A stretch of DNA of 64,000 bases from a virus. Lineage: Duplodnaviria > Heunggongvirae > Uroviricota > Caudoviricetes. The position numbers and the translations under genes are program-made. This document shows, one piece after another, positions 1 to 64,000 of this stretch. How positions within the stretch are numbered: the first letter of the stretch is position 1; every line of letters starts with the position of its first letter. The notes beneath the pieces were generated by a model. That model was not told the DNA's origin and did no database searches. It worked only from the letters and a program-made list of their open reading frames with translations. Location of the stretch: IMG/VR virus record IMGVR_UViG_3300021255_002251. One strand, written 5' to 3'.

Positions 1-915
1 GCTCTGTCCAATGCAGCAGGCAATCTTGCAATACACCGTCTCCCTCTCTGGATTGCTAAGAAGTTCCTTCAATGCGAAATAACGGGCAGCGATGTTCAAT
101 GTCACATCTGCCTTTGTGGCATCTTTGCCCCATGGCGAGCCGCCTCCGATTGGGCAGTTCAACCCATAGAAGTCTACCGCCAACTTCCTGCCAACAACTC
201 CAGCATCACCTACGGAAGAATGAATCACATATGCCCCCGTCCCATTGATGAGCAGTTCGTCGCAAGCATGATGATGCTCCGAAAGAACATCATGAACAAT
301 GTCGGCAACAAACTGCTTGGACACCGCCTCTTTCTCTGGGAGCATTGGAGCGGCCACAACAACCTGTTCTGCATTAAGGCCATCGGTAAGAGACACGAGA
401 ACCTTGATGTCAAGTCCAATCGGTGCCTCTCCCTTCAATGCGGCATTGTAGAGCCGTCTGCCGATTTCATGAGAGAAGTAGCGGTCTCGTGGCATATAGC
501 CGTAGTCTGCGCTTCTGCCATTCGTTGTGGCCATTCCCATGAAGCACCCCTGATCGCCCCAGCCTTCCCTATCCACTCCCTGCGCAATGTTAGGAGACTG
601 CTGCCCGATGAAGTTGTTCACGATGACATGGTCGGCATTGAGCGTGGCATCCTTAGGCCACTTCGCCGCATATTCCGCAGTGTAGCCTACCTTCCGAATC
701 GCCTCCTTCACATGGAAAGCGAGTTCGCTAGTTGTTGGCTCCCAAGTCGAAGTCACCTCACCAGCAAGGTTGCAGATATGGTCTTTCAACTGGACTTCGA
801 GCGCAAACCTCGTCTTGGGGTCGTGCTTGATGTACTCATCCAGCAGATACGATGCAATCGCATCTGAGCAACGATCGGGGTGACCGAGACTACAGTATTC
901 GCTACAACTTTTCAC
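1..915 (-). CDS. metK: S-adenosylmethionine synthetase (MetK), N-terminal ~305 aa; C-terminus lies beyond the window start
   Basis: Own translation of the minus strand from a GTG at 915 (AAGGA-like RBS upstream). It reads ..KSCSEYCSLGHPDRCSDAIASYLLDEYIKHDPKTRFALEVQ.. then ..GQQSPNIAQGVDRE.. then ..GRKLAVDFYG..GGGSPWGKDATKADVTLNIAARY.. These match MetK hallmark segments (GHPDK, GKQSPDINQGVDR, GGGAFSGKD). No stop before position 1. It was not in the ORF track because it is partial with a GTG start. Confidence 0.6.
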   Translation of the reverse strand, partial: MKSCSEYCSLGHPDRCSDAIASYLLDEYIKHDPKTRFALEVQLKDHICNLAGEVTSTWEPTTSELAFHVKEAIRKVGYTAEYAAKWPKDATLNADHVIVNNFIGQQSPNIAQGVDREGWGDQGCFMGMATTNGRSADYGYMPRDRYFSHEIGRRLYNAALKGEAPIGLDIKVLVSLTDGLNAEQVVVAAPMLPEKEAVSKQFVADIVHDVLSEHHHACDELLINGTGAYVIHSSVGDAGVVGRKLAVDFYGLNCPIGGGSPWGKDATKADVTLNIAARYFALKELLSNPERETVYCKIACCIGQS

Positions 916-941
916 TTCTTTGTTTTCCTTTTCTTTTATGA

Positions 942-1157
942 CTAGAGTTTCTTCCAAGCCTGTACCGCATCATAGAGCCATCCTACGATGCAAAGGACGA
1001 TAGCCAATGGCCAAACGGAGGCAATCAATGCGGAGTTCAGAACCCCTAGCATGACCTTCCCATGTAGAATGTCCTTCTTGTAAACCTTGCCTATGACTAG
1101 TCCTATGATGAATAGAAGTCCCGCAACGGCAAGATAGCAAATAACAGCGGTTCGCAT
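942..1157 (-). CDS. small hydrophobic protein (2 predicted TM helices)
   Basis: Internal Met of the 942..1319 ORF (MRTAVICYLAVAGLLFIIGLVIG..); strongly hydrophobic. The N-terminal part of the listed 125-aa ORF overlaps another-frame membrane ORF. Confidence 0.3.
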   Translation of the reverse strand: MRTAVICYLAVAGLLFIIGLVIGKVYKKDILHGKVMLGVLNSALIASVWPLAIVLCIVGWLYDAVQAWKKL

Positions 1158-1164
1158 TGGATTC

Positions 1165-1353
1165 TCAAAAGCTCCTGGACTTGATCCAGAGAATGATGAT
1201 GAATGGGAGCACGATAGGCCAAAGGGTGATGGCCATCTTTCTTCCCTGGGCATTCTCTCTCGTCTGGTCGGGATTGCCATACTTGGCATCCATGTAAGCA
1301 TAGATTGCGGCTGTCGCAATCGCTCCTATGATGTATACGATTATCCAAAACAT
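1165..1353 (-). CDS. small membrane protein (62 aa, 2 TM)
   Basis: MFWIIVYIIGAIATAAIYAY..LWPIVLPFIIILWI is hydrophobic. Sits immediately downstream of promoter 1389..1428. Confidence 0.35.
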   Translation of the reverse strand: MFWIIVYIIGAIATAAIYAYMDAKYGNPDQTRENAQGRKMAITLWPIVLPFIIILWIKSRSF

Positions 1354-1388
1354 TGTATTCTTTTCCTTGTTTGTCCTTGACGCCGAGT

Positions 1389-1428
1389 ATTATACTCTAC
1401 TTTGCCGTAGGCTGTAAAGGGGGTGTAG
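1389..1428 (-). promoter_or_regulatory. sigma70-type promoter, minus strand: TTTACA (1413-1418), 18 nt, extended -10 GAGTATAAT (1389-1394), preceded by GGGGGTGTAG box
   Basis: Minus strand reads CTACACCCCCTTTACAGCCTACGGCAAAGTAGAGTATAAT. It belongs to a family of seven near-identical promoters in this window. Confidence 0.55.
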
Positions 1429-1435
1429 AAGCTTC

Positions 1436-2101
1436 CTAGTTCTTTTTCTCACCACCATCTTCAATTATTGGCTTCGTCTTTGTCTTGAGTACCAAATCGG
1501 GGACTCTTAGAATCGTCCTAGCGATAATCTCCGCATGATCGAAGGCAAGTTTGGTTGCCGTATCGAACTTGATTTCCGTGGCAACCAGCCCAAGCCTATC
1601 TCTGGTGAAACTGGCTTTGAACTCTATGCCAATCTTCTTTGCTGCGCACCAGAGGCTTACGGAAAGCGCACCGTTGATTTCGCTAAAATTTCCCTTTAGC
1701 CTGAACAGGCCGATGTCCTTCGCATCGTCACCGGCCTTGATAGGTAGAGGTTCCTCCTCCCTTGACATCATCACAGTAAGATAGGCATTAGAAATCACCC
1801 GACCTCTCGGGTCTCTGTCCACCCTAGAAAACGTCCCTACTGGGGCAAGCATCTTTGCTAGAAGCCCCGTCTCTTCCTTGAGTTCCCTTACCGCACACTC
1901 CTCCAGCGTTTCGTTCTCCTCGAGAAATCCTCCTGGGAGCGCCCAGCAGTCTGGGTAGGCGTCACTATTGCTAGACCTCTTGATTAGCAGGATATTGATG
2001 AATGTCCCATCATCCCTATGCTCCGCCAGACGGCTATCAACCACCACAATGTCAGCCGTGACGGACGGCTTCCAGTATTCCTTCTTCACTTCTTCTGCCA
2101 T
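1436..2101 (-). CDS. NUDIX hydrolase
   Basis: Nudix box GGFLEENETLEECAVRELKEETGL (GX5EX7REUXEEXGU). Confidence 0.8.
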   Translation of the reverse strand: MAEEVKKEYWKPSVTADIVVVDSRLAEHRDDGTFINILLIKRSSNSDAYPDCWALPGGFLEENETLEECAVRELKEETGLLAKMLAPVGTFSRVDRDPRGRVISNAYLTVMMSREEEPLPIKAGDDAKDIGLFRLKGNFSEINGALSVSLWCAAKKIGIEFKASFTRDRLGLVATEIKFDTATKLAFDHAEIIARTILRVPDLVLKTKTKPIIEDGGEKKN

Positions 2102-2136
2102 TGTGCTTCAATCCTTTCTACGGTTAGGCAGCTGAT

Positions 2137-2166
2137 ATTATAGCACAAGTCAGATTCGGCTTTCAA
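2137..2166 (-). promoter_or_regulatory. sigma70-type promoter: TTGAAA (2161-2166), 18 nt, TGCTATAAT (2137-2142)
   Basis: Minus strand reads TTGAAAGCCGAATCTGACTTGTGCTATAAT, directly upstream of the NUDIX start at 2101. Confidence 0.55.
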
Positions 2167-2438
2167 GAGCCTCTAGGCTTTCTGGCAACTATTCTTCCGA
2201 AGAAATCCTCTAGGAAGTCTCCGAACATTACGATGAGGCACAATGGCCAAAAGAACGATGCGACAAAACCTAGAAGGAACTGCGGATTGTTCTCACCTAA
2301 GAAACTCTTAACTTCGTCATAGCAAATCCAAGCGAAGAAAATAAGGAAACCTATGCCATACAACAAGACATACCACCACATCTGTGTCACTCCAATTCCT
2401 GCTTCACATGCCAAATCCTGACACCGAACTCTCCCCAC
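2163..2438 (-). CDS. small membrane protein
   Basis: Hydrophobic segments WWYVLLYGIGFLIFFAWICY and FLLGFVASFFWPLCLIVMF. The true start may be the internal Met. Confidence 0.3.
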   Translation of the reverse strand: MGRVRCQDLACEAGIGVTQMWWYVLLYGIGFLIFFAWICYDEVKSFLGENNPQFLLGFVASFFWPLCLIVMFGDFLEDFFGRIVARKPRGS

Positions 2439-2890
2439 ACGACTTTATAGAATCCATCGGGAATCTTAACTCTTCCCATAAAATTAGTATTGCCCGGAAG
2501 AAACTCAGGGAATGTCAACACATGCACTTCTGATACCTTTGCCAGTTCGCGCACATTGTGCTCTATCTGCGCCCATTCGCCTCTGTTCAATGTCGGCAAC
2601 TGTGGACATATGTTGGAGAACCGATAAGTCTCCGAGAGTGCGCTTCTGCTAAAGTTAAAGTCGGCGGCTGGCGCCATATGCCCTCTGTCGAATCCGCTCT
2701 TGCCATAGTCGAGTGCATTGTCGCTCTCCTGAACTCTTGGGTCGGTGGAGAATCCGTGAGGGAGACGATTCGTGACAACAATGTTGGAAGGTGAAATTTC
2801 ATAATATACCCACGAAGGGCATCTCGTCGAAGTGTCGAATGCGGCAGTAAAGGCTAGGTTTGTGAGCAGCACTATACTAGTGAACAACAT
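2387..2890 (-). CDS. secreted DNA/RNA non-specific endonuclease (Serratia-nuclease / Endonuclease_NS family)
   Basis: N-terminal signal peptide MLFTSIVLLTNLAFTAAF. DRGHMAPAADF active-site motif (RGH) and a downstream N residue are typical of the family. Confidence 0.65.
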   Translation of the reverse strand: MLFTSIVLLTNLAFTAAFDTSTRCPSWVYYEISPSNIVVTNRLPHGFSTDPRVQESDNALDYGKSGFDRGHMAPAADFNFSRSALSETYRFSNICPQLPTLNRGEWAQIEHNVRELAKVSEVHVLTFPEFLPGNTNFMGRVKIPDGFYKVVWGEFGVRIWHVKQELE

Positions 2891-2972
2891 TTCGTACTCC
2901 TTTTTGTATGTTGAAAGAGCGGCATCGTATAGACACCGCCCTTCTAATAGTTATTTTTTTAGCATCAGACAG

Positions 2973-3290
2973 CTACTTGCCCCTCTGTGCCTTGAGAGCA
3001 TTCACGGCAAGTTCCCGCAGACAGTTGATGACCGATTCGCAGAGAGTTTTCCCTATTTGCTTCCCGTATTCTAGCATTTTCTCATTGAAGAGAGTTGCCT
3101 TCTCCTTGTTAGAGATGTCATCTCTCAATGCGAGTTCGCGGACAAACTTCAAGGCCTTCTCCTGCAAGTCCAAGTCGGCTATCTGTGCTGCAACGGCAGA
3201 CACCCCCGCCTTGAATAGCATAACAAAGAGGATTCCAATCTTTTCCTTGGTGAAGAGACCGACAAACCAAGCCCATAGTGCCGCCAACAT
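2973..3290 (-). CDS. hypothetical protein
   Basis: ORF only, with a hydrophobic N-terminus. Confidence 0.3.
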   Translation of the reverse strand: MLAALWAWFVGLFTKEKIGILFVMLFKAGVSAVAAQIADLDLQEKALKFVRELALRDDISNKEKATLFNEKMLEYGKQIGKTLCESVINCLRELAVNALKAQRGK

Positions 3291-3323
3291 GGTTAGCTCT
3301 CCTTTCGTGCTTGCGGATACCGA

Positions 3324-3902
3324 TTAGTTGCCCTTCATCGTCTGGTCTAGAAGCCCGATGTTAAGCAGACAGTTCTGCGAAATCTGGTCGAGTACCGCAA
3401 CCGTGCCAGACTTCAAATCAGGATAGTTGTTCTTGATAGCCTCAATCTTGTGCATTGTCTGCAGGCAGATGTTCATGAGGCCACCAATGAAATACTTGTC
3501 GTCCGAAGGATACATCACCTCAATGCCTACCGCATTTGCACATACTTCCTTCATCCGAGGAGGTGTGATTCCCCTCTCGCCCATGAAGTAGATTTCGGCT
3601 ATCTTGTCGGTCTCGTCGGCGAGCTGCCAAGTGAGATCGCCTAACTGGTGAAGCCCATAGAAAGCCTTGCCCTTGCACCGATAGTGCATATCCTTTGCGC
3701 ACATCCCGATGCACTTCAGATAAGCCATAAGGTCGGTCATCTCCGCATCGGGGAAGGCAGGAGCAGGTGGAATTGCCTCAATGGGTGGGGTAAGCCCCAC
3801 GGGTGCGACAGGCGCTTCTGGCGCAACAACTATCGTCTCCACTGCTGCGGGGGATTCTCCGAGCAGATAACCAGCCAAATCAGTCTTGATGTTGTCAGGC
3901 AT
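3324..3902 (-). CDS. hypothetical protein
   Basis: 192-aa ORF in the minus-strand gene train; Pro/Ala-rich N-terminus. Confidence 0.4.
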   Translation of the reverse strand: MPDNIKTDLAGYLLGESPAAVETIVVAPEAPVAPVGLTPPIEAIPPAPAFPDAEMTDLMAYLKCIGMCAKDMHYRCKGKAFYGLHQLGDLTWQLADETDKIAEIYFMGERGITPPRMKEVCANAVGIEVMYPSDDKYFIGGLMNICLQTMHKIEAIKNNYPDLKSGTVAVLDQISQNCLLNIGLLDQTMKGN

Positions 3903-4091
3903 TTCTTGTTACCTCACTTTTGGTTCTTTCGATTACCGTTTTCTTGATTCCTCTTTTGCAATTCCGCAGGCTATCGAGAGTGACCGGCCTTTTTGTGAGT
4001 GAGCATTTAGATTCGTCCACATTGCACAGTCCGCATTCCCTGCAGGACAATTTCTCGCTTGCCATCTGTTTCAGTCCACTTCCTTGCTTTA

Positions 4092-4712
4092 TCAGAATCT
4101 AATAATTGCCTTGCCGACAAGAGAATGTTTCTGGGGCTTTTCACCATCTTCTTTTGGCGGGGTGTCGGGGCAGAAGATTGATGGTTCGGACTTCTCTTTT
4201 ATCTTTATACCTACCCCAGAAGGAAGGTCAAGAGGTAGCATCTGCTTGTCTAAATCCTGTGCCTTTTCCACCTTTGGCTTCCTCACTTGTCTCATTGCTT
4301 TCTGTGCGATAGAGGCAAGCCGTCCGCGCTGGCTCTCATCTAGGTTTAGAACCTCTACGCACTCGCACTCCTTGTAGTTGTCGTAAGGATACCAGTCCTT
4401 CACCCCTATTACGTTGAAAATCTTACCGACATACCTAATCTGGTCTGGCGCCCACTGGATATGAGTGCCGTCTAGGGCTATGCCACGCAGCCAGATAGTA
4501 ACATGCTTCTTGGAGAAGTCAACCCCTTCCGTATGCTCGTTCTGCTCACTTCCGGGCTGCACAATGCCGTACACTTCAACCCACTCCCCGTAGGTTGCCT
4601 CCATTTGCCCATACTTGTTTACCTTCGTTCCTAGATTCTTCCGAATCTGCACGATGGTAGGCGGAATAAGACTTAATGCTATGTCGAGTATGTTGTGGTT
4701 TGCAAAGCTCAT
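4092..4712 (-). CDS. hypothetical protein
   Basis: 206-aa ORF co-oriented with its neighbours. Confidence 0.4.
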   Translation of the reverse strand: MSFANHNILDIALSLIPPTIVQIRKNLGTKVNKYGQMEATYGEWVEVYGIVQPGSEQNEHTEGVDFSKKHVTIWLRGIALDGTHIQWAPDQIRYVGKIFNVIGVKDWYPYDNYKECECVEVLNLDESQRGRLASIAQKAMRQVRKPKVEKAQDLDKQMLPLDLPSGVGIKIKEKSEPSIFCPDTPPKEDGEKPQKHSLVGKAIIRF

Positions 4713-4809
4713 GATGCAAGTCCTATGCTCTTGACAAATGCCAATGTGAACAAAAGCCGCCCCTTTTGGAAAGGAGCGGCCGCCTAGTAGGTTTTGCAGA
4801 GACCGAATA

Positions 4810-5304
4810 CTATCTCAACTTCTTGGTTTTCTTCTCTAAGAGATGAACATAATCTGAAACAACCTTTTCCGCACGGTGTAGTTCCTTCCCAATGTCCTTT
4901 ATGGTAAAGCCCTTTCCACGCAGACGTTCAACCTTGGATTTCTCTTCCACCGAAAGACCATGCCTCTTTGTTGTCACCTGCGTTGGATTCCTCTTATTCA
5001 GTTCATCCGAAGGAGACTTGCCATCATCCGCATACTTCTTCAATGCTTCTCCCCATTCCATCTGCACATCCCAAGCAATGTTTGCCATGCTTTCGAGAAT
5101 GTCAGTGAACTTGCCGATGTCGTCGAAGAATCCCTGCGGTATTCTTCCGCTCTTCTTGATAGACTTGACAGTTGAACAGAACATCCTCAATGCCATAGCA
5201 CCATTATCCTTGATGAGCGTCATCAAGTCCTTCTCTGGGACAGATACGGCATACCGCACCGCAAGCTTGATGTCGTCTTTCTTCTTGTTTTTACCTTTAG
5301 CCAT
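4810..5304 (-). CDS. putative DNA-binding protein with C-terminal helix-turn-helix
   Basis: C-terminal LSVEEKSKVERLRGKGFTIKDIGKELHRAEKVVSDYV resembles a sigma-region-4 / resolvase-type HTH. Confidence 0.4.
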   Translation of the reverse strand: MAKGKNKKKDDIKLAVRYAVSVPEKDLMTLIKDNGAMALRMFCSTVKSIKKSGRIPQGFFDDIGKFTDILESMANIAWDVQMEWGEALKKYADDGKSPSDELNKRNPTQVTTKRHGLSVEEKSKVERLRGKGFTIKDIGKELHRAEKVVSDYVHLLEKKTKKLR

Positions 5305-5338
5305 GTGCGGCCTCCTTGTTTTTGTTTGAGAAACCAGG

Positions 5339-6511
5339 TTAGAAGAATCCGGGCAAAATCCCCGTATTGTCTACCTTCTTTGACTTCTTAGGCATTCCAC
5401 CAACAAGCCTCTCGTCGGTAATGTTCAATCCTTGAGTCCCCTTTGCCTTGTGAAGTTTCTCCTTTAGCGTCTCATTCGCCTTGCGCAGCGCCATCGCCTC
5501 ATTCTCTAGCCTGCGAATCCGCTCGTCCTTCTTCTTCTCCGCATTGGCGGCGGCTCGCTTCTCCGCCTTGATGTATGCGGGAGACAGTTTGCCGTTCTGG
5601 AACTTGTCGCAAGGCTCTTCCGAATTAGGATTCAGAATGAACTTCTTGAACTTCTCCAGCGATTTCTTGTCACGATTGGAAGACACCGCAATTGACATGA
5701 ACACTGGAAACTTCTTGCAGATGTTGATCCATCGTGCATGGGCCGCCTGCTTGGTAATCGACTTGACCTTTCTTGTCTTCGGGTCTACAATCGAATATGG
5801 AAACCAGAGCATCTTGGCGAACTCCGCTATGTTCATTCCTGACATGAGGCAAGACAACAGCAGTTTATCTATGATGTCTAGCGACACGAAGTTGGCGAAC
5901 TCCTTCCGCAACCTGTCCTCTACCTCTGGGGGGAGCATTGTAGATGTCTTGTATTCGCTATTCTCAAAAGCTTCTGGCTCCTCCTTCATCATGAGGTTGA
6001 CATCTGGAGCATGACCATATGCTTTCTCATCGACATCTGGCGCTCTGTGCATCCCTATCCAGTCTGCGCGAGAGAGCACAACGTTATCGTCTGTATGCGT
6101 TGACTTCGCCCTTCCAGAATTTGCTTGACAGTTCCCGCTGTCGAGAGAAACGAACGTCTGTCCATGATTCGACGGGTTATCGTCGTTGGAGACGCTAGAA
6201 CATGTCAGGCACACGACCTGAAATGCCTGACGCAGTTCGTCAATAACCTCTTCCATCTTGTCCGCATCGCTATCTGCGGCTTTTAGAAGGTCGTCTATCC
6301 TAGTGGCCCATTCCTTGTTCAGCCTGTCGATTAAGGCAGGAGACTTGAGGTCTAGCCCCTGGCACTTCGCACAGACTGCTTTGAATACCACCTTAAGATT
6401 GTTTACTGCAGCGATAATCTCCTTTGTCTTCATTCTTCCGAGCGAATTGTCTAGGTTCGCCTGGGTGAAGGCAAATATTACGGGCTGCAGGCAGCATCTT
6501 GAACATTCCAA
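5339..6511 (-). CDS. hypothetical protein (390 aa)
   Basis: Long ORF with no recognisable motifs. Confidence 0.4.
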   Translation of the reverse strand: MECSRCCLQPVIFAFTQANLDNSLGRMKTKEIIAAVNNLKVVFKAVCAKCQGLDLKSPALIDRLNKEWATRIDDLLKAADSDADKMEEVIDELRQAFQVVCLTCSSVSNDDNPSNHGQTFVSLDSGNCQANSGRAKSTHTDDNVVLSRADWIGMHRAPDVDEKAYGHAPDVNLMMKEEPEAFENSEYKTSTMLPPEVEDRLRKEFANFVSLDIIDKLLLSCLMSGMNIAEFAKMLWFPYSIVDPKTRKVKSITKQAAHARWINICKKFPVFMSIAVSSNRDKKSLEKFKKFILNPNSEEPCDKFQNGKLSPAYIKAEKRAAANAEKKKDERIRRLENEAMALRKANETLKEKLHKAKGTQGLNITDERLVGGMPKKSKKVDNTGILPGFF

Positions 6512-6525
6512 TGTAGGTGTCCTCT

Positions 6526-7296
6526 TTACTGTGAGATTGTTTCGCCTCCGTCAGCCATCAGGTCAGAGAGAGGATTTGTCTCTTCTGGTTTTGCGACGGA
6601 AGCACTGAAAAGGGTTGGGGCATCGTGTTCTTCCGTTTCACGATACAGGGCATCGAATTTGGGCTGGAGATTTGTGATCTTTACTACTATGCAAGAAGGG
6701 CCGGTAGTGTATCTCTTGTAAATGTGATAGGTATTGATGAAACTATCGTCCTTCCAGAAACCGGCTCTGGTCATGCTATCTATCAGGCCTTTGCATACAT
6801 TGTCTCCATCTGGCTTCTTGCAATGAGGCCCAATCTTATGACGGAACTTCTTTGGCATGCTCTCTGGATAAGGAAAGAAAAGCCTGAAATCAAGATCTAT
6901 CGGCACTTCTCCCCATCGCCCTGATTTAATAGAATAAGGTTCGAGTGCCGATTGGAATGTCTGTTCTGCTTTTCTTTGCTTTGGCTTTGTGAAGAAATGT
7001 ACATGCCCACCTTTGTCTACAAATGCGCCTTTGCCCTGTGCAGTAGGAATAGCACCTGGATTGACGGACAGAATGATTTTAACCTCATTCCCATCTTCCG
7101 ACACCCTAACTGACTTCACGAGACTTGCTGCCATGTCTGGAGTGAGGGTCTTCTTCTTCGCCCTTTGTTTTGGAGATAGTTGCGGCTGGGGATTGTCATG
7201 GCAAACAACCAAATCGCCAATCTGGGATTTTACCTTCTCCAGATTGGCTCTTGTTGCCGCTGACATCAGCATCGGGTTTATTCGTGGTGCTGGCAT
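6526..7296 (-). CDS. RusA-like Holliday junction resolvase (C-terminal domain) with N-terminal extension
   Basis: KKPDGDNVCKGLIDSMTRAGFWKDDSFI matches the RusA signature [27 protein letters not shown]. Confidence 0.65.
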   Translation of the reverse strand: MPAPRINPMLMSAATRANLEKVKSQIGDLVVCHDNPQPQLSPKQRAKKKTLTPDMAASLVKSVRVSEDGNEVKIILSVNPGAIPTAQGKGAFVDKGGHVHFFTKPKQRKAEQTFQSALEPYSIKSGRWGEVPIDLDFRLFFPYPESMPKKFRHKIGPHCKKPDGDNVCKGLIDSMTRAGFWKDDSFINTYHIYKRYTTGPSCIVVKITNLQPKFDALYRETEEHDAPTLFSASVAKPEETNPLSDLMADGGETISQ

Positions 7297-7303
7297 AGTT
7301 TGA

Positions 7304-7963
7304 TTACTTTACTATCCCCTGTTCAACGTGAGCTAGTCGAGAAGCATTTGCGGAATTATACTTATCTATAGCAGTCGTTATGCAGAAAGAAATCAATGTC
7401 ACCAAAGCACCAATAGCAATGCTTCTCCATAAGAATCTCGACCTGCGAACCTTCTGCGCGGAATCATAGCAGTCTTCGAGCGTTTTTCCAGTCTCCATAA
7501 TGGTGTCCATCGCCTTCTTCAATGTTGAAAGCCCCTTTGCGCATTCGGCCTTTTCTATTGATAGACTCTTTGTCAAGGCATCTACTACATCTTCAGAATA
7601 GTAGCATAGCCCATCTATGTTGATAGACCGTGGCTTATGATAGCATACGGACTTTAGGAAATTAGTTGCAGTCCGTTCCTTCATATCCTCTAGCCGTCCC
7701 TCGAAGTCTTTGTCTGGAGGAGGAACATCATCCTTCACGATGCGAATCTTCACTGTATTCTCATCTTCCTTCTGCTTGCGGGTTCTCTTTGGCTTCTTGT
7801 CGTGAGTGCAAGTCTTGTCTGGGTTCGGAATAAAATGCCCCTTCTCATCACGAAGTCTACCTGTAGCATCTGTGCAGGTCTTACGATCTTCAGAAGACAC
7901 TTCATTTACTTTTACATCTTCCGAAGCAGTCGGTTCTTGTTTTGTCTCAATTATCTCGTCCAT
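7304..7963 (-). CDS. hypothetical protein with C-terminal TM helix
   Basis: C-terminal WRSIAIGALVTLISFCITTAI. Confidence 0.4.
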   Translation of the reverse strand: MDEIIETKQEPTASEDVKVNEVSSEDRKTCTDATGRLRDEKGHFIPNPDKTCTHDKKPKRTRKQKEDENTVKIRIVKDDVPPPDKDFEGRLEDMKERTATNFLKSVCYHKPRSINIDGLCYYSEDVVDALTKSLSIEKAECAKGLSTLKKAMDTIMETGKTLEDCYDSAQKVRRSRFLWRSIAIGALVTLISFCITTAIDKYNSANASRLAHVEQGIVK

Positions 7964-7981
7964 TGTTTTTCTCCTTTAAAG

Positions 7982-8575
7982 TCAAATCATAGACTTGCAC
8001 TTCCCGCAAGGTCTCAATTCTGGACATCTTTCTCCTGTCCACCAACATTCTGGACGGCATGCTTCTGCAACTATTGGGTCTACTTTCTTAATCGCATCTA
8101 CTATTGCATTCCACACCTTTCTGGTATCTGGATCTGCTTTTTGGCACAATCTCCTTCGGGACACAAAACGAATCGCATCTGCATTTATCAACATTCCCAT
8201 CAACACTGTGGTATCTTGTCTCGCAGCTTTCCTATCGTATTTGTCTTGTCTGTCGTTCCGTTGAGACCCACATGCAAAAGTAATTCCCTCATGATGCCGA
8301 GTAATATGTCCTTGTACAAAGTACGGACACCTAACCTGAATGAAAAATTCCAACCCTCGAATAGACGAATGAGGAGCAAACATCATTTTCCTTTTCCATT
8401 CATCAGATGGCATCTTATGAATTGGAAGTTTCCCTTGAGTTGCCCGTGCCATGTCATAAACCAGTGGCCAATCTGTCACCTTTTCGCATGTCACAACCTC
8501 TACTGGAGAGGTTTCTGGTGATTCTTCTTGCATTTTTCTCCTATTTTTCCATTCGGGAAAGATATTATCACACAA
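7982..8575 (-). CDS. thyX: flavin-dependent thymidylate synthase ThyX-like
   Basis: EFFIQVRCPYFVQGHITRHHEGITFACGSQRN aligns to the ThyX core [30 protein letters not shown] (RHR-x7-S motif). The downstream NADAIRFVSRRR...VWNAIVDAI aligns to NARSLMNFLNLR...EIQQYALAI. Confidence 0.5.
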   Translation of the reverse strand: MCDNIFPEWKNRRKMQEESPETSPVEVVTCEKVTDWPLVYDMARATQGKLPIHKMPSDEWKRKMMFAPHSSIRGLEFFIQVRCPYFVQGHITRHHEGITFACGSQRNDRQDKYDRKAARQDTTVLMGMLINADAIRFVSRRRLCQKADPDTRKVWNAIVDAIKKVDPIVAEACRPECWWTGERCPELRPCGKCKSMI

Positions 8576-8609
8576 AGATCATCTATGCAAGCGGTTTTCT
8601 ATGTTTTTT

Positions 8610-9170
8610 TTATTTTTTTTCTTGTTCTAATTCTTTGACTATCTTTGCCGTTTTGGATTTTCTGATTATCCGTACAGTTACTAATTTTCTTGTTCTGTCT
8701 CTCTTTAAGTCTGTTACTGCATTCCAGTTTCGCCATCCAAGTAGCCGTATACCAGTATACTCGATTTCCTTCCTTACCTTATCATAATCTAGCAAAGTTA
8801 GAATCTTTCTGTAAACCAAATCGCACACCAAACGAAACTTCCACTTGCAATCGTACAAGGCATCATGGACGATTGCTGCAAGAAGCCTAGGCATCTCGAA
8901 TGGAAACCCGATGAGATAGTCGAGCATCTCCTTGTAGTCCTTCCCTGGATAATGCTTTGCGATAATCTTGCAAGCATATTCCACGAACTTGCTTGATTCT
9001 AATGCTTCCTTTGGAACTGTAGCCCCATCTGTCTCATATCCCTCTTTGACATAAACCATAAGGGAATACCCTAGCCACAAGCCAACAAAAGTAAGATGGG
9101 GTTCTAGCAATGTAACAATGCCTTCTTCATTGGGACATGAGAGATTCGGTTCTTGTGGGAAGATTGTCAT
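8610..9170 (-). CDS. hypothetical protein
   Basis: ORF; contains DGATVPK...VHDALYD. Confidence 0.4.
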   Translation of the reverse strand: MTIFPQEPNLSCPNEEGIVTLLEPHLTFVGLWLGYSLMVYVKEGYETDGATVPKEALESSKFVEYACKIIAKHYPGKDYKEMLDYLIGFPFEMPRLLAAIVHDALYDCKWKFRLVCDLVYRKILTLLDYDKVRKEIEYTGIRLLGWRNWNAVTDLKRDRTRKLVTVRIIRKSKTAKIVKELEQEKK

Positions 9171-9197
9171 TTGTCAGTAATCAACCTTTTCTTATAC

Positions 9198-9599
9198 CTA
9201 AAGTTCTGCGCTAGATAGCAGGGTTTCTACTTGAGCATCTGTCCATTCTAGTTCTTGTTGCAATAGTTGCTTCCCTTGCTTGAAGAAAACATTAGTGTCT
9301 GAAAAGTCCTGTGCCGCGAGAAACAAATCGTACAAGTCCCGCTGCTCTAGAAGAGTTTTAACGGAATCCCATACATTAGCCGCCTTCAATGCAGCAACTA
9401 TACGAAGTTTAGAGAATGTTCGCCCTTGTGGCTTTGTGGACGTTGGAATGTATTCATCCGTCTCCACATATGTACGATGGGCATCTGCTGGATCATATGC
9501 CTCTTCATACAACCCTTCTGGATACCCTCCGCGAATCATTAACCCTTTATCAGAGTAAGCGCGAATTACTCCGCTAGAAACTTCTTCATAGACTACCAT
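9198..9599 (-). CDS. hypothetical protein
   Basis: ORF directly upstream of the tail-fibre genes. Confidence 0.4.
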   Translation of the reverse strand: MVVYEEVSSGVIRAYSDKGLMIRGGYPEGLYEEAYDPADAHRTYVETDEYIPTSTKPQGRTFSKLRIVAALKAANVWDSVKTLLEQRDLYDLFLAAQDFSDTNVFFKQGKQLLQQELEWTDAQVETLLSSAEL

Positions 9600-9638
9600 A
9601 CATTTTCTCCTTGTTGATAGATGATGTTGCTCGCTGAA

Positions 9639-12600
9639 TTAAGTAAGAGGCCCCAATGAAGACTCACTTGCCTTAACAATGCAATTGACAATATTGTTTG
9701 TTGTACTATTCCAGTTCGATGCCGCTTTCCATGTGTTGTAGAGTGCATCTGGCACGATTATTTCCTTCGTGCTATCTGTGTAAACGAATGCATTTACATT
9801 TCCTAATGTAGGAACAGAAGAACTTTTCCGAAAATCAAACGTACGAACTCCATGACAATTGTTAAATGCACCCGCCGCTATACTTGTTATACCAGAAGGA
9901 AATGTAATTGATTGAAGTGCAGAACAGGCTTGGAACAAATTACTGGAGATGCTGGTTATACTCTCGGGAATTGTAACAGTTTCAAACCGACACCCTGAAA
10001 AAACATATGTTCCTATTGAAGTCACAGTGGAAGGAATTGAACATGTTTTCATGGCATAACAATTAAAGAAAGTATAATTATTCAGTTTACTTACCTGAGT
10101 TAGTGATTGTAGATTGATAGGCAATGCATAGCAATTCTGAAAGGCATATGCCCCTAGACTGCTTAAAGTTGATGGTAATACAAGTGACCTCAGCCCATAA
10201 CAATAGGCGAATCCATATGATGCGATTTGTGTCAGAACAGACGACATTCGACATTCCACTAGTCCATAACAGTAATAAAACGCATAAGTTCCTATCGTTT
10301 TTACATTAGGTGGTATAACAATTGATGACAGCGCACTACAATTATAAAATATATAGCCTGCTATAAATGATATGGTATATGGCAAAGTAATAGTTGCTAA
10401 TGAACGGCAATTTCGAAATGCATAAGTTCCCAATTCATACATAGTTGCAGGTAATGAAACTATATGAAGGGAATAGCAGTTATCAAATACATAAGAAGAA
10501 AGCACTGTAATAGATGATGGTATTATTATTGATTGAAGTCTAGAACACTCATTAAATGCTTTTTGCCCTACAGATGTTATAGTGGATGGTATAGTAATAT
10601 GCTCTAGAAACTGGCACGCTAGAAATGCAGAATCACCGATTTTAATATTTGAACCAAGATGAACCTCTTTTAACATAGAAGTTTTAGCGAATAACTGGGT
10701 AGTCGCATTATTTGATTCTTCTGTTACATCTGCCAGATTCATTCTGTTGAGAGTAAGAGTTCCACTATTGACAGTTATTGCTATTGTATAAGTTGCTGGA
10801 TATGATGATGGAGAGTATGTATGTGTAAGTGTTGTCTGACTTGTTCCACTCCATGTGGTAGCTCCAGATCCATCTCCCCAATTTATTGATACACTATTAA
10901 CTACCGACTGTGTAAGAGTTAATTTTACTGTACTGAATTTAGGGTCACGAACTGTCAAGATAGCACGAGTTTTGCCATCAGATGTTGTATATATCGCCCC
11001 AACTTGACATGTTCCCATCGCCTGTAGTGTCGACTTCATCTGCGCAAGCGAAAAGTTCCACCCTTGGCAAGTAAGCCCAGAACCAGAGTGGGAGGGAAGC
11101 GCAGGAAGAGCAGTAAGCGCATTTGCCTCCGACGCTGAATATGAATGAAGTACCGTTCCATCATAATCGTAGAACACTACGGCATTAGCACTCCCGCCGC
11201 CACCACCAGAGCCTTCATAAGTACCCGTGACTCCTAATATCGGGACATCCTTCTTAATGTTGGTTGCAACAAGATTAGCATCCACCACCTGTGCGGTGGC
11301 ATAGTTCGACACATCCGTCTGTGCCGTAGTCGTGATGTTTATGTTCCCAGAAGGAACTATCCCAGGCGTAAGCGAACCAGATACACCTAGTATCTCTACC
11401 CCAGACTTGATGTTTTCCGCTACAAGGTCGGCATCCACCACCTGTGCGGTGGCATAGTTCGACACATCCGTCTGTGCCGTAGTCGTGATGTTTATGTTCC
11501 CAGAAGGAACTATCCCAGGCGTAAGCGAACCAGTCACGCCCAATATTTCTACTCCTGACTTGATGTTCTCCGCCGTAATGTCCGCATCTATTGCCGCTGT
11601 CACTGGCTTTACCGTAACGGTAGAGGCATATATAAATTCTTCTGGATAATATGCCGCCCCCCAATTGACACCTTGACCAGAGGCTATCTGCGTCCATGTC
11701 TGTCCATTAGAGGATATCCATAATCCTGAATTAGATGCAGCTACATACTTTATCGCTCTTGGAATGGCTCTATTGTTGGTAATGCTGGAAAAATATCCAT
11801 CGGTCTTATCAGATTGCGTCCATGTCATCCCATCGGTGGAATACCATAATCCAGAGTTCGCATTACTGCCAGCGATGAACCTTGAAGATCCAAAATCTAG
11901 TGCGCCAAACCCACCACTTGTTACATTCGATTGTGTCCAGTTTATGCCATCTGCGGAATACCATAGTCCTGTTGAGTCTGATCCCGCCACAAACAATCCT
12001 AGACCGTATTTTAATGAGTACCATGTATCGTTTTTCTTATTAGACTGGGTCCAATTTATTCCATCAGTAGAATACCATAACCCTACCGAACTAGAGCTGC
12101 TTCCCGCAACAAAGATTCCATCCCCATAAGTTATCGCCCTCCAACTACTATCTTGCTTGTTTGATAAAGTCCATGAAGTTACAGTGGATGAATATCGAAT
12201 ACCTATGCTTGTCCCTGCCACAATCCTATTTTGTCCATAGGCGACACAATAGAAATAAGCATTTGCAGTGCCTCCCGATACTTGATACCAAGTCTGTCCA
12301 TCTGCCGAATACCATGTACCATAAAATTGCCCCCCAGCTAAAAAGTATCCACGGGCAAAAGTTATCCAAAGAAAACTCCCATTATTTTTCCCTGTCTGCG
12401 TAATCGTAGGAGAAGATCCAGTTATATTGTACGATTGCCAGATTCCCGTGTTATTGTTCGAACCAAGCACCCACCATCTTGTACCAATACTCTGGCTCAC
12501 TGTGCTAGGCGTGATAGTTAGAGTACGAGAATTGATAGGCGCAAGTTCAAAACTATCATACCCTATATATTTGTTGGAATCATAAGAATATGTTTGTCTG

Positions 12601-13739
12601 GCAACGGTAGGCTTAAGCTCTCCCAACTCCTCCAACGGCCCCAATTTGGCCGTTACAGACTCCAAACAGTTATATTCATCTGACAGAGTCAGTTTTACCA
12701 AAACTCCTCCTGCAGAAATACCCCTATATAGATAGATTTCGCCATCGTAATACCGAAGAAAAGCATCGCCGCCACCAGTAAAGGTACGGCTATCTTTTGT
12801 CCATGTCTGACTATCCGCAGAATATAAGAACGTTCCGTCTTCTGGGCTATATAATATGGCATATCCATTGACTGTTATAATTGGCGTACAAGAAAAAGTA
12901 TATTGAATATTAGACCGCGTAGTACCGTTGAGATATTGCGATTGCCCGTATTTCAACCCTGGAGATGTAGTGTTGGAACTATAGTTAACATAATACCCTT
13001 TATTATATCCTACATGCTGTGTATTAGAAACCATATAGTTGCCGCTATAGGACTGTCCGCTAGATGAAACTGCAACAGCACCATTGGCTAGCGCAAAACA
13101 ATTGTTGTTTGCCACTTCTAACCTATAATAGTCATATCCATCGCCCGATGCATGAGTCCATGTAGCCAAATCAGTTGAGTAATAGATATAGTATTGGTAG
13201 ATGATGATAAACTTGCTATTGAAGAAAATGAGGTCTTTTATCTTCTGGTCTGTAATCTGGCTTGTCTGCGTCCATGTAATTCCGTCTGACGATGAATATA
13301 GGTGTCCCGTCTCATCCGCAGGAAGCGCGACATATAGGTTGTTCCCGTAGACAATCTTTGAGAAGCGTCCTGTGGTCTGATTCGTCTGGCTCCATGTCTC
13401 ACCGCCATCCGTAGAACGATATATGCCAGAATCCGCCCTGTCATAACATAGGAAAGAAACTCCATTGGCAATGTCAAAGTAATAAACCGACTCGTTGAAT
13501 TGAGATAGAGTAGTTGGAGCGCTAAAGATAGTACGAACAATTAGCCTTCCGTTCGCATCTACTCCATTCAGAGTCAAATCCTCTACCACCTGCCCTACCG
13601 CACCTGGGATAGAAGCGATAGACTCCGGCCACTGGCTTAAGTCGTTTGTTGGCGAGACGGTTGGGTTCTTCGCTTCTATCGCAGTCTTGATGTTCGCCTT
13701 GTTGGTAATCAACTGCTGGATTTCACTAGCGATGCTCAT
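9639..13739 (-). CDS. tail fibre / receptor-binding protein: BNR (Asp-box) repeats, tandem 51-aa modules, Gly linker, C-terminal BspA-type leucine-rich repeats
   Basis: Multiple S-x-D-G-x-T-W Asp-boxes (STDGGETWSQ, YSTDGINWTQS, YSADGQTWYQV and others). A 51-aa module ..SLTPGIVPSGNINITTTAQTDVSNYATAQVVDADLVAENIKSGVEILGV.. is repeated. GSGGGGGS linker. C-terminal Cys/Tyr-rich LRRs (IPSSITVLSSYVFDNCYSLHIVSLPATMYELGTYAFRNC...). Its ATG overlaps the upstream gene's stop by 4 nt. Confidence 0.8.
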   Translation of the reverse strand: MSIASEIQQLITNKANIKTAIEAKNPTVSPTNDLSQWPESIASIPGAVGQVVEDLTLNGVDANGRLIVRTIFSAPTTLSQFNESVYYFDIANGVSFLCYDRADSGIYRSTDGGETWSQTNQTTGRFSKIVYGNNLYVALPADETGHLYSSSDGITWTQTSQITDQKIKDLIFFNSKFIIIYQYYIYYSTDLATWTHASGDGYDYYRLEVANNNCFALANGAVAVSSSGQSYSGNYMVSNTQHVGYNKGYYVNYSSNTTSPGLKYGQSQYLNGTTRSNIQYTFSCTPIITVNGYAILYSPEDGTFLYSADSQTWTKDSRTFTGGGDAFLRYYDGEIYLYRGISAGGVLVKLTLSDEYNCLESVTAKLGPLEELGELKPTVARQTYSYDSNKYIGYDSFELAPINSRTLTITPSTVSQSIGTRWWVLGSNNNTGIWQSYNITGSSPTITQTGKNNGSFLWITFARGYFLAGGQFYGTWYSADGQTWYQVSGGTANAYFYCVAYGQNRIVAGTSIGIRYSSTVTSWTLSNKQDSSWRAITYGDGIFVAGSSSSSVGLWYSTDGINWTQSNKKNDTWYSLKYGLGLFVAGSDSTGLWYSADGINWTQSNVTSGGFGALDFGSSRFIAGSNANSGLWYSTDGMTWTQSDKTDGYFSSITNNRAIPRAIKYVAASNSGLWISSNGQTWTQIASGQGVNWGAAYYPEEFIYASTVTVKPVTAAIDADITAENIKSGVEILGVTGSLTPGIVPSGNINITTTAQTDVSNYATAQVVDADLVAENIKSGVEILGVSGSLTPGIVPSGNINITTTAQTDVSNYATAQVVDANLVATNIKKDVPILGVTGTYEGSGGGGGSANAVVFYDYDGTVLHSYSASEANALTALPALPSHSGSGLTCQGWNFSLAQMKSTLQAMGTCQVGAIYTTSDGKTRAILTVRDPKFSTVKLTLTQSVVNSVSINWGDGSGATTWSGTSQTTLTHTYSPSSYPATYTIAITVNSGTLTLNRMNLADVTEESNNATTQLFAKTSMLKEVHLGSNIKIGDSAFLACQFLEHITIPSTITSVGQKAFNECSRLQSIIIPSSITVLSSYVFDNCYSLHIVSLPATMYELGTYAFRNCRSLATITLPYTISFIAGYIFYNCSALSSIVIPPNVKTIGTYAFYYCYGLVECRMSSVLTQIASYGFAYCYGLRSLVLPSTLSSLGAYAFQNCYALPINLQSLTQVSKLNNYTFFNCYAMKTCSIPSTVTSIGTYVFSGCRFETVTIPESITSISSNLFQACSALQSITFPSGITSIAAGAFNNCHGVRTFDFRKSSSVPTLGNVNAFVYTDSTKEIIVPDALYNTWKAASNWNSTTNNIVNCIVKASESSLGPLT
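11278..11583. repeat. near-identical 153-bp tandem duplication inside the tail-fibre gene (2 full copies plus partials)
   Basis: gcatccaccacctgtgcggtggcatagttcgacacatccgtctgtgccgtagtcgtgatgtttatgttcccagaaggaactatcccaggcgtaagcgaaccag recurs at 11278 and 11431. Confidence 0.8.
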
Positions 13740-16700
13740 GGTTCTTCGTTCCCTTCATTGGCATTATTCACCAAGTTGGTCCCTGTATTAATCTCATGCA
13801 AGATGTTTTCCAGATTTGCCAACTGTGCTTCCAATGCCGCAACACGATTGGATAAAGCAACTAGTTGACTATATAAGGTGTTTGTAGCGGAATCCGTATA
13901 GTTGGTAGCACCATTCGCTACCGCATAGTCCTTTGCATCGACATAAGCCCTGACTGTAGGTATGACAATATTTATCTTGTTTTCTACATGCTGGCTCAAG
14001 TTGGTTTCCCCTATCCAAAAGTTGTCTATGCCCCCAATTGGATTGATGTTGAATGAGCCTACACCATGAGACTGGTACTTCGGCAATGCAGTTATCTCAC
14101 TTGCCGACATGGCTTGGTAGTTAGTTGGATAGTAGTTCCACACGAACGCCCCTTGATTAGTGGCAGATGCGGTCGTTCCTAGCATTATTGAATTACGGGC
14201 TTCTAGTCCAGCATTATGGCCGACTCCCATCATGTATGCTTCGTCGGAAGAAGAGTTGTTGTAAGTTCCAAAGATATAGTTTAGCCTTTTGTATTCCGCA
14301 TTGTTCGAAGACCCAAGAGAAAAAGAGTTTGTCCCGAGAATATTAGAACTGCCAAGGGCAATAGATCCTTCGCCAGCGGAATTTCCAGAACCTAGGGCTA
14401 GAGAGTGATCACCAATGAAATTATTCTGTCCTATGGAAAATGAGAAAGCTCCCATGCTTCCTGTAAAACCGATGCCAATTGACCCGAATTCGGAAACAAA
14501 GTCTTCTCCTATGACTAAAGAATATGAATCGGCTGTTATGCCTAAGCCAAACCCGGAAGAAAAACTTCCCACTGTATTCTGCTCTCCAAAAACAGAAGAA
14601 AAATCACCGGCGGAAATCCCGATTCCGAAAGCCGTGCTGTGTCTCCCTATTGAATTATCATAGCCGAAGATTGCAGCGTAGTCATCTCCAGCATTTGCTA
14701 ATCCGAAAACAGCAGAACCGAATTTTACTGAATTCGTGAATTGTTCATCTCCAAAAACGATGGAGTTGGCACACCCTTCGGATACTGCACCTATAACCAA
14801 GTTGCTAAATCCGCCATCGACGTGCCACCGTACCACATTAGATATGTTAGAACTTGTAACAAGGTGGTCTCCATTAGCAATCGGCTTGTTCGTGAGAAAA
14901 TCTCTTCTGGCGGTTATAGTTCCACCGGGGACCATAAATCCTATCTCATCATCGTTATCGCTTCCCGGCTCATCGGTTGAATACTGAACACCGTTTTCCG
15001 TATAATACAATGTCCATAAGCTGCCCGTCCTGATGATATAAAGGTCCAACATACCTTGCGGTACGTTTGAGAATTTCCAATCGGAAAATCCAACCCCGTT
15101 AGTGTATACTGCCATATCCGTCTTTTGCCGCATGTTGTTGGTTGCATACGAAATATCGGAAAGATAGGCAAGCTGGGAGACGGAAACATCACCCGTCTGT
15201 TCGTCATAAGAATGGACACTCCATCTTCCGTTATAAAAGATACCGGTGTTTCCGTCCGTAAGTTCTCGGGCGGAATCCGCATTAAGTGCTTCCTCCGCAT
15301 ATTCACTATGTCCGTTGAAAAACCATAGATTATCAATTGAACTGAAATAGAAGGGGGGCATTGCGGCCTCTCCGTTGGCCGTCATGAGGGAATTTGTTAC
15401 ACGGTCTACATAGTTTGTGGCTGGCGTGAGATCTACAGTAGGTGCGCCAGTTATGACGGAATATGGGATTGAGTTTGTTGGGTATGGAAGCCTATCCTGC
15501 TTTTGAGAATCTACTGTTGTAGGCAGCCACTCAACATTATTGCTAGAAGGGGGACTGTCTCCTGGCTCGAGCGGAGCATTCGCCTTCCATAGTTTACCAG
15601 CATATGATACTACCTCTCCACGCAGATATGACTCCGACGACGACCATTGTTGATAGGCGCTAGATGCATCTAGCTTGTTGGACACTGCCATGTCCGTGTA
15701 GTTCGTAGAGGCTGTCGCCGCATTACTCACATCCGTATGCATGGCATATACTGAAAGATTTGGTGTCCCAGATATGGAAGAGTAAGGAATGGCATTAGTT
15801 GGATACGGAAGTTTCGTCTGATAGAGCGACAGGTTCGGAGTACCGCTTATCACCGCATATGGGATTGAGTTAGTTTCATATGGCAACTTATCTTGCTTCG
15901 CTGAAATTGCCGTATCCTGCATCGAGTTTGTCTCTACGGCCCTGTCAATCGTTTCTAGTATATCTACCCCGTTGACTCTGATAGAGCCCCTACTCGCGCC
16001 CTGCGATGCCCCGCTTATTGTGATTCCACCATTAGAATCATAATTGTCGTTGACAACTAAGGAGCCTCCTGCATAGTGTCCTCCTCCTATTGAAAGTTGA
16101 GGCTCTAGGAAATCCTCATCTCCGCCGATAAGAGCAAGCCGACTATTGTTGAAACTTATACCGCCATTCTGCGAAACTGGCAAATACCCTCCAAGGTCGC
16201 TCTCCAACGCAAGCGTATCTCCCGCCGTACTAACCGACGTGACCTCCCTAGAAAACGTAAATATTGTTCCTTCTATGTCCTTGACCAAATTAGTTGCATT
16301 TGAATTGCTCGATATGATATATACCGAGCTTCCTGAATATGCATACCATCCCATGCCATCCCATCCGCTTCTCCCGCCGAGTTCTTCCTCGCTCGTCACC
16401 CATACTGGGAGACCGTCAATGTCATAATTGTCGTCAGACCTCGTATACGACCAGTCCCCGAAGGTATAGTTCGCAACCGTAACCGTTCTGTCAGAATTGA
16501 TTACATTGATGCCGTCGGTGATTCTCTTTATTGACTGAGCAATAGAATCCGTATAATTTGTCCCATCCTTGGCCGCCGCGTTCACTTCCGAATGAGTAGC
16601 ATAGCCAGAAAGAGACGGAGTTCCAGAAATGGCTGCATAAGGAATAGCATTCGTTGGATAGGGAAGCCTGTCCTGCTTCAGCGAATAGATGAATACTTCT

Positions 16701-17833
16701 TCCCATGAACTTGCCGCATCCCCATTCACGGGTTCGTACACATACCCGCTAAATGTAACAACTGAACTTAAAGGGACTCTCCATAGCCTCCCAAGATGCG
16801 ACACAGTATCCCCAGGCTCGTATTCGTCGTTGGGATTCCATGCGGGATATGTAGCCGCCCCATTCAACTTCCCGCTCACGTCGGGTATCTGGTTCGTCGT
16901 GGCGAACGGGTGGCCAGCATTCTGGTTGGTTGCGGGTGGCCCGTCGTTCGTCAGCTGCGAGGTCTTTGTCGGCGTGATGAGGCGGCGTGTCGCTGTGACT
17001 CCTTCAGCCATGAACTCAACATTCAAGTCTGATTCAGAGGTGCCACTAATCTCGAAAAAATCTCCATCAGATAGCGTCAGCGTCCACGTTCCATTTGCAA
17101 AAGTCATGCTTTCAACCGTCACGCCGTCTGGGAGAACAAGCCCGCTGAACTCCCACTCCGTGAACCCCGTGTAGAGAGCCGTTCCAGTAGCCTTGGCATC
17201 GGCAGCAGATCCCGCCGTTGCATTCGTGGACGGCGCAACGACAGCCACCGCTGGGGGTATGTCGTTCGTAAGCGCGAGCTTGCCGACATAATCTTTTACA
17301 TAGATAGAATCTCTGAAAATATAACACTCAGAGTTTCCGACTTGTGTAATATTGGTAGATGTCGCACCTCCTATTTGGTCTCCTGTTATGGCCGAATATA
17401 CATTTCCTTCCTTTTCATAATATTCGACAACTGATAGGTCCTCCCATATTCCAATGTAGTAGATGTCTCTATACGGAATATCTGATACCCATCCATTCTT
17501 GTAGCCTTCTGATGATACATAATACGTCTGGAATGTCATTCTAATATAAGGAGAATATGTAGTGCCTTCAAAACTCTTGATATACCATGGCGCAAATCCT
17601 TCTTTCAACACGTTCCTCGCCGCATCTATCGTGTTCGTGCCGTCTGAAATCTTGCTTGGCTCGACATAAGATTTCAAATCCCCTAGCGTCCCAACCCCCA
17701 TATCAATATCTCCAAGCAATGTCTGGTTAGTAGCGGCATTCCCATCCGTATCTACCAATGCGCCAATAAGCATTGGCGAGCTCACAGATGCCAATGCGAA
17801 CCAAACCAATGATTTAAGAAAAGACTTAACCAT
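13736..17833 (-). CDS. second large tail fibre / tailspike-like protein (1365 aa)
   Basis: Repeated LPYPTNxIPYxxISGTPxLS modules. A Gly/Ser-rich beta-roll-like region (SIALGSSNILGTNSFSLGSSNNA...) is reminiscent of YadA-head repeats. C-terminal coiled-coil ALEAQLANLENILHEIN. Confidence 0.7.
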   Translation of the reverse strand: MVKSFLKSLVWFALASVSSPMLIGALVDTDGNAATNQTLLGDIDMGVGTLGDLKSYVEPSKISDGTNTIDAARNVLKEGFAPWYIKSFEGTTYSPYIRMTFQTYYVSSEGYKNGWVSDIPYRDIYYIGIWEDLSVVEYYEKEGNVYSAITGDQIGGATSTNITQVGNSECYIFRDSIYVKDYVGKLALTNDIPPAVAVVAPSTNATAGSAADAKATGTALYTGFTEWEFSGLVLPDGVTVESMTFANGTWTLTLSDGDFFEISGTSESDLNVEFMAEGVTATRRLITPTKTSQLTNDGPPATNQNAGHPFATTNQIPDVSGKLNGAATYPAWNPNDEYEPGDTVSHLGRLWRVPLSSVVTFSGYVYEPVNGDAASSWEEVFIYSLKQDRLPYPTNAIPYAAISGTPSLSGYATHSEVNAAAKDGTNYTDSIAQSIKRITDGINVINSDRTVTVANYTFGDWSYTRSDDNYDIDGLPVWVTSEEELGGRSGWDGMGWYAYSGSSVYIISSNSNATNLVKDIEGTIFTFSREVTSVSTAGDTLALESDLGGYLPVSQNGGISFNNSRLALIGGDEDFLEPQLSIGGGHYAGGSLVVNDNYDSNGGITISGASQGASRGSIRVNGVDILETIDRAVETNSMQDTAISAKQDKLPYETNSIPYAVISGTPNLSLYQTKLPYPTNAIPYSSISGTPNLSVYAMHTDVSNAATASTNYTDMAVSNKLDASSAYQQWSSSESYLRGEVVSYAGKLWKANAPLEPGDSPPSSNNVEWLPTTVDSQKQDRLPYPTNSIPYSVITGAPTVDLTPATNYVDRVTNSLMTANGEAAMPPFYFSSIDNLWFFNGHSEYAEEALNADSARELTDGNTGIFYNGRWSVHSYDEQTGDVSVSQLAYLSDISYATNNMRQKTDMAVYTNGVGFSDWKFSNVPQGMLDLYIIRTGSLWTLYYTENGVQYSTDEPGSDNDDEIGFMVPGGTITARRDFLTNKPIANGDHLVTSSNISNVVRWHVDGGFSNLVIGAVSEGCANSIVFGDEQFTNSVKFGSAVFGLANAGDDYAAIFGYDNSIGRHSTAFGIGISAGDFSSVFGEQNTVGSFSSGFGLGITADSYSLVIGEDFVSEFGSIGIGFTGSMGAFSFSIGQNNFIGDHSLALGSGNSAGEGSIALGSSNILGTNSFSLGSSNNAEYKRLNYIFGTYNNSSSDEAYMMGVGHNAGLEARNSIMLGTTASATNQGAFVWNYYPTNYQAMSASEITALPKYQSHGVGSFNINPIGGIDNFWIGETNLSQHVENKINIVIPTVRAYVDAKDYAVANGATNYTDSATNTLYSQLVALSNRVAALEAQLANLENILHEINTGTNLVNNANEGNEEP

Positions 17834-17834
17834 C

Positions 17835-18044
17835 TTATGTCTCCGAAAACCCTCTTAACACATTCAGTATCGCTATCAATGTCTCTTGGCAACTCTTGAC
17901 AGAAGCCTTCGGGTTGGCTATCTGCGAGAAGTCTGCCTTTCTCAAATCTCCTAGAGAAATAGTCATGCCGTTGATCTTCAAGAAATTTGCTATGTGGACG
18001 GAATCACGCTTACTCGTTTTTTTCTTTGAGTTTTTCTTGCACAT
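17835..18044 (-). CDS. small basic protein
   Basis: 69-aa ORF between the fibre gene and a structural gene. Confidence 0.25.
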   Translation of the reverse strand: MCKKNSKKKTSKRDSVHIANFLKINGMTISLGDLRKADFSQIANPKASVKSCQETLIAILNVLRGFSET

Positions 18045-18140
18045 GACAGCCCCTGTGTGGTTCTATATTATGCCGATATGAAAAGCGAGGAATGGAAAAA
18101 ATTCCCATCCCTCGCTTCCATCGTACCATACATTTTATTT

Positions 18141-19037
18141 CTAACTTGATACCGGTGATACTGTTACCGTTATTGTCGGGTTTGTAATAGTTGCTGTTGG
18201 AGTTGTCGCCGTAACCGACAGGTCTCCCGTTAGAGATACGCTGGTGACAGAAGAAATAGAAGCCGTATTAACCTTATCATATGTCACGCTTATAGATTGA
18301 TTGGCTGTTGGCGTAACTGTCTGCCCTGCTGCCTGCGCAGATGAGTATCCAGTCCAGAACGTGTCGGAAGTTCCGTCTGTAATTGACAATGTGGCCGTTG
18401 TCGAATCATATGTGACGTTTTTGAGTGCCGTGAAAGACCCAGTAGTAGGAGTGATCGTTACCGTAGCGGCAGCAACCGTTATTGCGGCAGGTGAAAATGT
18501 TCCAGATGCTGTTGTGGCCGTAGTAGTAATGCTCGTAGAACCAGTTTCATAAGTTACAGATAGAGTGCCTTTGGAAACGCTAGGAGAAAATGGGTTAAAT
18601 GTTATTGCCGAAGATATTGGTACAACTACTGAACCAGAACCTTGACTTGCATAAGCAAAAGCCCCGAGATTACCAGTAGAACCCAATTCTGAATAAGCAC
18701 CATTGCTTACGATGAACTCAAGGTTCTTTGTACCATTGTTATATATGAAAATGTCTCCGTCTTGCTGGTCAGCGGCCGCAATCGTCTTCGTACCAGCGCC
18801 ATCTACAACAGTTAGTTCCTTCTTCGCCTCACCATCCGTTATGGAAGACCCTGAAGCAAGAACACCCCTAAAGTGTACTCCACCGGCAATTGCCTTTTCT
18901 ATTTCTTCAATTTCTTCACGAGCCCACTTGTCTTTGATGGTATAGGACGTACCCTGCATTGACAAATGTGACAGATATGGGCCTGAATCAGCAGTAACAA
19001 AAGCCATGATAACCTCCAGTTGTGTTTGTTGTTCCAA
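18141..19037 (-). CDS. Ser/Thr-rich putative virion structural protein
   Basis: The C-terminal half is a low-complexity T/S/V-rich beta-strand-like region. Confidence 0.45.
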   Translation of the reverse strand: MEQQTQLEVIMAFVTADSGPYLSHLSMQGTSYTIKDKWAREEIEEIEKAIAGGVHFRGVLASGSSITDGEAKKELTVVDGAGTKTIAAADQQDGDIFIYNNGTKNLEFIVSNGAYSELGSTGNLGAFAYASQGSGSVVVPISSAITFNPFSPSVSKGTLSVTYETGSTSITTTATTASGTFSPAAITVAAATVTITPTTGSFTALKNVTYDSTTATLSITDGTSDTFWTGYSSAQAAGQTVTPTANQSISVTYDKVNTASISSVTSVSLTGDLSVTATTPTATITNPTITVTVSPVSS

Positions 19038-19053
19038 TTATTGCCAATTGGTA

Positions 19054-19890
19054 CTATCTTTTTTTAGCCAAATACTCCTTAAGATTGCTTGCTGGCATAG
19101 TGTTATCTTTTCTATATGGTATGTTAGCCACAAAATTCTTTGCGAAGTTCCTCTTTGCGGACACACATGAATCTGGGGCCTTCCCTAGAGAATTGAATGT
19201 CCTTCCGTCTAGCCTGTCTTCCGTCTCGACTTCAGATTCGACTTCACCCATATAATCTTTCAGAAACTTCTTGCTGTCGCATTGCTGCCCATACTCAATG
19301 GAGTCCATAGCGATGGTCATTCCGTCATCTTTGCCGCCCACAACTACGACCCCATCTCCTACCGCCACATACGGCTGCATGAAGTTGTCCTCCGTGACGG
19401 GGAAAGGATAGTAGTCCTTCTCCCTCTCAACCGCCTTGTCGTTCTGGCTCCATAGAATTTCTGGCAGCAATTCTTCGTTAAGTTCGGCATCTGGCATCTG
19501 CAGGAGAACCGGCATAGATGAGAAGCCGATGGACTTGAGCAGCATTCCGCGATGTCGTCCATCATGTCCTATCACCTTCCAGATTCCGTCCTCATTCTCT
19601 TTGCATATGAGATATGGAATGTCCCACTTTGTCGGCTTGCCCGCAAGAACATCCTTCTTGAACTCTTCCTGCGGTGCATGACGTTTCTCATCATCTTCGG
19701 GTATAGGCTCTGCCAGACCTAAGAACTCTTCTATCGGCATATCAACTATCTGTGCATAGCCCTTGTAGTTGCCGCTCTTTGGCTCTAGCCCCCATAGCAT
19801 AAATCCTTCTGGCGCAAAGAACCTATGGACAGGCATCCCCTCCACCTTGAGCCTAACCTGTTCGTCTTCGCAGAATGAAAAGAAGTTCAT
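19054..19890 (-). CDS. hypothetical protein (possible ParB-like nuclease fold)
   Basis: VIGHDGRHRGMLL loosely resembles the ParB/Srx dGxHR motif; weak. Confidence 0.35.
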   Translation of the reverse strand: MNFFSFCEDEQVRLKVEGMPVHRFFAPEGFMLWGLEPKSGNYKGYAQIVDMPIEEFLGLAEPIPEDDEKRHAPQEEFKKDVLAGKPTKWDIPYLICKENEDGIWKVIGHDGRHRGMLLKSIGFSSMPVLLQMPDAELNEELLPEILWSQNDKAVEREKDYYPFPVTEDNFMQPYVAVGDGVVVVGGKDDGMTIAMDSIEYGQQCDSKKFLKDYMGEVESEVETEDRLDGRTFNSLGKAPDSCVSAKRNFAKNFVANIPYRKDNTMPASNLKEYLAKKR

Positions 19891-19897
19891 ATCCTAT

Positions 19898-20080
19898 CTA
19901 CTCCGTTGGTCTAAATTCCCAGTATGTCGCATGTGAACCGCACTTAGTGCATGGGAAGAATCCATGTGTTTCATCGGACTTTATCTTCAAGTCCTTTGTT
20001 GTCACAAAGTAAACCTCTCCACATGTATTGCATTTGATTCTTACATGCCCATAAGGTATGTCTGTCTCTGACTTGACCAT
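19898..20080 (-). CDS. zinc-ribbon protein (CxxC...CxxC)
   Basis: KCNTCGEV....CTKCGSH. Confidence 0.4.
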   Translation of the reverse strand: MVKSETDIPYGHVRIKCNTCGEVYFVTTKDLKIKSDETHGFFPCTKCGSHATYWEFRPTE

Positions 20081-20089
20081 ACATCCTCC

Positions 20090-20875
20090 TCATCGGAAGA
20101 TTTGCTTGCCGGCGAAACCATTTCCCAGCATAGTGCTCTGTGGGTTCTCATATGCCCGTAGGGTCTTGTCGCTCTTCAATTCGTTCCACAGCGCTTCATA
20201 CGACTTGCGCGAATCGTAGTGTCGAAGAAGAGCATTTGTAAACTGCCCTCCTGTTGAAGCTCCATACGAATAGGTATCGTCAGGGCATCCGCTCCAGCAC
20301 AGCATCGAGAACTTCTGCTGCTCATTCAACCTATGATCCCACGATAGAGGTGGCCGAACCTTAAACCCAGGAGCGCGATACATCGTCTGCGAATGGCAAC
20401 AATCAAAGTATAGGAACACCCTCCCCTTGCTCTTGCTTATGATGCTCCATATCTCATTGTCTCGCATGTAAGTATCGTAGAGACATAGGAACTCATCCTT
20501 CCCGTCCACCTCTTCATTTCCAGTATTGTAAAACGGCTCGCTCCCTCCGTGTCCGGAATAGCAGAATATCACAAGCCCATCCGTTGCGCTTGCAATGGCC
20601 TTGTTCAATGCAGCCGTCACATTCGCTTTCGTGGCATTGGAATCTCTAAAGAGAACAATGTTCGGAGTATATGCCGATAGAAGCTTAAACATCCTATTCG
20701 CATCGTACCCCGCCCCCGGACAATCGCCAGCGAACCTCGAATTCTCCATACCAACAACCACCACATATGTGTTGGTTGATTTCGCTTCTGGCTGTATAGT
20801 TCCATCGGACTTGCATCCGCCGAATCCTAGACACATTCCAAACGCAACTAGAAATGCCATTACATGCTTCTTCAT
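20090..20875 (-). CDS. lipoprotein with caspase-like (peptidase C14) domain
   Basis: Lipobox MKKHVMAFLVAFGMCLGFGGC. Catalytic dyad context YSGHGG (His) and FDCCHSQ (Cys), as in caspase / metacaspase / CHAT folds. Confidence 0.55.
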   Translation of the reverse strand: MKKHVMAFLVAFGMCLGFGGCKSDGTIQPEAKSTNTYVVVVGMENSRFAGDCPGAGYDANRMFKLLSAYTPNIVLFRDSNATKANVTAALNKAIASATDGLVIFCYSGHGGSEPFYNTGNEEVDGKDEFLCLYDTYMRDNEIWSIISKSKGRVFLYFDCCHSQTMYRAPGFKVRPPLSWDHRLNEQQKFSMLCWSGCPDDTYSYGASTGGQFTNALLRHYDSRKSYEALWNELKSDKTLRAYENPQSTMLGNGFAGKQIFR

Positions 20876-20897
20876 CTTTCTGCTCTCCTTGCCTTCG

Positions 20898-21338
20898 TTA
20901 TTCCTTTGGCTCTGCTATCTGGTTTCCCTTCAAGTAAATGTAGATGTCTAAGTCCGTCCCGCCTCTCTCGTTATCCCTCGTGTCGACCTCTACACCATAC
21001 CCATTAGAGGAATTGTTTTTGGCTCCAATCTTTTCCAAGAAGTCCTCAAAGTAAGTCTGAAGGTCTTCCGCCGAAACATCTTCCTGCATTCCTGGTATCG
21101 CCATGTCGTAGCGAATGTATGTCTCATCCCCCATCTTCCCCTCATCTGGACTTCTATAGAACTTCTCTTCGAGAAGGTCTTCCTTTATGTCCAGCGGAGG
21201 AGCATAATCATCCAAGTAAGATACGAATGCCCTCTGTATGCTATCGGGATTCCATAGTTCGACTACTTCAGCAAGTTCGTCGAATGCCACAACCCCCGAT
21301 TGAGCATACAGATATGAGTAGAAATTCGTCTCTCCCAT
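20898..21338 (-). CDS. hypothetical acidic protein
   Basis: 146-aa ORF, Asp/Glu-rich. Confidence 0.4.
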   Translation of the reverse strand: MGETNFYSYLYAQSGVVAFDELAEVVELWNPDSIQRAFVSYLDDYAPPLDIKEDLLEEKFYRSPDEGKMGDETYIRYDMAIPGMQEDVSAEDLQTYFEDFLEKIGAKNNSSNGYGVEVDTRDNERGGTDLDIYIYLKGNQIAEPKE

Positions 21339-21417
21339 TATGTTTCTCTCCTGCTATACTTCATCGGCATTTTTCAAACAATGCCAATTTGTTAATAGCA
21401 GGTAAAATAAGGGGAGA

Positions 21418-22317
21418 CTAGAAAAGGAAGCCTTGGCTATATGTCTGTGCTTTCTCTTTTTCGGAGATATAATTCAGATAGAGGCTTTCAAACACCTCCT
21501 CCGTCCTGCCCTTTCCTAAGTATCTCTCGAAAGACGAATTCCCCGCATTGAGATATTCGTGGCGCTTATAAAGGCTTGTAGGAAGGTCGTATGTGCAATC
21601 CGTTTCACCCCGCTTGCCATCAAATGATAGAATCCATTTGCACTTGCGAGATGTTAGCCAATCGACAAAAGCATCAATATCTATACCTCCATAGTACATC
21701 TGCCTTTTGTGTACAGAAGCATACGGAGGGTCTAGGTAGAGGAAATCTTGGCATCTTGGTTCTAATGTTTCATATGATGCGCTCCGAAACTCTACAGACT
21801 TCGCCTTGAGAACTAAACTCCAGTCTCGACATATCTCTTTCAGTCGGACAGGGTGTATTCCGGGGCGTGAGAAATGACATGAATTATTGAACTCCCCCTT
21901 GTCGTTGTACCTCGGCATCCCATTTGTTGTAGTCCGCATTATGAAAAGGAAATCAATCGGGCTATGCTCTCTATTGTACCTGTCACGAATCGTATAGAAC
22001 ACTTCCTTTCTTCGCTCATAGTCCTCCTCACATAGCCCATGACGGTTGAATGCTTCCCACAATTCTCCATATCCATTGCATAGTTCGTCTGGATAGTCCC
22101 TTATCATGTTCCACAACCCGATAAGGTCTCTATTAACGTCAGATGCGACATATCTAGCGACCTTAACGGTAGGTGTATTAAGAAGACGATATAGTACGGA
22201 GCAGCCGCCACAGAACGGCTCATAATAGGTGGCAATCTCCCGTGGCATTCTGGCTACAATCTCCGCCGCTTGGCTTCGCTTGCTCCCGCTCCATTTGACT
22301 ATTGGCTCTAGTTGCAT
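21418..22317 (-). CDS. dam: DNA adenine methyltransferase, Dam / D12 class
   Basis: N-terminal KWSGSKRS (equivalent of Dam KWAGGK) and catalytic LYLDPPY. Its ATG shares the A at 22317 with the upstream gene's TAA stop. Confidence 0.85.
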   Translation of the reverse strand: MQLEPIVKWSGSKRSQAAEIVARMPREIATYYEPFCGGCSVLYRLLNTPTVKVARYVASDVNRDLIGLWNMIRDYPDELCNGYGELWEAFNRHGLCEEDYERRKEVFYTIRDRYNREHSPIDFLFIMRTTTNGMPRYNDKGEFNNSCHFSRPGIHPVRLKEICRDWSLVLKAKSVEFRSASYETLEPRCQDFLYLDPPYASVHKRQMYYGGIDIDAFVDWLTSRKCKWILSFDGKRGETDCTYDLPTSLYKRHEYLNAGNSSFERYLGKGRTEEVFESLYLNYISEKEKAQTYSQGFLF

Positions 22318-23138
22318 TAGAAAGCAAACTCCCCTTGGACAAGCCCCCTAATATCTATTGGCTTGTCATCCTTCGGCACGAATTCTCCCTTTAGTTCCGA
22401 ACTCTTCTCCGCCATCCCTTCCGCCATCAACCTTATCGGCATCCCATGCGCAAAGTAGCACGGAGTATACCACGGCCCCTCATACACTTCTCTCGAGAGA
22501 GAATCTTGGTGTGTGACTACAGCAGCATATCCTAGAAGAGAAAACTGGACATATGAAATGTAGCTCGCCGTAGGGTCTAAGTCTTCCCCATACAGAATCA
22601 AGTCGCATTGCCGACCGCCACTATCTATGAAAGCCTCCGCCGCTTCGATGAGCAATGCGCCGGCTCCGCAAGAGCAGTCGTTCATCCTTATTATCTTTCC
22701 AACCTTCGGGGCTTCACTAGCCATGGACATTCTCGCCATCATCCTAGCAATGCAATCGGGGGTTAGATACTGTCCAAAATGTTTGTTCGTTGCACTCAAT
22801 GCTTCATACACATGTCCTAGGAAATCGCTTCTCCTCAATTCTAGGGCCTGTACCACATAGGATAGCAGCACGGCAATCTTTCCCATTCCCTCATTGCCGT
22901 ATTTAGACACGAACGACATATACTGCTTTTCGATTTCTCCCTTTTCTTTTTCGTCCAGTGTCACAGCCCCGCTAATGGAAAGAGAGAATATCCTGCAGGC
23001 GTCGCAGAAAATAGTCCGCTGGTCTATGGACTGCGAGACGGAAGACAGAAGTTTTAGGAATGCCTTAAAGTATCCGTCCCAAGTTGTAGGCTCATCTACC
23101 TTGCGGACCGTCACCCCATTCTGCTGACTCTTTCTCAA
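22317..23138 (-). CDS. HsdM / N6_Mtase-family homolog lacking the catalytic NPPF/Y motif
   Basis: GQYLTPDCIARMMARM (motif X, GQ[FY]xTP) and DCSCGAGALL (motif I) are present. No NPPF/NPPY/DPPY follows. The ORF ends at a stop/start overlap with dam. Confidence 0.5.
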   Translation of the reverse strand: MRKSQQNGVTVRKVDEPTTWDGYFKAFLKLLSSVSQSIDQRTIFCDACRIFSLSISGAVTLDEKEKGEIEKQYMSFVSKYGNEGMGKIAVLLSYVVQALELRRSDFLGHVYEALSATNKHFGQYLTPDCIARMMARMSMASEAPKVGKIIRMNDCSCGAGALLIEAAEAFIDSGGRQCDLILYGEDLDPTASYISYVQFSLLGYAAVVTHQDSLSREVYEGPWYTPCYFAHGMPIRLMAEGMAEKSSELKGEFVPKDDKPIDIRGLVQGEFAF

Positions 23139-23542
23139 AACAATGTCTCCTCTTTGGGATTGACGTCGATCTCCTCTATCGTCTGCCCTATCTTGTCACC
23201 AAGCCATCTAGAAACAATATGACGATGACAGAATTTGTCAGGGGACTCATAACACATAAGCACCACTTTGTCTGTAGAACTCCTCTCTGCATACCTCCCC
23301 AATTTGAGCATGATTTCAGGTGCAGAAGCCATTGAAAGAATCTCCTTGTTGTACTTCTCTTCGTACACACCTGGATTGTTCTTCGCTCCAATGATTTCTC
23401 CTGTTGGCGCGAGGTCGGAAAGATACCATACAAGAAGGTCTTTGGAAAGAAACCATGGCCTAGTTCTCGCAATGCTTACAAGAGCATATCCCTTATCAGA
23501 ATATGCTTTCGCTTTTGCGAAATATCCAGTCCCGATTTTCAT
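23135..23542 (-). CDS. DUF488 (YeaO-like) family protein
   Basis: Collinear similarity to E. coli YeaO: ..KGYALVSIARTRPWF..LVWYLSDLAPTGEI...VVLMCYESPDKFCHRHIVSRWL.. Confidence 0.55.
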   Translation of the reverse strand: MKIGTGYFAKAKAYSDKGYALVSIARTRPWFLSKDLLVWYLSDLAPTGEIIGAKNNPGVYEEKYNKEILSMASAPEIMLKLGRYAERSSTDKVVLMCYESPDKFCHRHIVSRWLGDKIGQTIEEIDVNPKEETLF

Positions 23543-24330
23543 TCCTCACCCCCTTTAAGAAAAACTAGCCGTGCCTGCAGCCAAACTGGGACCTCCCTTC
23601 CCATAGCCACTATCTTCTCCGTATACCCAACATAATCAAAAGGCAACTGTCTCCACGTCACCCTTGGTATGGAATCGTCTATGATTGCATAAGTGCTATA
23701 CCTGCACAGTCTCGGATAACCAACGCTACCTACATTGAATATTGCCTCGCTCCATCCGTTTAGAGGTTGTGCAAGTCTTTTCCTAATACTTTTAGGTAAT
23801 GTCCCGTGGATAAGATTGCGGTCATCAGACGTGTTCCTTGCATACAACTCCGCTCCGTGAGTATGCCCTATGAAGAGAGCATCTATCCCGTTCTTGCGAA
23901 TCAAGTCCAGCTCCACTATTGCAGAGTAAATGGAGCCAATGTACCCGAACTGCTCCGGTATGGCATAGGTTCCGTGGCTAAATGCAACCTTTGTATCTCC
24001 AAACTGCTTCTCAATCTTGTACGGAAGGTTAGCTAGCCATTTCTTGTTCTCTTCCGTTACAAGTGGGCGATTAGATACAATGCCCTGTGCGGCATAGTGG
24101 TTGAACCAGTCAAGCGACAACTCACCTACAAGAGCAGCATCGTGGTTTCCCTTGATGCACTCTATGTCGTTCCGCTTGCAGATTTCGATGCACTCGTTCG
24201 GGTCGTATCCGTACCCAACGATGTCACCGCAGCAGATGATGTTCTTGCACCCTAGCCGCCTAGCGGAGTTGATTGCTCTCCGAAAGGCGGCAGGGTTTGC
24301 ATGAATGTCGCTAAAAACGGCTGTCTTCAC
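23539..24330 (-). CDS. calcineurin-like metallophosphoesterase (Ser/Thr phosphatase-like)
   Basis: Motifs FSDIHAN, GDIVGYG, GNHD, GHTH. Confidence 0.8.
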   Translation of the reverse strand: MKTAVFSDIHANPAAFRRAINSARRLGCKNIICCGDIVGYGYDPNECIEICKRNDIECIKGNHDAALVGELSLDWFNHYAAQGIVSNRPLVTEENKKWLANLPYKIEKQFGDTKVAFSHGTYAIPEQFGYIGSIYSAIVELDLIRKNGIDALFIGHTHGAELYARNTSDDRNLIHGTLPKSIRKRLAQPLNGWSEAIFNVGSVGYPRLCRYSTYAIIDDSIPRVTWRQLPFDYVGYTEKIVAMGREVPVWLQARLVFLKGGEE

Positions 24331-24641
24331 TTTGCTGGTTCTCCGTCCTCTAGTTCCTCATGCTGCCGCCACATATATGCCTCTTCAAGGAGCGACTTCA
24401 CCTCATCGTCAACGATAGACTCATCAACACCACGACACTTTGCCTCGAACTTGATGTAGTGTTCCGCTTTCTTTAAATCCTTCTCTTCGGATTCTCCGTC
24501 CTTGCATCCTGCTCGCCAAAGGTACTTCAAAGCAGAACCTTTGTTAAAGTTAAGCCCCTTCTCATATATGAAGTCCTCGAGGTACTTCCCGCAAGGAAGC
24601 AAATAATACGTTGTATTGTTTATTTGGGCTGCCGATGCCAT
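24327..24641 (-). CDS. DUF3310-like phage protein
   Basis: KYLWRAGCKDGE...DLKKAEHYI resembles the DUF3310 consensus. Confidence 0.45.
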   Translation of the reverse strand: MASAAQINNTTYYLLPCGKYLEDFIYEKGLNFNKGSALKYLWRAGCKDGESEEKDLKKAEHYIKFEAKCRGVDESIVDDEVKSLLEEAYMWRQHEELEDGEPAK

Positions 24642-24825
24642 TTTACTTTTCTCCTTGTTTGATTGCAGAAATCACATCCCTTATGCACCTATGCACAACA
24701 TCCTTTGCCCACTGACAGTTGAAGATATAGCACAACAGTACAAAAGACACAACCGCTGTCAAGCATCCAAAGCAACTGCATCCGCAGTTTATGGTAGAAG
24801 GCTTTCTCATCTCTTCTTCCATCTG

Positions 24826-26136
24826 TCAAGCTCCAACTCTTTCTGTTACCAAGTTCCCGTTATGGCAGAGCAACTTGCACTTGCTCATGGCTTTCACAAT
24901 TGTCTTCCCCTCATCGCTACGGCTAAGACACACTCTGTTATCTGACCCTTTTACTGACGATACTATATATATAACTCCGTTGAACTTGACAGTATCCCAA
25001 AGAGAGAATCCACGAATCCTTCCGCTCATCTTTTGAGGTCTCCTATATCCGCACTTTAGTTCTTTAGCGGTCATCTTACTTTTGTCCTTGATTGACTTTG
25101 GAGACAAAATCGTGTTGTCATGCAGATTCCTCCTATGCCTTCTTCTCTGATACAGACGATAGACATTATATGAATTGAGAAGTGCATTAAAATTCCCTGC
25201 TATGCAGAAAGAATCGTTTCTGTGGCTTTTCTCGACATTGTGTTCCCTCCGTGCCATCGCAGTCTCATACCCATAGGTGAACTCTACTGGAGTCTTCCAA
25301 GAATTATGCACAAGTTTATCAATCAGATATTTTCGCATGGAATTCATATGTGCCTCATTTTTGTGTATAGGCGGTCTCTTAAACTTCAACACCTTCTTCT
25401 TCTGGTGATGGGATTCGTGGCATTCGTGGCACAAAGTCACCACATTGTCTGGAGAATTGCTACCGCCATCCGCCCTACGGCGGATATGATGCACCTCTAA
25501 CCTTACGGACTTGTCCTTATATGGACTTGCACCGCACACTCGGCATTTGTTCCCGTCCCGCCACTTGGCATAGGATTTCAAATTCTCCCATCCTTCCAAT
25601 GCGCCTTGCTGATACTCTTCTCCTTTGATTGATGGATTCTGTATCTTTTGAGTATCAAACTTTCCAATCTCCACACGTAATCTGCTTACTGGCAGAATCT
25701 TTCTTACGAACTCTATTGCTCGTATGTGAGAATCAGCCTTATGCTTCACAGACGGCGGGAGAGAAGCATTTCTTTCTTCGTTCGCCCTGTTCGCCCACCT
25801 CGCAGGCCTATACCAGTTGTGCTTTCTTCCTCGTCTCCCCCTCCGCATTTCCCTACGGGCAGTCAATAGATTAGACACATCATCCCGTATCTCAACTTGC
25901 GCAGAGTATAGTTCCTTCTTTTCTGTTGATGCAGTCATCCCGATGTGCTTGCTTCCAACATCGACGCCAAGAGTAACTTCTTGACGATGATGGAAACTAT
26001 CGCAAAGAAGTCGAATGGTAAAAGGCTCTCGCCGTACTACCTTCGCCCTCTTATGCTTTAGAGAATATGCAACCCACCCGAACCGTTTGGTCGGCATTAG
26101 AGGTTTGCCCTCTTTATCCTGTACGTATACTAGCAT
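24826..26136 (-). CDS. iscB: IscB-like RNA-guided nuclease (PLMP-RuvC-HNH; OMEGA / Cas9-ancestor family), 436 aa
   Basis: N-terminal VYVQDKEGKPLMPTKRFGWVAYSLK (PLMP domain). RuvC-I TLGVDVGSKHIGMTAS. Arginine-rich bridge helix ARREMRRGRRGRKHNWYR. RuvC-II-like RLRVEIGKFD. HNH CRVCGAS...LEVHHIRRRADGGSNSPDNVVTLCHECHESHH. RuvC-III KSHRNDSFCIAGN. A C-terminal beta-rich domain follows. Confidence 0.8.
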   Translation of the reverse strand: MLVYVQDKEGKPLMPTKRFGWVAYSLKHKRAKVVRREPFTIRLLCDSFHHRQEVTLGVDVGSKHIGMTASTEKKELYSAQVEIRDDVSNLLTARREMRRGRRGRKHNWYRPARWANRANEERNASLPPSVKHKADSHIRAIEFVRKILPVSRLRVEIGKFDTQKIQNPSIKGEEYQQGALEGWENLKSYAKWRDGNKCRVCGASPYKDKSVRLEVHHIRRRADGGSNSPDNVVTLCHECHESHHQKKKVLKFKRPPIHKNEAHMNSMRKYLIDKLVHNSWKTPVEFTYGYETAMARREHNVEKSHRNDSFCIAGNFNALLNSYNVYRLYQRRRHRRNLHDNTILSPKSIKDKSKMTAKELKCGYRRPQKMSGRIRGFSLWDTVKFNGVIYIVSSVKGSDNRVCLSRSDEGKTIVKAMSKCKLLCHNGNLVTERVGA

Positions 26137-26460
26137 TCTTTTTTCTGTGTCTTACTTTTTTTGTTAACCGATTTCTCGGTAAGTCACCAGTCAGATTACT
26201 CCTTCTGGTGTTTGGTGCCCATCGGAGGGTTGCAGAGAGTTTCCTTTGTTCGATGCACACACTGTTCCTCTACCACAGAACTGTTTAATGTACATCCGCA
26301 GTGCGGCAAACTTGGACAACTATTCGCCGGTGCCTATGCATTTCCCTGTAACTTCTACTAGGTTTTCTGTTTCTTTCGTTTCCTTTCTAGTCTCCTAGTT
26401 GAACTATCCTTGCGGATTCCCGAAAAAATTAGTTGAAATAAAGCCTCTTGCAGGTTCTAG
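26137..26460 (-). ncRNA. putative omegaRNA / tracrRNA-like scaffold between the CRISPR array and iscB
   Basis: 324-nt region with no credible ORF, located where IscB omegaRNAs sit (5' of the ORF). It contains an imperfect anti-repeat at about 26397-26430: the minus-strand RNA AAUUUUUUCGGGAAUCCGCAAGGAUAGUUCAAC is complementary to the first ~20 nt of the minus-sense repeat GUUGGAACUACCUCCCGAAA. Confidence 0.45.
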
Positions 26461-26760
26461 GTTGTAAATGGTGTGATTTCGGGAGGTAGTTCCAACTTGG
26501 ATTCGGGCGGACGATTCCTCCTTCCGGTTGTAAATGGTGTGATTTCGGGAGGTAGTTCCAACTTGGCCCTCCTGAACGGCGGGCGGCTCCGCGTTGTAAA
26601 TGGTGTGATTTCGGGAGGTAGTTCCAACATAGACCGCCTTATAATATTCCTGCTCGTTGTTGTAAATGGTGTGATTTCGGGAGGTAGTTCCAACCGTGTG
26701 CCCTAGCGGACGGTTGTATTGGTCGTTGTAAATGGTGTGATTTCGGGAGACATCTCCAAC
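26461..26760 (-). CRISPR. mini CRISPR array: 5 x 36-bp repeats (GTTGTAAATGGTGTGATTTCGGGAGGTAGTTCCAAC on the plus strand), 4 x 30-bp spacers; the repeat at 26725-26760 is degenerate
   Basis: Repeats at 26461-26496, 26527-26562, 26593-26628, 26659-26694 are identical; 26725-26760 differs in its last 11 nt (gggagacatctccaac). Spacers at 26497-26526, 26563-26592, 26629-26658, 26695-26724. The strand is assigned to match iscB and the anti-repeat. Confidence 0.85.
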
Positions 26761-26766
26761 GAACAA

Positions 26767-27270
26767 CTATCTCCCTGTACTTCCAAAACCTCCTTCCCCA
26801 CGCTCTGTTTGGGATACTGCTTCTATCTCCACGGGAACGCATAGTGTCACAGGAGCAAGAACCAACTGTGCTATGCGGTCTCCCTTGTGGATTGTCTTAT
26901 GAAACTCTTCATCATTAGACTTCGGCAAATACTCAAAAATTCTAGTTCTCCCATCAAGATGCGAGTTATACACCACTGTCTGCGGAGACCACATCAGAAT
27001 TATACCAATTTCCCCTGTATATCCGCTATCAACTGTCCCTGGGGCATTGAATACCGTGATTCCTTCCTTCAAGGCAAGTCCGCTCCGTGGTCTTACCTGA
27101 ATCTCATACCCAGTTGGAATTTCAGCAATCAAGCCAGTCTTTACAAGTGTCGGAGTGAAAGGATTAAGTTTCACATCCTCCACCGCACAAACATCCATTC
27201 CAGAATCCCCAATATGGGCATATAATGGGAGTTTAGCATCAGGGTGTACCTTCTTGAATCCTAGTTTCAT
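26767..27270 (-). CDS. dut: dUTP diphosphatase
   Basis: GDSGMDVCAV and GTVDSGYTGEIGIIL dUTPase motifs. SD AAGGAG 8 nt upstream. Confidence 0.85.
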   Translation of the reverse strand: MKLGFKKVHPDAKLPLYAHIGDSGMDVCAVEDVKLNPFTPTLVKTGLIAEIPTGYEIQVRPRSGLALKEGITVFNAPGTVDSGYTGEIGIILMWSPQTVVYNSHLDGRTRIFEYLPKSNDEEFHKTIHKGDRIAQLVLAPVTLCVPVEIEAVSQTERGEGGFGSTGR

Positions 27271-27276
27271 TTTATT

Positions 27277-27477
27277 TCACTCCTTCTCCAGATATTCTCT
27301 CAATTCATCTGCGGTATCCTTTGCAGAGCCGGTAGTCTTTCCAGTCTCCCAGAAATCCTCAAACTTCCCCTTGGCCCCGTTCTTCTGCCAAATACCATAG
27401 ACTACCTTTACGAGTTCACCCTTCGTGTCTCGCTCGATATTACCCCATTTCCATCCGCCTTCAACTTTATGTGGCAT
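27277..27477 (-). CDS. small hypothetical protein
   Basis: 66-aa ORF. Confidence 0.3.
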   Translation of the reverse strand: MPHKVEGGWKWGNIERDTKGELVKVVYGIWQKNGAKGKFEDFWETGKTTGSAKDTADELREYLEKE

Positions 27478-27501
27478 TGTTAGTTTCCTTTCTTTGTGTG
27501 T

Positions 27502-27999
27502 TTAACCTAAAATGTACTTCTCATACTTGCTTCTCTCATAAATGCCGTCTCCCTTTATCGGCAACCAGCACCACTCATCTAGGTCCATCTTAATGGCCAT
27601 GTTCACTCCATCATCGTACACCCATCTAGGATTCTCTAGATTGAATGCCAAGAAAGCCTCATGGCGATTCTCGAACCTTTCGAAGTTACGCATGACCTTT
27701 CCGCATGAATCTTTTTCTTTTATAAGTTTCTCCCCGTCATCCCAATTGATGTAGCTCACATAGTCGCTCGATATGCGAGCAACCATGACCTTGTCAGCAA
27801 AAACATCTATTTCTGCACGTATCCTGTCACTTAACGTGGCACATGTGTAGTCTTGATTGTCTGGTAGTAATTTCATCACAAATACATAAGGAGTATCTGA
27901 ATCCTCCTCTACAACTTTCCCAAGCTCTTGTAGGGTCTGCCTAACCCTAACTCGGCTATTTGGTTTTTTTGTAATCAGTATCACATTGAATGCTTTCAT
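27502..27999 (-). CDS. hypothetical protein
   Basis: 165-aa ORF. Confidence 0.4.
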   Translation of the reverse strand: MKAFNVILITKKPNSRVRVRQTLQELGKVVEEDSDTPYVFVMKLLPDNQDYTCATLSDRIRAEIDVFADKVMVARISSDYVSYINWDDGEKLIKEKDSCGKVMRNFERFENRHEAFLAFNLENPRWVYDDGVNMAIKMDLDEWCWLPIKGDGIYERSKYEKYILG

Positions 28000-28002
28000 T
28001 AC

Positions 28003-28359
28003 TTACTTCTCCTCCAACTGGAAAAAACAACCTCTTTCGTTTATGCCAATTCTAGCCTGCTTTTCTTTTGGCTTAAACATGAATCTCATCCCAGTCCGAC
28101 AGTCGTATTCCGTAGCCTCGAGCCACCATTCTCCCCCGCTTAGCAGCCACATAGGATAGTGTGGCCCAGACGCCCAAACATCATTGTCCCATTCTGTTTC
28201 ATCTGCATATTTCCAAAAAGATGGCACATCTATGGAGAGCGCAGTATCAGGATCATTCCCAATGTCATCATCTCCCCATAGTACACAAACTATTTCTTCT
28301 CTAGAATGTCCATTGTTTTTCAACAAGTTGTCAATTTCACGTCCAAGATTTACTAGCAT
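28003..28359 (-). CDS. hypothetical protein
   Basis: 118-aa ORF. Confidence 0.4.
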   Translation of the reverse strand: MLVNLGREIDNLLKNNGHSREEIVCVLWGDDDIGNDPDTALSIDVPSFWKYADETEWDNDVWASGPHYPMWLLSGGEWWLEATEYDCRTGMRFMFKPKEKQARIGINERGCFFQLEEK

Positions 28360-28377
28360 TTGTCATTTCCTCCTTTT

Positions 28378-29160
28378 CTAAATTGTTGCGGGTGCATATA
28401 GCAAAGCCATTGCATCAGTCTTTATCCAGTCGGCTGATGGGCACCCTACCCCAAAATACTTTTCCATCGCCTTTGGTTCACGATTGAACGGAGGCGTGAC
28501 AATATGGAATCCATGCGGAGTCTTAAGAAAAGTCACATCCTCTGACACATACTTCGCGCTGACCTTCGGCATGAATTCCTTTTCTTCATCTGTTCTATTT
28601 CCAAACTTCAACACTAGAGCACGTCGAATCTTGTAGGAAATCCAAGAAGCATACTCCCTTACGACAAAGTTATCTGATGTGGGATTGAAATATTGTTCTC
28701 TCCAAGCGATAGATTTCTTGAATGTTGAATCATCATCTTCATCAATATCTATAACCCACCGCTTATGCCATTTTTCTTCAGTATCATGCATCCCAGCCAC
28801 ACAGGTGCGAATCAGGTGGTCAAAATGGACATTCATAGATCCTTTTTGTAACGTATCTGAAACCTTGCCGTGCAAATTCCAAAGCACCAGTCTGCAAGAC
28901 CTTCTTTGCGGGAGAATATATGCCCTTGCATTATTCTGTTCGCAAAGCGCCATGATTGCCTTTTTTTTCTTATCAAAATATTCCTTGTCATAAACAAAAT
29001 AGTGCTTGATAAGGCGATTGTCCTCATCCACACCTTCAATCATCTTGCCTTTCGTGTCCTTTCTCCTCTTAAGGACAAGAACCATATAGAATTCTCCGTC
29101 TCCATCAAACCGAAGAATGTTGTCTTTTACTTCATTGAAATTGTCTATCGGGTAAACCAT
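28378..29160 (-). CDS. hypothetical protein (260 aa)
   Basis: ORF; a single H-x-T-x-like element HIVT but no second one, so no family assigned. Confidence 0.4.
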   Translation of the reverse strand: MVYPIDNFNEVKDNILRFDGDGEFYMVLVLKRRKDTKGKMIEGVDEDNRLIKHYFVYDKEYFDKKKKAIMALCEQNNARAYILPQRRSCRLVLWNLHGKVSDTLQKGSMNVHFDHLIRTCVAGMHDTEEKWHKRWVIDIDEDDDSTFKKSIAWREQYFNPTSDNFVVREYASWISYKIRRALVLKFGNRTDEEKEFMPKVSAKYVSEDVTFLKTPHGFHIVTPPFNREPKAMEKYFGVGCPSADWIKTDAMALLYAPATI

Positions 29161-29477
29161 TACACGACACTCCCATCTGGAACGACTTCCTTAACAATCA
29201 TATCCGCCTCTATCTTTGAAACAATTGTCCTTACTATCGTTACAATCTCTTCACGGACGATGTTCCCTCGCCTAGCAAGGCTATCAATATACCAGTTACA
29301 GGCTTTCATAAACTGCTCCTGCTTAGCAGGGTCTATCTCCAACCTCGCCTTGTATCTGCACTTGACGGCAGCGAAGATGCATCCTCCTAGACCAAAACCA
29401 GCATCGAAGATGTAGTCTATTACCTGCCGTCCGTTCTTCAGAAGAAACTTCTTGTTCGTATTGTCATTCTCGCCCAT
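29160..29477 (-). CDS. hypothetical protein
   Basis: 105-aa ORF. Confidence 0.35.
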   Translation of the reverse strand: MGENDNTNKKFLLKNGRQVIDYIFDAGFGLGGCIFAAVKCRYKARLEIDPAKQEQFMKACNWYIDSLARRGNIVREEIVTIVRTIVSKIEADMIVKEVVPDGSVV

Positions 29478-29481
29478 AAGC

Positions 29482-30045
29482 CTATTTTCCTTTCTCCACC
29501 AGTTCTGCTTGCATCCTCTTGCCGAAATCCTCTATGAACTCCGCAAAAGACATATGAAGTCTCTTCTCTTTGATCTCCGCACTGTCTGGATTCTCTTCCT
29601 TCGCCAGTTCCTCTTCTGGTGAAACCTCTCTGGCATTTCTGCAGGCTGCATTCCCTCTATATCTTGCCTTGAACTGGTCTGGAAGTTTCTCTAATAGCCG
29701 CTGCTCCTTCTCCGAATCTGTCAACCTAGAGAACTCCTCCATCTGAAGCCAATGTAGATACAAGGTAAGCGTTATCGGTGATATAACGCAAGTTTGCCTC
29801 TTTATCTGTTCCAATTCCTCTTCCGAGAAACACCCAGAATCTCTCAATGGCGCAATCTGCTCTTCAGCGAAATTGATTATCCAAGTCTGAAGTTTAAGAA
29901 GCGCATCGTGGTATAGTTCATCCACATTGTCGGTATGGACAAACAAGGCTCCTAGAACATCCGTCTTGTCGATATTGACAAGAGGAAGGTCTATAGCCGT
30001 ATCCTCTACCAACGGCAAGTCCTTCTTGTCCGCATCCGCACTCAT
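29482..30045 (-). CDS. hypothetical acidic protein
   Basis: 187-aa ORF. Confidence 0.4.
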   Translation of the reverse strand: MSADADKKDLPLVEDTAIDLPLVNIDKTDVLGALFVHTDNVDELYHDALLKLQTWIINFAEEQIAPLRDSGCFSEEELEQIKRQTCVISPITLTLYLHWLQMEEFSRLTDSEKEQRLLEKLPDQFKARYRGNAACRNAREVSPEEELAKEENPDSAEIKEKRLHMSFAEFIEDFGKRMQAELVEKGK

Positions 30046-30046
30046 G

Positions 30047-30232
30047 TTAATCCATAACCTGTGCAGCCAAGAACGTGACGAACGATATTATCGCACATGC
30101 TACCGTCAAGACCATAAGATTGTGGTAGTAAGTGCTAACATTAGATGATGCTACCGCTCCGCAAAGAAGAATCGGCGACAGCGGCACCTCTAGTGCCGTA
30201 ATCTTCGAGATTGACAATAATAACTTTCTCAT
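30047..30232 (-). CDS. small membrane protein (internal start of the listed 120-aa ORF)
   Basis: MRKLLLSISKITALEVPLSPILLCGAVASSNVSTYYHNLMVLTVACAIISFVTFLAAQV with a GGAGGA SD 6 nt upstream. The upstream part of the listed ORF overlaps promoter 30284-30323. Confidence 0.4.
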   Translation of the reverse strand: MRKLLLSISKITALEVPLSPILLCGAVASSNVSTYYHNLMVLTVACAIISFVTFLAAQVMD

Positions 30233-30283
30233 GGTTTCCTCCGCTTGTTGTCTTTGTTGTCTTGTTTTGTCCTTGCGGAGTGT

Positions 30284-30323
30284 ATTATACCACACTCTTG
30301 ACTCGGCTTTCAAGGGGGTGTAG
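30284..30323 (-). promoter_or_regulatory. sigma70-type promoter: GGGGGTGTAG box, TTGAAA (30308-30313), 18 nt, TGTGGTATAAT (30284-30289)
   Basis: Minus strand reads CTACACCCCCTTGAAAGCCGAGTCAAGAGTGTGGTATAAT. Confidence 0.6.
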
Positions 30324-30332
30324 TTTTTTTTC

Positions 30333-30884
30333 TCACTCTTTGGTGAGGAAGTTGAAGAGTTCCCAACAGGCCTTTGCATCGTCAAGGGCATCATGTGAAT
30401 TCTTCGCATCCAACTGAAACACCCTAATGCAGTTGCTAAGATGATTGCCGGGGAGAATCGACTTAGGCAATTGAAGAGATTTCACGAATTCCTTTGTGCA
30501 ACATCCCATCGCCCTTTCCGGCAAATCGTCTGCAATGCCGTACTTCCTCATCATGTTCACAATCATCCGATAGTCGAAAGACAGATTGTGAGCAACAAGC
30601 AATGCCATACCCTCTTCGGATATTGTCTTCTCTATGAGTGCGAGGAAGTCCGACAGCACATCAACTGGATCAAGACCAGACTTCCGTAAAAGTTCATCAG
30701 TTATGCCATTTACTTTCTGTGCCTCAGTCCCATCAATCGGCACTTGATTTTTTAGGTAAACTGCCTTAGAGAAGAGTTCTTTTCTCTTCCTCATTGCAAC
30801 AACAGCCAACTGCACCACGTCGTCGTTATCGGTTAGTCCAGTAGTCTCTGTGTCGAACACAATGACAGTACCATTGTCAGCCAT
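30333..30884 (-). CDS. DEDDh 3'-5' exonuclease (DnaQ/epsilon-like)
   Basis: Exo I VIVFDTETTG, Exo II LLVAHNLSFD, Exo III HDALDDA. The start was chosen at the internal Met (MADNG..), just ahead of motif I. Confidence 0.75.
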   Translation of the reverse strand: MADNGTVIVFDTETTGLTDNDDVVQLAVVAMRKRKELFSKAVYLKNQVPIDGTEAQKVNGITDELLRKSGLDPVDVLSDFLALIEKTISEEGMALLVAHNLSFDYRMIVNMMRKYGIADDLPERAMGCCTKEFVKSLQLPKSILPGNHLSNCIRVFQLDAKNSHDALDDAKACWELFNFLTKE

Positions 30885-30922
30885 AACCGAATAAAGCGGC
30901 ACTCTTGCTAAATCGAACAGGT

Positions 30923-31108
30923 TCAATGCAATAGTCTCCAGATGATTCTTACAATCCCTTTTGTGATGAAAATAATGCCAATGGCTATCCAAATAACCGA
31001 CCAATATACATTGGGCGCATTAGGGTATTTGTTAGGCTTTAGTCTCCGAAACCGATTCATCGCATCGGTTTCTGACTTTGCCAACTTCTTGTACTTTGGG
31101 TTGTTCAT
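30923..31108 (-). CDS. small membrane protein
   Basis: WSVIWIAIGIIFITKGIVRIIW. Confidence 0.3.
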   Translation of the reverse strand: MNNPKYKKLAKSETDAMNRFRRLKPNKYPNAPNVYWSVIWIAIGIIFITKGIVRIIWRLLH

Positions 31109-31168
31109 TGTGAGAGAAAGCCCCTATCGGTCGCTCTCCTCATTCTCGACCGATAGGGGCTGGGGCGG

Positions 31169-32797
31169 TTAAGCCTTCTTCTTGGAATCGCCGCCGTTGC
31201 TCCCAAGCAACTTGGTTGCGAGAACTCCTCCGATTGCGGATTTCACATCAAAGCCAAGAGACTTGGAAAGTCCATCGAACAACTGCGTGGTGTGGTCGAT
31301 GACCCCTGCGGCAATCTTCCCTGACTGATCGCCATACATCGTGATGTTTCCGACCTTCGTGTAAGCGGAAGCCACTCCAGTTGCGATTGCGGGGAGAACA
31401 TTGACGAACTCCTTTACTACCTGCAACTGCAAGTCCATCTTTGCCGCTTCTCCGTACTTCGCCATGGCATCGGCTTTCTTTTCCAGGCCCTCTGCCTCTG
31501 CGATTGCCTTTGCGCGGATAGCCTCTGCCTCCGCATCGCCCTTCGCCTTGATGACATAAGCCTCATTCTCACCCTGCACCTTGTTGGCATCTGCGATTGC
31601 CTTGATTGCGGCGGCTTCGCGCTCTGCTGCAATCTGCTTCGCCTCTGCTTCCTTCGCCTGCTGGAAAAGTGCGGCATCCGCAGCGGCCTTTGTAGCATCA
31701 GCCTCACGCTCAGCCTCTATCTGGACGGCTTCAGCCTTGCGGGTTCGCTCAGCAAGTTCCGCCTCCGCATTCTTCTGTGTGGTGTAGAGACGAGCATCGG
31801 CCTCCTGCTGTGCGGCGAACTTCTCCGCTTCCGCCTTCTTGCGGATTTCGGCATCGAGTTCCTTTTCGGTGATTGCCACCTTCCTCTGAGAGAGTTCGGT
31901 CTTCTTCTCGAGTTCTATGATGCTCGCATCACCCTTCGTTGCTTCGAGAATCTTACGCTGCTCTTCCGCCTGGATCCCCTTTGCGGCTTCTGCTATCGCA
32001 ATCTGAATGTCGGCCTGCTTCTTAAGGTCGGCTTTCTTGATTTCGAGTTCGTTGTTGCGAATCGCAATCTCCGTCTCAGCCGCTACGCGGGCATCGTTGG
32101 CTTCCTTTGCAGCCTTTGCCTTGGCCTGTTCCACCTGAGCCTCCGCATTCGCACGAGCGATTGCCGCATCCTTGGAGATGGTTGCAATGTTGTCAATACC
32201 AAGGTTCTCGATCGCCTTGTCATCGTCCGTGAAGTTCTGGACATTGAACGAGACGATTTCCAAACCCATCCTCTCCAAGTCGGGTGCGGCATTCTTCTTT
32301 ACCGCCTCCGCAAACTGCTGGCGATTGAGAACCATCTCCTTGGTTGTCATTTCACCAACAATCTCGCGCATGTTGCCTTCGAGGACTTCTTTGGCATTTT
32401 CGCTGATGTATTCTGGTGAGGCATTGAGGAAGTTCATCGCCGCAAGTGCGAGCATCTGCTCTTCACGGCTCACCTTGATGTTCACGACTGCATCCACATT
32501 GACGTTGATGAAGTCCTTGTTGGGGACCTTCTGCTTCGTCTTCACGTCAACCTGAATGAGTTCGAGCGTCACCACGTCAAGGCGCTCGAAGAACGGAATC
32601 CTAAAGCCTGCCCTGCCGATAAGAGTCCGCTTTCGGAGACCGGATATGATATAGGCTTTGTCGGGCGGTGCCTTGCAATACCCGAGCGCGAACACTCCAA
32701 TGAAGAATAGAACACCAACGGCGATACCAACGATTCCCCAAGGGAAACCGCCTATTGACGATGCCGCAAAAGCGGCGGTGACTACCTGTGTGTGCAT
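31169..32797 (-). CDS. flotillin-like SPFH / Band-7 membrane protein
   Basis: N-terminal TM segment. SPFH core ISGLRKRTLIGRAGFRIPFFERLDVVTLELIQVDV. Long Ala/Glu/Lys-rich flotillin-type coiled-coil repeats follow. Confidence 0.8.
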   Translation of the reverse strand: MHTQVVTAAFAASSIGGFPWGIVGIAVGVLFFIGVFALGYCKAPPDKAYIISGLRKRTLIGRAGFRIPFFERLDVVTLELIQVDVKTKQKVPNKDFINVNVDAVVNIKVSREEQMLALAAMNFLNASPEYISENAKEVLEGNMREIVGEMTTKEMVLNRQQFAEAVKKNAAPDLERMGLEIVSFNVQNFTDDDKAIENLGIDNIATISKDAAIARANAEAQVEQAKAKAAKEANDARVAAETEIAIRNNELEIKKADLKKQADIQIAIAEAAKGIQAEEQRKILEATKGDASIIELEKKTELSQRKVAITEKELDAEIRKKAEAEKFAAQQEADARLYTTQKNAEAELAERTRKAEAVQIEAEREADATKAAADAALFQQAKEAEAKQIAAEREAAAIKAIADANKVQGENEAYVIKAKGDAEAEAIRAKAIAEAEGLEKKADAMAKYGEAAKMDLQLQVVKEFVNVLPAIATGVASAYTKVGNITMYGDQSGKIAAGVIDHTTQLFDGLSKSLGFDVKSAIGGVLATKLLGSNGGDSKKKA

Positions 32798-32838
32798 TTT
32801 TGTTTTTTCCTTTCTTGTTTGATTTTTTAATCAAATCG

Positions 32839-33135
32839 TCATTCTACAACATACCAGTCTTCAGAGAGCATGTCAGTCTGTGAAGCCAGCCAGCCTGTGA
32901 GAACCTTGAAGTCTGTGGTGAACATGCGGATTGAGCCGAGACATTCAATCTCTCCGCCTTTTGATTCAGCGAGCGCTTTCAGATGCGGATCTCTGCACCA
33001 TTCAGCCTTCACGGAAGAGGCTGGAAGAAGCCAGAGTGACATACCTTTGCCATTCCATCCTTCTCGTGCAACTCTCTTCCCTTGCTTCAGAGCACGAATT
33101 GCATCTCCAAAATCCATTAAGTTATTCTCGTTCAT
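32839..33135 (-). CDS. DUF2829 family protein (Tad2-like), copy 1
   Basis: MNENNLMDFGDAIRALKQGKRVAREGWNGKGM..EDWYVVE. The start was chosen at the internal Met of the listed ORF. Confidence 0.6.
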   Translation of the reverse strand: MNENNLMDFGDAIRALKQGKRVAREGWNGKGMSLWLLPASSVKAEWCRDPHLKALAESKGGEIECLGSIRMFTTDFKVLTGWLASQTDMLSEDWYVVE

Positions 33136-33146
33136 GTCCTTCGCTC

Positions 33147-33455
33147 CTATTCCACCACTACCCAGTCTTCGGCCAAAAGGTCGGAGTTTGTAGCAAGCCA
33201 CCCAACCATCAACTTGTTGTCGCGGGTCTTCATTACGAAAGTCCCCAACTTCTCAATTGAGGCATTTCGCCCAAATGCAAATTTTAGGTTTTCGCTCATG
33301 GCATCCATCCTTGGCAGTTTGCAGGACGGTTCTAGCCAGATGTACATGTTGGGATCGAAAGACACGATGTTGCCGTTCCATCCCTTCCTAGTCATCTTCT
33401 TCCCGACCTTGAGCAGTTTCAGGGCTTCAGAAAAGTCCATCGATCTCTCAAACAT
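33147..33455 (-). CDS. DUF2829 family protein (Tad2-like), copy 2
   Basis: MDFSEALKLLKVGKKMTRKGWNGN...EDWVVVE; a paralog of the adjacent gene. Confidence 0.65.
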   Translation of the reverse strand: MFERSMDFSEALKLLKVGKKMTRKGWNGNIVSFDPNMYIWLEPSCKLPRMDAMSENLKFAFGRNASIEKLGTFVMKTRDNKLMVGWLATNSDLLAEDWVVVE

Positions 33456-33471
33456 TAGTATTCCTTTCTCT

Positions 33472-34656
33472 TTAGTCTTCCTGCTTCATCAAATAGCGGT
33501 TGCTTACCGCCTTGAATGAAAGATTATGGATTGTATTGCTCTTGAAAACAATCCCCTCACGCTCATTCCCCCTAGCCGTCTTGCCCTCTGCGAACATAAG
33601 GACTGCATCCATGGTAGGATATTCCGTGAATACCTTTATAGACGGGCTAATGAGCTGAACATGTTGCAACCCAAGTTTCTCACACACTTCGCGCCGGTTA
33701 TTGGGAAGCAAATACATCTGGTTCTTGATGTCGTAAATCTTGAATACATGCCATTCATGTTCCTGATACTTGTCTCTATCGGCATTTATGCCTGGTCCAA
33801 CCAGTTCTCCTTGAATCGCATATTCAAGTCCTTCGGACTCAAATAGGTTCTTCAACTTCTTCTCGACATCATACTTCTCTGCCATCTGATACCCGAGAGG
33901 AATCCCGCCTTTTGCAAGTTCCGACTTGATTCGAAGATTCCTAGTGCAAACGCCAAAAGGTATTTCAGCATCAATGGTAGGAGAGTAAAACATCGTAAGA
34001 GAAGCCCCGTCATCTTTGGCAGTTGCTTCCCAGTCCATGTCTTTGTACTTCTCAAACCAGTCACTGAGATTCTGAACCCTTTCCTCATCAGTCTTAGGGC
34101 AATAGTCAGATGGGAACCTACCAATTGCATCTGCACTAATCGGATTACTGCCAGTTATCGGTTGTAACTGCTCTTTCACCTCATCATAATGTTCTACCTT
34201 AAGCAGCCTTGTAACATCTGCCCCCAACAATGGCTGTAGAACAAATTGTCCGTTATCAGTCTCCAAGGCTATCGTATCCGTGCCGTCTCCTTTAATCCCT
34301 CCCCCCTGACAACAATAGGCGATTTCGGGAAAGTCTGATATCGGCATGACAAGTCCCTGCGACACAACTCCACGCAACTTGCATGTCTTTATCCTTATGC
34401 CTTGGCGAATAACGTTCCCGCTCTTGCTAACGAACTTCTTTAAGCATCTGTCTTTTAGGAATGCATATCGGGCATCAGAATCATCAAGAAACGAATCTAT
34501 CTCAAAATACACGGCTAAGTCGCCAACATGAAACTCTCCTTTCTGGGTAACAACCTTCCAGCCCTTACCTTTCATCTCGACCCCCTCTAGGCGGTCGGCA
34601 TTTTCTATTGGCGAAACCTTACTGATTTCAACTATGCTCGCTAGTTTTCTAGACAT
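33472..34656 (-). CDS. ATP-dependent RNA ligase with N-terminal OB-fold tRNA-binding-like domain
   Basis: N-terminal KLASIVEISKVSPIENADRLEGVEM...VGDLAVYFEIDSFL (Myf/EMAP-like). Nucleotidyltransferase motif I KDDGAS (KxDG). Motif IV/V EGIVFK. Confidence 0.6.
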   Translation of the reverse strand: MSRKLASIVEISKVSPIENADRLEGVEMKGKGWKVVTQKGEFHVGDLAVYFEIDSFLDDSDARYAFLKDRCLKKFVSKSGNVIRQGIRIKTCKLRGVVSQGLVMPISDFPEIAYCCQGGGIKGDGTDTIALETDNGQFVLQPLLGADVTRLLKVEHYDEVKEQLQPITGSNPISADAIGRFPSDYCPKTDEERVQNLSDWFEKYKDMDWEATAKDDGASLTMFYSPTIDAEIPFGVCTRNLRIKSELAKGGIPLGYQMAEKYDVEKKLKNLFESEGLEYAIQGELVGPGINADRDKYQEHEWHVFKIYDIKNQMYLLPNNRREVCEKLGLQHVQLISPSIKVFTEYPTMDAVLMFAEGKTARGNEREGIVFKSNTIHNLSFKAVSNRYLMKQED

Positions 34657-34668
34657 TCGTTTTCTCCT

Positions 34669-34854
34669 TTACAGTACAATTCTCTTTTGTTTCCCGAAAT
34701 CGTCTGAAAATCCTTCGAGGCTCCATCGCGCACCATCAATTAGCCATGACGGATTAGGTGGTGCAAACTCACCATGTTGCAATGTGACAACTTCAACATT
34801 GCCATACTTTTCCTTTATTTCCCGAAGTCTTCTGATTAACCCTTGGATTCGCAT
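34669..34854 (-). CDS. small hypothetical protein
   Basis: 61-aa ORF. Confidence 0.25.
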   Translation of the reverse strand: MRIQGLIRRLREIKEKYGNVEVVTLQHGEFAPPNPSWLIDGARWSLEGFSDDFGKQKRIVL

Positions 34855-35195
34855 CCCGCTTTTTCCTTCTTGATATCCTCAAAAACCTTCAAAGCCTCTG
34901 TTGCCACTTCACAAGTCTCATTCTCCAAACCCAATGCATCTATGCAGATTATTCCGCTTTTAGCATCTGGGCTATCGTGGCAGAAATCATCAATGCGGCA
35001 AATAGGACAGCATGTCATGTTTGGGCAAATCCTGTTTGTGATATGCCAAACCTCTCCTCCAAACCGCAATGCTAGTACATTTAGAAGTAAGGCCACCTGC
35101 TTGTTCTCACTAGCTTCGCACTCATTGCAGTTTTTATCACATAAGTATTTTGTTATCCTCATTGCGCTCCTTCTTTGCAATCTCTTCTTGAACAA
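34836..35195 (-). CDS. Cys-rich hypothetical protein
   Basis: Multiple CxxC pairs: CDKNCNEC and CCPIC. Confidence 0.3.
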   Translation of the reverse strand: MFKKRLQRRSAMRITKYLCDKNCNECEASENKQVALLLNVLALRFGGEVWHITNRICPNMTCCPICRIDDFCHDSPDAKSGIICIDALGLENETCEVATEALKVFEDIKKEKAGCESKG

Positions 35196-35484
35196 ACCAT
35201 TTTAGTTCGTTCCACCCTGTGAGAACAATCCCAAAACAAACCTTTGTTCTAGGCATTAGAGCAAAGTAAACCTTTCCAGCAACAGAATAATGTCCAAGCC
35301 AAGGAGTCTGCCACTCTTGTGTACAATCTCCAAATCGAACGAACCTTTGTCGGCCAAGATTGTCAATCTTACCATGTAACGACTTCCCTTGCCCATTCCA
35401 CACATGGGCAATATAGTAGTCAGTCTTCTTAACTAACTTGTTTAGAAGTTCAATGTGTCTCTTGTGTCTGCTCTTCTTCTTCAT
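35137..35484 (-). CDS. hypothetical protein
   Basis: 115-aa ORF downstream of promoter 35509-35538. Confidence 0.4.
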   Translation of the reverse strand: MKKKSRHKRHIELLNKLVKKTDYYIAHVWNGQGKSLHGKIDNLGRQRFVRFGDCTQEWQTPWLGHYSVAGKVYFALMPRTKVCFGIVLTGWNELKWFVQEEIAKKERNEDNKILM

Positions 35485-35508
35485 CGCCTATTGTCCTTGA
35501 CGAGGGAT

Positions 35509-35538
35509 ATTATACCACACCCTCGTTCCGGGTTTCAA
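35509..35538 (-). promoter_or_regulatory. sigma70-type promoter: TTGAAA (35533-35538), 18 nt, TGTGGTATAAT (35509-35514)
   Basis: Minus strand reads TTGAAACCCGGAACGAGGGTGTGGTATAAT. Confidence 0.55.
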
Positions 35539-35555
35539 TAGGTGATAGAAAAAGT

Positions 35556-37478
35556 TTAGCGAATAAACATGACAAATTGGTAGAACACTGCTGCCTGATA
35601 GGCTCCTATGTCTAGTCCGCCACCATATGTCCTTGGAGAACCACGTAAATCTTTTGAGTTTAGCATCCAATTATCAATTGGTATCTGCTCTATTAAGCCG
35701 CCAAAACTCAAGTGGCAAGCAGGAGAAGATTTGTCGATTGCATAAGGGTTGCTAGCATCAAGACTCAATGCGAACTTCGGTTTGAAGATTGCTCGATCAT
35801 ACACATAGGTGTTAACCAAAGTCGCATCAACTCCATCCTCTATTCCTGCTATGCTATTTGCTATTTTCAGATATTGGAGGTCTTTCTTGCTTATGTCATA
35901 ATTGAGAGAACCTATATAATCACTGGTAGCATCCCATCCGTTGTTTGTATAATATTCGTACCAGGTCAAGTCGCTACTCACATAATCATTCAAAGAACTC
36001 AAAGAACCAGCAGATAAGGGGGATAGTTGGGCTTCTCGATATTTTGCCTTAAAAGTCATTGGACTAGCACCATCCCATCCCATCGCATAATAATATTCTC
36101 GATATGTTAAAGAGTATGAGGCCGGTTGATATCCATCAGTAATTTGTGCTATGACCATCCGATATACCTTATCCATTTCACCATAATCTATAGTGATTTC
36201 ATATCCATCTGGGTAGCCCTCTGGGTCATAGGATTTATAATAGTTCGTTGTTCCTCTTTCAGGGAAATATCCGTCCCACCCAAATGCTACAAGCCGCTGC
36301 CCTTTTGTCAATGCGATAGTCTTATATGTTCCATTCGTAGCCACTTCCTTATTCACTTTCGTCCCCAATATGCTGTTTCCATAGAACAGGCTATTGGAAA
36401 TGTTCATGTGTGCACTCATCCCAGGACTCCAATTTGCCGGCGGAACAAAAACCCTATACCCGCTATTGCTAACAATTGTAGAGCAAAGAATCTGCGGCAC
36501 AAATCGAGACAATATCACTGAACCGCTCTGATCCATCTCATAACTAAATTCCGCTTGTTTAGATAAATCAAAATCCTCCCCATTTGATATAAGTGAATTC
36601 CGAACATCAAAGAACCCCATGAAGATTACACCATTCGTTGCAGTAATCCGGCCTCTGTCAATCTCGCAATTGTAGAACCTGCTGATATTCGGTTCCCCAA
36701 CATCAGACAATACATATCTATATGCCTTACATTCAGACAGGTCGCTCCCTTTTCTGGCCTTATTCCCCTTGCTAACACTGTCTTCTACATATCCGTTTGC
36801 AATAGCGCCGCCGTTTGTCTGTGCCACATTCCCAGAGAATAGGGAGCTATAGACTCTGCTCCCATTGTAGATAGCTCCGCCATGAGACATGGCTTTGTTC
36901 CCAAAAAACTTGCACCCTACTATAGTAGAAGTGCTGTCAGAAGATTTGAGCGCTGCAATTGCTCCGCCTCTAAAAGCCGTGTTGTTAGTAAATATGCAGT
37001 TGGCAATCCTACATTCGTTTGATGCTAGTCCTAAATATATTCCTCCTCCACTCAATGTATCTTTTGGCTTGTTAGTTGTATTCATGTTATTGATGCAGTT
37101 CCCTCCAATAAGCATCATGCTACTAATCTTGCATCCGGGAGCATTTATGTATATGAGCCTATTCGTAGAACCTACTAATACAACATCTTCCGGTCTCCCA
37201 GTCCTCCCTCTAAGGCTTAGTCCGTTTGTAATATATAAATGTCCAACCCTACTCATGCAAGGTTGCTCATCGAGATGATAAGGCGAACCTACCTCACTTA
37301 CAATTATAGTATCACCCTGCCGTCCAGTAGCAACAGCATCTATTAGTTCTAACACATTGCTAACAGTAATGATGCCAGTATCTCTTCCCCTCAATACTGC
37401 GACAGTAACTGCTGTGCCAGCGGCAAGAGCAGCAACTCCGCCAGCCATCAGTACGGCTCGAACCCATTTCTTCTTCAT
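35556..37478 (-). CDS. signal-peptide protein with right-handed parallel beta-helix (pectate-lyase / Pmp-like repeats); possible depolymerase or surface-binding protein
   Basis: N-terminal MKKKWVRAVLMAGGVAALAAGTAVTVAVL. Repeated GGAI(Y/A) beta-helix rungs: GGGIYLG, RGGAIAA, HGGAIYNG, NGGAIANG. Confidence 0.55.
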   Translation of the reverse strand: MKKKWVRAVLMAGGVAALAAGTAVTVAVLRGRDTGIITVSNVLELIDAVATGRQGDTIIVSEVGSPYHLDEQPCMSRVGHLYITNGLSLRGRTGRPEDVVLVGSTNRLIYINAPGCKISSMMLIGGNCINNMNTTNKPKDTLSGGGIYLGLASNECRIANCIFTNNTAFRGGAIAALKSSDSTSTIVGCKFFGNKAMSHGGAIYNGSRVYSSLFSGNVAQTNGGAIANGYVEDSVSKGNKARKGSDLSECKAYRYVLSDVGEPNISRFYNCEIDRGRITATNGVIFMGFFDVRNSLISNGEDFDLSKQAEFSYEMDQSGSVILSRFVPQILCSTIVSNSGYRVFVPPANWSPGMSAHMNISNSLFYGNSILGTKVNKEVATNGTYKTIALTKGQRLVAFGWDGYFPERGTTNYYKSYDPEGYPDGYEITIDYGEMDKVYRMVIAQITDGYQPASYSLTYREYYYAMGWDGASPMTFKAKYREAQLSPLSAGSLSSLNDYVSSDLTWYEYYTNNGWDATSDYIGSLNYDISKKDLQYLKIANSIAGIEDGVDATLVNTYVYDRAIFKPKFALSLDASNPYAIDKSSPACHLSFGGLIEQIPIDNWMLNSKDLRGSPRTYGGGLDIGAYQAAVFYQFVMFIR

Positions 37479-37527
37479 CTAAATCTCCTCTTCCATATCT
37501 AGGAAATGCCGAGGAGACACATTGATG

Positions 37528-38028
37528 CTAATTATGGTTTGGAAGTTCTTCCACAATAGGGTGCAACTTCAAAATCCTCTGGTTGCTACTCCCACAGAAC
37601 CGTAGCGACAAGTCCTTCTTCTCCTCTACGAAAGGCCCATCTACTACATAGTCTATGTAAGTAAAGATGTCTTTTGCCGTGCCATCATTAAGAAGTTCGT
37701 CGTATGTGTAGCCAGTCCACATCCAAATGTCCTTCTCTGGATACTTCTCCTTTACCTCTTTGCATAGTGATATGACAACTTTGCGGTTGTCTGACAAGAC
37801 AGACATAGGATCACCACCAAGAAGAGATAGCCCCTTGCAATAGGGCTTGTCTAGTTCAGCAAATATTTTCTGCTTCGCCTTGTCGTCAAATGGCTTTCCA
37901 TATTCTGGATTCTGTGCTTCTGGATTGAAGCAGTTCGGACACTTTCTGCCACAACCACTAACAAAGAGGGAGACGCGAAATCCCGTTCCATTGGCGGTAT
38001 CGCACTTGATGATAGAAGCATATCGCAT
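37528..38028 (-). CDS. nrdG: anaerobic ribonucleotide reductase activating protein (radical SAM)
   Basis: SLFVSGCGRKCPNCFN Cys cluster; size and position next to nrdD. Confidence 0.85.
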   Translation of the reverse strand: MRYASIIKCDTANGTGFRVSLFVSGCGRKCPNCFNPEAQNPEYGKPFDDKAKQKIFAELDKPYCKGLSLLGGDPMSVLSDNRKVVISLCKEVKEKYPEKDIWMWTGYTYDELLNDGTAKDIFTYIDYVVDGPFVEEKKDLSLRFCGSSNQRILKLHPIVEELPNHN

Positions 38029-38048
38029 GGCTAGAAGTCCTTTCCGTC

Positions 38049-40352
38049 TTATGCCTCTACACCAACATGCTTTGCCCTATCTATTGTCTCCGCCTGCTTG
38101 CCAAGATTGAAAGCGGTCTTGAAATCGCCAGTTAGGTATCCCGTGACCCTCCTAAGTCGCTGGATCTTGGCACTCCCGCACCTTGGACATTTCTCACCAA
38201 TGTCTCCCGTGAAACCGCAGTCATCACAAGAGTCATTAGGAACATTTATCGCAAAGTATGGGATATCTTTGTCCATCGCATAGTTTACTACCTCTTCTAG
38301 CGCCTCAATGTTATTCTGCGTCGAAGAATCCATCTCGACATAGGTGATGCACCCAGCGCTAGAATAGCCAGTCAACTGCGATTCTATGTCAATCTTCTCA
38401 AATGGAGTCATCTTGTGCCACACGGGCACGTGAATACTATTCGTGAAGTAATCCCTATCCGACACGTTCGGAATCTCACCGAACTTCGCCTTGAACTTCT
38501 TCATCGCAGTATAGCACAAGTTCTCTGCTGGAGTATAGTAGACTCCAAAGTTCAACTTGTACTCATTCTTGAATGAAGAACACTTGTCCTTGAACAACTG
38601 CTCTATTCTCTTTGCGAGCTTCATTCCTTTTGCTACGGTATGGTCGCATCCGATTAGCAACTGCAATGTCTCCGCCATTCCCAACTGCCCTATGGCGAGA
38701 GTCCCATGCTTCAATGCGGAACGAATCCCCTCTTCTGGCTTGTAGCCGTACATCGTCCCATTCTCATACATGAACCTTGCTGACTTCGGAGACTGCGAAC
38801 ATATCCACTCAAAACGCTCGAGCAGCATATCCTTCGCCTCTGCTATCTTCTTGTCAAGAATCTCAAAGAATATCTCGATGCGCCTCTTCTCTTTCTGTGA
38901 ATCATCCCATTCAATTCCATTCTTCTTTTCTTTTGCGGCTTCGGCATCGGCTTTCTTCTTAGCTTTCATCGCATAAGTAGGAAGTATGCAGGTGACTGGG
39001 CAGATGTTTCCACGACCATCCTTCAACTGCAGCAACTTCGGATTGTCTGCATTGATGTCTGCTAGATTTGCAGTACGGCATCCCATCGTGCTAAAGTATG
39101 TGCATGGGTTGTCTCTATCAAACCCAGCATTTGAACTCCAGTCTACATTCGCATAGTTTGGGTATAACCTCAATGCCGTTGACTTCAAAGCGAGCTTGAA
39201 CAAATCGTAGTTAGGGTCTCCGAATTTACGATTCACGCCCTTCATGCACTGGAAAATCCCGCATGGGAATATCGGTGTCTTGTGGAACTTACCGACACCC
39301 TTAATGCTACCCTCTATGAGGGCCTTTATCACCATTCTCCCTTCTGGAAGTGTACATGTCCCGTAGTTGATGCTTGTGAATGGGAGCTGGCAGCCGCTAC
39401 GCGATTGGAGGGTATTGAGATTGTGATACATACCTTCAACCGCCTGTTCAAGTTCCTTCTGTGTTTGTTTCATGGCATATTCATGAACCCTGCCATTCCA
39501 CATTTCGTATGCTTGACAAAGGATTCCTGAATCTTCTGGAATTTCCTCAAATTTCTTTAGCCAAGATTCTACTGTAGGGTATTGTTTTCTCATCGGTTCA
39601 AGAAAACTAGGATACTCAATCCATTTTATTCCATCAATGAAATGCTTTCTAAATGACTTTCGAACATACGGCACCATCGTCCAGTCAAGATGCGTTGCCG
39701 ACACTCCTCCAAACTGCTGCAAGCTCTGCAACTGAAAGATTACTGCCACCAATTGCATCGCCGTGTTGATAGAGCCTGCAGGACGCACATCGCATTGCCT
39801 TGTGTTGAATCCCTCCGCTAGAAGTTTGTCAAATGGAATGCTCAAGCAGTTGTGCATCCCCACGGCATATGAATCTAAGTCGTGTATGTATATCTCATTG
39901 TTATTGTGATTCCTTGCGGACTTCTTAGACACGATATGCTCTAGCGCATACTTCTTTGCCACAAGAGATAATGTCTCCCCCATCCTACCGCCAAATGAAT
40001 GTTCATCCACATTCGCATTCTGGTTTTGCACATTGCTGGCGGTCAGTTTCTCCATCAGAGCCTTTTCGTTACGAGCCATCTCCCTTTCGTAACGATACTT
40101 GATGTAGTGCTTCGCTACATGGTATGCACCAGCCTCCTGAATCTTGGTTTCTACCATGTTCTGAATGTCTTCAACCGAAAGAGGCTTCTCCTGGGAAACG
40201 GCGAAATGCTCTATCGCTTCCGCTATCGTTTCTATCTTCTCCTTGGTCAGTTGCTCTTCTGCCTTGACGGTCTTGTTTGCCTTTGTGACCGCACTGACAA
40301 TCTTTGCCTTATCGAACGGCATCTCATCGCCGTTTCTCTTGATGATGTTCAT
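38049..40352 (-). CDS. nrdD: anaerobic ribonucleoside-triphosphate reductase (class III)
   Basis: N-terminal ATP cone. C-terminal zinc ribbon CDDCGFTG...CPRCGS. Glycyl-radical motif RVTGYLTG. Confidence 0.9.
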   Translation of the reverse strand: MNIIKRNGDEMPFDKAKIVSAVTKANKTVKAEEQLTKEKIETIAEAIEHFAVSQEKPLSVEDIQNMVETKIQEAGAYHVAKHYIKYRYEREMARNEKALMEKLTASNVQNQNANVDEHSFGGRMGETLSLVAKKYALEHIVSKKSARNHNNNEIYIHDLDSYAVGMHNCLSIPFDKLLAEGFNTRQCDVRPAGSINTAMQLVAVIFQLQSLQQFGGVSATHLDWTMVPYVRKSFRKHFIDGIKWIEYPSFLEPMRKQYPTVESWLKKFEEIPEDSGILCQAYEMWNGRVHEYAMKQTQKELEQAVEGMYHNLNTLQSRSGCQLPFTSINYGTCTLPEGRMVIKALIEGSIKGVGKFHKTPIFPCGIFQCMKGVNRKFGDPNYDLFKLALKSTALRLYPNYANVDWSSNAGFDRDNPCTYFSTMGCRTANLADINADNPKLLQLKDGRGNICPVTCILPTYAMKAKKKADAEAAKEKKNGIEWDDSQKEKRRIEIFFEILDKKIAEAKDMLLERFEWICSQSPKSARFMYENGTMYGYKPEEGIRSALKHGTLAIGQLGMAETLQLLIGCDHTVAKGMKLAKRIEQLFKDKCSSFKNEYKLNFGVYYTPAENLCYTAMKKFKAKFGEIPNVSDRDYFTNSIHVPVWHKMTPFEKIDIESQLTGYSSAGCITYVEMDSSTQNNIEALEEVVNYAMDKDIPYFAINVPNDSCDDCGFTGDIGEKCPRCGSAKIQRLRRVTGYLTGDFKTAFNLGKQAETIDRAKHVGVEA

Positions 40353-40448
40353 TTGTCTAAAACCTTTCTGGACATAGTGGGGGACACCGTTGCTCCGCTT
40401 TTGCGGGACAAAGGCAAGCTCCGAGACTAAAAGTTCCCGGAGCTTATT

Positions 40449-40736
40449 CTATTCGTTGGAAGGGGCGTCGTCCGCCTTAGATCCGGTCTTGTCGGCAGGA
40501 GCGCTTTCGGTTTCCTTTGCTTTCTCATAGACCGCAACAACGCACTCATTCTGCTTCAGCCCATCAAGGAAATCCTTTGATGGATTTGCACAGTAAATAG
40601 TAATGCGGTGCGTCCACGGCTTGCCGATAGCCTCATCCTGCGCCACAGTATCGGGTGTAGTCGGCTTCTCATCCGCCACGGCTTTCTCCTCTTTGCCGTT
40701 TATGCCATATAGGTAATCAAAGTAATTGTCTGCCAT
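40449..40736 (-). CDS. hypothetical protein
   Basis: 95-aa ORF starting MADNYFDY; shares its first 4 residues with the next gene. Confidence 0.35.
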   Translation of the reverse strand: MADNYFDYLYGINGKEEKAVADEKPTTPDTVAQDEAIGKPWTHRITIYCANPSKDFLDGLKQNECVVAVYEKAKETESAPADKTGSKADDAPSNE

Positions 40737-40762
40737 AGTCTTTCTCCTATTTGAAAATTCTA

Positions 40763-41380
40763 TTAATACCGATTGTCTGGGTTGTCCAAATCAAATCTGC
40801 GAGACAGAGGGATAACCCTACCCTCATTATCTCTGGTTACTTCTGCCCTCTTCATCTGCTTTGCATCGAAAATGCACCACTCTTCTCGCATGTCGCCAGC
40901 CCAGAACACTCCATCCATCTTCAACTTCCCTCCACCTAGGTATGCGGTAAGTCTCGCAGATACCTTTCCGTCATTAGCATGAATGACTGCATCATGCAGG
41001 TCTCTGTCCATAATGAATGGGGCTGTCACATTGATGTAGAAGCCCTGCATCCAATATCCGTATTCTACGGCCTTCCATGCTTCCTCTTCTGCTCCGTAGA
41101 AATAGACTCCCTCTCCAAGCCAACCTGCATCAGACTTGTTCTTTCGGTGAATCTGGTATACCCAGATGTCCCTTTTGTTGTCTCTACGCCATACTACCTT
41201 TTTAGCCCTTGTGTCAGGCATCTTCTGCCTGAAATACTTGTCTAGGAGGGTTGAAGTAGTTTCGTAGTCATGCCTAGCGGCCGCCTCAAGATATGTTATG
41301 TCGTCATCTGTAAGGTCTTTGTAGAACCTCTCGGTTCTTGCTCTCTCATCGAACACGAAACTATAGTAGTTGTCCGCCAT
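40763..41380 (-). CDS. hypothetical protein (205 aa)
   Basis: ORF; no family assigned. Confidence 0.4.
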   Translation of the reverse strand: MADNYYSFVFDERARTERFYKDLTDDDITYLEAAARHDYETTSTLLDKYFRQKMPDTRAKKVVWRRDNKRDIWVYQIHRKNKSDAGWLGEGVYFYGAEEEAWKAVEYGYWMQGFYINVTAPFIMDRDLHDAVIHANDGKVSARLTAYLGGGKLKMDGVFWAGDMREEWCIFDAKQMKRAEVTRDNEGRVIPLSRRFDLDNPDNRY

Positions 41381-41429
41381 ATCCTTTTGCAGCTCCTTGC
41401 CTTGCCAATATTTGCCTTGCAGTGAAACC

Positions 41430-42647
41430 TCATCTTTTGTGCTTCTTTAGCATATACCCAGAGTTTAACATATTCAACAAATAGACAATGATAAGCATAC
41501 TTATGACGGCCTTATACCCTCCGAGATGGCTTCCTACATAAAGTGCCGCCTGATTCCCGACAAGTCCTGCCACTCCCCATGCAGATAGAACCGCTCCGTG
41601 AATCTTAGATATGTCCGACATGCCATAATGGTCTGCCAAAATACCCGGTATGACGGAAAATCCAGCACCATAGCAGGCATTGATGATAAGTAGGGCTATC
41701 CCTATTATCACTGCGCACTTAAGGCTAACCGCCATCGTCAAGAATGAGATAAGAGATATATAAATTAGGATATGCTTCCTAATAGCAAGGCGGTCGCTCC
41801 ACCATGCAAAGAAGAACCTTCCTCCGCCATTCATTAGTCCACATAACCCTATCACAAAGGTGATAGTAGATGCACGATAACCTATGTCAGGGGCATCCAT
41901 CATCTGCTTTGCCAATGGGATTAGACAGAGACCAGCAGAGATGTTAAGAAACATAAAAAGCCAAGACTGCAGAAAGAACCTATCACCTAGCAAGCGAACA
42001 TAAGAGAAAGAACTGATTGCCGAATTAACAATGTCTGCATTATTGGCTGCATCTGGCTTCCGAAGCATCGTAGATGCAATGCCCATCATGACAAGGTAGA
42101 TGACGGCGAAAGCCATCATCACGAAATACATTCCCTTGCTGTCGGTTGCTACATTGAACAAGTCATAAAGTCCTCCGATTCCGCAACACCCTTTGTATAT
42201 AATTGTCGAAAGAGTAGAACCCAACCCAAATGAAATGATTGGGACTGCAGCGGCGATAGCCTTATTGTCTGGGAACCATAGCATCATCGTCTTCACTGGG
42301 GTTATATAGATAACTCCAGTCCCTAGCCCTAGAAGAAAACCATAGCCAAGATAGATAGACCAGAGTGACTTGAAGTATATTCCGGCAGAGGTTACGGCTA
42401 GTCCCATTATGAATAGAGCCATTCCTATCATGGTGGAACGATGAATGTTCTTCTCCACAATCTTACCGAAGAATGCAGCCCCCATCCCCAAAAAGAAAAT
42501 CCCCAATGAGAATGCGAACTGCACCGCCTGCTGCGTCTCACCTATGTAAGATGCTATCTCAGAAGAGAAGTTAGTGAAAGCATAAATCTGCCCGACAGAA
42601 ACGGCGAGCAGAAATGCAGGGAGCACTGAATGAAAGAACCTTTGCAT
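41430..42647 (-). CDS. major facilitator superfamily (MFS) transporter, 12 TM
   Basis: Twelve hydrophobic segments in a 6+6 arrangement; typical MFS length of 405 aa. Confidence 0.7.
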   Translation of the reverse strand: MQRFFHSVLPAFLLAVSVGQIYAFTNFSSEIASYIGETQQAVQFAFSLGIFFLGMGAAFFGKIVEKNIHRSTMIGMALFIMGLAVTSAGIYFKSLWSIYLGYGFLLGLGTGVIYITPVKTMMLWFPDNKAIAAAVPIISFGLGSTLSTIIYKGCCGIGGLYDLFNVATDSKGMYFVMMAFAVIYLVMMGIASTMLRKPDAANNADIVNSAISSFSYVRLLGDRFFLQSWLFMFLNISAGLCLIPLAKQMMDAPDIGYRASTITFVIGLCGLMNGGGRFFFAWWSDRLAIRKHILIYISLISFLTMAVSLKCAVIIGIALLIINACYGAGFSVIPGILADHYGMSDISKIHGAVLSAWGVAGLVGNQAALYVGSHLGGYKAVISMLIIVYLLNMLNSGYMLKKHKR

Positions 42648-42650
42648 AGA

Positions 42651-44507
42651 CTATGCCACCTTTTCAAACTTGTTTATTGGGAACGATCGAATAAGATTCA
42701 CTATGCCCTTTGCCGTTGCAGTATGCAGAACCTTTATCGCATTGACAACAATTGCGACATCTTCCCCATCCTTCCCTATCCTTATGAGAAGCCGTATCAG
42801 ATAGTCATGCCATAGCTGTCTCGCAAAATACAACATCCGTATTTTGTCTGAGACAGTAGAGAAGTCTGACGAGTCGAAGTTAGACATTATCGTTATGAAT
42901 GCCTTGTATTCATCTGTAGACAACGATTCTACGGATTCCCTAATGCTATCAGTCTCACCTTCCTTATAGGACAATATGCTCTTTACAATCTTCCTAGAAG
43001 TGTTGGAACCGATGATTTCGATTGGAATCAATTTGTCCAAGCAAGACTTGATGGTTGCATCACCCTTCTTATTGAGAAGGAAGTTTATCAAAGCCCCTTC
43101 GGTTACAGAAGGAGGGGCATTCACATCGGCGGCATTACCAGCGACAATCGGCTCTATGAGCTGTTCCGCCGATTTGCTCTGGTCTTCCTCTTCTGCCTTC
43201 GTTGTCTTGGCTATCTCACTAGCCAAGGTAGAATACTCTACTCCTAATCGTTTTGCCGCCTCCTTAAGAAGCAATGAACGATGTACCTTGTCTTTGCATT
43301 TCGCTATAGTCTCTAGTACGGCTCTAGTAATCCTCACAGCGGCATTTGTCTCATCTGGATTCTGCTCCGCTGCTCTCGCCGCTCTTATCTGGAACTGAAC
43401 GATAGATTCAGCATTGGAAGCAATGAGGTTTGAAAAGGAGTCCTTCCCATGTTTCAAGATATAGGAATCTGGATCGTCTCCATCTGGAAGGGCCAACACT
43501 CTGATTGGCATACCCTCGGCAAGAAGCAACTGTGCGGCTTTTATCGTTGCCTTGTGCCCTGCTCCATCGTCGTCGAAACATAGAAGGGCATTGTCGGCAA
43601 CCCTATGGAGCATAACGGCATGGTCTTCCGTGAATGCCGTTCCCAATGGAGCAATAGCCGTATTGAACCCATTTGCATGAAGCCGTATGCAATCTATCTG
43701 CCCCTCACATATTATCGCTTCTCTGTTCGGAGCCTTCACGATGTTCTTGCGGGCTTCGTCGAATGCAAAGAATGTTCTTGATTTTTTGAATATCATCGTC
43801 TCTGGCGAGTTGACGTACTTCCCGCTTTTCTTGTCTTCAACCAACTGGCGTCCAGAAAAAGCTACCACCTGCCCATTCTTATCCTTGATTGCGAACACGA
43901 GACGATTTGCGAAATAGAAATATGGTGGACGGATTGCAGAGCCGCTAACCTTTATAATTCCTGCTGCCGCGAGGTCTTTATATGAGTATCCGTGTCTCCC
44001 AGCCCATGCTAGAATTTTATCTACCTCTTTTGGGGCATATCCTATGAGGAACTTGTCAACAATGGTTGCATCTAGTTCCCGCCCCTTAATATATTCTCTA
44101 GCCAGGTCTGCATCTTTGCATCGTGTAGACTTGAGCATCTTGTTAAAGTCTAAGGCCAGCTCCGACATGATTGCATAGAGCCGTTTTCTAGTCTTCACTG
44201 CTGGATTTTCTGCTGCATGAAGTTCTATCCCGACAGATGATGCGAGCTTCCGTATCGCATCTCCAAAAGAAAGCCCCTCCTGCTTCATCACAAAAGAGAA
44301 CACATCTCCACTCTCACCGCAGCCGAAGCAGTGGTATGTGCCACGTGTCACATCTACCTTGAAACTAGGGGTCTTTTCGTTGTGAAATGGGCAGCAGCAC
44401 CAAAGTTCGCTTCCTCTTGGCTTTAAAGAGAATCCATAAGAGGATATGAGGTCGGCTATGTCAACCTTTGCTTTTACCTCTTCCTTCTGTTCTTCTGAAA
44501 TAGCCAT
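42651..44507 (-). CDS. DNA primase (DnaG-like: CHC2 zinc finger plus TOPRIM)
   Basis: CCCPFHNEKTPSF...YHCFGCGESGD zinc-binding domain. TOPRIM ICEGQIDCIRL...LCFDDDGAGHKATIKA. Confidence 0.85.
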   Translation of the reverse strand: MAISEEQKEEVKAKVDIADLISSYGFSLKPRGSELWCCCPFHNEKTPSFKVDVTRGTYHCFGCGESGDVFSFVMKQEGLSFGDAIRKLASSVGIELHAAENPAVKTRKRLYAIMSELALDFNKMLKSTRCKDADLAREYIKGRELDATIVDKFLIGYAPKEVDKILAWAGRHGYSYKDLAAAGIIKVSGSAIRPPYFYFANRLVFAIKDKNGQVVAFSGRQLVEDKKSGKYVNSPETMIFKKSRTFFAFDEARKNIVKAPNREAIICEGQIDCIRLHANGFNTAIAPLGTAFTEDHAVMLHRVADNALLCFDDDGAGHKATIKAAQLLLAEGMPIRVLALPDGDDPDSYILKHGKDSFSNLIASNAESIVQFQIRAARAAEQNPDETNAAVRITRAVLETIAKCKDKVHRSLLLKEAAKRLGVEYSTLASEIAKTTKAEEEDQSKSAEQLIEPIVAGNAADVNAPPSVTEGALINFLLNKKGDATIKSCLDKLIPIEIIGSNTSRKIVKSILSYKEGETDSIRESVESLSTDEYKAFITIMSNFDSSDFSTVSDKIRMLYFARQLWHDYLIRLLIRIGKDGEDVAIVVNAIKVLHTATAKGIVNLIRSFPINKFEKVA

Positions 44508-45355
44508 TACCCCGCCACCTTGTCCTTTCCTGTCGGGAAGGGCTCATTAAACGACATCTCCCTTATGCAGCCTGGGTTCAGTTCTAGCAATTTTATCTTA
44601 TATGCGATATTGTATTCTTCGTTCACTCGGGACACGTTCCACATATTGACTATTGAGTTTTCAAGACTCGTATGTAGCGTGGTGCATCTATGGTCTCCGC
44701 TATGAATGTGTCCGAAAATAACCATTCTTGGAGCTCTCGCATCTATCACCCTAGCTAGGCTATTGCTCCCGAAGTGGCGGCGATATTTAGTAGGATAGTC
44801 TAGACTCATGTCAGCCTCATGATACTTCATTAGAGGCGGAGAATGTGTTATGAGAACATCAACTCTTGCTGGCATCTGCAAGAACCTGTCTGCAAGGTCT
44901 TCATCATCAGCTTCAAAGCACCATCTTCCGTTTATGTATGGCACCCACGGAGTCCCATAGAACCTAATGCCTTTTATCGTCACTTCCTCATCAATCAGAA
45001 GATGGAAGTTCTTTGGAACACGCGAGTATTCTCCTCTCTTGATTGCTTCATACTTGCTAGACAGATAGAAGTCGTGATTGCCAGGAATCGCTACCACTTC
45101 ACAATTTAGTTTCGATATAAGCGGAAAGAACTTGCGCTCAAACCAGTATGGCTTGCTTGTGAAAAGGTCTGCGGGTTCTATGTCACCAGCTATTACAAGT
45201 ATGTCAACATTTCTCGAAAAGCATACTTCTTGTATGCCCTCTACGTGACCATGGATATCGCTAGTTGCAGCGAGTACAAGCGGCTTTCCTATTCTTTCAA
45301 ACATGATCCTTGAATCTCCCCATTGCCAAGTCTCCACCAATCTTAAGACGGGCAA
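44507..45355 (-). CDS. calcineurin-like metallophosphoesterase (second copy)
   Basis: TSDIHGH, GDI, GNHD, GHIHSGDH motifs. Confidence 0.8.
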   Translation of the reverse strand: MPVLRLVETWQWGDSRIMFERIGKPLVLAATSDIHGHVEGIQEVCFSRNVDILVIAGDIEPADLFTSKPYWFERKFFPLISKLNCEVVAIPGNHDFYLSSKYEAIKRGEYSRVPKNFHLLIDEEVTIKGIRFYGTPWVPYINGRWCFEADDEDLADRFLQMPARVDVLITHSPPLMKYHEADMSLDYPTKYRRHFGSNSLARVIDARAPRMVIFGHIHSGDHRCTTLHTSLENSIVNMWNVSRVNEEYNIAYKIKLLELNPGCIREMSFNEPFPTGKDKVAG

Positions 45356-45632
45356 TCGTCTCCATAGTCAGATTGGATAGGATAGCAGGAGAGAATGGAG
45401 CATCAGTCTCCGCCTTCTCCTTAATGGGGTCATCTTTCCAGAAGTATTTCCCTTCCCCTCTTCGCCACTCCTGAAGCTCTTCTAGTGCCTTTGCAAGTTC
45501 TGCATTCGTCATCAAAGATGGGTTGGAAAGAAGTTTGCTTTCAAAGAGAGTGTCAGTCCATTTCTTCCTGTTCTTCCGCCATGGATATGCCTTTTTTGAT
45601 ATAGGATTTTTTGTCTTTTTCGCTCGTTGCAT
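45297..45632 (-). CDS. hypothetical basic protein
   Basis: ORF immediately downstream of promoter 45665-45700 with a GGAAGGA RBS. Its 3' end overlaps the next gene by about 59 nt. Confidence 0.3.
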   Translation of the reverse strand: MQRAKKTKNPISKKAYPWRKNRKKWTDTLFESKLLSNPSLMTNAELAKALEELQEWRRGEGKYFWKDDPIKEKAETDAPFSPAILSNLTMETIARLKIGGDLAMGRFKDHV

Positions 45633-45664
45633 CGTCTTGTCCTTCCTATCCGAAAGCGAAGGAA

Positions 45665-45700
45665 ATTATACCACAGAATTGGTATAGCTGTAAAGGGGGG
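45665..45700 (-). promoter_or_regulatory. sigma70-type promoter: GGGGGG, TTTACA (45689-45694), 18 nt, TGTGGTATAAT (45665-45670)
   Basis: Minus strand reads CCCCCCCTTTACAGCTATACCAATTCTGTGGTATAAT. Confidence 0.55.
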
Positions 45701-46440
45701 TGACAATAATTGGACGTTGAATTTTTTAGATGTGAGGCGGTATCCTTCCTATTAGACGAGGCTACCCTTTCGGGTAGCATGGTGGGACTCGAACCCACAT
45801 CTCCGCCTATAAATTGAATCGGCCGCCGTAGGTGCAATTAGACGATAGCAAGCCGAAAAACCATCATCCGTCTCCGAAAAGGAATCAACATATTTATTCA
45901 CCGATTAAAACGGTTGCACCGATGAATGGAAAAAGAAATGGAGCGGGGCTACCGATACGGTTTCGGGTGAGCTCACCCTACCTCCGCAGCCTATGACAGG
46001 GTCGGCTAGTTTTTTTTCCGAATACCGCCTCCCGCTCGGAAACCCCAGAACTCAACACTCTGGATTAAGTGGTAGTCTGGCACCCCACAATGGACACGGG
46101 AGTGTGTGTAGAAAAGGTGTTTTACCATTGTTAAACTATGGGATCGATACTATCTAGCCCCACGGGAGACCTCGAACCTCCATCTCCTTATCTACACGAA
46201 AAAACCTTCTGCCAAGACTCTTGATTCATGTCAATTAATAGTCCATCGCTCACTTGGCAGAAAAAGATTTCGCTAGTCTGCCTAACATCTGCAGCACCAG
46301 AGTAGAGTTGTGTAGACTAGGAGTTTTGCTCTCCGCATCCTAGCGAAAAATGGTAGCGGAAGTGGGAAGTGCGCCCAACGTGCCTTTCGGCTCTGGCTTA
46401 TGAGACCAGTGACTTTGACTTCTAGTCTATTCCGCAATCT
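45701..46440. other. 740-nt ORF-free region with a tRNA-like T-arm (45781-45798), a GCTACCC-GAAA-GGGTAGC hairpin (45761-45778) and a TTCCTATTA motif (45745-45753)
   Basis: No ORF of 60 aa or more on either strand. GGTGGGACTCGAACCCAC is the reverse complement of a canonical T-arm, but no cloverleaf could be completed. Confidence 0.3.
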
Positions 46441-46443
46441 AAA

Positions 46444-46824
46444 TCAACTAAACACTAAAAAGAGACAGTGCATCAACGAAGCGATATGTCCCCTCAATAC
46501 CTTCTCCTGCGACAAGGTTGCATTGTTGTTGTCTTTCTGCACTTCCTTGAACTTGTTCTGAACGCATCTATGAAACACGGGACTTGCGATGCACTCTTCT
46601 ATCGCCTTTGGAGACAGAACCTTTTCCATCCGTTTTCTAAATGCTTCCTTGACCTTATGCTCAAAAACCTCTTCCGTGACATTAACCTTCGAGAAACTAG
46701 ACGGCTTCACAACGGCTGCAGCCGTGTAGTCCTCATCCTCAAGTCCAGGCATGTAAGGCTCATCTGCAAGGAAAAGTTCAAGTTCACTCTTGTCTTCTTT
46801 GTTCGCCATAGCAAAAAATGCCAT
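46444..46824 (-). CDS. hypothetical protein
   Basis: 126-aa ORF. Confidence 0.3.
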   Translation of the reverse strand: MAFFAMANKEDKSELELFLADEPYMPGLEDEDYTAAAVVKPSSFSKVNVTEEVFEHKVKEAFRKRMEKVLSPKAIEECIASPVFHRCVQNKFKEVQKDNNNATLSQEKVLRGHIASLMHCLFLVFS

Positions 46825-46859
46825 AACGGAAATATGGCCACTGGGGAAAGGATTTGAGC

Positions 46860-47845
46860 TCTTCCTTCTCCCTTATTGCCGTGACATTTGCAATGACCGC
46901 CGCATGCGAAGGTTGCCCCCGCTCTAAATCGGGTTACTGTTCGATTTACATGCTTATCGTAGGCTCTTATCCTCCTGCTGCGCTGACAGAGGAAAGGAAG
47001 TTCGCCAATTGTGCTCATGAGCGGAAATCAAGAAATCTTCCGTGCATCCGACTGGACTACCGGCAGGTGCCATGTTTCAGGGCTAGCCAATAGCTACGAG
47101 GACTTCCCCAGTCTATTCCTAGAAGTGCGCTCTCTCCTAGATTATCACATTGATTGTTTCGGAACGGACGCTGGTCTTCTAAACTCGGGCCGAACTGAAA
47201 TGGGTTTTCGCCATGGCAAGTCACCCACTATGGCCGTATTAACAGCCTCGTCATCCAGTCCTATCCGCCAAGGTTTTACTCCCTCTCTGCACGGAAGAAA
47301 AAGGTTAAGTCTATCCCTCTTGCGGAGAGCTTTAGCAGCCGTATTTTCCCGATGCCTCGGTACTGCTACTCACGGTCAAAGACAGTGACAGTGGCCTCTT
47401 TTGGGGTCGCATGATTTCGCCTTTCAAGGCTACCCTTTGGCTATCAGCATCTTTTATGGTTTCCCAATCCTGTGTGCTGACTTAGGAGGTTCTCCGGAAC
47501 CACGAGAGCCCATTCCTTTCCTTTGCCGAGGAGGTCGATGGGAACGACCTAGCAAGGTGAATAAGTCTATGTCAACGAAGATTTTCGCATTAGCTACTCT
47601 ACTCTTCGCCAACTCTTGCCTCATGGGATTCTTTGTGAACACGGACTCCCAATCACCGACATTCCGTAAGACAGACGGAACACCCTTCGCATCCTGGGTT
47701 TACTCCGAGGAAGGATTTTCTTCGCCTCGGTCGATTCACAGTCAAATAGCACATGTCGGGAATCGAACCCAATCAAGCACCGTCGTGCGAGCCCATCGGC
47801 CCCGTGGAACCTACCACGCCTATGTGCTAAAAACTTTCAGTACCT
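46860..47845 (-). other. about 1 kb without credible ORFs; candidate structured RNA region
   Basis: Only short, unsupported ORFs in any frame. Contains a tRNA-like element (47749-47828) and RNase-P-like sequence strings; see findings. Confidence 0.3.
47749..47828 (-). ncRNA. tRNA-like element with canonical acceptor, D and T arms but a non-canonical anticodon region
   Basis: Acceptor GCACATA / CATGTGC, D-arm CGTGG-TAGGTT-CCACG, T-arm TTGGG-TTCGATT-CCCGA. A 31-nt segment replaces the anticodon arm. Confidence 0.3.
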
Positions 47846-47847
47846 TC

Positions 47848-49773
47848 CTACTTCGCAAGCAGGTTGATGAGAGTATCCTTCTCAAGATTCGTGAAGTCAA
47901 TGTCTGGCTTCTCTTCAGAATCCTTGTCCAGAACCTCAAACCCCGCACGATAGAGGATTTCCTTCAGCCCGATGAAGCACTTTGCTTTCTTCTTTAGACC
48001 TTCAATGATGACTGGGGCATACTTGCCGGTTGAAACACGGCGATTGCCAGTCCCCATCTGCATCAAGTAGAAGCGATTATCGAGCATCATACCGATAGTC
48101 ATCTGCCGCCCAGTCTCATCAGCCTCATGTTCCATCATGGTATCAAACCGAATGTTGTTCGGGTCTACCATGTGGTTCTTCATGTGTTTAACATCAAGGC
48201 ACTCATTGGCGAAGAAGAAGCGGAACTTAGACTTAGGCTCACCCCAATACTGGTTCACCATCACAATTCCGTCAGGAGCATCGTTCCTCATGAAGAGGAG
48301 TTCGACAGCCTCTGGATTCGCATTGGTGATGTCACCAGAGTAGATTACAGAGTTGTTGTCTCCGTTCCTATCCCCATTGTACCATGACGAGTTCCATCCG
48401 ATACGATTTCCGCGCAGGTCGGTCATCGAGAGATCGTAGTCCCTCGTTCCCCATTCATTCCGCCAGTAGATACCAACAACGTTGTTCTTCGTCATCCCAA
48501 AAGAAGTCCCGTAGGGGAAGTTCCCAACGAAATTCTTCTCCGATGTCGGAAGGACAAGTTCGTAATGCTCCGGCAGACGCACCTTGCAAGCCTTGACCTT
48601 GATGGACTCACAAAGAGATTCCTCAAGGAGGAAGTAGAGCCTAGCAATCCAGTTCTTGTCGTACTTCGGGGAATACTGCTCACGGACGAACTGCTTACCA
48701 TTCCTGATGGTGAACACACCTGTTGTTGTCGGGAAGCCCATCCGCTCCTTGCATAGCATCATAAGACGAACCTTGCGGAAGTTGTCAAGTTCGCCAAGGC
48801 GCTTCTTGACATCTTCCACCGGCTGCGGTTCCTTAATGATGTTCTCCCAGAACCCAATCTTGAAAGGCTTGTGATTCTTATCCGCAAGACGGCGGAGACG
48901 ATTCACGATTCCAGAGACCTTCCTATCTTTCTTCTCTCCTCCCTTCATGGCGAGGAAGATTGGCTTGAAGCGCAGGAATATACGCGATAGCCGCTCAATC
49001 TGCTTGTCGGAGAGATTGAGAAGAGGAGACCGAAATCCGCTCTCTTCTGCCTTCTTCTTGATTGTCGCAATCGTAGCACGGCTCTTGATGAGCGCAGGCT
49101 TCCCAACGTAAGCAAGTGCAATGCAACGAAGCATGCCGAACTCATCTGCAGGAAGAATGTTCATCTTCTGAGAGAGGTAAGCCATAGCTTCCTTGTTCTT
49201 CACAAGCGAAAGGGCCTCCGACAAATCACTCTTCTTCCAATCAATGCCATGTACTCTGGTCTCATACCAGAAGTCGCACATGACCTTCATCGTGCCCTCC
49301 TTGAGGGCGATGCCTGCCTTGAGAACTTCAAAACACTTGCCAGCCATCTCATCGTTCGTGATAGGCTCAATGACCTTGAGGTCTTCAAAGCGAGGAACCA
49401 TGCCTCCGTCGTTCGGAGTCCATCCGTTACCATCAATCTCCTTCCCATCCAGCATCTTACCGTATGTGGAGGCATAGTGCCTAATCTGGTCGAGGAAAAT
49501 CTCAAACCGAGACTTTGAAATCACATCATTCCACTCCTTGTAGAATGTTGCATTGTAGTTTGCGGTAAGGGTGTCAAGCCACTCATCCACAAACCTGTTG
49601 CAGCATTCCGGGCTGATGATATAGCCCAACTTAACCGCCTTCTTGTTGATTGCGGCAAAGTCACGATTGTCGTTCTTGTCCGATGCGACCAACCCCTTCT
49701 TGAAGTAGTCGATCAGTGCAGTGTGCATTTGCATTGTCGTTTTCCTTTTGGTTGTTTTTGTTGTTTTTAACAT
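47848..49773 (-). CDS. hypothetical protein (641 aa)
   Basis: Long ORF immediately downstream (in transcript order) of the tRNA array. No Walker motifs, so it is not called a terminase. Confidence 0.5.
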   Translation of the reverse strand: MLKTTKTTKRKTTMQMHTALIDYFKKGLVASDKNDNRDFAAINKKAVKLGYIISPECCNRFVDEWLDTLTANYNATFYKEWNDVISKSRFEIFLDQIRHYASTYGKMLDGKEIDGNGWTPNDGGMVPRFEDLKVIEPITNDEMAGKCFEVLKAGIALKEGTMKVMCDFWYETRVHGIDWKKSDLSEALSLVKNKEAMAYLSQKMNILPADEFGMLRCIALAYVGKPALIKSRATIATIKKKAEESGFRSPLLNLSDKQIERLSRIFLRFKPIFLAMKGGEKKDRKVSGIVNRLRRLADKNHKPFKIGFWENIIKEPQPVEDVKKRLGELDNFRKVRLMMLCKERMGFPTTTGVFTIRNGKQFVREQYSPKYDKNWIARLYFLLEESLCESIKVKACKVRLPEHYELVLPTSEKNFVGNFPYGTSFGMTKNNVVGIYWRNEWGTRDYDLSMTDLRGNRIGWNSSWYNGDRNGDNNSVIYSGDITNANPEAVELLFMRNDAPDGIVMVNQYWGEPKSKFRFFFANECLDVKHMKNHMVDPNNIRFDTMMEHEADETGRQMTIGMMLDNRFYLMQMGTGNRRVSTGKYAPVIIEGLKKKAKCFIGLKEILYRAGFEVLDKDSEEKPDIDFTNLEKDTLINLLAK

Positions 49774-49944
49774 AGGCGGGGTGTACTAGCATCTCCCAAG
49801 AAGGTGGAAGAGACATAGGAACACCGGCTGCCCAAAGAAGAGAAAAGGAGCGGGAAGTATTTTCATTGATTAACAGTCAAGTGCCCAAAGGGCTTAATAG
49901 GAACTTCCTATGCTCAAAAAACCGTGTGCGATGTGTATGTCTAG

Positions 49945-50018
49945 TCAATCGCTCTACCACCTGAGCTACACGAACAGCTAAGCCGTCCATGGCAGGACTC
50001 GAACCCGCGACTAATTGA
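49945..50018 (-). ncRNA. permuted tRNA-like unit 1: 3' half (T-arm 49992-50008, acceptor-3' 49985-49991), 9-nt linker, 5' half (acceptor-5' 49969-49975, D-arm 49950-49968)
   Basis: In the minus-strand RNA the order is TCAAT-TAGTC-GCGGGTTCGAGTCCTGC-CATGGAC-G-GCTTAGCT-GTTCGTG-TA-GCTCAGGTGGTAGAGC-G-ATTGA. The acceptor strands pair 7/7 (GTTCGTG with CATGGAC, including G-U pairs) and the anticodon-stem halves pair 5/5 (ATTGA with TCAAT), but only in permuted order. Confidence 0.35.
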
Positions 50019-50264
50019 TTTCAGAAATAGGAACACAATATGCACACCTATGGTAAACGGCGAGAAGTATCTGAACCGAAAGAAGCCTGTGGCTTCTTGA
50101 TGGAGTCGAACCATCAAGTAATAGGAACTTCCTATGCCGTAAAATCAACAGAGACGGAGAGTAAATGACACATGGTTGTTGCCACGTGCTTCGTTCGCAG
50201 CGAATGATAGGAACTCTCGATGTCTCTAAAATGAACATGAAAACGAAAAGCGGCGGAATGTATT

Positions 50265-50338
50265 ATAAGGCGCTCTACCACTGAGCTAAATGGAGGCATA
50301 AGCCATCCACTACGGGATTCGAACCCGCGACCTCCTGC
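50265..50338 (-). ncRNA. permuted tRNA-like unit 2 (same 3' half, 9-nt linker, 5' half architecture)
   Basis: CCCGT-AGTGGAT-GGCTTATGC-CTCCATT-TA-GCTCAGTGGTAGAGCG. The acceptor pairs 6/7; the linker has the same length and the same GGCTTA start as unit 1. Confidence 0.3.
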
Positions 50339-50568
50339 TTACCAGGCATTAATAGGAACATTCTTTGCCGCAAAAAGAGATTTGTGCGAGTAGTATGGAT
50401 TTCATGGTGGAGGCTTATGCCGCGCCCCCAAGCGGTTAATAGGAACTACCTCTGCACAAAGAAATAAAAAGGGCGGAGAGTATCTTTCATCCAAAGAAAA
50501 ATAGGAACCCTCTTTGCCCAAAAATAGTTTTCAATTCATACGCCCCACTCGAGGGACGACCTAAACGA

Positions 50569-50641
50569 TGAAACCAGATGGACTCGAACCACCTCCTTCC
50601 AACGATTAATTGGAAATGCTTTCCTGTTACACCATGGTTTC
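50569..50641 (-). ncRNA. tRNA-like gene with an unusual anticodon loop (UUAAUCG) and no encoded CCA
   Basis: Acceptor GAAACCA / TGGTTTC pairs 7/7. T-arm GGTGG-TTCGAGT-CCATC. The anticodon stem TCCAA/TTGGA encloses TTAATCG, which has a pyrimidine at position 37; the anticodon assignment is ambiguous. Confidence 0.35.
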
Positions 50642-50867
50642 ACGTGGGAACTTTCCGAGTACCCAAAACTCCTGTTCCTTTGCGATACATGCGGTCTCTG
50701 ATATCTCCCAAGCCGAGCTTCCAGAAACAACTTGTAAACACCCATCGCATGAACAGCCTATCTCTTCAGTGGACCGTCACCGGATTAGCACCGTGCTGCC
50801 AGACCTATCGTTGCATGCTTGATTAGCACCCCTTGTACTTCGGGGCCGAACAGCCTGACTCTAAAGA

Positions 50868-50942
50868 TGGAGCAAGATGCCGAACTCGCATCGGCGTAAA
50901 CTACCTTGGAAGGGTAGCGCATAACTTCTCTGCCAATCTTGC
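50868..50942 (-). tRNA. tRNA-Gly(TCC)
   Basis: Cloverleaf by hand. Acceptor GCAAGAT/ATCTTGC, anticodon arm CTACC-CTTCCAA-GGTAG, T-arm GCCGA-TGCGAGT-TCGGC, CCA encoded. Confidence 0.7.
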
Positions 50943-50947
50943 AAAAA

Positions 50948-51022
50948 TGGAGCGAACTACGGGATTCGAACCCATGACCTCATCCTTGGCAAGGATACGT
51001 ACTACCACTGTACTAAGTCCGC
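50948..51022 (-). tRNA. tRNA-Gly(GCC)
   Basis: Acceptor GCGGACT/AGTTCGC (G4-U69), anticodon loop TTGCCAA, T-arm ATGGG-TTCGAAT-CCCGT, CCA encoded. Confidence 0.8.
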
Positions 51023-51113
51023 ATTTGCCCCTTATCCCACCACTTTCAGCGGGGGCTACCTCGTTTCCTCATATAGACCGACAGAGCGGGACTCCGGCGG
51101 AGAGGCTTCTAAA

Positions 51114-51189
51114 TGGAGCGACAGATGGGTTACGATCCCACGACATCAACCTTGGGAAGGTTGCACTCTACCAACTGAGTTACTGTCGC
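51114..51189 (-). tRNA. tRNA-Gly(CCC)
   Basis: Acceptor GCGACAG/CTGTCGC, anticodon arm CAACC-TTCCCAA-GGTTG, CCA encoded. Confidence 0.8.
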
Positions 51190-51196
51190 ATGAAAT

Positions 51197-51276
51197 TGGT
51201 GGAACCGATGGGAGTCGAACCCACTATTTGTCTGCTTGCAAAGCAGATGCCTTTACCACACTCGAGCCACGGCCCC
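51197..51276 (-). tRNA. tRNA-Ala(TGC)
   Basis: Acceptor GGGGCCG/CGGTTCC with G3-U70, anticodon arm TCTGC-TTTGCAA-GCAGA, CCA encoded. Confidence 0.75.
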
Positions 51277-51587
51277 ATTGAAAATGTTTACCAGCGGTTC
51301 TCAGATGCTTTTAGTTTTGTGGTATCGCATCCACAAACTTCAACCGCAGTCATAGCATCATTAGGCTCTTGGATTCGATAGGCATACATCCCATTCGGGC
51401 ATCGCTACCGTTCATGCCTAAAGTTTGGTTCTGCCTTACACGTTTCCTGCAAGGTGGAATCCAATGGTATGCAGAATTTAGCCTTTTGAGCCTATCTGCG
51501 TCTCGCCGCAATGTGAAATCCATCACTACAATGAGGAGCGACATCAAGGTCGGGACTCTTGTTGTTTGAACTAATACCATCAGAAAT

Positions 51588-51661
51588 TGGTGGACACGTT
51601 GAGAATCGAACTCAAGTCTTCTCGTTGCGAACGAGATGTTCTACCACTGAACTAGCGGCCC
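51588..51661 (-). tRNA. tRNA-Ala(CGC)-like; acceptor stem imperfect
   Basis: D-arm, anticodon arm TCTCG-TTCGCAA-CGAGA and T-arm TTGAG-TTCGATT-CTCAA are canonical. G3-U70 is present, but the 5' GGGCCGC versus 3' CGTGTCC strands leave three mismatches at positions 5-7. Confidence 0.45.
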
Positions 51662-51804
51662 ATGAAAATAAAGGACGATTGTCAAGAAGGACATCGTATT
51701 TCCATTAATGCCCATCACGTTTTCTTTCCCCAACTATTCACCCCAACGAAATCATTGGAATTGGGAAATGATAAACACTGATTTTGTCACAACCGCCATG
51801 GAAA

Positions 51805-51878
51805 TGGTGGACACGGCAGGAATTGAACCTGCATCTCTTCTCTGCCAGAGAAGCATTCTACCGTTGAACTATCGGCCC
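51805..51878 (-). tRNA. tRNA-Ala(GGC)-like; acceptor stem imperfect
   Basis: Anticodon arm CTTCT-CTGGCAG-AGAAG, T-arm GCAGG-TTCAATT-CCTGC, G3-U70 present. 5' GGGCCGA versus 3' CGTGTCC gives the same mismatch pattern as the Ala(CGC) gene. Confidence 0.45.
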
Positions 51879-51891
51879 ATTGAAATCGTTT

Positions 51892-51968
51892 TGGTGGACC
51901 CTGTAGGGAACGATCCTACAACCGTCTGGGTATGGGCCAGATGCTCTAACCAATTGAGCTAAGGGTCC
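51892..51968 (-). tRNA. tRNA-Met/Ile2(CAT), elongator type
   Basis: Acceptor GGACCCT/AGGGTCC (G1-C72 paired), anticodon loop CCCATAC, CCA encoded. Confidence 0.8.
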
Positions 51969-51973
51969 GAAAT

Positions 51974-52051
51974 TGGTCGGAGTGGAGGGATTCGAACCCC
52001 CGACGTTCTGCTCCCAAAGCAGACGCTCTGGCCAGGCTGAGCTACACTCCG
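51974..52051 (-). tRNA. tRNA-Pro(TGG)
   Basis: Acceptor CGGAGTG/CACTCCG, anticodon arm TCTGC-TTTGGGA-GCAGA, CCA encoded. Confidence 0.8.
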
Positions 52052-52056
52052 CTTGA

Positions 52057-52128
52057 AGCCCCCTGTCGGAAACGAACCGACGACCTCCATCTTACCAAGA
52101 TGGCATTCTACCACTGAACTAAGGGGGC
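52057..52128 (-). tRNA. tRNA-Thr(GGT)
   Basis: Acceptor GCCCCCT/AGGGGGC, anticodon arm CCATC-TTGGTAA-GATGG, no encoded CCA. Confidence 0.8.
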
Positions 52129-52131
52129 GTC

Positions 52132-52206
52132 TGGAGCCCCCGCCTAGACTCGAACTAGGAAATCCACTGTACGAAAGTGGCGGTTTTCCATTACACCTAC
52201 GGAGGC
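52132..52206 (-). tRNA. tRNA-Thr(CGT)
   Basis: Acceptor GCCTCCG/CGGGGGC (one G-U pair), anticodon arm CCACT-TTCGTAC-AGTGG, CCA encoded. Confidence 0.75.
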
Positions 52207-52214
52207 AAGTCTCA

Positions 52215-52302
52215 TGGAGCCAAGGAGCGGATTTGAACCGCTGTGTCCTTTCGGAGCGGGTGTACAAAACCCGTGCAATCAGCCAGACTATGCGACCTTG
52301 GC
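52215..52302 (-). tRNA. 88-nt tRNA with long variable arm (type-II-like) and apparent anticodon TGT (Thr)
   Basis: Acceptor GCCAAGG/CCTTGGC. A perfect anticodon stem CGGGT/ACCCG encloses TTTGTAC. A 14-nt extra arm CTCCGAAAGGACAC follows. T-arm AGCGG-TTCAAAT-CCGCT, CCA encoded. Confidence 0.5.
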
Positions 52303-52307
52303 AAAAT

Positions 52308-52382
52308 TGGCGGGGCTAGCGGTAATCGAAACCACATCAGTAGCTTAGAAGGCAACTGCTCTATCCGTTGAGCTATAGCCCC
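52308..52382 (-). tRNA. tRNA-Arg(TCT)
   Basis: Acceptor GGGGCTA/TAGCCCC, anticodon loop CTTCTAA, CCA encoded. Confidence 0.75.
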
Positions 52383-52391
52383 TCTTTGAAA

Positions 52392-52468
52392 TGGTGCGGG
52401 AGACTGGAATCGAACCAGCAACCTACAGTTTAGGAAACTGCCGCTCTGTCCGATTGAGCTACACCCGC
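52392..52468 (-). tRNA. tRNA-Arg(CCT)
   Basis: Acceptor GCGGGTG/CTCCCGC (one U-U mismatch), anticodon arm GCAGT-TTCCTAA-ACTGT, CCA encoded. Confidence 0.75.
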
Positions 52469-52470
52469 AT

Positions 52471-52548
52471 TGGTGAGGCTAGTGAGAATCGAACTCACAC
52501 AAGTCCTACCTTCGGAGGGTAGCGCTCTCTCCATTGAGCTATAGCCTC
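52471..52548 (-). tRNA. tRNA-Arg(CCG)
   Basis: Acceptor GAGGCTA/TAGCCTC, anticodon arm CTACC-CTCCGAA-GGTAG, CCA encoded. Confidence 0.8.
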
Positions 52549-52551
52549 TTC

Positions 52552-52627
52552 TGGTAGGGACGGACGGAATCGAACCGCCGACATATTCCGTGTAAAGGAA
52601 TCGCTCTGCCACCTGAGCTACATCCCC
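52552..52627 (-). tRNA. tRNA-Val(TAC)
   Basis: Acceptor GGGGATG/CGTCCCT (two G-U pairs), anticodon arm ATTCC-TTTACAC-GGAAT, CCA encoded. First gene of the array downstream of promoter 53101-53139. Confidence 0.8.
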
Positions 52628-53100
52628 GATTTAAAACACTTGTGGGCTTCCTCCGCCAAGATTCACCTCACAATCATGGGAGGCTACTTCCCAGCAGACT
52701 CACACCCACTCTACCCGTTAGACTGATTAGGAATCGGGCAGCAAACAGAATAGAGCGGTAGTACGGTTGGCTCTTTTCCAGAGTATCACTCTGGCAGTCT
52801 GCGCTTCACACACCGCTCCCCCAACCTAACTGATTAGGTAAGATTGGGAAATCGAAGTCTTTTGCCACTATTCTTGGCCCCTGGTTAAACTCCTTCAAAG
52901 ACATAGAAGGAAGGTCTTTATGTGGTACGGCCGATGTTACTCTGCCGATTGCTCCACAGAAACTTGTGGTAGCCGTGGGGACTCAAACCAACCCCATTCG
53001 GCGGCTACAGAAATTCAACGTCCAATTGTCAAAGAACCATTAGGAGGAATCTCTTTCTTGCCCATCTAGGTTCATGGCCTTGTTCCTCGAAACGCAGTAT

Positions 53101-53139
53101 AGTATACCATACAGTCAGTTGGCTTTCAATGGGGTGTAG
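53101..53139 (-). promoter_or_regulatory. sigma70-type promoter of the tRNA array: GGGGTGTAG box, TTGAAA (53124-53129), 17 nt, TGGTATACT (53101-53106)
   Basis: Minus strand reads CTACACCCCATTGAAAGCCAACTGACTGTATGGTATACT. About 470 nt of ORF-free leader precede tRNA-Val. Confidence 0.55.
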
Positions 53140-53157
53140 AATAAAAAGAAAAATTTT

Positions 53158-53901
53158 TTAGTCTTTCTCGAAAATGGACTTGATGCCGTATTCTGCCTTG
53201 AAGAATGACATCATAGCCTTTCCTACGAATGCCGAATCCCCTATGCTAAAGCAATCTCTATCCCCAATCTGTTCCCAGATGTCCGCTAGGCTCTTCGCTT
53301 GAAGTATCTTCACGTCTTCTCTTTTTGTGACCTTGGGAGCATTAGGAAATGTCTGCCAAGCATTCATCACGATCGAAGTAGGTTCTACCCCAAATGGAAG
53401 TCCATAGGATTCACGGAGTATGGGCTTTATTCTCCTTATCACTTCTGCGTGCATATGTGTGTTGCAGTGCTGTGAATAGTTTCTAGTAGGGAATCCATGC
53501 TTCTCGCAAAGCATTCTCGTGTCATAGAGTGACTTGTGATAGTTGTAGAAAGGGTCTAGTTCGTTTACACTCTTGCGGAGTGGCCCCTTTAGATAATATG
53601 GATAGTTATTGAAATCAACATACCTACAATAGAAATGATCGTCCGAGGAATATAGAAAATCACCATCTACTAATCCAAGGTCAACCACTTTCTCGATGCA
53701 CATCAATATATTAGAGTGCTTGTAGACATACTTATCCGCGACAGGTACTTTTATGACTTCATCAGAAAGCCATCTCGGGGGAGTACCTACAACAATCACC
53801 TTCCCGATGTTATTTCCATACATTGCTATGGAACGGAGAGACATCCTCAGTTCAAGGTTGCCATGTCTGCTTTCCGTTCCTATGACATAAACAATATCCA
53901 T
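53158..53901 (-). CDS. hypothetical protein (possible glycosyltransferase-like fold, weak)
   Basis: 247-aa ORF; YSSDDHFY might be a DXD-like motif; no firm assignment. Confidence 0.4.
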   Translation of the reverse strand: MDIVYVIGTESRHGNLELRMSLRSIAMYGNNIGKVIVVGTPPRWLSDEVIKVPVADKYVYKHSNILMCIEKVVDLGLVDGDFLYSSDDHFYCRYVDFNNYPYYLKGPLRKSVNELDPFYNYHKSLYDTRMLCEKHGFPTRNYSQHCNTHMHAEVIRRIKPILRESYGLPFGVEPTSIVMNAWQTFPNAPKVTKREDVKILQAKSLADIWEQIGDRDCFSIGDSAFVGKAMMSFFKAEYGIKSIFEKD

Positions 53902-53904
53902 GTT

Positions 53905-54138
53905 TTAGAATGAGAATTTTAATCCTATTTCCACTCCTTGATGGGGCTTCCTATCCTTGCCCTTCAACTCCACTATTTTGACGTATGGTTCTGGATTGAG
54001 TTCTGGAACGAGAGGCTCCCTTTTGAATGCCTCTTTGATTATGTCTTCTGACACTGGCTTCCCAAACGAGGAATAGAGAGCATCTTCTATCGTACTCTCA
54101 TCCTTCTTCTTGCCTGTAAGGACTTCATCCGCATCCAT
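53905..54138 (-). CDS. small hypothetical protein
   Basis: 77-aa ORF, co-oriented and tightly packed with its neighbours. Confidence 0.3.
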   Translation of the reverse strand: MDADEVLTGKKKDESTIEDALYSSFGKPVSEDIIKEAFKREPLVPELNPEPYVKIVELKGKDRKPHQGVEIGLKFSF

Positions 54139-54140
54139 CG

Positions 54141-56243
54141 CTACCCTCTAGGAGGAAGTTGTGGTTGTGCCTGAGGAACTTGTTGCGGCTGCTGGGCCTG
54201 TGCTTGAGGTTGTTGCCCCTGCTGTACCTGTGGCTGCTGCTCGGCTGGTGCTGGTACTTCCTGCCCAGTCTTCTTAAGGAAGTCCCTCATCACGCTCTTG
54301 AAAATTTCGTCGTTCTTCTGGACTTCTGGCGGCAGTTCTGGTGGAGGCTGTTCTCCTCCCTGACCAGGGATCCCGCCTCCCATGCCGCCGTCCATCCCTC
54401 CCGGCATTCCGGGCATTCCTCCTTGTTGGGCTGATGGGTCTTTTGCTTCCTCTATCTTGGTGAGGATTTCTGGAATGTCTGTCGGAATCGTCTGGAAAGC
54501 TGGGAGATTCGTCTTGCGGAGCATCGCACGACCTTCCGCAATGTCAATGAGTCCGGTATTGATAAGGTGAGCAACATACTGTGCCGTCTGCGAACTCATC
54601 TGTGCAACTTCGGACTCCTTCGGAACGTCGATAGGATTCCATTCTATGTCTAACTTCATGTCATCCTTGTCTGGATAGTTCGACGCACAATAAAGTTCGT
54701 AGAACATCTTGCACAAAGGAGTATAGTCGTTATTCTGGATAGCCTTTAGAGATTGGGCATAGTCGTCCCATTCGTATTGTCCTGTTGCCTGCAAGCCAGA
54801 AGGAACGTTTTTCAGCAACTTAGTGACAGGAATCTGTGCAATGGCAGCAACCAACTGATACTGCGACATCGTAAGAGGTGTGAGTTCCGACAGGTTCGTA
54901 TCCAACTGCGTCACGTTCGAAGACGGCTTCTTCACGAATATGGAGAAGTTGTCGCGGAAGAAGTTTATGGCATTGAAGAACTTGTTTGTACGGGCTGGGT
55001 CTGACTGCAACTGCTCAAGGTTTCCGTCTGCAATCAAAAGCCTCTTTGTCATTGCTAGGAGCGGTGCTTCATTAGCCAGTTTGTCCGCGGCCCACACTCT
55101 TTCATAAATCATCTGCGTCAAAGACAGTCCGCCATAGAGATACACCGGCTTGAAGATGTCAGGCAACTCGGAGTTTATTTTCCTTATAACCCAAGAGCGG
55201 TGGACTCTCTCTTCTCCTACCTTTATCCATGTAGGCTCTAGGAAGTGCGGTGAGAGTGGATTGGTTCGGCTGTCCTTGTCCCACTGGTAAGTAAGCCAGT
55301 GAGGGTCTATGACTGCAAAACCTTTGAACGAACCTGGTTTTATGGCTTTAGGATCGTAAGGGTCTGCATAGCTATATGGGGTTTTACCTGACTTGTCTGA
55401 TGGAGATCTATAATCATCCCTAAACTTCACCCATGGGATTGCGACACCAACGCCAAACACCTTCTTCTTGTAGTTTAGACGAATACATGCTTCGTTCAAC
55501 CCCATCCTATCGGCGGCTTTCTTAATCTCCGTCAGGAAATCTGCTTCCGCAGCATCATGCTCGTTGCTATGTTCATGCTTTGTAGATGAGCAGACGACCT
55601 TGTAACCATGTGCCATGGCATCTTCTGCAGGAATCATGCAGGCACGATTCACAAACTCATGTGTTGCTATGATTGCGCATCCCGTATATGTAATCCAAAT
55701 ACGAGATTGGAAGTGCTTGAGAACTCTTGGATTTATCGGGAAGCGTAGAAGAGGGTCTGGAAGCATCGCAAATCCGCCACCCTCTAACCCAGCATGAAGC
55801 CCCTGCCGTGGCGGATAACATCTCTGAGAACTTCTCGGAACGGCTCCCGGAAGATTTCCGCTTATGTTTCTCGGAAGAACGGACGGCTTTCCCGTAGGCA
55901 CACCATCTCCCTTTCCTCCAGTAACATCGTCCATCGTTGGGACGCTCATATCAACCATGTCGGTTTTTATGGGGAATGGGTCAACACCATCCTGTACCGC
56001 CTTGAAGAAGTCTGTAAGTCTGACTGGAAACAACTTGTCGATTGCCTCGGTGTACTCCTCATCCGTCATGGCGGATTCATCCATTACAGGGAACTCTCCA
56101 GAACCAGAATCAGGAGAGAACCCTATGCCGTCCTCGATAGCCTTCCTCATCTTCTGGATAGCAGATGGCTCACCCTCCGACCTCCCATGCTTCTTGTATT
56201 TCGGCTGGTCTTTCTTGCTACCTTTATGGAATAATCCGAACAT
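54141..56243 (-). CDS. large virion-type protein, possibly the portal; C-terminal Gly/Pro/Gln-rich low-complexity tail
   Basis: 700 aa. The central region is of portal-like size and composition. The C-terminal GGMPGMPGGMDGGMGGG...QQPQAQAQQPQQ tail is low-complexity. The assignment is tentative. Confidence 0.4.
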   Translation of the reverse strand: MFGLFHKGSKKDQPKYKKHGRSEGEPSAIQKMRKAIEDGIGFSPDSGSGEFPVMDESAMTDEEYTEAIDKLFPVRLTDFFKAVQDGVDPFPIKTDMVDMSVPTMDDVTGGKGDGVPTGKPSVLPRNISGNLPGAVPRSSQRCYPPRQGLHAGLEGGGFAMLPDPLLRFPINPRVLKHFQSRIWITYTGCAIIATHEFVNRACMIPAEDAMAHGYKVVCSSTKHEHSNEHDAAEADFLTEIKKAADRMGLNEACIRLNYKKKVFGVGVAIPWVKFRDDYRSPSDKSGKTPYSYADPYDPKAIKPGSFKGFAVIDPHWLTYQWDKDSRTNPLSPHFLEPTWIKVGEERVHRSWVIRKINSELPDIFKPVYLYGGLSLTQMIYERVWAADKLANEAPLLAMTKRLLIADGNLEQLQSDPARTNKFFNAINFFRDNFSIFVKKPSSNVTQLDTNLSELTPLTMSQYQLVAAIAQIPVTKLLKNVPSGLQATGQYEWDDYAQSLKAIQNNDYTPLCKMFYELYCASNYPDKDDMKLDIEWNPIDVPKESEVAQMSSQTAQYVAHLINTGLIDIAEGRAMLRKTNLPAFQTIPTDIPEILTKIEEAKDPSAQQGGMPGMPGGMDGGMGGGIPGQGGEQPPPELPPEVQKNDEIFKSVMRDFLKKTGQEVPAPAEQQPQVQQGQQPQAQAQQPQQVPQAQPQLPPRG

Positions 56244-56279
56244 CCTATCCGTCTCCTTGAACTATGCCGAAACCAACAA

Positions 56280-57089
56280 CTAGCAAGATGCCTTTAGTCG
56301 TGTAAATTCAGACTTAGAGATTAGCCCAGTTGCTACTAGGGTAGCGAGTCCACCTACGTACTGACTCTTGTTTATCTTCCCACCTCGAAGAAGGTTGCGG
56401 AGGTTTAGTACGCTTGCATTGTCGTCCTCTGTAGACTTCTCTTCCCCTTCCCTCATTTGTAATATTCCAGACGGAGGGATTGCTTTATCATCTTCGATGC
56501 TTGGGGCTTTGTCTTCTGTAGGCGATTGAGGGGTTTCTTCAGCCTCTGCTAGGTCAGGGTATTTTTCAAAAACCCCTTTGAACTCTACTGGGTCGAGAAG
56601 CCCCTTCTCGAATAGGTATTTCAGCCCGCTATCTTTCACTATGTCCTGTTTCACGCTTTTAATGTATTGTTCCTTCGGCTGCCTGTTGTTGGACAGACAA
56701 TCTAGGAAAGTGTACTTCCCGCTTGTACGGATTTCATCAAATCCCATTATCGGGCCTGGTGGAGGAGGGACGTATATCTGCGGTTGGTAAGCAAGAGCCT
56801 GACTATTCAAGATGGAAGCCATGCTTTTCTCCATCTCTGTGAGATACCACTTCTGCACCTTGTCATCCATAGCCAGTCCGAACGACACTCCCTGCATATA
56901 TGCTAGTGCTAGTTCGGCCTTTCTAAGGAGGGCATTGTCTATGCAGCACTGGGCATTTTCGCTGATGCACGTTGCTATCTGGTTCGCCGCTTCATAGAAC
57001 AACTGCGACGCCTCGCACATGGCATCTCCGATGGCCGTGTCTTGGTCAAGTGCTACCTTTTCCGTTTTCTGCTCGGTATTCTCTTGCAT
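56280..57089 (-). CDS. hypothetical protein (possible scaffold-like)
   Basis: 269-aa acidic ORF next to the portal-like gene. Confidence 0.4.
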   Translation of the reverse strand: MQENTEQKTEKVALDQDTAIGDAMCEASQLFYEAANQIATCISENAQCCIDNALLRKAELALAYMQGVSFGLAMDDKVQKWYLTEMEKSMASILNSQALAYQPQIYVPPPPGPIMGFDEIRTSGKYTFLDCLSNNRQPKEQYIKSVKQDIVKDSGLKYLFEKGLLDPVEFKGVFEKYPDLAEAEETPQSPTEDKAPSIEDDKAIPPSGILQMREGEEKSTEDDNASVLNLRNLLRGGKINKSQYVGGLATLVATGLISKSEFTRLKASC

Positions 57090-57333
57090 AATGCACCTTA
57101 ATCTATTGCCCTATATGCAAAAAATGCCGTGCAGACAACCGCACGGCTCTTATTTTTGACTGAGACTCAACCTTTTTCTCCGATAGACAATCATACCACC
57201 TCCTGCATTCCTTATTGGATTCTGTGTAGAGGTGTCCAGACATTGAGACACCTCCTCCCAGTGAAATCCGCTATGAGGGTTCTTGGACTTCATTGAATTA
57301 CTCTTCAATGGATCCATAACAATGTATCTTACA

Positions 57334-58044
57334 TTACCCAAACACAGCCTCCATCTGTATCTCAATATCCTGCTTGGAATATATCTCGTCTGGAATCAAG
57401 AATCCATTGCTTGTAGGCTTGAAGCTATCAGCTTTTCTTGCCTCTTCGAGCGAATGATATGGCTTGTCTCCATCTCCCTTCAATGCTACTAGTTCATATC
57501 CTTTGCATAGAGTGCCATTCATTATCGCAGCATGAACCGACTGTTTTGTACACCCTATGGCTCTACCTGTTTCTCCACATCCAATATATTCTCCAATCTT
57601 CTTTCCGTTAGAGATAACTAAAATCTTATAGATTGCAAGATTGCCCCTTGCCATCAAATTTCTATCCCTCCTGCAACCCCATTCGAGATTTGATGCCTTG
57701 CAGTTTTCCACATCCCCATCCTTGAAGAATACCATGTCGTACTCTTTTGGCTTTGGATTTGGAACAAAGCATTCGGCTACTAGCCGATGGACCAAGAATC
57801 CCTTCCCATATAGAGACTTCTTTAGGGTTCCTCCGCCGATGAATCTCCTCCCTCTAGAATCCTTTCCGCACTTGAAGATTTTTCCATTACACTTATATGT
57901 TACGGGAACACCAAGACGAATGAAACTCCTATAATAAGGGAGTGTCCTTACTCTCCCTAAATTAGAAACCTCCACCCTCTGACAATTGAGAGAGGGAGGA
58001 GATTTCCAGATTTCCTTATGATTTGTCTCATTAGCAGTAGCCAT
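57334..58044 (-). CDS. HNH homing endonuclease (NUMOD4 plus HNH_3 plus C-terminal HTH)
   Basis: VSNLGRVRT (NUMOD4-like), ...VHRLVAECF (HNH_3 core), C-terminal GCTKQSVHAAIMNGTLCKGY HTH-like. Confidence 0.6.
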   Translation of the reverse strand: MATANETNHKEIWKSPPSLNCQRVEVSNLGRVRTLPYYRSFIRLGVPVTYKCNGKIFKCGKDSRGRRFIGGGTLKKSLYGKGFLVHRLVAECFVPNPKPKEYDMVFFKDGDVENCKASNLEWGCRRDRNLMARGNLAIYKILVISNGKKIGEYIGCGETGRAIGCTKQSVHAAIMNGTLCKGYELVALKGDGDKPYHSLEEARKADSFKPTSNGFLIPDEIYSKQDIEIQMEAVFG

Positions 58045-58321
58045 TCACAAACTCCATAAATGGAATCTTCAAGCGCATCCAAGTACCATCCTTGAATAGG
58101 ATTTTCGTGCCAGATTCGCACGAACTTCCGTTATCCCCAACCATAACGGTTATTCGCTTTCCTGTCACGAACCGATACGTCCAATCGGCTATCCGCTGGA
58201 ACACGTTTCTGATAGGAGGCTTGCAGAACACATAGGGCTCCACTGCCTTGACCTCAGTCTGGTCAAGGCAGCAGAGAACTTCCCCATGGTACTTTATCTG
58301 TACCGAATTCGCCATAGACAA
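58031..58321 (-). CDS. hypothetical protein
   Basis: 96-aa ORF. Confidence 0.3.
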   Translation of the reverse strand: MSMANSVQIKYHGEVLCCLDQTEVKAVEPYVFCKPPIRNVFQRIADWTYRFVTGKRITVMVGDNGSSCESGTKILFKDGTWMRLKIPFMEFVNGYC

Positions 58322-58324
58322 GGA

Positions 58325-59293
58325 TTACTCCTCTCCACCTTCGGACTCGGGGCTATCTTCCCCTTCTCCGTCGTTCTCTTCGACGACATCCGCTTCTATT
58401 GCTCCATCCGCTGGATTTGCTGCGAAGATTCCCTCCGTCTTGATTGTAGAGGCATCCTTCTCTATGCCATCTCGCACGGTATTATCCATCGTAAAGGCAT
58501 TTGCGAACATCGCATCCTCAGAAGCCTTCGGAGCATACTTCAATGCCTGTAGAAGAACAGTTTTCTTCGCCATACTATCGAAGTCCGAAGCCCAAGGGCC
58601 AGAGAACGTACCAGTCTTCTTGTTGTACGACTTGGAGAACTTCTTTGCATGCTCTATGACACGGAACTTAGGCATGTATGCGGTGATTACCGCTCCTTCC
58701 GTCTTGCTTCCGTCTGGATTGATTGTATCCTTCATGTGAATTACGGCATAGTACCCAACCGCTTCACCAGGGTCGCCCTCATCGTAAGGAATGTGCTTCA
58801 ACTTCTCATTGATGCCCTTCTCATACTCCCAGAAGTCCTTTGCATAGCGGACTTCCGCCGTAATCGACTTCACTTTCCCAGAACGGAATGCGAGGTCGAT
58901 ATATCCCAGATAGCCAATCTGAAACTGAACCATCGGGACTTTCTTCCCGGTATTCTTGTCGATGTTGTTGTATGGGAGAAGGTATGCCTTGCCCATCGGA
59001 GTGTTAGGCTCAAGACCCAACTGGGCCGCATTCATCATAGAACCGAGGAACGTTGCGGGGGATAGAGCGCATGCCTGTGCGAGCTTCGGGTTGGAGGAGA
59101 TTGCAGTCAGTGCAATTCTGACGAATCTCTTTTCGTCCCAACCTTTAGGAAGCGCATTGGCGATTTCTCCAATCCTCTTCTCTAGCATCCCCTTCACTCG
59201 CTGTGCTGGAGTTAGGGCTTTCTGCTGTGTCTGCGTCGCGACAGCAGTTGTCTGCTTTGCGGCCGCTTTCAATGAACTTGTATCCATTGCCAT
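58325..59293 (-). CDS. recT: RecT-family single-strand annealing protein
   Basis: QFQIGYLGYIDLAFRSGKV matches the RecT signature (F-x-I-G-Y-x-G-x-I-x-L-A-x-R-S-G). Acidic C-terminal tail. Confidence 0.75.
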   Translation of the reverse strand: MAMDTSSLKAAAKQTTAVATQTQQKALTPAQRVKGMLEKRIGEIANALPKGWDEKRFVRIALTAISSNPKLAQACALSPATFLGSMMNAAQLGLEPNTPMGKAYLLPYNNIDKNTGKKVPMVQFQIGYLGYIDLAFRSGKVKSITAEVRYAKDFWEYEKGINEKLKHIPYDEGDPGEAVGYYAVIHMKDTINPDGSKTEGAVITAYMPKFRVIEHAKKFSKSYNKKTGTFSGPWASDFDSMAKKTVLLQALKYAPKASEDAMFANAFTMDNTVRDGIEKDASTIKTEGIFAANPADGAIEADVVEENDGEGEDSPESEGGEE

Positions 59294-59335
59294 TTTGTTT
59301 TTCCTTTCGTCTTTCTTTGTTTACTGAAACAAATC

Positions 59336-60526
59336 CTATGCTTTCTTGCGGGAAGGATAGAAGCGAATTCCTCTATAATCATCACTCTTCGTAATCATCC
59401 CATCTGGAATCTTCTCGCCCTTCGCCTCAAAATAAGCCTTCACCGCCTGTACGCTAGCAGTCTCTCTACCGGATACCATCTTGTAGGTTACGGAACACCC
59501 TGGGACGACGAACTTCTCCTTGTCTTTCATGATGGCAGCGAGCTTATTGTCACATTCGTCCTTTTCCTTCTCGCGCATCTTGATTGTCTTGTCGCACTCT
59601 ATCCTTTGCGCAACGAGACGGCAAACTTCGTCACCTTTCGCATCTACAAACGCATTCCCATCGTCCTGCACACCATAAATCTCTGCGCTGTCAAACGTCA
59701 CGACAGAAGACGGCTTTGGTCTAGGATTAGAGTAAGCGAGAGCCCTTGCCGTGGATTCCGAGCCGTCGATTTCCTCTATGGGCCAGACATCCATGTTGCC
59801 TTTCTTGCCCTCATTCACCCTATGAACGAAGTTTGCCGCCGCTAGTTCTACTGCATCGAGTGCTTCCTTATCAACATAGTATGCTGCAACTAGCCAGTTC
59901 TGTTTCTGCCATTCCTCACTCTCTTCTGGTGTAAGGATTTCTCCTCCGTCTACTTTCGTCTTTAGATAGTTGAATCTGTCTGCCTCTTCCTTGATGGTAG
60001 TCATCATGTATATGTTGAAGGCAACTCCGTAGATGAGGATTGCGATATACCACCGTTTGCGCTCAGTCACCTTGAGATAGCAACAGCACTGGTCAAAATA
60101 CTGCTGCGGGAAGTCTCCTCTTGGGAACTTCTTCATTACAATCTCTTTAGCCGTCTTGCACTCCAATCCAGATTCTCCATCAAGGCAAAGTCGGTCTGGC
60201 GTTGCGAAAAGATGCGGTGCATCAGAGTTGGTAAAGATGTAAGGTACTTCCTCAACTCCAATTCCCGACTCTTTTGCAAATCGTTCCGCAACTGCCGCCT
60301 CAAACATCACACCCTGCTTGATAGCCTCCTTGTCGGAGATGTCCTCTGGCTCATATAATCCAACCATCTCACACCATAGCGCATAAGGAGACTTGTAAGG
60401 GTTATCACCTACGGCCGCTCCAATGTCTGAACCGCCAAGTCTTCCTTGGTTAGCTAGTTCTGTTCTAATCTTCAACCATCCAGGCTTGTCGTTCAGGTCG
60501 AACTTGTGTCTTATGATCTCACCCAT
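59336..60526 (-). CDS. YqaJ / lambda-Exo-like viral recombinase exonuclease (PD-(D/E)xK)
   Basis: LGGSDIGAAVGDNPYKSPYALWCEM is the YqaJ N-terminal motif; paired with the downstream recT. Confidence 0.75.
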   Translation of the reverse strand: MGEIIRHKFDLNDKPGWLKIRTELANQGRLGGSDIGAAVGDNPYKSPYALWCEMVGLYEPEDISDKEAIKQGVMFEAAVAERFAKESGIGVEEVPYIFTNSDAPHLFATPDRLCLDGESGLECKTAKEIVMKKFPRGDFPQQYFDQCCCYLKVTERKRWYIAILIYGVAFNIYMMTTIKEEADRFNYLKTKVDGGEILTPEESEEWQKQNWLVAAYYVDKEALDAVELAAANFVHRVNEGKKGNMDVWPIEEIDGSESTARALAYSNPRPKPSSVVTFDSAEIYGVQDDGNAFVDAKGDEVCRLVAQRIECDKTIKMREKEKDECDNKLAAIMKDKEKFVVPGCSVTYKMVSGRETASVQAVKAYFEAKGEKIPDGMITKSDDYRGIRFYPSRKKA

Positions 60527-60564
60527 TTTGCTTTAGCCTTCCTTGCTTCTCGTTTGCGAAACTG

Positions 60565-60594
60565 ATTATACCACACTTGCATGTGGAAGTCTAT
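60565..60594 (-). promoter_or_regulatory. promoter with extended -10 TGTGGTATAAT (60565-60570); weak -35
   Basis: Minus strand reads ...CATGCAAGTGTGGTATAAT upstream of the exonuclease gene. Confidence 0.45.
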
Positions 60595-60768
60595 CTGAAA
60601 TCATTTTCTTTTTCCGAATCATTACCACTAGAGTTTCCTGTGGCTGCATTGCGGCTATGGTTAAGCTAACCGTCCCTTCTCCAATGTACATACCTCCATT
60701 TGGACGGTCTTTGCGTCGGTGATTCCCCGCATCGCAAGTTTGAACAACATATGGAATGTTTTCCCACA

Positions 60769-61416
60769 TCAGTTGAACCACTTAAGAATAGTATCGCCCT
60801 TATATCCCTTCTCAAAGATGAACCATGAGTAAGATTGAGCTGCACCAGTTGTACTCTCAAAGTCTCCATTCTTTGCGCACACTATACGTTTGCTTGTCAC
60901 CCATACCCTCTTTGGAGGATTCTCATCAAACAATTTTCTCCTTGCCTGCCCTTCGAGGAAAAGAGTCCGTAGAAACATCGCTACCTTCTGACCTTCTGGA
61001 ATGATAGATAAGGCTTTCTCTATAATCTCCTGTGCAAAAGCAAAAGGAGGATTCGTAACGATAGCTCCATTCCATTCCGTGATGCTTTGGTCTAGAAAGT
61101 TGATACCTCCTTGCCCATAACCTCTATCTATGAGGTCGGTAGACTTTACTTGGTATCCATGAGATTCAAACACCTTTGACAAGTGCCCGGCGCCGCAACA
61201 GCACTCCCATATCGGTCCGTCGAACTTCTCCAATTGCATTAGCCATTCACCAGCCACTGGGTGAGAGGCATAGAAGTCTTCGTTTTGCCGTTCGCCCTTG
61301 CTATGGTTGGAAGCTCCAACAGTTACAAACACGGAATGTGTGTCGCCACTCCAGTCCTTTTTGGTCTTGTCTTCTATCGGATTACCAAAGAGGTCGTATT
61401 GAACAATGTCACTCAC
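60769..61416 (-). CDS. DNA N6-adenine methyltransferase (NPPF class)
   Basis: SAM motif I ECCCGAGHL and catalytic motif IV VTNPPFAFAQE. Confidence 0.7.
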   Translation of the reverse strand: MSDIVQYDLFGNPIEDKTKKDWSGDTHSVFVTVGASNHSKGERQNEDFYASHPVAGEWLMQLEKFDGPIWECCCGAGHLSKVFESHGYQVKSTDLIDRGYGQGGINFLDQSITEWNGAIVTNPPFAFAQEIIEKALSIIPEGQKVAMFLRTLFLEGQARRKLFDENPPKRVWVTSKRIVCAKNGDFESTTGAAQSYSWFIFEKGYKGDTILKWFN

Positions 61417-61419
61417 CTA

Positions 61420-62211
61420 TTAATCCTCCAGTGGAATTCCTAGGTATTCGTGGCAATAAGCCAATCCATTCTCTCTTCGTAGCATATCTGCCGTTAGGTA
61501 GAAACTGTCTCCTAGCATTTCTCTCTCCATGTCGAGATAGCACGGCTTGAAGAAGTGCTTTCCGTTGTATGGACTCTTTTTCCTATTCTCCTCTACGAAC
61601 TTGTTAATCCAATGGCTTTTCCGAAGAGGGGGGTTGAATGTGCTTATGACAATTGGATTCTCTTTCAAAGGCAACGCCAGAAGAAGTCTTTTGTACTCCT
61701 CTTCAGATTCGAGCTGGTCCGCTTCTTCTATCCAGACTATCCGTGCCGGTATTGCAACAGTCTTCTCATGAAGCCAGTCCAATCCTGTCTCCAACCCATA
61801 GAACCGTATCGCCCTGCCGCCATAGTTTATCTGCATAGGGTTAGATAGACTATAGCAAAGCTCATCCTCTATCCCAAGTTGTTTTGCAGTAAACTCCAAC
61901 TGGGCAAAGCATGAATCCTTCAAGTCTCTCCCATGCTTGCGAATGCAGATCCCCCATGCATCGAGTTCTTTGATGTCTTTCAGCATCATACCTGCGGCAA
62001 TAGAGGACTTGCAACATCCCCTTCCGCCATAGATGAACATCTCGCATCTTTCGGCACAGTTAGTATGCGGCTCTTCTATGAACCGATTGAAGCACGAAAC
62101 AGCATTCTTGATTTCAGTTGCTCTTGGAGGAATGATTTTGGTTAGCAACATTTCTTTCTCCTTCGCCATGAGTTGTTGAAAGTAATACAAAAGGCTGGAA
62201 CATCGTAGCAA
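61420..62211 (-). CDS. P-loop NTPase (Walker A GGRGCCKS, Walker B IVWIEEAD), terminase-ATPase-like fold
   Basis: Motifs as quoted. Only 263 aa with no nuclease domain, so it is not called a terminase. Confidence 0.45.
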   Translation of the reverse strand: MLRCSSLLYYFQQLMAKEKEMLLTKIIPPRATEIKNAVSCFNRFIEEPHTNCAERCEMFIYGGRGCCKSSIAAGMMLKDIKELDAWGICIRKHGRDLKDSCFAQLEFTAKQLGIEDELCYSLSNPMQINYGGRAIRFYGLETGLDWLHEKTVAIPARIVWIEEADQLESEEEYKRLLLALPLKENPIVISTFNPPLRKSHWINKFVEENRKKSPYNGKHFFKPCYLDMEREMLGDSFYLTADMLRRENGLAYCHEYLGIPLED

Positions 62212-62521
62212 GACACGGAGTTGATTCTTCGTTCAACATGATTCCGCAGCCACCCTTGCCATTCTTCCAGTTGTTTCCGCACCTATCGAGAACAGCAGTT
62301 GCTTTTTTCCTCATGCTTTCGCTCACTACTATTTTCTTATGCTTCTTCACTTGAATCAAAGTTGGAAGGTTGTCTCCCCCACAAGCTCCCGCTAGGAGAG
62401 AACCTGAACACTCATGCCAGAAGTGATTTCCAAAGCGAATAGTAATACCTATTTGCCCATAGTAAGAACCTTCCTTTAGTCTTCTTACCTCTTCTCTCTC
62501 TTTGTCTGTAAGAAGATTCAT
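62114..62521 (-). CDS. hypothetical protein
   Basis: 135-aa ORF overlapping the 3' end of the ATPase gene. Confidence 0.3.
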   Translation of the reverse strand: MNLLTDKEREEVRRLKEGSYYGQIGITIRFGNHFWHECSGSLLAGACGGDNLPTLIQVKKHKKIVVSESMRKKATAVLDRCGNNWKNGKGGCGIMLNEESTPCLATMFQPFVLLSTTHGEGERNVANQNHSSKSN

Positions 62522-63282
62522 GCGGTTCTCCTACTTATAGCAACAGCATGATGATGTGCCGCCTGCAGTGTAGGGCTAGGGTCTCCATCTTCTCCTATGC
62601 CAAATGTCTGCCTATCGCCTTTCCCGCCATCTTTACCTATAACCATTGAATTGATGGGGACACACACAACATGAACATCATGACCATGCATCGAGTTTAT
62701 TGTCGGACATGAGCCGTCTTGTGAAACAACATTATTCCCCTTGCTCCCTTGAAAGTTTAGTACAATAGGAGTGCTAGGCTTTATCTTTTTTATCGTAAGA
62801 GCACCTGCGCAATTTCTCCCATGGGAGCAGGTAAGCGTCTTGCTGACTTCCTTATCCAATGCCATGTCATAAGAGGCCACAGGATCCATCCCATAAGACT
62901 TCACGATGAATGGGCGATTGTTGCCGCTCATCCCAGCAGCGGCATTTATCGTTGGGGCGCACTCCTCCATGAACCCCCTAGTAACGCAATGGTCTTGCGG
63001 ACTAGAAAAGCAGGTAACTACAAGAGGGTTGTTGTTTGACGGACCAAGATTGTGTGTAGCTCCCATACAAGGTGCTACATCCACCTCTCTAATGTCGGAA
63101 GTCGTCTGATGGTTGCTATAGAACTTCCTCTTCTTCCGCTTCATCTTCATCACAACTAGTTTGCGGTCGTAAGCATCTTCGCCATTTGGCGTGCTAGGCC
63201 CTGTCTTGATTCCGTCCCTTGCACATAGTGTACCTGCAAAATCAAGAGGGAAAAGCAATGAGTATTTGCCCTTGTCAATCAT
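62518..63282 (-). CDS. hypothetical protein (254 aa)
   Basis: ORF; weak MTase-like fragments, not assigned. Confidence 0.4.
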   Translation of the reverse strand: MIDKGKYSLLFPLDFAGTLCARDGIKTGPSTPNGEDAYDRKLVVMKMKRKKRKFYSNHQTTSDIREVDVAPCMGATHNLGPSNNNPLVVTCFSSPQDHCVTRGFMEECAPTINAAAGMSGNNRPFIVKSYGMDPVASYDMALDKEVSKTLTCSHGRNCAGALTIKKIKPSTPIVLNFQGSKGNNVVSQDGSCPTINSMHGHDVHVVCVPINSMVIGKDGGKGDRQTFGIGEDGDPSPTLQAAHHHAVAISRRTA

Positions 63283-63506
63283 CCGTAGAAGTCCTCATCC
63301 GCTTTTTTCTTCTTCGCAGCCGCATCCTCTTCATCGACATCTTCCATCTCATCGTATGCGCACTGCATAATCAAATCCCCAACTTCTTTACGAGCTTTTA
63401 CCGCCCATGCATGAACCTTCTTATCCCTTTGTGCCCGAGAAAGTTTCTCCACAGTTGAAAGAGAGTTTCGATACAGATCCAGAATTACTAGTCTTGGGAT
63501 TTCCAT
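63279..63506 (-). CDS. small acidic hypothetical protein
   Basis: 75-aa ORF with a stop/start overlap with its neighbour. Confidence 0.3.
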   Translation of the reverse strand: MEIPRLVILDLYRNSLSTVEKLSRAQRDKKVHAWAVKARKEVGDLIMQCAYDEMEDVDEEDAAAKKKKADEDFYG

Positions 63507-63507
63507 T

Positions 63508-63771
63508 CTACCTCTTCCTCCTCTTATTTATGCAGACGTATGTTGTCTGGTGAGTCCCAGGCTCTGCGGAGACGCATCCTGCAACATCTCCTAGCATTCT
63601 AACCTCTTCCCTAGTGTTCTGTGCAAAAGCATTAACCTTCTTTCTCGGCTCACACACAATCAAAGCATGTGCTTTCCCCGCATTCTGCATAATCGTAGGT
63701 GCCACATCCTTTGATAGAACCTGCATCACCTGCCCCCCCTGATCATCAAGAAATATGCGCTCACCATTCAT
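63508..63771 (-). CDS. small hypothetical protein
   Basis: 87-aa ORF. Confidence 0.3.
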   Translation of the reverse strand: MNGERIFLDDQGGQVMQVLSKDVAPTIMQNAGKAHALIVCEPRKKVNAFAQNTREEVRMLGDVAGCVSAEPGTHQTTYVCINKRRKR

Positions 63772-64000
63772 GGTCTATGCTTCCCCATAACAATGCATAC
63801 AGAAGCATCGTGGCATCCAGCAGACAATGCTTGCGCTATGTCCTTGCTCCAAGGCTTTGAACTTTTATCGCTCTGTTTATACTTGAATCCAAATACGATG
63901 GTAGCAACCTGATGGCATACGGCTACAGTCTGTGCAACCTCCTTTGTGCATGGGTACATAGACCTATTCTGGGTGTTTATGCCGTATGCTACAACTCGTT
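63768..64000 (-). CDS. hypothetical protein, probably partial (reading frame stays open upstream to the window end)
   Basis: The frame of the 63-aa ORF remains open through 64000 (..RVVAYGINTQNRSMYPC..). Confidence 0.3.
   Translation of the reverse strand, partial: RVVAYGINTQNRSMYPCTKEVAQTVAVCHQVATIVFGFKYKQSDKSSKPWSKDIAQALSAGCHDASVCIVMGKHRP

Follow-up and report, generated by a model that had tools for sequence, protein, structure and literature searches.

A four-spacer array upstream of an iscB gene on a rumen phage, with spacers of likely foreign origin

The DNA analysed here (the window, 64,000 nucleotides in full) is part of the 270,640-bp phage contig ERZ12302814 NODE_17, and its genes include those for a portal protein, a terminase, RecT and an anaerobic NrdD. 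A compact module occupies the minus strand, in the order array, 35-nt linker, anti-repeat, HEARO/omega-RNA scaffold and iscB, with the array starting 6 nt past the stop codon of a dUTPase gene. Its features, listed by ascending coordinate, are as follows.

24826–26136, minus strand: iscB, 436 aa, an RNA-guided nuclease predicted to be served by the array (Pfam, PDB, Foldseek)
26137–26397, minus strand: omega-RNA/HEARO-like scaffold, the putative tracrRNA body, reaching the iscB start codon (Rfam, alignment)
26398–26425, minus strand: anti-repeat TTTCGGGAATCCGCAAGGATAGTTCAAC, with a predicted internal GCAA-capped mini-hairpin (RNAfold)
26426–26460, minus strand: A/T-rich linker of 35 nt between last repeat and anti-repeat (sequence)
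26461–26496, minus strand: repeat 5 in transcript order, scaffold-proximal, GTTGGAACTACCTCCCGAAATCACACCATTTACAAC
26497–26526, minus strand: spacer W1, crRNA sense CGGAAGGAGGAATCGTCCGCCCGAATCCAA, GC 60%
26527–26562, minus strand: repeat 4
26563–26592, minus strand: spacer W2, crRNA sense GCGGAGCCGCCCGCCGTTCAGGAGGGCCAA, GC 76.7%, a compositional outlier
26593–26628, minus strand: repeat 3
26629–26658, minus strand: spacer W3, crRNA sense AACGAGCAGGAATATTATAAGGCGGTCTAT, GC 40%
26659–26694, minus strand: repeat 2
26695–26724, minus strand: spacer W4, crRNA sense GACCAATACAACCGTCCGCTAGGGCACACG, GC 60%
26725–26760, minus strand: repeat 1 in transcript order, degenerate, GTTGGAGATGTCTCCCGAAATC...

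Five 36-nt repeats, starting at 26461, 26527, 26593, 26659 and 26725, alternate with four 30-nt spacers in an exact 66-nt period, the geometry of a CRISPR array. Four of the repeats are identical and the fifth (26725–26760) differs at five positions; 100 shuffles of the window produced zero copies of the repeat at 3 mismatches. Because every spacer is served by the repeat lying 3' to it, the degenerate repeat 1 would be dispensable for every crRNA. The initial annotation had placed four spacers at 26497–26724, and its coordinates and all four sequences proved exact. The letters it gave are antisense, however, because the module sits on the minus strand, and the crRNA is their reverse complement. 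Around the array, no sigma-70-like promoter and no terminator could be detected, and GenBank phages, PLSDB and IMG/VR contained no match to the repeat.

The protein downstream of the array belongs to the IscB family and has roughly 2,500 homologues. Pfam recognizes RRXRR (1.9e-53) and HNH (6e-10) domains, a PLMP motif lies at residue 12, and the 436-aa chain thus combines a PLMP/RRXRR N-terminus with an HNH-split RuvC. IscB chains in the PDB (OgeuIscB 7xht and others) were matched at E ~1e-38 with the single sequence and ~1e-58 with a profile, and were the best matches, whereas Cas9 chains matched weakly. The best Foldseek hits were likewise IscB–omegaRNA–DNA complexes (E = 4e-21), obtained from a poor model (pLDDT 57). 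Asp59, Glu156, His216/His217 and His305/Asp308 align to the catalytic positions of solved IscBs, and 35 homologues show no variation at them; by this alignment, the catalytic residues are intact. Sequence profiles align only residues 2–347 to solved IscBs. AlphaFold predicts an all-beta fold for residues ~380–434 (pLDDT 70–87) within a model that is poor as a whole (pLDDT 57, pTM 0.27), and the Foldseek alignments of that poor model (pLDDT 57) cover full chains. It may be that the array spacers program DNA cleavage by this nuclease.

Between array and gene, the Rfam HEARO model (RF02033) matches positions 26210–26404 on the minus strand with 66.9 bits (E = 3.3e-13), below the gathering score of 83; the first hairpin of the model is missing here. 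The scaffold aligns with the regions upstream of 10 related iscB genes, and RNAalifold predicted 61 base pairs from the 11 loci, 27 of them with compensatory changes. RNAfold pairs nucleotides 1–4, 6–9 and 13–20 of the repeat with the anti-repeat, a duplex also predicted in the related locus L016 and present in the centroid structure of L011. In four array-bearing loci this duplex is kept, with 89.5% of cells paired versus 16–55% when the partner is slid, and covariation between repeat and anti-repeat is weak, with one compensatory pair. As judged from these alignments and folds, the scaffold is homologous and covarying and the repeat and anti-repeat are complementary. The array thus lies directly upstream of the scaffold, and the anti-repeat appears to replace the first omega-RNA stem, which is the hallmark of a CRISPR-associated IscB. 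RNA folding also predicts W1 to be joined in cis to the scaffold as a natural single guide. The linker is a candidate leader-like end at which new spacers enter; CTAGAA...GGC adjoins the last repeat in five relatives (L010, L011, L012, L023 and L027). Used as a search pattern in IMG/VR, the anti-repeat gave zero matches.

Related arrays (L011, L012, L016, L023, L024/25 and L027/28) share their side and strand relative to iscB, with 2–6 spacers each and 27 spacers in all. The IscB proteins of these relatives are 64–90% identical, yet the array spacers are entirely different: L011, L012, L023, L024 and L027 combine the same or closely related repeats with different spacers, and none of the 27 spacers is common to two arrays, with the exception of one old spacer. 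That exception joins L012 and L027, which are 98.6% identical over scaffold and iscB. They have only the scaffold-distal spacer in common and carry three and two unique spacers, respectively, at the scaffold-proximal end; this difference therefore argues for real, polarised spacer turnover. L028 and L027 differ by the loss of one internal unit. L023 is syntenic with the window (dUTPase–array–iscB–DUF3310) and has a homologous degenerate first repeat, with zero spacers in common. Spacers thus turn over among relatives. With array polarity taken from the L012–L027 comparison, W1 is probably the newest spacer and W4 the oldest. The wholly different spacers of related phages fit captured foreign DNA, as expected. 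Between L012 and L027, the common spacer has diverged at 3 of 30 positions, against a fourfold-site divergence of 5.3% (P = 0.22); the same-phase position of the three differences was suggestive only (p ~0.1). Within the family, spacers measure 19 to 31 nt, a spread looser than is usual with a Cas1–Cas2 ruler.

These comparisons bear on the possibility that the array is a fossil, built once and left unused, its spacers drifting neutrally while IscB uses at most W1, in cis, as a fixed guide. Neutral drift could explain the three changes in the common spacer (P = 0.22), and disuse would be in keeping with the shortening of some spacers to 19–26 nt, with the identical array in the sole full copy retrieved, and with adaptation genes not being seen among the listed window matches. 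Nevertheless, we consider such a fossil unlikely. Four repeats are identical over 36 nt, the IscB catalytic residues are invariant, and complementarity has been kept in diverged lineages, with changes in the repeat matched in the anti-repeat. Turnover also speaks against it, in that arrays of close relatives differ completely and scaffold-proximally, with an internal loss between L027 and L028. Although none of the 27 spacers (0/27) found a match in the searches described below, the same is true of most CRISPR spacers from any environment.

The base composition of the spacers was assessed against the window, whose GC content of 46.4% (sd of its 30-mers, 8.4%) agrees with the mid-40s figure given earlier for the phage backbone. 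Two spacers had been described as markedly GC-rich, one at about 70% GC. Only W2 is a strong outlier, and at 76.7% it is richer than that figure, whereas W1 is mildly rich and is equalled by W4 at 60%. A GC content of at least 76.7% occurs in 0.036% of window 30-mers, with W2 itself accounting for 6 of the 23 positions, while 7.3% reach at least 60%. For four random window 30-mers, the probability of a mean of at least 59.2% is 0.0014, and that of a maximum of at least 76.7% is 0.0013. W2 is compositionally foreign to the phage backbone. The proposal that at least two spacers derive from a GC-richer replicon is unestablished, given that the 60% of W1, and of W4 with the same GC, falls within the phage's own normal spread (7% of 30-mers); such a source is plausible for W2 only. 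The foreign origin of the spacers as such is likely. A family-wide excess was tested and dropped as not significant: 21 spacers from six arrays, compared with their home backbones, gave a mean z of 0.47 (p = 0.08), and the six spacers of L027 range from 30 to 60% GC. The 77% spacer could therefore be a local GC-rich patch of a genome of ~50% GC. As had been noted, TTGG begins two of the four spacers on the plus strand; in crRNA sense this is CCAA at the repeat-proximal (seed/TAM-side) end, and the chance of two of four spacers having a common 4-mer at one end is ~0.02–0.05. As a motif TTGG was discarded, as it is absent from all 23 spacers of the related arrays.

In the search for protospacers, the window array had none in GenBank phages and PLSDB (blastn, word size 11, E ≤ 10); partial matches of 23–25 nt in unrelated phages (Synechococcus, Planktothrix and Erwinia) had E ≥ 1 and were set aside as chance. 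Exact repeat-proximal 20-mers of W1–W4 gave zero matches in IMG/VR, as did a wobble-degenerate pattern for W2 in its frame with GC3 = 100%. GTDB (one genome per species) and JGI metagenomes were scanned with W2 only. The W2 20-mer matched two GTDB genomes and three metagenomes, and we attribute these matches to chance because the remaining 10 nt agree at only 1–4 positions and because their number is what chance predicts. Chance matches were likewise all that came of comparing the 23 spacers of related arrays with phages and plasmids, and the full set of 27 with ~300 kb of related loci. Thus, searches along the lines proposed in the initial annotation, covering IMG/VR and plasmids for the array and genomes for W2 only, returned nothing above chance. 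None of the 27 spacers yielded a protospacer, let alone one flanked by a conserved motif, which is absence of evidence given the incomplete coverage of rumen viromes; with no protospacer found, no TAM can be derived.

The composition and search results also bear on what the spacers are directed against. If they were directed at the host, they would guide cleavage of its chromosome or of residents such as defence loci or prophages, aiding takeover, and huge-phage arrays against host genes were reportedly described by Al-Shayeb et al. in 2020. The spacers have no match in the phage window, and W2 can be read as an open frame (LALLNGGRLR) whose third codon positions are G/C in 10 of 10 cases, like a GC-rich coding region. 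That codon-phase argument is suggestive only, the GC3 pattern alone having a chance probability of ~0.1. Furthermore, the W2 20-mer has only chance matches in GTDB, with one genome per species, and host GC is expected near the phage's 46%, so that a 77% GC spacer would be atypical there too. We therefore regard host-directed guides as distinctly unlikely. It is highly improbable, in turn, that the spacers have a self-directed or regulatory role and match their own phage genome beyond the 64-kb window. A both-strand Hamming scan, which covered 64 kb of the 270,640-bp contig and so leaves room for such targets, confirmed the earlier remark that no spacer recurs elsewhere in the window; the best self-match differs at 10 or more of 30 positions. 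Besides those of W2, just 17 30-mer positions in the 64 kb attain the GC content of W2, and the spacers of syntenic relatives are unrelated, unlike what a conserved regulatory role would entail.

How spacers might be acquired is a separate matter. Cas1, Cas2 and Cas4 are absent from the listed best 25 padloc/Pfam families of 70 window ORFs and from the gene table within ±10 kb. The padloc call RT_UG29 "DRT" is merely the DnaG-like primase. No Y1 transposase/TnpA, which would mark residence in an IS200/IS605 element, was found within ±10 kb of iscB or among the listed Pfam matches. A 12-kb segment around the array gave zero megablast matches in GenBank phages, and an identical IscB was found in run SRR873598, inside the sheep-rumen run range SRR873595–SRR873610; the sole full copy retrieved carries an identical array, while contigs of SRR873598 and ERZ27297711 end within the repeat. 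Relatives occur in rumen data sets of sheep, cow and buffalo, namely SRR873595–SRR873610, PRJEB21624 and the STEW19-1, TONG22-1 and LIUQ22-1 assemblies. Across the family, array-less and array-bearing members at 56–75% identity occur side by side, the module is found in different gene neighbourhoods in different phages, and in L013 the first ~50 nt of the omega-RNA are tandemly duplicated with a 16-nt insert. These features raise the possibility of an origin free of Cas1–Cas2, in which the 5' module of the omega-RNA was duplicated or recombined and guides were captured through IscB mobility or homing, the array recording the flanks of former insertion sites. By eye, the 5' module of plain omega-RNA resembles the anti-repeat region (GGGAAACCGAGCAAG...CTGACTAGGAG versus GGGAATCCGCAAGG...TTCAACTAGGAG); the L013 duplication, the varied neighbourhoods, the variable spacer lengths and the adaptation genes not found among the listed window matches would all agree with such an origin. 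We nonetheless judge it improbable, as most spacers are 29–31 nt long and, with 36-nt repeats and an exact 66-nt period, have canonical type II geometry, while the flanks of the related loci compared contain no match to any spacer and, in the gene table, no TnpA or transposon ends adjoin the window's iscB.

We favour, with a probability of about 60%, the reading that the spacers are the guide units of a phage-borne CRISPR-associated IscB system on the minus strand and were captured from foreign DNA. We infer its expression, processing, cleavage, targets and route of acquisition as follows. The array and iscB would be cotranscribed from the minus strand. Each unit would consist of a 30-nt spacer and a 3' 36-nt repeat, whose first ~20 nt would pair with the anti-repeat at 26398–26425, which in turn heads the HEARO/omega-RNA scaffold extending to the iscB start codon. 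For W1, this pairing could occur in cis and give a natural single guide; for W2–W4, it would have to be made in trans, and RNase processing would presumably come next, on the type II pattern. By analogy with characterised IscBs, the IscB–RNA complex would cut double-stranded DNA matching the repeat-proximal ~16–20 nt of the spacer, with a TAM 3' of the protospacer. The spacers may have been captured from foreign DNA of the rumen community, most probably from competing phages or other mobile elements, with new units added at the scaffold-proximal end, and W2 most likely came from a GC-rich coding stretch outside this phage. Genes for the adaptation machinery were not found nearby, and this machinery would presumably be supplied in trans.

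A further, tentative reading concerns the family as a whole. Its members, in rumen phages, include plain omega-RNA loci, one with a duplicated 5' module, and loci with arrays of 2–6 spacers, which would gain new spacers scaffold-proximally without cas1/cas2 of their own. On this basis, the IscB family could possibly represent living intermediates on the way from omega-RNA to a type II-like adaptive array, used by phage against phage, with capture by hijacked host integrases or by a Cas1–Cas2-free route. The narrower message is that the spacers are real and foreign-looking, that W2 is strongly GC-rich, and that no target was found. The locus offers a concrete system for studying the conversion of a guide RNA stem into a repeat and the source of spacer integration, and tool builders may take an interest in so compact a nuclease (436 aa) with four natural guides in an array.

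CRISPR arrays on huge phages have reportedly been described by Al-Shayeb et al. in 2020/2022. Like huge- and jumbo-phage arrays, the present one is short, resides on a phage of >200 kb, and has spacers without a self-match in the window and adaptation genes that were not found. Jumbo-phage arrays usually lack cas1/cas2/cas4, and 57% of jumbo-phage spacers in a survey match other jumbo phages (PMC13037316); competition between phages is therefore the default expectation. In contrast to the surveyed arrays, no phage target was found here, and the effector is an IscB, a nuclease that the survey neither sought nor mentions (PMC13037316).

The locus is a new member of the already known CRISPR-associated IscB arrangement. 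Such IscBs are rare and are taken to stand at the transition from transposon-borne omega-RNA nucleases to Cas9. Here this step may be visible inside one phage-borne family, whose array-less and array-bearing relatives are 56–90% identical. Examples such as DelIscB, from a Delaware Bay metagenome, were reportedly described by Altae-Tran et al. in 2021 (Science 374:57). We know of no description of spacer turnover between near-identical loci of this kind. As in other CRISPR-associated IscBs, the protein is small (about 440–460 aa), a Cas9-type REC lobe is absent, and the first omega-RNA stem is supplanted by a repeat:anti-repeat hairpin. CRISPR-associated IscB with a repeat/anti-repeat ncRNA is known to be active, with a 16-nt guide, and in the DelIscB ncRNA, as here, spacers and repeats lie upstream of the ORF and are followed by the anti-repeat and an omega-RNA-like scaffold (PMC12660989). 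Unlike DelIscB, to which it is likened by description and not by sequence, the present system resides on a 270-kb rumen phage, and its family mixes array-bearing and array-less members.

With OMEGA IscB/HEARO systems (OgeuIscB, PDB 7xht/8csz; RF02033), the module has in common the protein family, the catalytic residues, the PLMP/RRXRR N-terminus, and a structured RNA directly upstream on the same strand with the guide at the RNA 5' end. It differs in that the first HEARO hairpin is missing and gives way to a split repeat/anti-repeat with four alternative guides in place of a single fixed one, that the gene table contains no IS200/IS605 tnpA or transposon ends nearby, and that the Rfam score lies under the gathering threshold.

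The likeness extends to type II CRISPR–Cas9 systems, especially the compact II-C and II-D, with their 36-nt repeats, 30-nt spacers and HNH-in-RuvC effector, and with a crRNA that runs from spacer to repeat and pairs with the tracrRNA anti-repeat. Transcription of type II-C arrays runs towards the end that receives new spacers, as would be the case in the present array. Unlike Cas9, which has a REC lobe and more than ~700 aa, the present effector has 436 aa and no REC lobe, and cas1, cas2 and csn2 are absent from the listed matches in the 64-kb window. Its putative tracrRNA also departs from the type II pattern: it consists of a complete omega-RNA scaffold, which is fused to the 5' UTR of iscB.

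A repeat array, an RNA scaffold and an iscB gene form one module on the minus strand. Five direct repeats of 36 nt start at 26461, 26527, 26593, 26659 and 26725 with a period of exactly 66 nt; four copies are identical, and the copy at 26725-26760 differs at five positions. No copy of the repeat with three mismatches was found in 100 shuffles of the window. The four 30-mers between the repeats are exactly the spacers listed in the initial annotation, which gave them antisense, since the module lies on the minus strand; the TTGG start that it saw in two of them holds on the listed strand, and in crRNA sense it is a CCAA adjoining the repeat. With R for the repeat and W1 to W4 for the spacers numbered from the scaffold outwards, the transcript order is degenerate repeat, W4, R, W3, R, W2, R, W1, R, 35-nt linker, anti-repeat, scaffold, iscB. 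Every spacer has a perfect repeat on its 3' side, and the degenerate repeat at the 5' end of the array is dispensable for every guide.

Features of the module (minus strand)
24826-26136: iscB, 436 aa, 324 nt from the array
26398-26425: anti-repeat, 28 nt, in the place expected for the first HEARO hairpin
W1: spacer, crRNA form CGGAAGGAGGAATCGTCCGCCCGAATCCAA, 60.0% GC
W2: spacer, crRNA form GCGGAGCCGCCCGCCGTTCAGGAGGGCCAA, 76.7% GC
W3: spacer, crRNA form AACGAGCAGGAATATTATAAGGCGGTCTAT, 40.0% GC
W4: spacer, crRNA form GACCAATACAACCGTCCGCTAGGGCACACG, 60.0% GC

Two ORFs cross the array, at 26404-26766 (minus strand, 120 aa) and 26473-26706 (plus strand, 77 aa), the latter predicted as a gene by the ENA gene caller (L003:9431-9664). 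Both were rejected as real genes and are repeat artefacts.

The nuclease carries Pfam RRXRR (1.9e-53) and HNH domains, and a literal PLMP motif is present at residue 12. Among PDB sequences, those of solved IscB structures match it best (E ~1e-38 with the single sequence, 1e-58 with a profile), and the best Foldseek matches are IscB-omegaRNA-DNA complexes (E = 4e-21, from a poor query model with pLDDT 57). In alignments, D59, E156, H216/H217 and H305/D308 coincide with the catalytic motifs of RuvC and HNH, and these residues are invariant in 35 homologues. Between gene and array, the Rfam model of the HEARO (omega-RNA) guide RNA matches 26210-26404 on the minus strand with 66.9 bits (E = 3e-13), a score below the gathering score, with the first hairpin of the model absent. 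The same scaffold lies upstream of ten related iscB genes, and the RNAalifold structure contains 61 pairs, of which 27 show compensatory changes; the scaffold is therefore a genuine structured RNA on the minus strand. The anti-repeat base-pairs to nucleotides 1-4, 6-9 and 13-20 of the repeat, and the duplex is arranged around a small hairpin with a GCAA cap. Four diverged loci preserve the complementarity (89.5% of cells paired vs 16-55% in slid controls), with a single compensatory pair among the four sequences.

We propose the following mechanism. The array starts 6 nt past the stop codon of dUTPase, and its surroundings showed no sigma-70-like promoter; array and iscB would be co-transcribed, possibly via read-through from the dUTPase operon. 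W1 with its repeat, linker, anti-repeat and scaffold would act in cis as a natural single guide, while W2-W4 would have to be processed and to join another scaffold molecule by base pairing, as type II systems and the ncRNA of DelIscB, a known CRISPR-associated IscB (PMC12660989), suggest by analogy. IscB would then cut matching DNA beside a target-flanking motif (TAM) 3' of the crRNA-sense protospacer. Rival phages or other rumen mobile elements would be the likeliest targets, the pattern reported for jumbo-phage arrays (PMC13037316).

Two spacers had been called GC-rich relative to the phage, one of them (W2) with about 70% GC, a value corrected here to 76.7%. The window has 46.4% GC, with a standard deviation of 8.4% among its 30-mers; 7.3% of these reach 60% GC and 0.036% reach 76.7%, a quarter of the latter positions being W2 itself. 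Against four random window 30-mers, the observed mean GC has P = 0.0014 and the observed maximum P = 0.0013. Thus, the excess stands as a property of the spacer set and is carried by W2, while W1 and W4 are equal and only mildly high. W2 is not derived from the sequenced part of the phage backbone, and no spacer has a match elsewhere in the window, as first noted (best second match with at least 10 mismatches in 30). In one frame W2 has G or C at 10/10 third codon positions (LALLNGGRLR), a pattern that fits GC-rich coding DNA and has a chance probability of about 1 in 10. Across the family, spacers showed no significant GC excess over their home backbones (21 spacers; mean z 0.47, p = 0.08). 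GC ranges from 30 to 77% over all 27 spacers, and one value near 77% among 27 draws from ~50% GC sources is not extraordinary. An origin of at least two spacers in a GC-richer replicon is therefore not established; it is plausible, though unproven, for W2 alone. A foreign origin of the spacers is likely.

In blastn searches (word size 11, E <= 10), the window array and the 23 other spacers matched GenBank phages and PLSDB plasmids only over part of their length and with E >= 0.3. In IMG/VR the repeat-proximal 20 nt of W1, W2, W3 and W4 had no exact match and a wobble-degenerate W2 had none either, and ~300 kb of related phage DNA contained no match to the spacers. For the W2 20-mer, 596 Gb of GTDB genomes gave two occurrences and JGI metagenomes three, roughly the counts that chance predicts (about one for the GTDB collection); these occurrences were rejected as protospacers, since the remaining ten bases agree at only 1-4 positions. 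The database search suggested in the initial annotation thus returned no protospacer from IMG/VR, plasmids or phages, or, for W2, from genomes and metagenomes.

A threshold of E <= 1e-30 gave about 2,500 IscB homologues, many of them from contigs 100-276 kb long, and the analysis covered the upstream regions of twelve of these proteins. A plain omega-RNA without an array precedes iscB in L001, L002, L013, L014/15 and L017-22 and the second iscB of L027. Related arrays lie on the same side and strand of iscB as the window array.

Array-bearing relatives
L023: IscB at least 90% identical; dUTPase-array-iscB-DUF3310 synteny as in the window; first repeat degenerate in the same way; spacer lengths 30, 19 and 26 nt
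L011, L012, L024/25, L027/28: IscB 73-74% identical; repeat GTTGTAACTACC(A/C)CCCGAAACACCACCATGTACAAC; 4-6 spacers each
L016/L029: IscB 64% identical; different repeat; 2 spacers
L004, L010: array present; contigs end inside the last repeat

None of the 27 spacers is common to different arrays except one pair with three differences, L012a and L027_S4, from loci 98.6% identical over scaffold plus iscB. The common spacer is scaffold-distal and the unique spacers (three in L012, two in L027) are scaffold-proximal; L028 equals L027 less one internal unit. These sequences are most simply explained if units are still being added in a polarised way, at the end next to the scaffold, and internal ones are deleted, in a working array family and not a one-off repeat. 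The paired spacers (L012:2379-2408 and L027:9490-9519) differ at positions 15, 21 and 27; the three positions share a codon phase, and in frame 1 (KCFAANPQKP) every change is synonymous. It is possible that the two spacers were captured independently, from different alleles of a gene; neutral drift suffices for the differences (fourfold-site divergence 5.3%, P = 0.22).

Spacers of 19 and 26 nt (L023:2521-2601) and 23 nt (L012:2577-2599) lie between intact repeats in a family mostly of 29-31 nt, which suggests that trimming at the repeat-distal end is tolerated and fits a functional guide of ~16 nt. In characterised IscBs the guide spans about 16 nt (PMC12660989), and on that basis the L023 spacers of 19-26 nt would still be long enough to function. 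The plain omega-RNA at L013:3625-3760 has a tandem duplication of its first ~50 nt (starts 3625 and 3692) with 16 nt between the copies, resembling a proto-array with one spacer in a relative that has no array. One phage contig (L027:10001-13247, also L028) carries two iscB genes ~600 nt apart, the first with a six-spacer array and the second with a plain omega-RNA. At L014:4001-6649 and L015:118-2766, a related iscB is cut to 342 aa and directly followed by an IS605-type tnpA (Y1_Tnp) and tnpB; one RNA-guided element appears to be interrupted by another.

The window is phage DNA, with genes for portal protein, terminase, RecT/YqaJ, RusA, primase, dUTPase and anaerobic ribonucleotide reductase and 15 tRNAs (50567-52627, minus strand: Ile, Gly x3, Ala x2, Met, Pro, Thr x3, Arg x3, Val). 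Its sequence recurs unchanged within a metagenome contig of 270,640 bp. NCBI, JGI, Logan and ENA all have records of this IscB protein, one of them from run SRR873598, inside the run range of a sheep-rumen study, and relatives occur in cow-rumen data (PRJEB21624). Two adjoining Tad2-like (anti-Thoeris) genes (32839-33455, minus strand), a caspase-like Peptidase_C14 gene (20090-20875) and two DNA methyltransferases (21418-23138) surround the IscB module with a neighbourhood of anti-defence and modification genes. Two adjoining genes of 1366 and 1365 aa occupy 9639-17833 (minus strand), the first with a 153-nt tandem repeat (11278-11573; 1.9 copies, 93% identical); a strong BspA-type LRR_5 match in one window ORF probably belongs to one of them. 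The padloc match RT_UG29 (DRT, 1.8e-57) at 42651-44507 (minus strand) was rejected as a defence reverse transcriptase, as the match is confined to the DnaG-like primase portion of the profile (positions 4-463 of 2280); this gene is a phage primase.

CRISPR-associated IscBs with the arrangement seen at this locus were reportedly described by Altae-Tran et al. in 2021. The locus shares its arrangement with DelIscB (PMC12660989), and IscB/HEARO genes are already known from viral contigs (16% of such contigs; PMC9755519). Since both have been described, the window locus belongs to a known type of system. It is not type II, because it lacks an effector the size of Cas9 and adaptation genes did not turn up (no Cas1, Cas2 or Cas4 among the listed padloc and Pfam matches of 70 window ORFs or within +/-10 kb). 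Nor is it an ordinary IS200/IS605 IscB, because it has no single fixed guide and no tnpA among the listed Pfam matches of the window or within +/-10 kb of iscB. The interest of the spacers lies mainly in the surrounding IscB module and its family: a possible novelty is that a single phage-borne IscB lineage combines plain, duplicated and array-bearing 5' modules and shows spacer turnover that can be measured.

Follow-up and report, generated by a model that had tools for sequence, protein, structure and literature searches.

The recurrent intergenic sites described here are, in kind, ordinary phage early promoters for host RNA polymerase and are useful mainly as a clue to the host. In the explanation that we consider probable as a whole, six sites are early or middle promoters of the type read by a host primary sigma factor, their C-rich upstream box (C-box) is of a cellular type, and the host lies outside the Bacteroidetes, with Kiritimatiellae as the likeliest candidate. 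We infer from the sequence which polymerase and sigma factor read the sites, where and when transcription starts, and which host is infected.

The stretch analysed (64,000 nt; hereafter the window) has a GC content of 46.4% and carries nearly all of its genes on the minus strand. A protein with 100% identity to its NrdD is encoded on the ENA contig ERZ12302814 NODE_17 (270,640 bp), where the gene order also matches, and the window is a portion of a huge phage with a genome of ~270 kb. The closest relative used for comparison was a 251,769-bp IMG/VR contig with ~92% DNA identity. Since no cultured phage gave a match by DNA similarity and the portal protein is merely 35% identical to that of Pbunavirus, cultured relatives supply no host. 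Annotation by Pfam and PHROGs identified 1) structural genes for the portal and head-completion proteins, 2) two fibre proteins of 1,365 aa each, one with BspA-type LRR_5 repeats and the other with CBM_5_12, 3) NrdD and NrdG, 4) DnaG primase, RecE, RecT, RusA, dUTPase, a NUDIX hydrolase, RNA ligase and DNA methylases, and 5) an MFS transporter and a flotillin; the BspA-type repeats of the fibre and the anaerobic ribonucleotide reductase named in the initial annotation were thus both confirmed. Pfam and PHROGs detected neither a sigma factor nor an RNA polymerase gene within this 64-kb window of the ~270-kb genome, and a weak HTH_38 match lies in 4810-5304. Shine-Dalgarno cores precede 48 of the 67 genes (72%; 13.7 expected), in agreement with the AGGAGG-like ribosome-binding sites reported before, and hairpin-plus-T-run terminators end several minus-strand units (e.g. 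4755-4781 and 57126-57147).

On the coding strand, the consensus of the promoter family consists of an A/T tract, the C-box CTACACCCCC, TTGAAA or TTTACA, gCC, N12, TGGTATAAT, N6 and CG. The initial annotation had proposed seven near-identical promoters; sequence as described lies at all seven positions, and six of them form the family (Table 1), leaving the seventh, at 60565-60594, outside it. The two hexamers, the 17-18 nt spacer and the TGnTATAAT element hold for the six sites, with GAG in place of TGn at 1389-1428, so that TGn precedes the -10 element at 5 of the 6 sites as well as at the seventh, which has TAGACT in place of a family -35 hexamer. The spacer is 18 nt at five sites and 17 nt at one. 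The upstream box, reported earlier as a G-rich box common to all sites, is exact at two and nearly so at a third, partial at two others and absent from P2 and from the seventh site, which gives a C-box at four or five of the six family members. A separate A/T tract, variable in sequence, lies just upstream of the C-box in most sites.

Table 1. Promoter sites and associated features of the window. Scores are those of the two-block weight matrix (PWM); fit is the number of positions agreeing with TTGACA/TATAAT.
Feature	Position	Strand	Elements	PWM score; fit	Context
P1	1389..1428	-	C-box CTACACCCCC 1419-1428; -35 TTTACA 1413-1418; 18-nt spacer; GAG-TATAAT, -10 at 1389-1394	34.0 bits; 11/12	Precedes 62-aa membrane-protein ORF starting at 1353; start codon 35 nt past -10
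P2	2137..2166	-	C-box absent at 2167-2176; -35 from 2166; TTGAAA-18-TGCTATAAT	34.3 bits; 11/12 with TG	NUDIX hydrolase gene 1436-2101 (NUDIX domain); start codon 35 nt past -10
P3 (flagged site)	30284..30331	-	A8 tract 30324-30331; exact C-box 30314-30323; -35 TTGAAA 30308-30313; 18-nt spacer; TGGTATAAT 30284-30292	43.4 bits; 11/12	Small ORF 30047-30232 and genes downstream
P4	35509..35548	-	Degenerate (partial) C-box CTATCACCTA 35539-35548; -35 from 35538; TTGAAA-18-TGGTATAAT	35.6 bits; 11/12	ORF 35137-35484
P5	45665..45704	-	Partial box TGTCACCCCCC 45695-45704; -35 from 45694; TTTACA-18-TGGTATAAT	36.4 bits; 11/12	45297-45632, then phosphoesterase, DnaG primase and MFS transporter genes (Pfam)
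P6	53101..53159	-	A/T tract 53140-53159; C-box CTACACCCCA 53130-53139 (one mismatch); -35 from 53129; TTGAAA-17-TGGTATACT	38.4 bits; 10/12	~470-nt non-coding leader, then tRNA array
P7x (extended -10 candidate)	60565..60593	-	No C-box upstream of 60593; TAGACT-17-TGGTATAAT	4.5 bits; 10/12 with TG, -35 only 4/6	Within 3' end of ORF 60566-60781, 38 nt upstream of RecE-like gene
Leader box CAAGGACAA	30267..30275; also 1371-1379, 35491-35499	-		 	Just past predicted start, followed by CA-rich leader and Shine-Dalgarno
tRNA array	50567..52627	-	15-16 genes (ARAGORN and Rfam)		
Flotillin (SPFH) gene	31169..32797	-			Second host-origin marker
MFS transporter gene (oxalate/formate antiporter-like)	41430..42647	-			Host-origin marker

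When as many as 3 mismatches were allowed, the pattern TTGAAAGCC-N12-TGGTATAAT was found 4 times in the window against 0.05 expected, and P3 matched this search pattern exactly. A genome-wide PWM scan had been proposed with the earlier claims, and one was run on the 64-kb window using a two-block PWM built from 21 sites of related contigs, with the sites of the window and their orthologues left out. It returned exactly six sites, all far above the best of 100 Markov shuffles (15.8 bits), P3 having the top score. In a generic sigma70 scan the family sites ranked first in every 20-kb segment (11/12, with TG), and low-stringency sigma70 matches overall were not enriched in the window. All six sites are intergenic, on the minus strand and in the same orientation as the unit that follows, with the end of the -10 element 24-51 nt from the start codon or ahead of the tRNA array; the earlier description of all sites as lying immediately 5' of gene starts therefore requires an exception for P6. 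P7x was rejected as a family member: it has a perfect TGGTATAAT, but lacks both the family -35 and the C-box and scores below the null maximum, and is best treated as a separate extended -10 candidate. It is conserved in the relative, but its position is coding.

For four of the promoter regions, alignments were made with the orthologous regions of the ~92% identical relative. Of the 60 positions in -35 hexamers and extended -10 nonamers, 0 were substituted, compared with 6/58 in the spacers (Fisher P=0.012) and 52/645 at the remaining positions (P=0.017). At P4, all core bases are kept in the orthologue of a related contig (L061), with an A to C change in the box; at P5, the differences from the orthologue in another (L003) are confined to the spacer and leader; and at P6 the orthologue is conserved, but the relative has lost the ATG of an 11-codon ORF that follows it. 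More distant relatives, with 78% portal identity, and other contigs from similar types of sample keep CCCCC-TTTACA-aCC-N12-TGnTATAAT-AT with spacing nearly invariant at 18 nt and unrelated spacer sequences, and the C-box is present in ~70-80% of the sites across the phage lineage. The contact bases thus appear to be under purifying selection and the spacer free to vary, as is characteristic of promoters. Promoters of a hairpin type, in the style of N4 early or single-stranded DNA promoters, were also considered, since visual inspection of P1, P3 and P4, and of certain relatives, shows arms of an inverted repeat bracketing the -10 element, but they were not significant: arms of at least 5 nt were found in 6 of 30 sites against 3.3 in permutations (P=0.09), and mean arm length gave P=0.16. 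One 11-bp inverted repeat surrounds the -10 element in a single contig (L088).

Three features of the family had gone unremarked in the initial annotation, namely the predominance of the 18-nt spacer, the CG found 7-8 nt after the -10 element, which recurs among the family and its relatives, and the leader box CAAGGACAA at three sites. Transcription initiation is known to prefer a pyrimidine at -1 and a purine at +1, and the position of the CG fits this preference. The leader box has 5 exact matches in the window (0.62 expected), 3 of them at family promoters, and the CTACA part of the C-box is shared together with this leader by a subset of the sites. The units behind the family promoters are non-structural (nucleotide metabolism, replication/recombination, small membrane proteins and the tRNA array); the structural genes (portal, head completion and fibres) have no family promoters. 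Several structural genes have T[CT]GGCA[AT] at a distance of 27-50 nt ahead of the start (8 found, 2.3 expected), a lead towards a possible class of late promoters; a sigma54 promoter was discarded for this motif, as the GG-to-GC spacing appeared unsuitable by eye. P6 probably drives transcription of the tRNA array, since both are on the minus strand and the interval between them contains neither a further family promoter nor a strong terminator.

The upstream box had been suggested to be a UP-like or activator element specific to this phage. By sequence it is not UP-like: unlike UP elements, the conserved box (CTACACCCCC or CCCCC) is rich in C rather than in A/T, and it does not fit AAAWWTWTTTT or AAAAAARNR. 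Nor is it confined to this phage: the same box occurs in unrelated viral contigs and in at least 120 bacterial loci. A scan of viral contigs with CCCC-N-TTKAMA-NCC-N11-13-TGNTAYAMT gave 93 matches, comprising the relatives and many unrelated contigs, the latter having the layout AAAATTTTT-n5-CCCCC-TTGACA-nCC. A control with GGGG for CCCC gave at least 120 matches, mostly overlaps of terminator and promoter of the form GGGGG-TTGACA-CCCCC-T-run; since the nCC of the control pattern itself creates such overlaps, the viral counts say nothing about enrichment, and the 93 matches were dropped as evidence in their own right. Matches in viral contigs to the broader pattern ACACCCCNTTKAMAGCC were for the most part due to chance.

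The bacterial genomes were scanned, without a control pattern, for CCCCC-TTKAMA-nCC-N11-13-TGnTATAMT. Among the loci listed, ~84 (~70%) are from Clostridia, chiefly Oscillospiraceae, Ruminococcus and Eubacteriales of animal guts, ~12 from Chloroflexota, 3 from Armatimonadota, 3 from one Treponema MAG, 3 from Bacteroidales, 2 from Kiritimatiellae and 1 from Verrucomicrobia; no Proteobacteria in the strict sense were present among the 120 listed matches to the full architecture. Nine of the 121 genome matches listed lie 9-24 nt upstream of tRNA genes (Clostridia, Kiritimatiellae and Verrucomicrobia), a position which indicates that such sites are working cellular promoters. These cellular promoters have the A/T tract, C-box, -35, nCC and extended -10 elements in the same order and spacing as in the phage, and also share the A(T/C) after the -10 element; they differ in having mostly TTGACA with 17 nt (17 or 18 nt in Kiritimatiellae), compared with TTGAAA or TTTACA and 18 nt in the phage, where the C-box is far more consistent. 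As judged from the sequences compared, the C-box is not phage-specific and matches the architecture of strong cellular promoters, including those of tRNA genes, in gut Clostridia, Chloroflexota and the PVC group. We found no description of a C-rich element upstream of the -35 hexamer in open-access full text.

As the promoter grammar is common to several phyla, genes of the window likely to be derived from the host were examined instead. The MFS transporter has more than 100 homologue clusters at 62-68% identity beyond the phage clade, and the 5 cellular homologues that carry names (63-65% identity) are without exception proteins of Kiritimatiellae MAGs, encoded in a chromosomal context with gyrB, fumarase, nadA, lnt and glutamine synthetase genes nearby. 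For the flotillin, the named cellular homologues (58-61% identity) are from Victivallales (PVC group), and the one locus examined is chromosomal and adjoins Mur ligase and ispD genes. A Kiritimatiellae contig with an MFS homologue belongs to ERZ12302821, which is a sibling assembly to that of the phage (ERZ12302814), and one Kiritimatiellae locus (L387) has a GC content of 47.6%, close to the 46.4% of the phage. In the Kiritimatiellae loci, which were chosen through the MFS gene and blind to the promoter motif, 3 of 7 strong promoter-like sites have both CCCC(C) abutting the -35 hexamer and TGGTAnAAT-AT, and the spacers are 17 or 18 nt. Examples are aaaataCCCCC-TTGCAA-N14-TGGTATATT-at, ahead of an HU gene, and cccctCCCC-TTGACA-N14-TGGTATAAT-at; a tRNA-Leu promoter of sheep-rumen Kiritimatiellae reads CCCCC-TTGACA-N15-TGATATAAT, with an 18-nt spacer. 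Shine-Dalgarno sequences precede 32 of 74 genes in the Kiritimatiellae loci (9.3 expected). The presumed donors of the MFS and flotillin genes shift the likely host to Kiritimatiellae, and a gut or rumen member of this PVC lineage has, in our estimate, about an even chance of being the host, an assignment resting on two genes at 58-66% identity for which few homologues are named. A host among the Firmicutes or Proteobacteria, as initially proposed, is probably wrong, with the Clostridia still a live rival.

This rival would place the same promoters in gut Clostridia of the Oscillospirales (Ruminococcus/Oscillospiraceae), with the MFS and flotillin genes acquired from co-resident PVC bacteria. 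The strong Shine-Dalgarno use of the window would suit such a host, as would the preponderance of Clostridia over Kiritimatiellae among the loci listed, but Clostridia far outnumber Kiritimatiellae in the collection, so that raw counts from a scan lacking a control pattern are not comparable. Further evidence for it comes from 73 other promoters in the same Clostridia loci that were not chosen for the box: CCCC abuts the -35 hexamer in 6 of them (8%; 0.35 expected), although the usual upstream sequence is TTTT...AAAAAnCnC and 64 of the 73 (88%) have a 17-nt spacer as against 18 nt in the phage. Moreover, no named Clostridia homologue of either gene is present among the best 120 matches despite the abundance of Clostridia MAGs. 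We regard an Oscillospirales host as unlikely, though deserving to be kept in mind, and Kiritimatiellae as the better candidate.

In the proposed mechanism, host RNA polymerase with its primary (sigma70/sigmaA-type) sigma factor would read the six sites, sigma region 4 binding the -35 hexamer (TTGAAA or TTTACA, each 5/6) and regions 3.0 and 2.4 binding the extended -10 element TGnTATAAT. Transcription is predicted to start 7-8 nt past the -10 element, at the C-G step (pyrimidine at -1, purine at +1). The A/T tract, ~10 nt upstream of the -35 hexamer, probably contacts the alpha C-terminal domains, with the C-rich box occupying the gap between the two, and the transcripts would open with a CA-rich, presumably unstructured leader that ends in the Shine-Dalgarno sequence. 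As the promoters head non-structural units, they are most likely early or middle promoters which would need no phage factor.

The 18-nt spacer could mean that the promoters are suboptimal or factor-dependent. They may be read with help, either from a phage sigma factor or from an activator bound to the C-box at approximately -37 to -46 (class II), and would then be middle rather than immediate-early promoters. The spacer is non-optimal, the C-box is far more frequent in the phage lineage than in the sampled Clostridia loci, and ~200 kb of the genome lies beyond the window; however, cellular tRNA promoters bear the same box without any phage, a near-consensus -35 together with an extended -10 element is normally sufficient, P2 without a box and P4 with a degenerate one score like the others, and no HTH or sigma gene lies beside the sites, save for the weak HTH_38 match mentioned above. 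We consider such assistance improbable and prefer unassisted reading by the host holoenzyme.

A Bacteroidales host, with the sigma70-like motifs serving a phage polymerase or being incidental, appears very improbable. Bacteroidetes promoters read by sigmaAB have TTTG at ~-33 and TAnnTTTG at ~-7, and have nothing in common with the present family beyond their role. In the window TAnnTTTG is depleted (23 found, 35.9 expected) and the combined pattern (TTTG at -33 plus TAnnTTTG at -7) occurs 10 times against 6.2 expected; neither is present in the gaps upstream of genes. This depletion, the strong Shine-Dalgarno use and the canonical terminators together support a host outside the Bacteroidetes, and the earlier argument that sigma70-type promoters speak against such a host is upheld. 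BspA-type LRR_5 repeats do occur in Bacteroidetes, and a MAG labelled Bacteroidales contains a fragment of a related phage (NrdD 74% identical), but that fragment is phage-like, the binning of phage contigs is unreliable, and it carries a sigma70 extended -10 family of its own (TTGCGC-N14-TGnTATACT) as well as Shine-Dalgarno sites. It is also the sole named relative of NrdD, whose nearest relatives are all on phage-like contigs of 190-455 kb, so that NrdD was set aside as a host marker. The three Bacteroidales matches of the genome scan are on contigs of only 2-13 kb, one of which (L182) carries the promoter of a phage group also encountered among the viral contigs. We rate a host in the Bacteroidota as correspondingly remote. 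Still less credible is that the repeats are dispersed elements other than promoters (recombination or packaging signals, or duplicated intergenic cassettes), for which the shared CTACA and leader box would make spread by duplication conceivable, since conservation is limited to the bases contacted by sigma70 while the spacers diverge, orientation and distance to the start codon are fixed, and the inverted repeats around the -10 element are not significant.

The early promoters of T4, T5 and the Bacillus phage SPO1 are read by unmodified host sigma70 or sigmaA holoenzyme. The present family resembles them in its many near-identical copies, near-consensus -35 hexamer (GTTTAC in T4), TGnTATAAT and A/T-rich upstream tract, and in lying in front of tRNA clusters and of early genes that are non-structural, but differs in having a C-box between the A/T tract and the -35 hexamer, in its mostly 18-nt spacer, and in belonging to an unrelated genome and probably another host phylum, as well as in being known from sequence alone. 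In the UP element of E. coli rrnB P1, the alpha-CTD binds at -40 to -60, the proximal subsite having the consensus AAAAAARNR. The C-box overlaps the position of this proximal subsite and the A/T tract lies roughly at the distal subsite in most members, but the box is C-rich, and the independent Clostridia promoters more often have AAAAAnCnC there. T4 middle promoters have a MotA box at -30. At the Mu middle promoter Pm, the activator Mor is centred at -43.5 (PMC4390567). Both share with the family an extra conserved box upstream of or overlapping the -35 position and a good -10 element, but here a good -35 hexamer is kept, the box is not palindromic, and it is also found at cellular promoters without any phage.

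Promoter and ribosome-binding grammar is a cheap, alignment-free clue to the host, limited by being common to several phyla, which in the present case rules out Bacteroidetes as hosts of an uncultured gut phage of ~270 kb. The novelty is modest and consists of a likely host in the PVC group and of a C-box promoter architecture, common to phage and cellular promoters, of which no description was found; a literature search found no report of a jumbo phage of Kiritimatiellae, and to our knowledge none has been reported. The six sites also outline the probable early transcription units, among them the tRNA array with its own promoter, and are candidates for strong promoters with which to build genetic tools for gut anaerobes that are hard to manipulate. 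More tentatively, and with odds that we place against it, this may be the first huge-phage lineage (contigs of 190-455 kb) assigned to Kiritimatiellota hosts, and the CCCCC box an undescribed upstream element functionally recognised with the primary sigma factor. If so, strong promoters of stable RNAs in gut Clostridia, Chloroflexota and the PVC group would have the CCCCC box in common, and their phages would have copied it.

The putative extended -10 promoters were also examined for flanking repeats. At one related site, L088 1421 in the viral contig IMGVR_UViG_3300037400_002787, a perfect 11-bp inverted repeat (TGACCGCAAGA / TCTTGCGGTCA) flanks the -10 element; inverted repeats bracketing the -10 were not significant across the promoter family, and this case stands single. 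Among the unrelated viral contigs L268–L386, a widespread arrangement consists of GGGGG-TTGACA-CCCCC, a T-run and TGnTATAAT, in this order. It looks like an intrinsic terminator, the loop of which is the -35 hexamer of the next promoter.

Another short motif, T[CT]GGCA[AT], occurs 27–50 nt upstream of gene starts in the window, with 8 instances observed (2.3 expected). The genes it precedes include those for the portal and head completion and those of the fibre operon, and the motif may mark a class of late promoters.

Table. Features of the window discussed in the text
Feature	Position	Strand	Details
Genes preceded by T[CT]GGCA[AT]	4092–4712, 17835–18044, 20898–21338, 27502–27999, 29160–29477, 35556–37478, 40763–41380, 54141–56243		
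Caspase-domain (Peptidase_C14) protein	20090–20875	minus	lipoprotein-type signal peptide MKKHVMAFLVAFGMCLGFGGC
Tad2-like gene	32839–33201	minus	E 1e-22
Tad2-like gene	33147–33455	minus	E 1e-19
RNA ligase gene	33472–34656		
Non-coding stretches	45633–46281, 47019–47453, 49774–50010, 52628–53094	minus	
Weak tRNA	46354–46436		Rfam
YrlA-like match	49920–50048	minus	40.4 bits, E 2e-6
YrlA-like match	50265–50336	minus	33.8 bits
HNH_3 gene	57334–58044		
Unannotated ORF	60769–61416		215 aa
Terminase large subunit gene	61420–62211	minus	263 aa

Long non-coding stretches surround the tRNA array and contain tRNA-like halves: GGTTCGAGTCC motifs resembling T-arm and acceptor sequences, along with one 5' half (GTTCGTGTAGCTCAGGTGGTAGAGC). 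ARAGORN called no tRNA for these halves, and one additional weak tRNA was identified by Rfam. The halves could represent tRNAs that are interrupted, split or degraded, or else structured RNAs of another kind. Two matches to the Rfam family YrlA (Y RNA-like), both below its gathering score of 69, adjoin the array; the window also contains an RNA ligase gene.

For the terminase large subunit, the N-terminal ATPase part alone was matched (Terminase_3 positions 6–200 of 201). An unannotated ORF lies directly downstream and an HNH_3 gene farther downstream; the terminase gene may be split or interrupted.

Two further features are worth noting: 1) A tandem gene pair encodes Tad2-like (Thoeris anti-defence 2) domains and is flanked by the RNA ligase and flotillin genes. 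2) The caspase-domain protein, with its signal peptide, is an unusual cargo for a phage.

The related, phage-like 28-kb contig L394 (NCBI GCA_024400495.1, JAKSMR010000032.1), deposited in a 'Bacteroidales' MAG and probably assigned to the wrong genome bin, encodes NrdD/NrdG (74% identical) amid small unknown genes. It has its own promoter family, with six or seven TTGCGC-N14-TGnTATACT sites followed by CGTTGCGAGGC and CA-rich leaders, as well as TTGAC-N5-CGGCAA, a motif analogous to T[CT]GGCA[AT] in the window. A search for NrdD homologues found relatives sharing 66–100% identity on contigs of 190–455 kb. Some of these proteins are 1,037–1,072 aa long, and a few of that length have a GIY-YIG domain (PF01541), suggesting insertions. 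Taken together, the NrdD relatives indicate that the phage studied here has many diverse kin among huge gut phages, which form a large clade.

Follow-up and report, generated by a model that had tools for sequence, protein, structure and literature searches.

Eukaryotic flotillins are anchored by a hairpin or by acylation and not by an N-terminal transmembrane (TM) helix, and the classic link of the SPFH superfamily to phages is host-encoded HflK/C, which governs the stability of lambda CII. Flotillin-1 and flotillin-2 form a 44-subunit membrane cage (PDB 9BQ2, 9L3G). In bacteria, one study (PMC4312047) reports that the EA-rich region of flotillins drives oligomerisation, and flotillin is part of a membrane-maintenance network with DynA and a PspA-tethering SPFH protein (PMC8844932, PMC8581546). 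SPFH-domain genes have also been annotated in RaK2-like and Eneladusvirus jumbo phages, in GIB1 and in Xanthomonas phage X1 (PMC7760394, PMC13239085, PMC13384950). Like the gene described here, those of cultured phages are phage-encoded and mostly found in large genomes, but their products are distant or SPFH-only (one is reportedly a lipoprotein, another reportedly virion-associated), whereas ours is a full-length, near-host flotillin; the "flotillin family protein" of phage csAssE-Sib is 25% identical to it over aa 18-200. No study on the function of a phage flotillin turned up in targeted literature searches. The gene lies in a stretch of 64,000 nucleotides (IMG/VR record IMGVR_UViG_3300021255_002251), analysed here as a whole and referred to as the window.

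Identity and layout of the protein

The product of the open reading frame is an intact SPFH scaffold of the flotillin family, to which it is closer than to stomatin, prohibitin or HflK/C. It is laid out as follows.

31169-32797, minus strand: coding sequence of the flotillin-family SPFH protein, 542 aa, ATG start, exact open reading frame
32681-32746, minus strand: N-terminal TM anchor, aa 18-39, from Kyte-Doolittle hydropathy and a predicted helix
32138-32656, minus strand: SPFH / Band 7 core, aa 48-220 (Pfam PF01145, E 5.7e-24)
31352-32173, minus strand: Ala/Glu-rich long helices, aa 209-482, from predicted helices and composition
31619-31705, minus strand: 29-aa repeat insertion EADATKAAADAALFQQAKEAEAKQIAAER, aa 365-393, self-similar at a 29-residue offset with 42% identity
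31334-31537, minus strand: match to the flotillin C-terminal domain, aa 421-488 (PF15975, below cutoff)

The Band_7 match covers its profile almost end to end and scores 85.6 bits against a cutoff of 23.6, and the C-terminal match reaches 25.5 bits against a cutoff of 27; PF15975 also appears in the precomputed annotation of most close homologs, flagged "weak" in contig look-ups. Hydropathy peaks at aa 21-39 (19-residue Kyte-Doolittle maximum 2.52), within the anchor helix that an AF2 monomer model places at aa 18-39. Since overall confidence in this model is low (pLDDT 59), it was used only for the layout of secondary structure, which comprises the strands and helices of the alpha/beta SPFH fold at aa 48-198 (pLDDT 70-85) followed by continuous helices at aa 209-288 and 291-482. 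Ala makes up 28% and Glu 16% of residues 216-455, where 36 EA/AE dipeptides occur, and these helices are presumed to form the oligomerisation wall of an SPFH cage. The initial annotation had described a full-length flotillin homolog of 542 aa with a TM anchor, a Band_7 core and Ala/Glu-rich repeats, and this description is borne out in every element, far beyond chance.

The subfamily was assigned by comparison with known structures and protein models. Foldseek ranked a flotillin complex first (5e-13), ahead of prohibitin and stomatin (~3e-6), with target-normalised TM-scores of 0.75 for the flotillin-2 Band 7 domain 1WIN and 0.72-0.78 for 1WIN and stomatin SPFH domains together. In a phmmer search of the PDB at E<=0.001, the only matches were flotillin-1 and flotillin-2 chains (E 5.8e-44 to 1.6e-16), and other SPFH subfamilies gave none; HflK/HflC of the HflK/HflC-FtsH cage, known for lambda CII turnover, shares the superfamily fold (Foldseek E~1e-5), but belongs to a different subfamily and has no sequence match at that threshold. 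The match to the eukaryotic flotillins (E 6e-44, aa 44-349) reflects a common order of SPFH core, long EA-rich helices and C-terminal flotillin domain at about 26-27% identity, and cage assembly by the phage protein is putative. Bacillus subtilis FloT (YuaG) and E. coli YqiK have the same domain order. The NCBIfam FloT equivalog model (NF058507) is matched in part (aa 57-392, E 1.8e-65), at 221.8 bits against a cutoff of 700 bits; the protein is a relative of Bacillus-type FloT, but under NCBI's rule this score does not make it an ortholog. PHROGs returned no match to any phage protein family, structural or other.

Unlike the YuaF-FloT, YqiJ-YqiK and QmcA-YbbJ pairs, the phage gene has no adjacent NfeD (YuaF/YqiJ-type) partner, and NfeD was absent among the ten ORFs scanned around it (28378-37478). 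It was likewise absent from the 25 commonest families among 142 neighbours of viral flotillins (36 flotillins), and from the 25 commonest among 135 neighbours of the cellular relatives (about 70 flotillins), so its absence here tells nothing about the phage copy.

The locus in phage genomes

The window comes from a true phage of an uncultured jumbo-phage lineage, with genomes of about 130-250 kb, from gut or rumen. It carries genes for portal, primase, NrdD/NrdG, RNA ligase, HNH endonucleases and RecE/RecT, together with an array of 15 tRNAs, and is related to a 251.8-kb IMG/VR contig (IMGVR_UViG_3300028888_001839), while megablast of 15 kb of it against deposited phages gave no match. Almost all genes are on one strand, and the flotillin gene is tightly packed and co-directional between the following phage genes.

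33472-34656, minus strand: RNA ligase, the conserved upstream edge of the syntenic block (phrog_968, E 4.8e-81)
33147-33455, minus strand: second, tandem Tad2-like gene (PF11195, 70.9 bits)
32839-33135, minus strand: Tad2-like (Thoeris anti-defence 2-like) gene directly upstream of flotillin (PF11195, 80.3 bits)
30333-31004, minus strand: DEDDh (RNase_T) exonuclease, downstream (PF00929, 66.3 bits; PADLOC DEDDh match)
30047-30229, minus strand: small (~60 aa) hydrophobic protein, downstream of flotillin (Kyte-Doolittle maximum 2.53)

The first Tad2-like ORF can also be called from a GTG at 33201, but the ATG at 33135 is its likely start. A second small hydrophobic ORF lies downstream of flotillin at 30923-31108. 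PADLOC, the library of which holds models of defence and not of anti-defence, gave no match for flotillin or the Tad2-like genes, and a scan for promoters and terminators (29000-35500) yielded counts equal to shuffled expectation and was uninformative.

The order RNA ligase, Tad2, flotillin and downstream genes is common to seven further assemblies from different samples (L001-L004 and L092-L094; sources ENA, Logan and IMG/VR). The RNA ligase is syntenic across all relatives in the clade, and a Tad2-like gene is kept directly upstream of flotillin in all seven, with the second Tad2-like gene found at 68-90% identity in L001, L003 and L092. Between flotillin and the conserved downstream genes, the DEDDh exonuclease forms a variable insert: L092 and L093 have it, whereas L001 and L003 lack it at that position. 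The small ORF at 30047-30229, which has no Pfam match, is 95% identical in L092 and has its counterpart in a 60-aa gene after flotillin in L003; in L001 a 61-aa gene occupies the equivalent place, and a similarity search gave no match for it. Homologs of the flotillin on phage contigs are 80-98% identical to it, and no gene of the locus is better conserved (84-90%, with at most 80% for every other shared ORF in L001, L003, L093 and L094), with the N-terminal anchor as the most variable region among homologs (31-47% identity). In every phage-phage pair with computable dS, dN/dS was 0.03-0.10, similar to host-host values of 0.085-0.13, and dS was saturated in all phage-phage pairs except the near-identical pair of the window and L092. 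The gene is thus held at one syntenic position under strong purifying selection in these phages.

The base composition of flotillin was also considered. Its GC content is 6-10 points above the flanks in every phage relative. GC3 is 0.64, which ranks second among 61 window genes but is an excess of only z~2, and GC1 is 0.61, the GC excess arising partly from the Ala/Glu-rich composition. We rejected GC as a sign of recent transfer, given this modest GC3 excess and the saturated dS, but count the higher GC in favour of a host origin.

Relatives of the flotillin were found on at least 107 IMG/VR contigs (median 133 kb among 80 retrieved), and 8 of 50,697 deposited phage records matched it, the best at 44%. 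Several viral flotillins have their partners, at 79-85%, in other bacterial lineages, e.g., Lachnospiraceae and Fimenecus, and this grouping with different lineages suggests recurrent capture. In one distant phage relative, the flotillin reading frame contains recoded TAG codons.

Cellular relatives and origin of the gene

Outside the phage clade, the nearest homologs are three cellular genes (L012-L014, protein cluster P0028) from Kiritimatiellae/Lentisphaerae MAGs, which are 81-88% identical in amino acids over their full length and have the same architecture, the 29-aa insertion included. They occupy three different chromosomal contexts, with MacB/FtsX, MgsA, Pol III delta, ScpB, prephenate dehydrogenase and rhamnosidase genes as neighbours. 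We considered whether the trio might be mis-binned phage contigs and rejected this, as the flanks are of housekeeping type, their GC (61-62%) equals that of the gene (62%), and no other window ORF matches them. By contrast with this setting among housekeeping genes at 62% GC, the phage flotillin lies in an early-gene block at 54% GC. Phage and host proteins differ by seven fixed substitutions, without domain loss, and by diverged N-terminal anchors (31% identity), while the SPFH core is 93% identical between phages and 89% between phage and host.

In a tree with the best 80 GTDB loci as cellular members, the phage clade and the trio were joined with bootstrap 100, inside a clade made up of PVC members only that was equally supported (bootstrap 100). 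The phage flotillin thus groups with Kiritimatiellae/Lentisphaerae-type (PVC) flotillins of gut and rumen bacteria. The 29-aa insertion is present in the phage clade and in L012-L014, shorter in L016, and absent from L015 and L017; judging by this distribution, it is a shared derived character tying the phage gene to the host lineage of the trio. From these relationships we infer that an ancestor of the phage took its flotillin from a PVC host. The nearest named relatives of the MFS transporter in the window, a second host-like membrane gene, are also Kiritimatiellae (64%), and by these two gene phylogenies and the MAG labels PVC bacteria probably still serve as the hosts. Within the innermost clade, the direction of transfer is only moderately resolved, and a transfer from phage to bacterium into the trio is possible, because bootstraps were only 67 for monophyly of the phages and 41 for that of the trio. 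The three separate chromosomal contexts of the trio likewise speak against a firm direction.

The initial annotation had proposed that closest homologs being host genes in host DNA would point to a mis-assembled contig. Host genes with cellular flanks are indeed the closest homologs outside phages, and flotillin is richer in GC than the phage genome, but the conclusion drawn from this did not stand, and the data point instead to an ancient capture from the host. Mis-assembly or mis-binning of host DNA has a negligible probability, because the gene keeps its position, packed between co-directional phage genes, in the seven other assemblies, is only ~78% identical to the host genes in nucleotides with no shared exact word longer than 26 nt, shows saturated dS, and contains recoded TAG codons in a relative. 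The gene is a genuine phage gene, conserved across its lineage.

Candidate roles in infection

Purifying selection, flanking phage genes and nesting within homologs of a host group, which are AMG-like features, are all seen at this locus. The low dN/dS, like that of hosts, together with the few fixed differences, the absence of domain loss and the highest conservation in the locus, argues for retention of the ancestral scaffold function rather than for divergence or interference. The most likely role is that of an auxiliary host-type membrane scaffold, captured from a PVC host and kept for use during infection, and we give this account about an even chance. The protein would be produced during infection from the early/nucleotide-metabolism gene block, inserted by its N-terminal helix into the host cytoplasmic membrane, and oligomerised through its Ala/Glu-rich helices into flotillin-type cage or microdomain assemblies, either on its own or together with the host protein, to which it is ~85% identical. 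It would top up or replace the host scaffold through a long and demanding jumbo-phage infection, and the organisation and integrity of the membrane, including its fluidity, the stability of membrane protein complexes and energisation, might thereby be maintained in the infected cell, by analogy with phage copies of psbA and phoH, which sustain a host function. Strong purifying selection would be expected equally of a mimic obliged to co-assemble with host flotillin.

The main rival is a role in counter-defence, which we consider unlikely. Here, flotillin would belong to an anti-defence island and would reinforce or re-organise the membrane so that abortive-infection effectors (TM effectors of Thoeris, CBASS or Pycsar, and pore formers) kill more slowly, or would displace membrane-anchored defence proteins. 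Its position 40 nt downstream of two same-strand Tad2-like genes, near the RNA ligase and the DEDDh exonuclease, agrees with this, as do the constancy of the upstream Tad2-like gene throughout the clade, the NADAR and ADP-ribosyl glycohydrolase genes near flotillin in L010, and the NUDIX, NAD synthase and CTP-transferase-like genes near it in L005. Adjacency to Tad2, however, was seen in no other clade (3 of the 142 neighbours surveyed), and in early regions, where genes are densely packed, guilt by association counts for little. RNA-repair genes (phosphoesterase, PNK and RNA ligase) also recur within two genes of viral flotillins, but we downgraded this link because most of it reflects the common gene order of two related viral clades. 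The protein has not diverged from the host form in any way hinting at a new activity, and its matches in Pfam, NCBIfam, PHROGs and PADLOC searches are to flotillins only, with no similarity to a characterised anti-defence protein; a literature search found nothing that ties SPFH proteins to anti-phage defence or counter-defence. A broader version, which we regard as rather improbable, holds that large phages of gut anaerobes repeatedly capture the flotillin of their own host as membrane "armour", which would keep the membrane of the infected cell intact and energised against membrane-targeting abortive-infection effectors or premature lysis; in an alternative version, flotillin cages would organise a phage-specific membrane compartment.

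The phage protein, at ~85% identity, might instead co-assemble with host flotillin and poison or re-target its microdomains, for example by altering FtsH-type protease control, signalling or secretion, comparable to the control of lambda CII stability by HflK/C. Phage and host are 86% identical in the coiled-coil/EA region and 87% in the C-terminal block; this high identity where oligomers would form makes hetero-oligomers plausible, and SPFH cages enclosing FtsH are established (PDB 7WI3, 9CZ2). Three of the seven fixed phage-specific substitutions (aa 388, 391 and 392) cluster inside the repeat insertion, and the C-terminal block (aa 456-520) is the best-conserved region among the phages, at 97% compared with 92% among hosts. 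But seven fixed differences are few for a neofunctionalised poison subunit, the gene shows no truncation, domain loss or accelerated evolution, with dN/dS as low as in hosts, and the grouping of viral flotillins with several host lineages fits a generic benefit better than a host-specific antagonist. We therefore consider such interference quite improbable.

More doubtful still is control of entry or exit, in which flotillin would mediate superinfection exclusion or set the timing of lysis by making the membrane more resistant to holin or to premature rupture. The protein is predicted to be membrane-anchored, the two small hydrophobic ORFs (30923-31108 and 30047-30229) lie downstream of it, and DynA, a dynamin with a genetic link to flotillin, postpones the lysis of phage-infected cells (PMC8844932). 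The neighbours, however, are of nucleotide-metabolism and anti-defence type, with no lysis genes identified among them, and no precedent for SPFH proteins in exclusion or lysis timing was found in the literature. Finally, although MS reportedly detected an SPFH-domain protein in the virions of Eneladusvirus jumbo phages (PMC7760394), a place in the virion is very improbable for an integral membrane flotillin of host type, sharing 81-88% identity with cellular proteins and lacking a structural or any other PHROG match, the gene of which lies among metabolic genes about 21 kb from the portal and at least 13 kb from the tail-fibre-like giants.

The phage flotillin adds a membrane-organisation gene to a mostly metabolic list of host-derived auxiliary phage genes, and is a genuine case of a membrane organiser that phages have borrowed from a host. 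It also brings a host prediction, Kiritimatiellae/Lentisphaerae, for a jumbo-phage lineage without a cultured relative; a literature search found no paper combining Kiritimatiellae, phage and jumbo. If the role is simple dosage support, the gene would be an instructive but ordinary AMG. If flotillin protects against membrane-directed defence or controls lysis, this would be a new principle, and if it serves as armour, flotillins would make up a new class of factors for counter-defence or infection maintenance, acquired convergently. To our knowledge, bacterial flotillins have no agreed physiological role. A near-host flotillin long kept under strong selection, alongside viral flotillins of other lineages, amounts to a natural experiment indicating that the scaffold matters in infection.

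The flotillin gene and its phage context

The window carries a phage gene set that includes a portal, DNA primase, NrdD, NrdG, an RNA ligase, HNH endonucleases and a RecE/RecT pair, together with Dam-type methyltransferases, and nearly all of its genes lie on the minus strand. A nucleotide search with 15 kb of the window against deposited phages gave no match, and the best deposited portal relative, in PB1-like Pseudomonas myoviruses, was only 35% identical. The IMG/VR viral contig L092 (251,769 bp), by comparison, encodes a flotillin 98% identical to that of the window, in largely collinear flanks. Taken together, the gene set, this collinearity and the lack of a deposited match identify the window as part of an uncultured jumbo-phage lineage.

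Features of the window
9639-13739 and 13736-17833, minus strand: adjacent genes for giant proteins of 1,366 and 1,365 aa, with domain matches
20090-20875, minus strand: homolog (64-66% identity) of genes annotated Peptidase_C14 (caspase-like) in the syntenic relatives L001 and L003
31169..32797, minus strand: flotillin ORF, ATG start, 542 aa
32839-33201 and 33147-33455, minus strand: two tandem Tad2-like genes (PF11195, Thoeris anti-defence 2-like), directly upstream of flotillin
35556-37478, minus strand: 640-aa protein matching a repeat of Chlamydia polymorphic membrane proteins (Chlam_PMP, 23.2 bits)
38049-40352: NrdD, intact
41430-42647, minus strand: OFA-type MFS transporter (MFS_1; relatives labelled OFA oxalate/formate antiporter-like), a second host-like inner-membrane gene
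50567-52627, minus (coding) strand: array of 15 tRNAs (Ile, Gly x3, Ala x2, Met, Pro, Thr x3, Arg x3, Val)

Of the giant proteins, one matches BspA-type leucine-rich repeats (LRR_5) with 264 bits, and its neighbour has a CBM5/12 carbohydrate-binding module; both are probably tail-fibre or adhesion proteins. The neighbourhood of the caspase-like homolog includes Dam/N6 methyltransferases (21418-23138) and a metallophosphoesterase (23539-24330); the gene at 23135-23542, also nearby, has an L001 homolog annotated DUF488-N3a.

The product of the flotillin ORF belongs to the SPFH superfamily and its flotillin subfamily, as judged from its Band_7 profile, fold, best similarity to flotillin-1/2, EA-rich helices and N-terminal anchor. 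Pfam Band_7 (PF01145) matched aa 48-220 with 85.6 bits (cutoff 23.6), and the flotillin C-terminal domain (PF15975) gave a borderline match at aa 421-488 (25.5 bits, slightly below the 27-bit cutoff). The NCBIfam FloT equivalog model matched with an E value of 1.8e-65, yet scored 221.8 bits against NCBI's cutoff of 700, and FloT equivalog identity was rejected on that basis. PHROGs and PADLOC searches with the flotillin returned no match. The protein has a single strongly hydrophobic N-terminal stretch (aa 21-39, Kyte-Doolittle 2.52), and Ala and Glu make up 28% and 16% of aa 216-455, where 36 EA/AE dipeptides occur along with an internal repeat of 29 residues. At E<=0.001, a PDB sequence search returned only flotillin-1/flotillin-2 (E 5.8e-44; cage structures 9BQ2 and 9L3G) and the flotillin-2 Band 7 domain. 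An AlphaFold2 monomer model built from a 15-sequence alignment had an overall pLDDT of 59, a low value that is expected for a monomer removed from an elongated cage, and consisted of a TM helix (18-39), an alpha/beta SPFH core (48-198, pLDDT 70-85) and helices at 209-288 and 291-482. The flotillin complex was the best Foldseek match (5e-13), ahead of prohibitin, stomatin and HflK/C, and major vault protein chains were also among the matches. The initial annotation, which described a full-length homolog with a TM anchor, Band-7 core and Ala/Glu-rich region, is borne out by these results. No NfeD partner was found among ten ORFs neighbouring the phage flotillin, and its cellular relatives likewise have none at the adjacent position. 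A 127-aa antisense ORF within the gene (32172-32555, plus strand) appeared conserved in every homolog (44-98% identity), and was rejected as a gene because we read this as a by-product of sense-strand conservation.

Across seven ENA, Logan and IMG/VR assemblies (L001/L002, L003/L004, L092, L093 and L094), the gene had an identical position, and the shared order is RNA ligase, one or two Tad2-like genes, then flotillin. The Tad2-like genes are kept in one or two copies in all clade relatives, and the apparent 55-nt overlap of the window's pair vanishes if the 32839-33201 gene starts at the ATG at 33135. Downstream of flotillin is a variable insert, occupied in the window, L092 and L093 by a DEDDh exonuclease, followed by a ∼60-aa hydrophobic protein and conserved small genes up to dUTPase. 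Flotillin is the most conserved gene of the locus: the window's copy is 84-90% identical to those of L001, L003, L093 and L094, compared with at most 80% for other shared ORFs (RNA ligase 54-57%, primase 52%). A large protein collection contained ∼40 flotillin clusters with 78-98% identity, whose contigs reach 276 kb. In L001, NrdD is split (2017-6904): an ATP-cone/NRDD fragment precedes a DUF7487 gene and then a 728-aa NRDD fragment that matches GIY-YIG, so a homing endonuclease or intron may have invaded the gene.

Cellular relatives and the origin of the gene

A GTDB scan found flotillins 81-88% identical to the phage clade on three MAG contigs (L012-L014), labelled Verrucomicrobia UBA3761, Kiritimatiellae and Lentisphaerae. 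Their flanks encode MacB/FtsX, MgsA, DNA Pol III delta, ScpB, prephenate dehydrogenase and a GH106 rhamnosidase, have the same GC as the flotillins themselves (61-62%), and within ±6 kb match no other window ORF; the three are therefore cellular genes. The initial annotation had equated closest homologs in host DNA with a mis-assembled contig. The closest non-phage homologs are indeed cellular, with host flanks, but mis-assembly does not follow: phage and host copies share ∼78% nucleotide identity, their longest common exact words are 20-26 nt, synonymous sites are saturated, and the gene recurs at the same position in independent assemblies. The chance of an assembly artefact is negligible, and the flotillin finding is real and correctly identified.

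A neighbour-joining tree was computed with 100 bootstraps from 172 flotillin sequences, reduced at 97% identity to 110 representatives. It united the cellular trio with the phage clade (bootstrap 100) and placed both inside an all-PVC clade (bootstrap 100), whose other members, from Kiritimatiellia, Lentisphaeria and Victivallales, are 59-69% identical. One of these outer flotillins, L008, was inspected directly and has a cellular context. Within the inner clade, support was moderate for phage monophyly (67) and weak for trio monophyly (41). A 29-aa repeat insertion (aa 365-393) is common to the phage clade and the trio, missing in the homologs L015 and L017, and shorter in L016. This nesting among PVC flotillins makes host-to-phage transfer the parsimonious direction, short of proof. 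The trio flotillins are mutually 86-94% identical, and each has its own chromosomal setting (MgsA/Pol III delta; ScpB/prephenate dehydrogenase; rhamnosidase). The gene may therefore be mobile inside the host lineage as well, which makes the direction of phage-host transfer less certain.

Flotillin GC exceeded that of the flanks by 6-10 points in every phage relative, and GC3 of the window's gene was 0.64 (rank 2 of 61 genes, z∼2); the Ala/Glu-rich composition explains part of this excess. Between phage copies dN/dS was 0.03-0.10, with dS from 1.0 to saturation, and between host copies it was 0.085-0.13; the near-identical window-L092 pair gave a dS of 0.11 and dN/dS of 0.08. Only seven fixed differences separate phage copies from the trio, no domain was lost, and phage copies share 97% identity in the C-terminal block (aa 456-520). 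Given the dS saturation, low dN/dS, few fixed differences and top conservation within the locus, the capture is old and the protein has been retained essentially in host form.

Phage relatives of the MFS transporter reach 96% identity (on the 251,769-bp contig); among named cellular relatives, those of Kiritimatiellae come nearest (64%). The Chlam_PMP repeat type, which we take to be associated with PVC-group bacteria, is a hint that fits the same host. On these sequence affinities, the phage host is likely of the Kiritimatiellae/Lentisphaerae type.

Flotillins on other viral contigs

At least 107 IMG/VR contigs encode a flotillin relative, and the 80 examined had a median length of 133 kb, with 49 reaching 100 kb or more. 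Neighbours of viral flotillins belong to phage families (phosphoesterase, PhoH, polynucleotide kinase, RNA ligase, homing endonucleases, terminase, NrdD), and those at GTDB flotillin loci are ordinary housekeeping genes. Two clades of the tree contained IMG/VR members only. Other viral flotillins paired with bacterial ones: L100 with a Fimenecus MAG flotillin (82%, bootstrap 100), L119 with L021 (79%), L005 and L011 with Kiritimatiellia L018/L019 (72-74%), and L105/L122/L125 with Lachnospiraceae genes (81-85%, joint node bootstrap only 56). Pairing with several bacterial lineages suggests recurrent capture by large gut phages, although in-place replacement via recombination with host copies might instead account for it.

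Among 50,697 deposited phage records, 8 matched the flotillin, at best with 44% identity; these include a "flotillin family protein" of phage csAssE-Sib (25%). SPFH-domain genes have been noted, with no function assigned, in RaK2-like and Eneladusvirus jumbo phages, GIB1 and Xanthomonas phage X1 (PMC7760394, PMC13239085, PMC13384950), and we found no functional study in the literature on phage flotillins.

Several of these contigs have further features. The 81-kb contig ERZ27279212 k141_33525 (L005/L006/L007) is from a flotillin-bearing phage in which TAG is read as a sense codon: 77 in-frame TAGs occur across 18 genes, every gene stops at TGA or TAA, and 3 of the 4 TAGs in its flotillin align with Gln in homologs. 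No suppressor tRNA was found in 21 kb of this contig; the locus also encodes IF3, GrpE, HSP70/DnaK, DnaJ, NUDIX and NAD synthase. In one viral clade, ∼830-aa proteins with the major vault protein domains MVP_shoulder and Vault_3 are encoded a few genes downstream of flotillin (L010 11467-13962; L095 8110-10629; L152 8222-10729), and, with vault protein chains among the Foldseek matches to the flotillin model, these phages may have two cage-type proteins side by side. TnpB/IS605 OrfB-type genes (OrfB_IS605 and Cas12f1-like_TNB) were present in two flotillin-bearing phages (L001 16509-17666; L011 1978-3210).

Role of the phage flotillin

The comparisons show an intact gene for a membrane-anchored, flotillin-type scaffold that is selectively maintained in phages. 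In the best-supported account, the flotillin would be expressed together with the surrounding early and metabolic genes, insert into the cytoplasmic membrane, oligomerise through its EA-rich helices, alone or with the ∼85%-identical host protein, and serve as an auxiliary factor that maintains membrane organisation and integrity across a long jumbo-phage infection. We give this whole statement an even chance of being correct. An auxiliary role is favoured because the protein shows no divergence from the host version and is under selection as strict as in hosts, and because different phages bear flotillin types of different bacterial lineages, a hallmark of auxiliary genes. Links of flotillin to membrane surveillance through DynA and PspA-tethering SPFH proteins (PMC8844932, PMC8581546) make membrane maintenance plausible.

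A counter-defence role, raised by the adjoining Tad2-like genes, is unlikely, since that adjacency is limited to this clade (3 of 142 surveyed viral-flotillin neighbours) and the recurring phosphoesterase/PNK/RNA-ligase neighbourhood is largely shared synteny of two related viral clades. Interference by co-assembly with the host flotillin is permitted by the high phage-host identity, but the phage protein has no sign of neofunctionalisation, and we consider this reading more doubtful still. Control of entry or lysis is improbable, and association with the virion very much so.

The gene is best read as an anciently captured host flotillin, conserved in an uncultured jumbo-phage lineage that probably infects Kiritimatiellae/Lentisphaerae, and comparable captures appear to have occurred in other large gut phages. 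The phage flotillin stays within known protein families and the auxiliary-gene paradigm.
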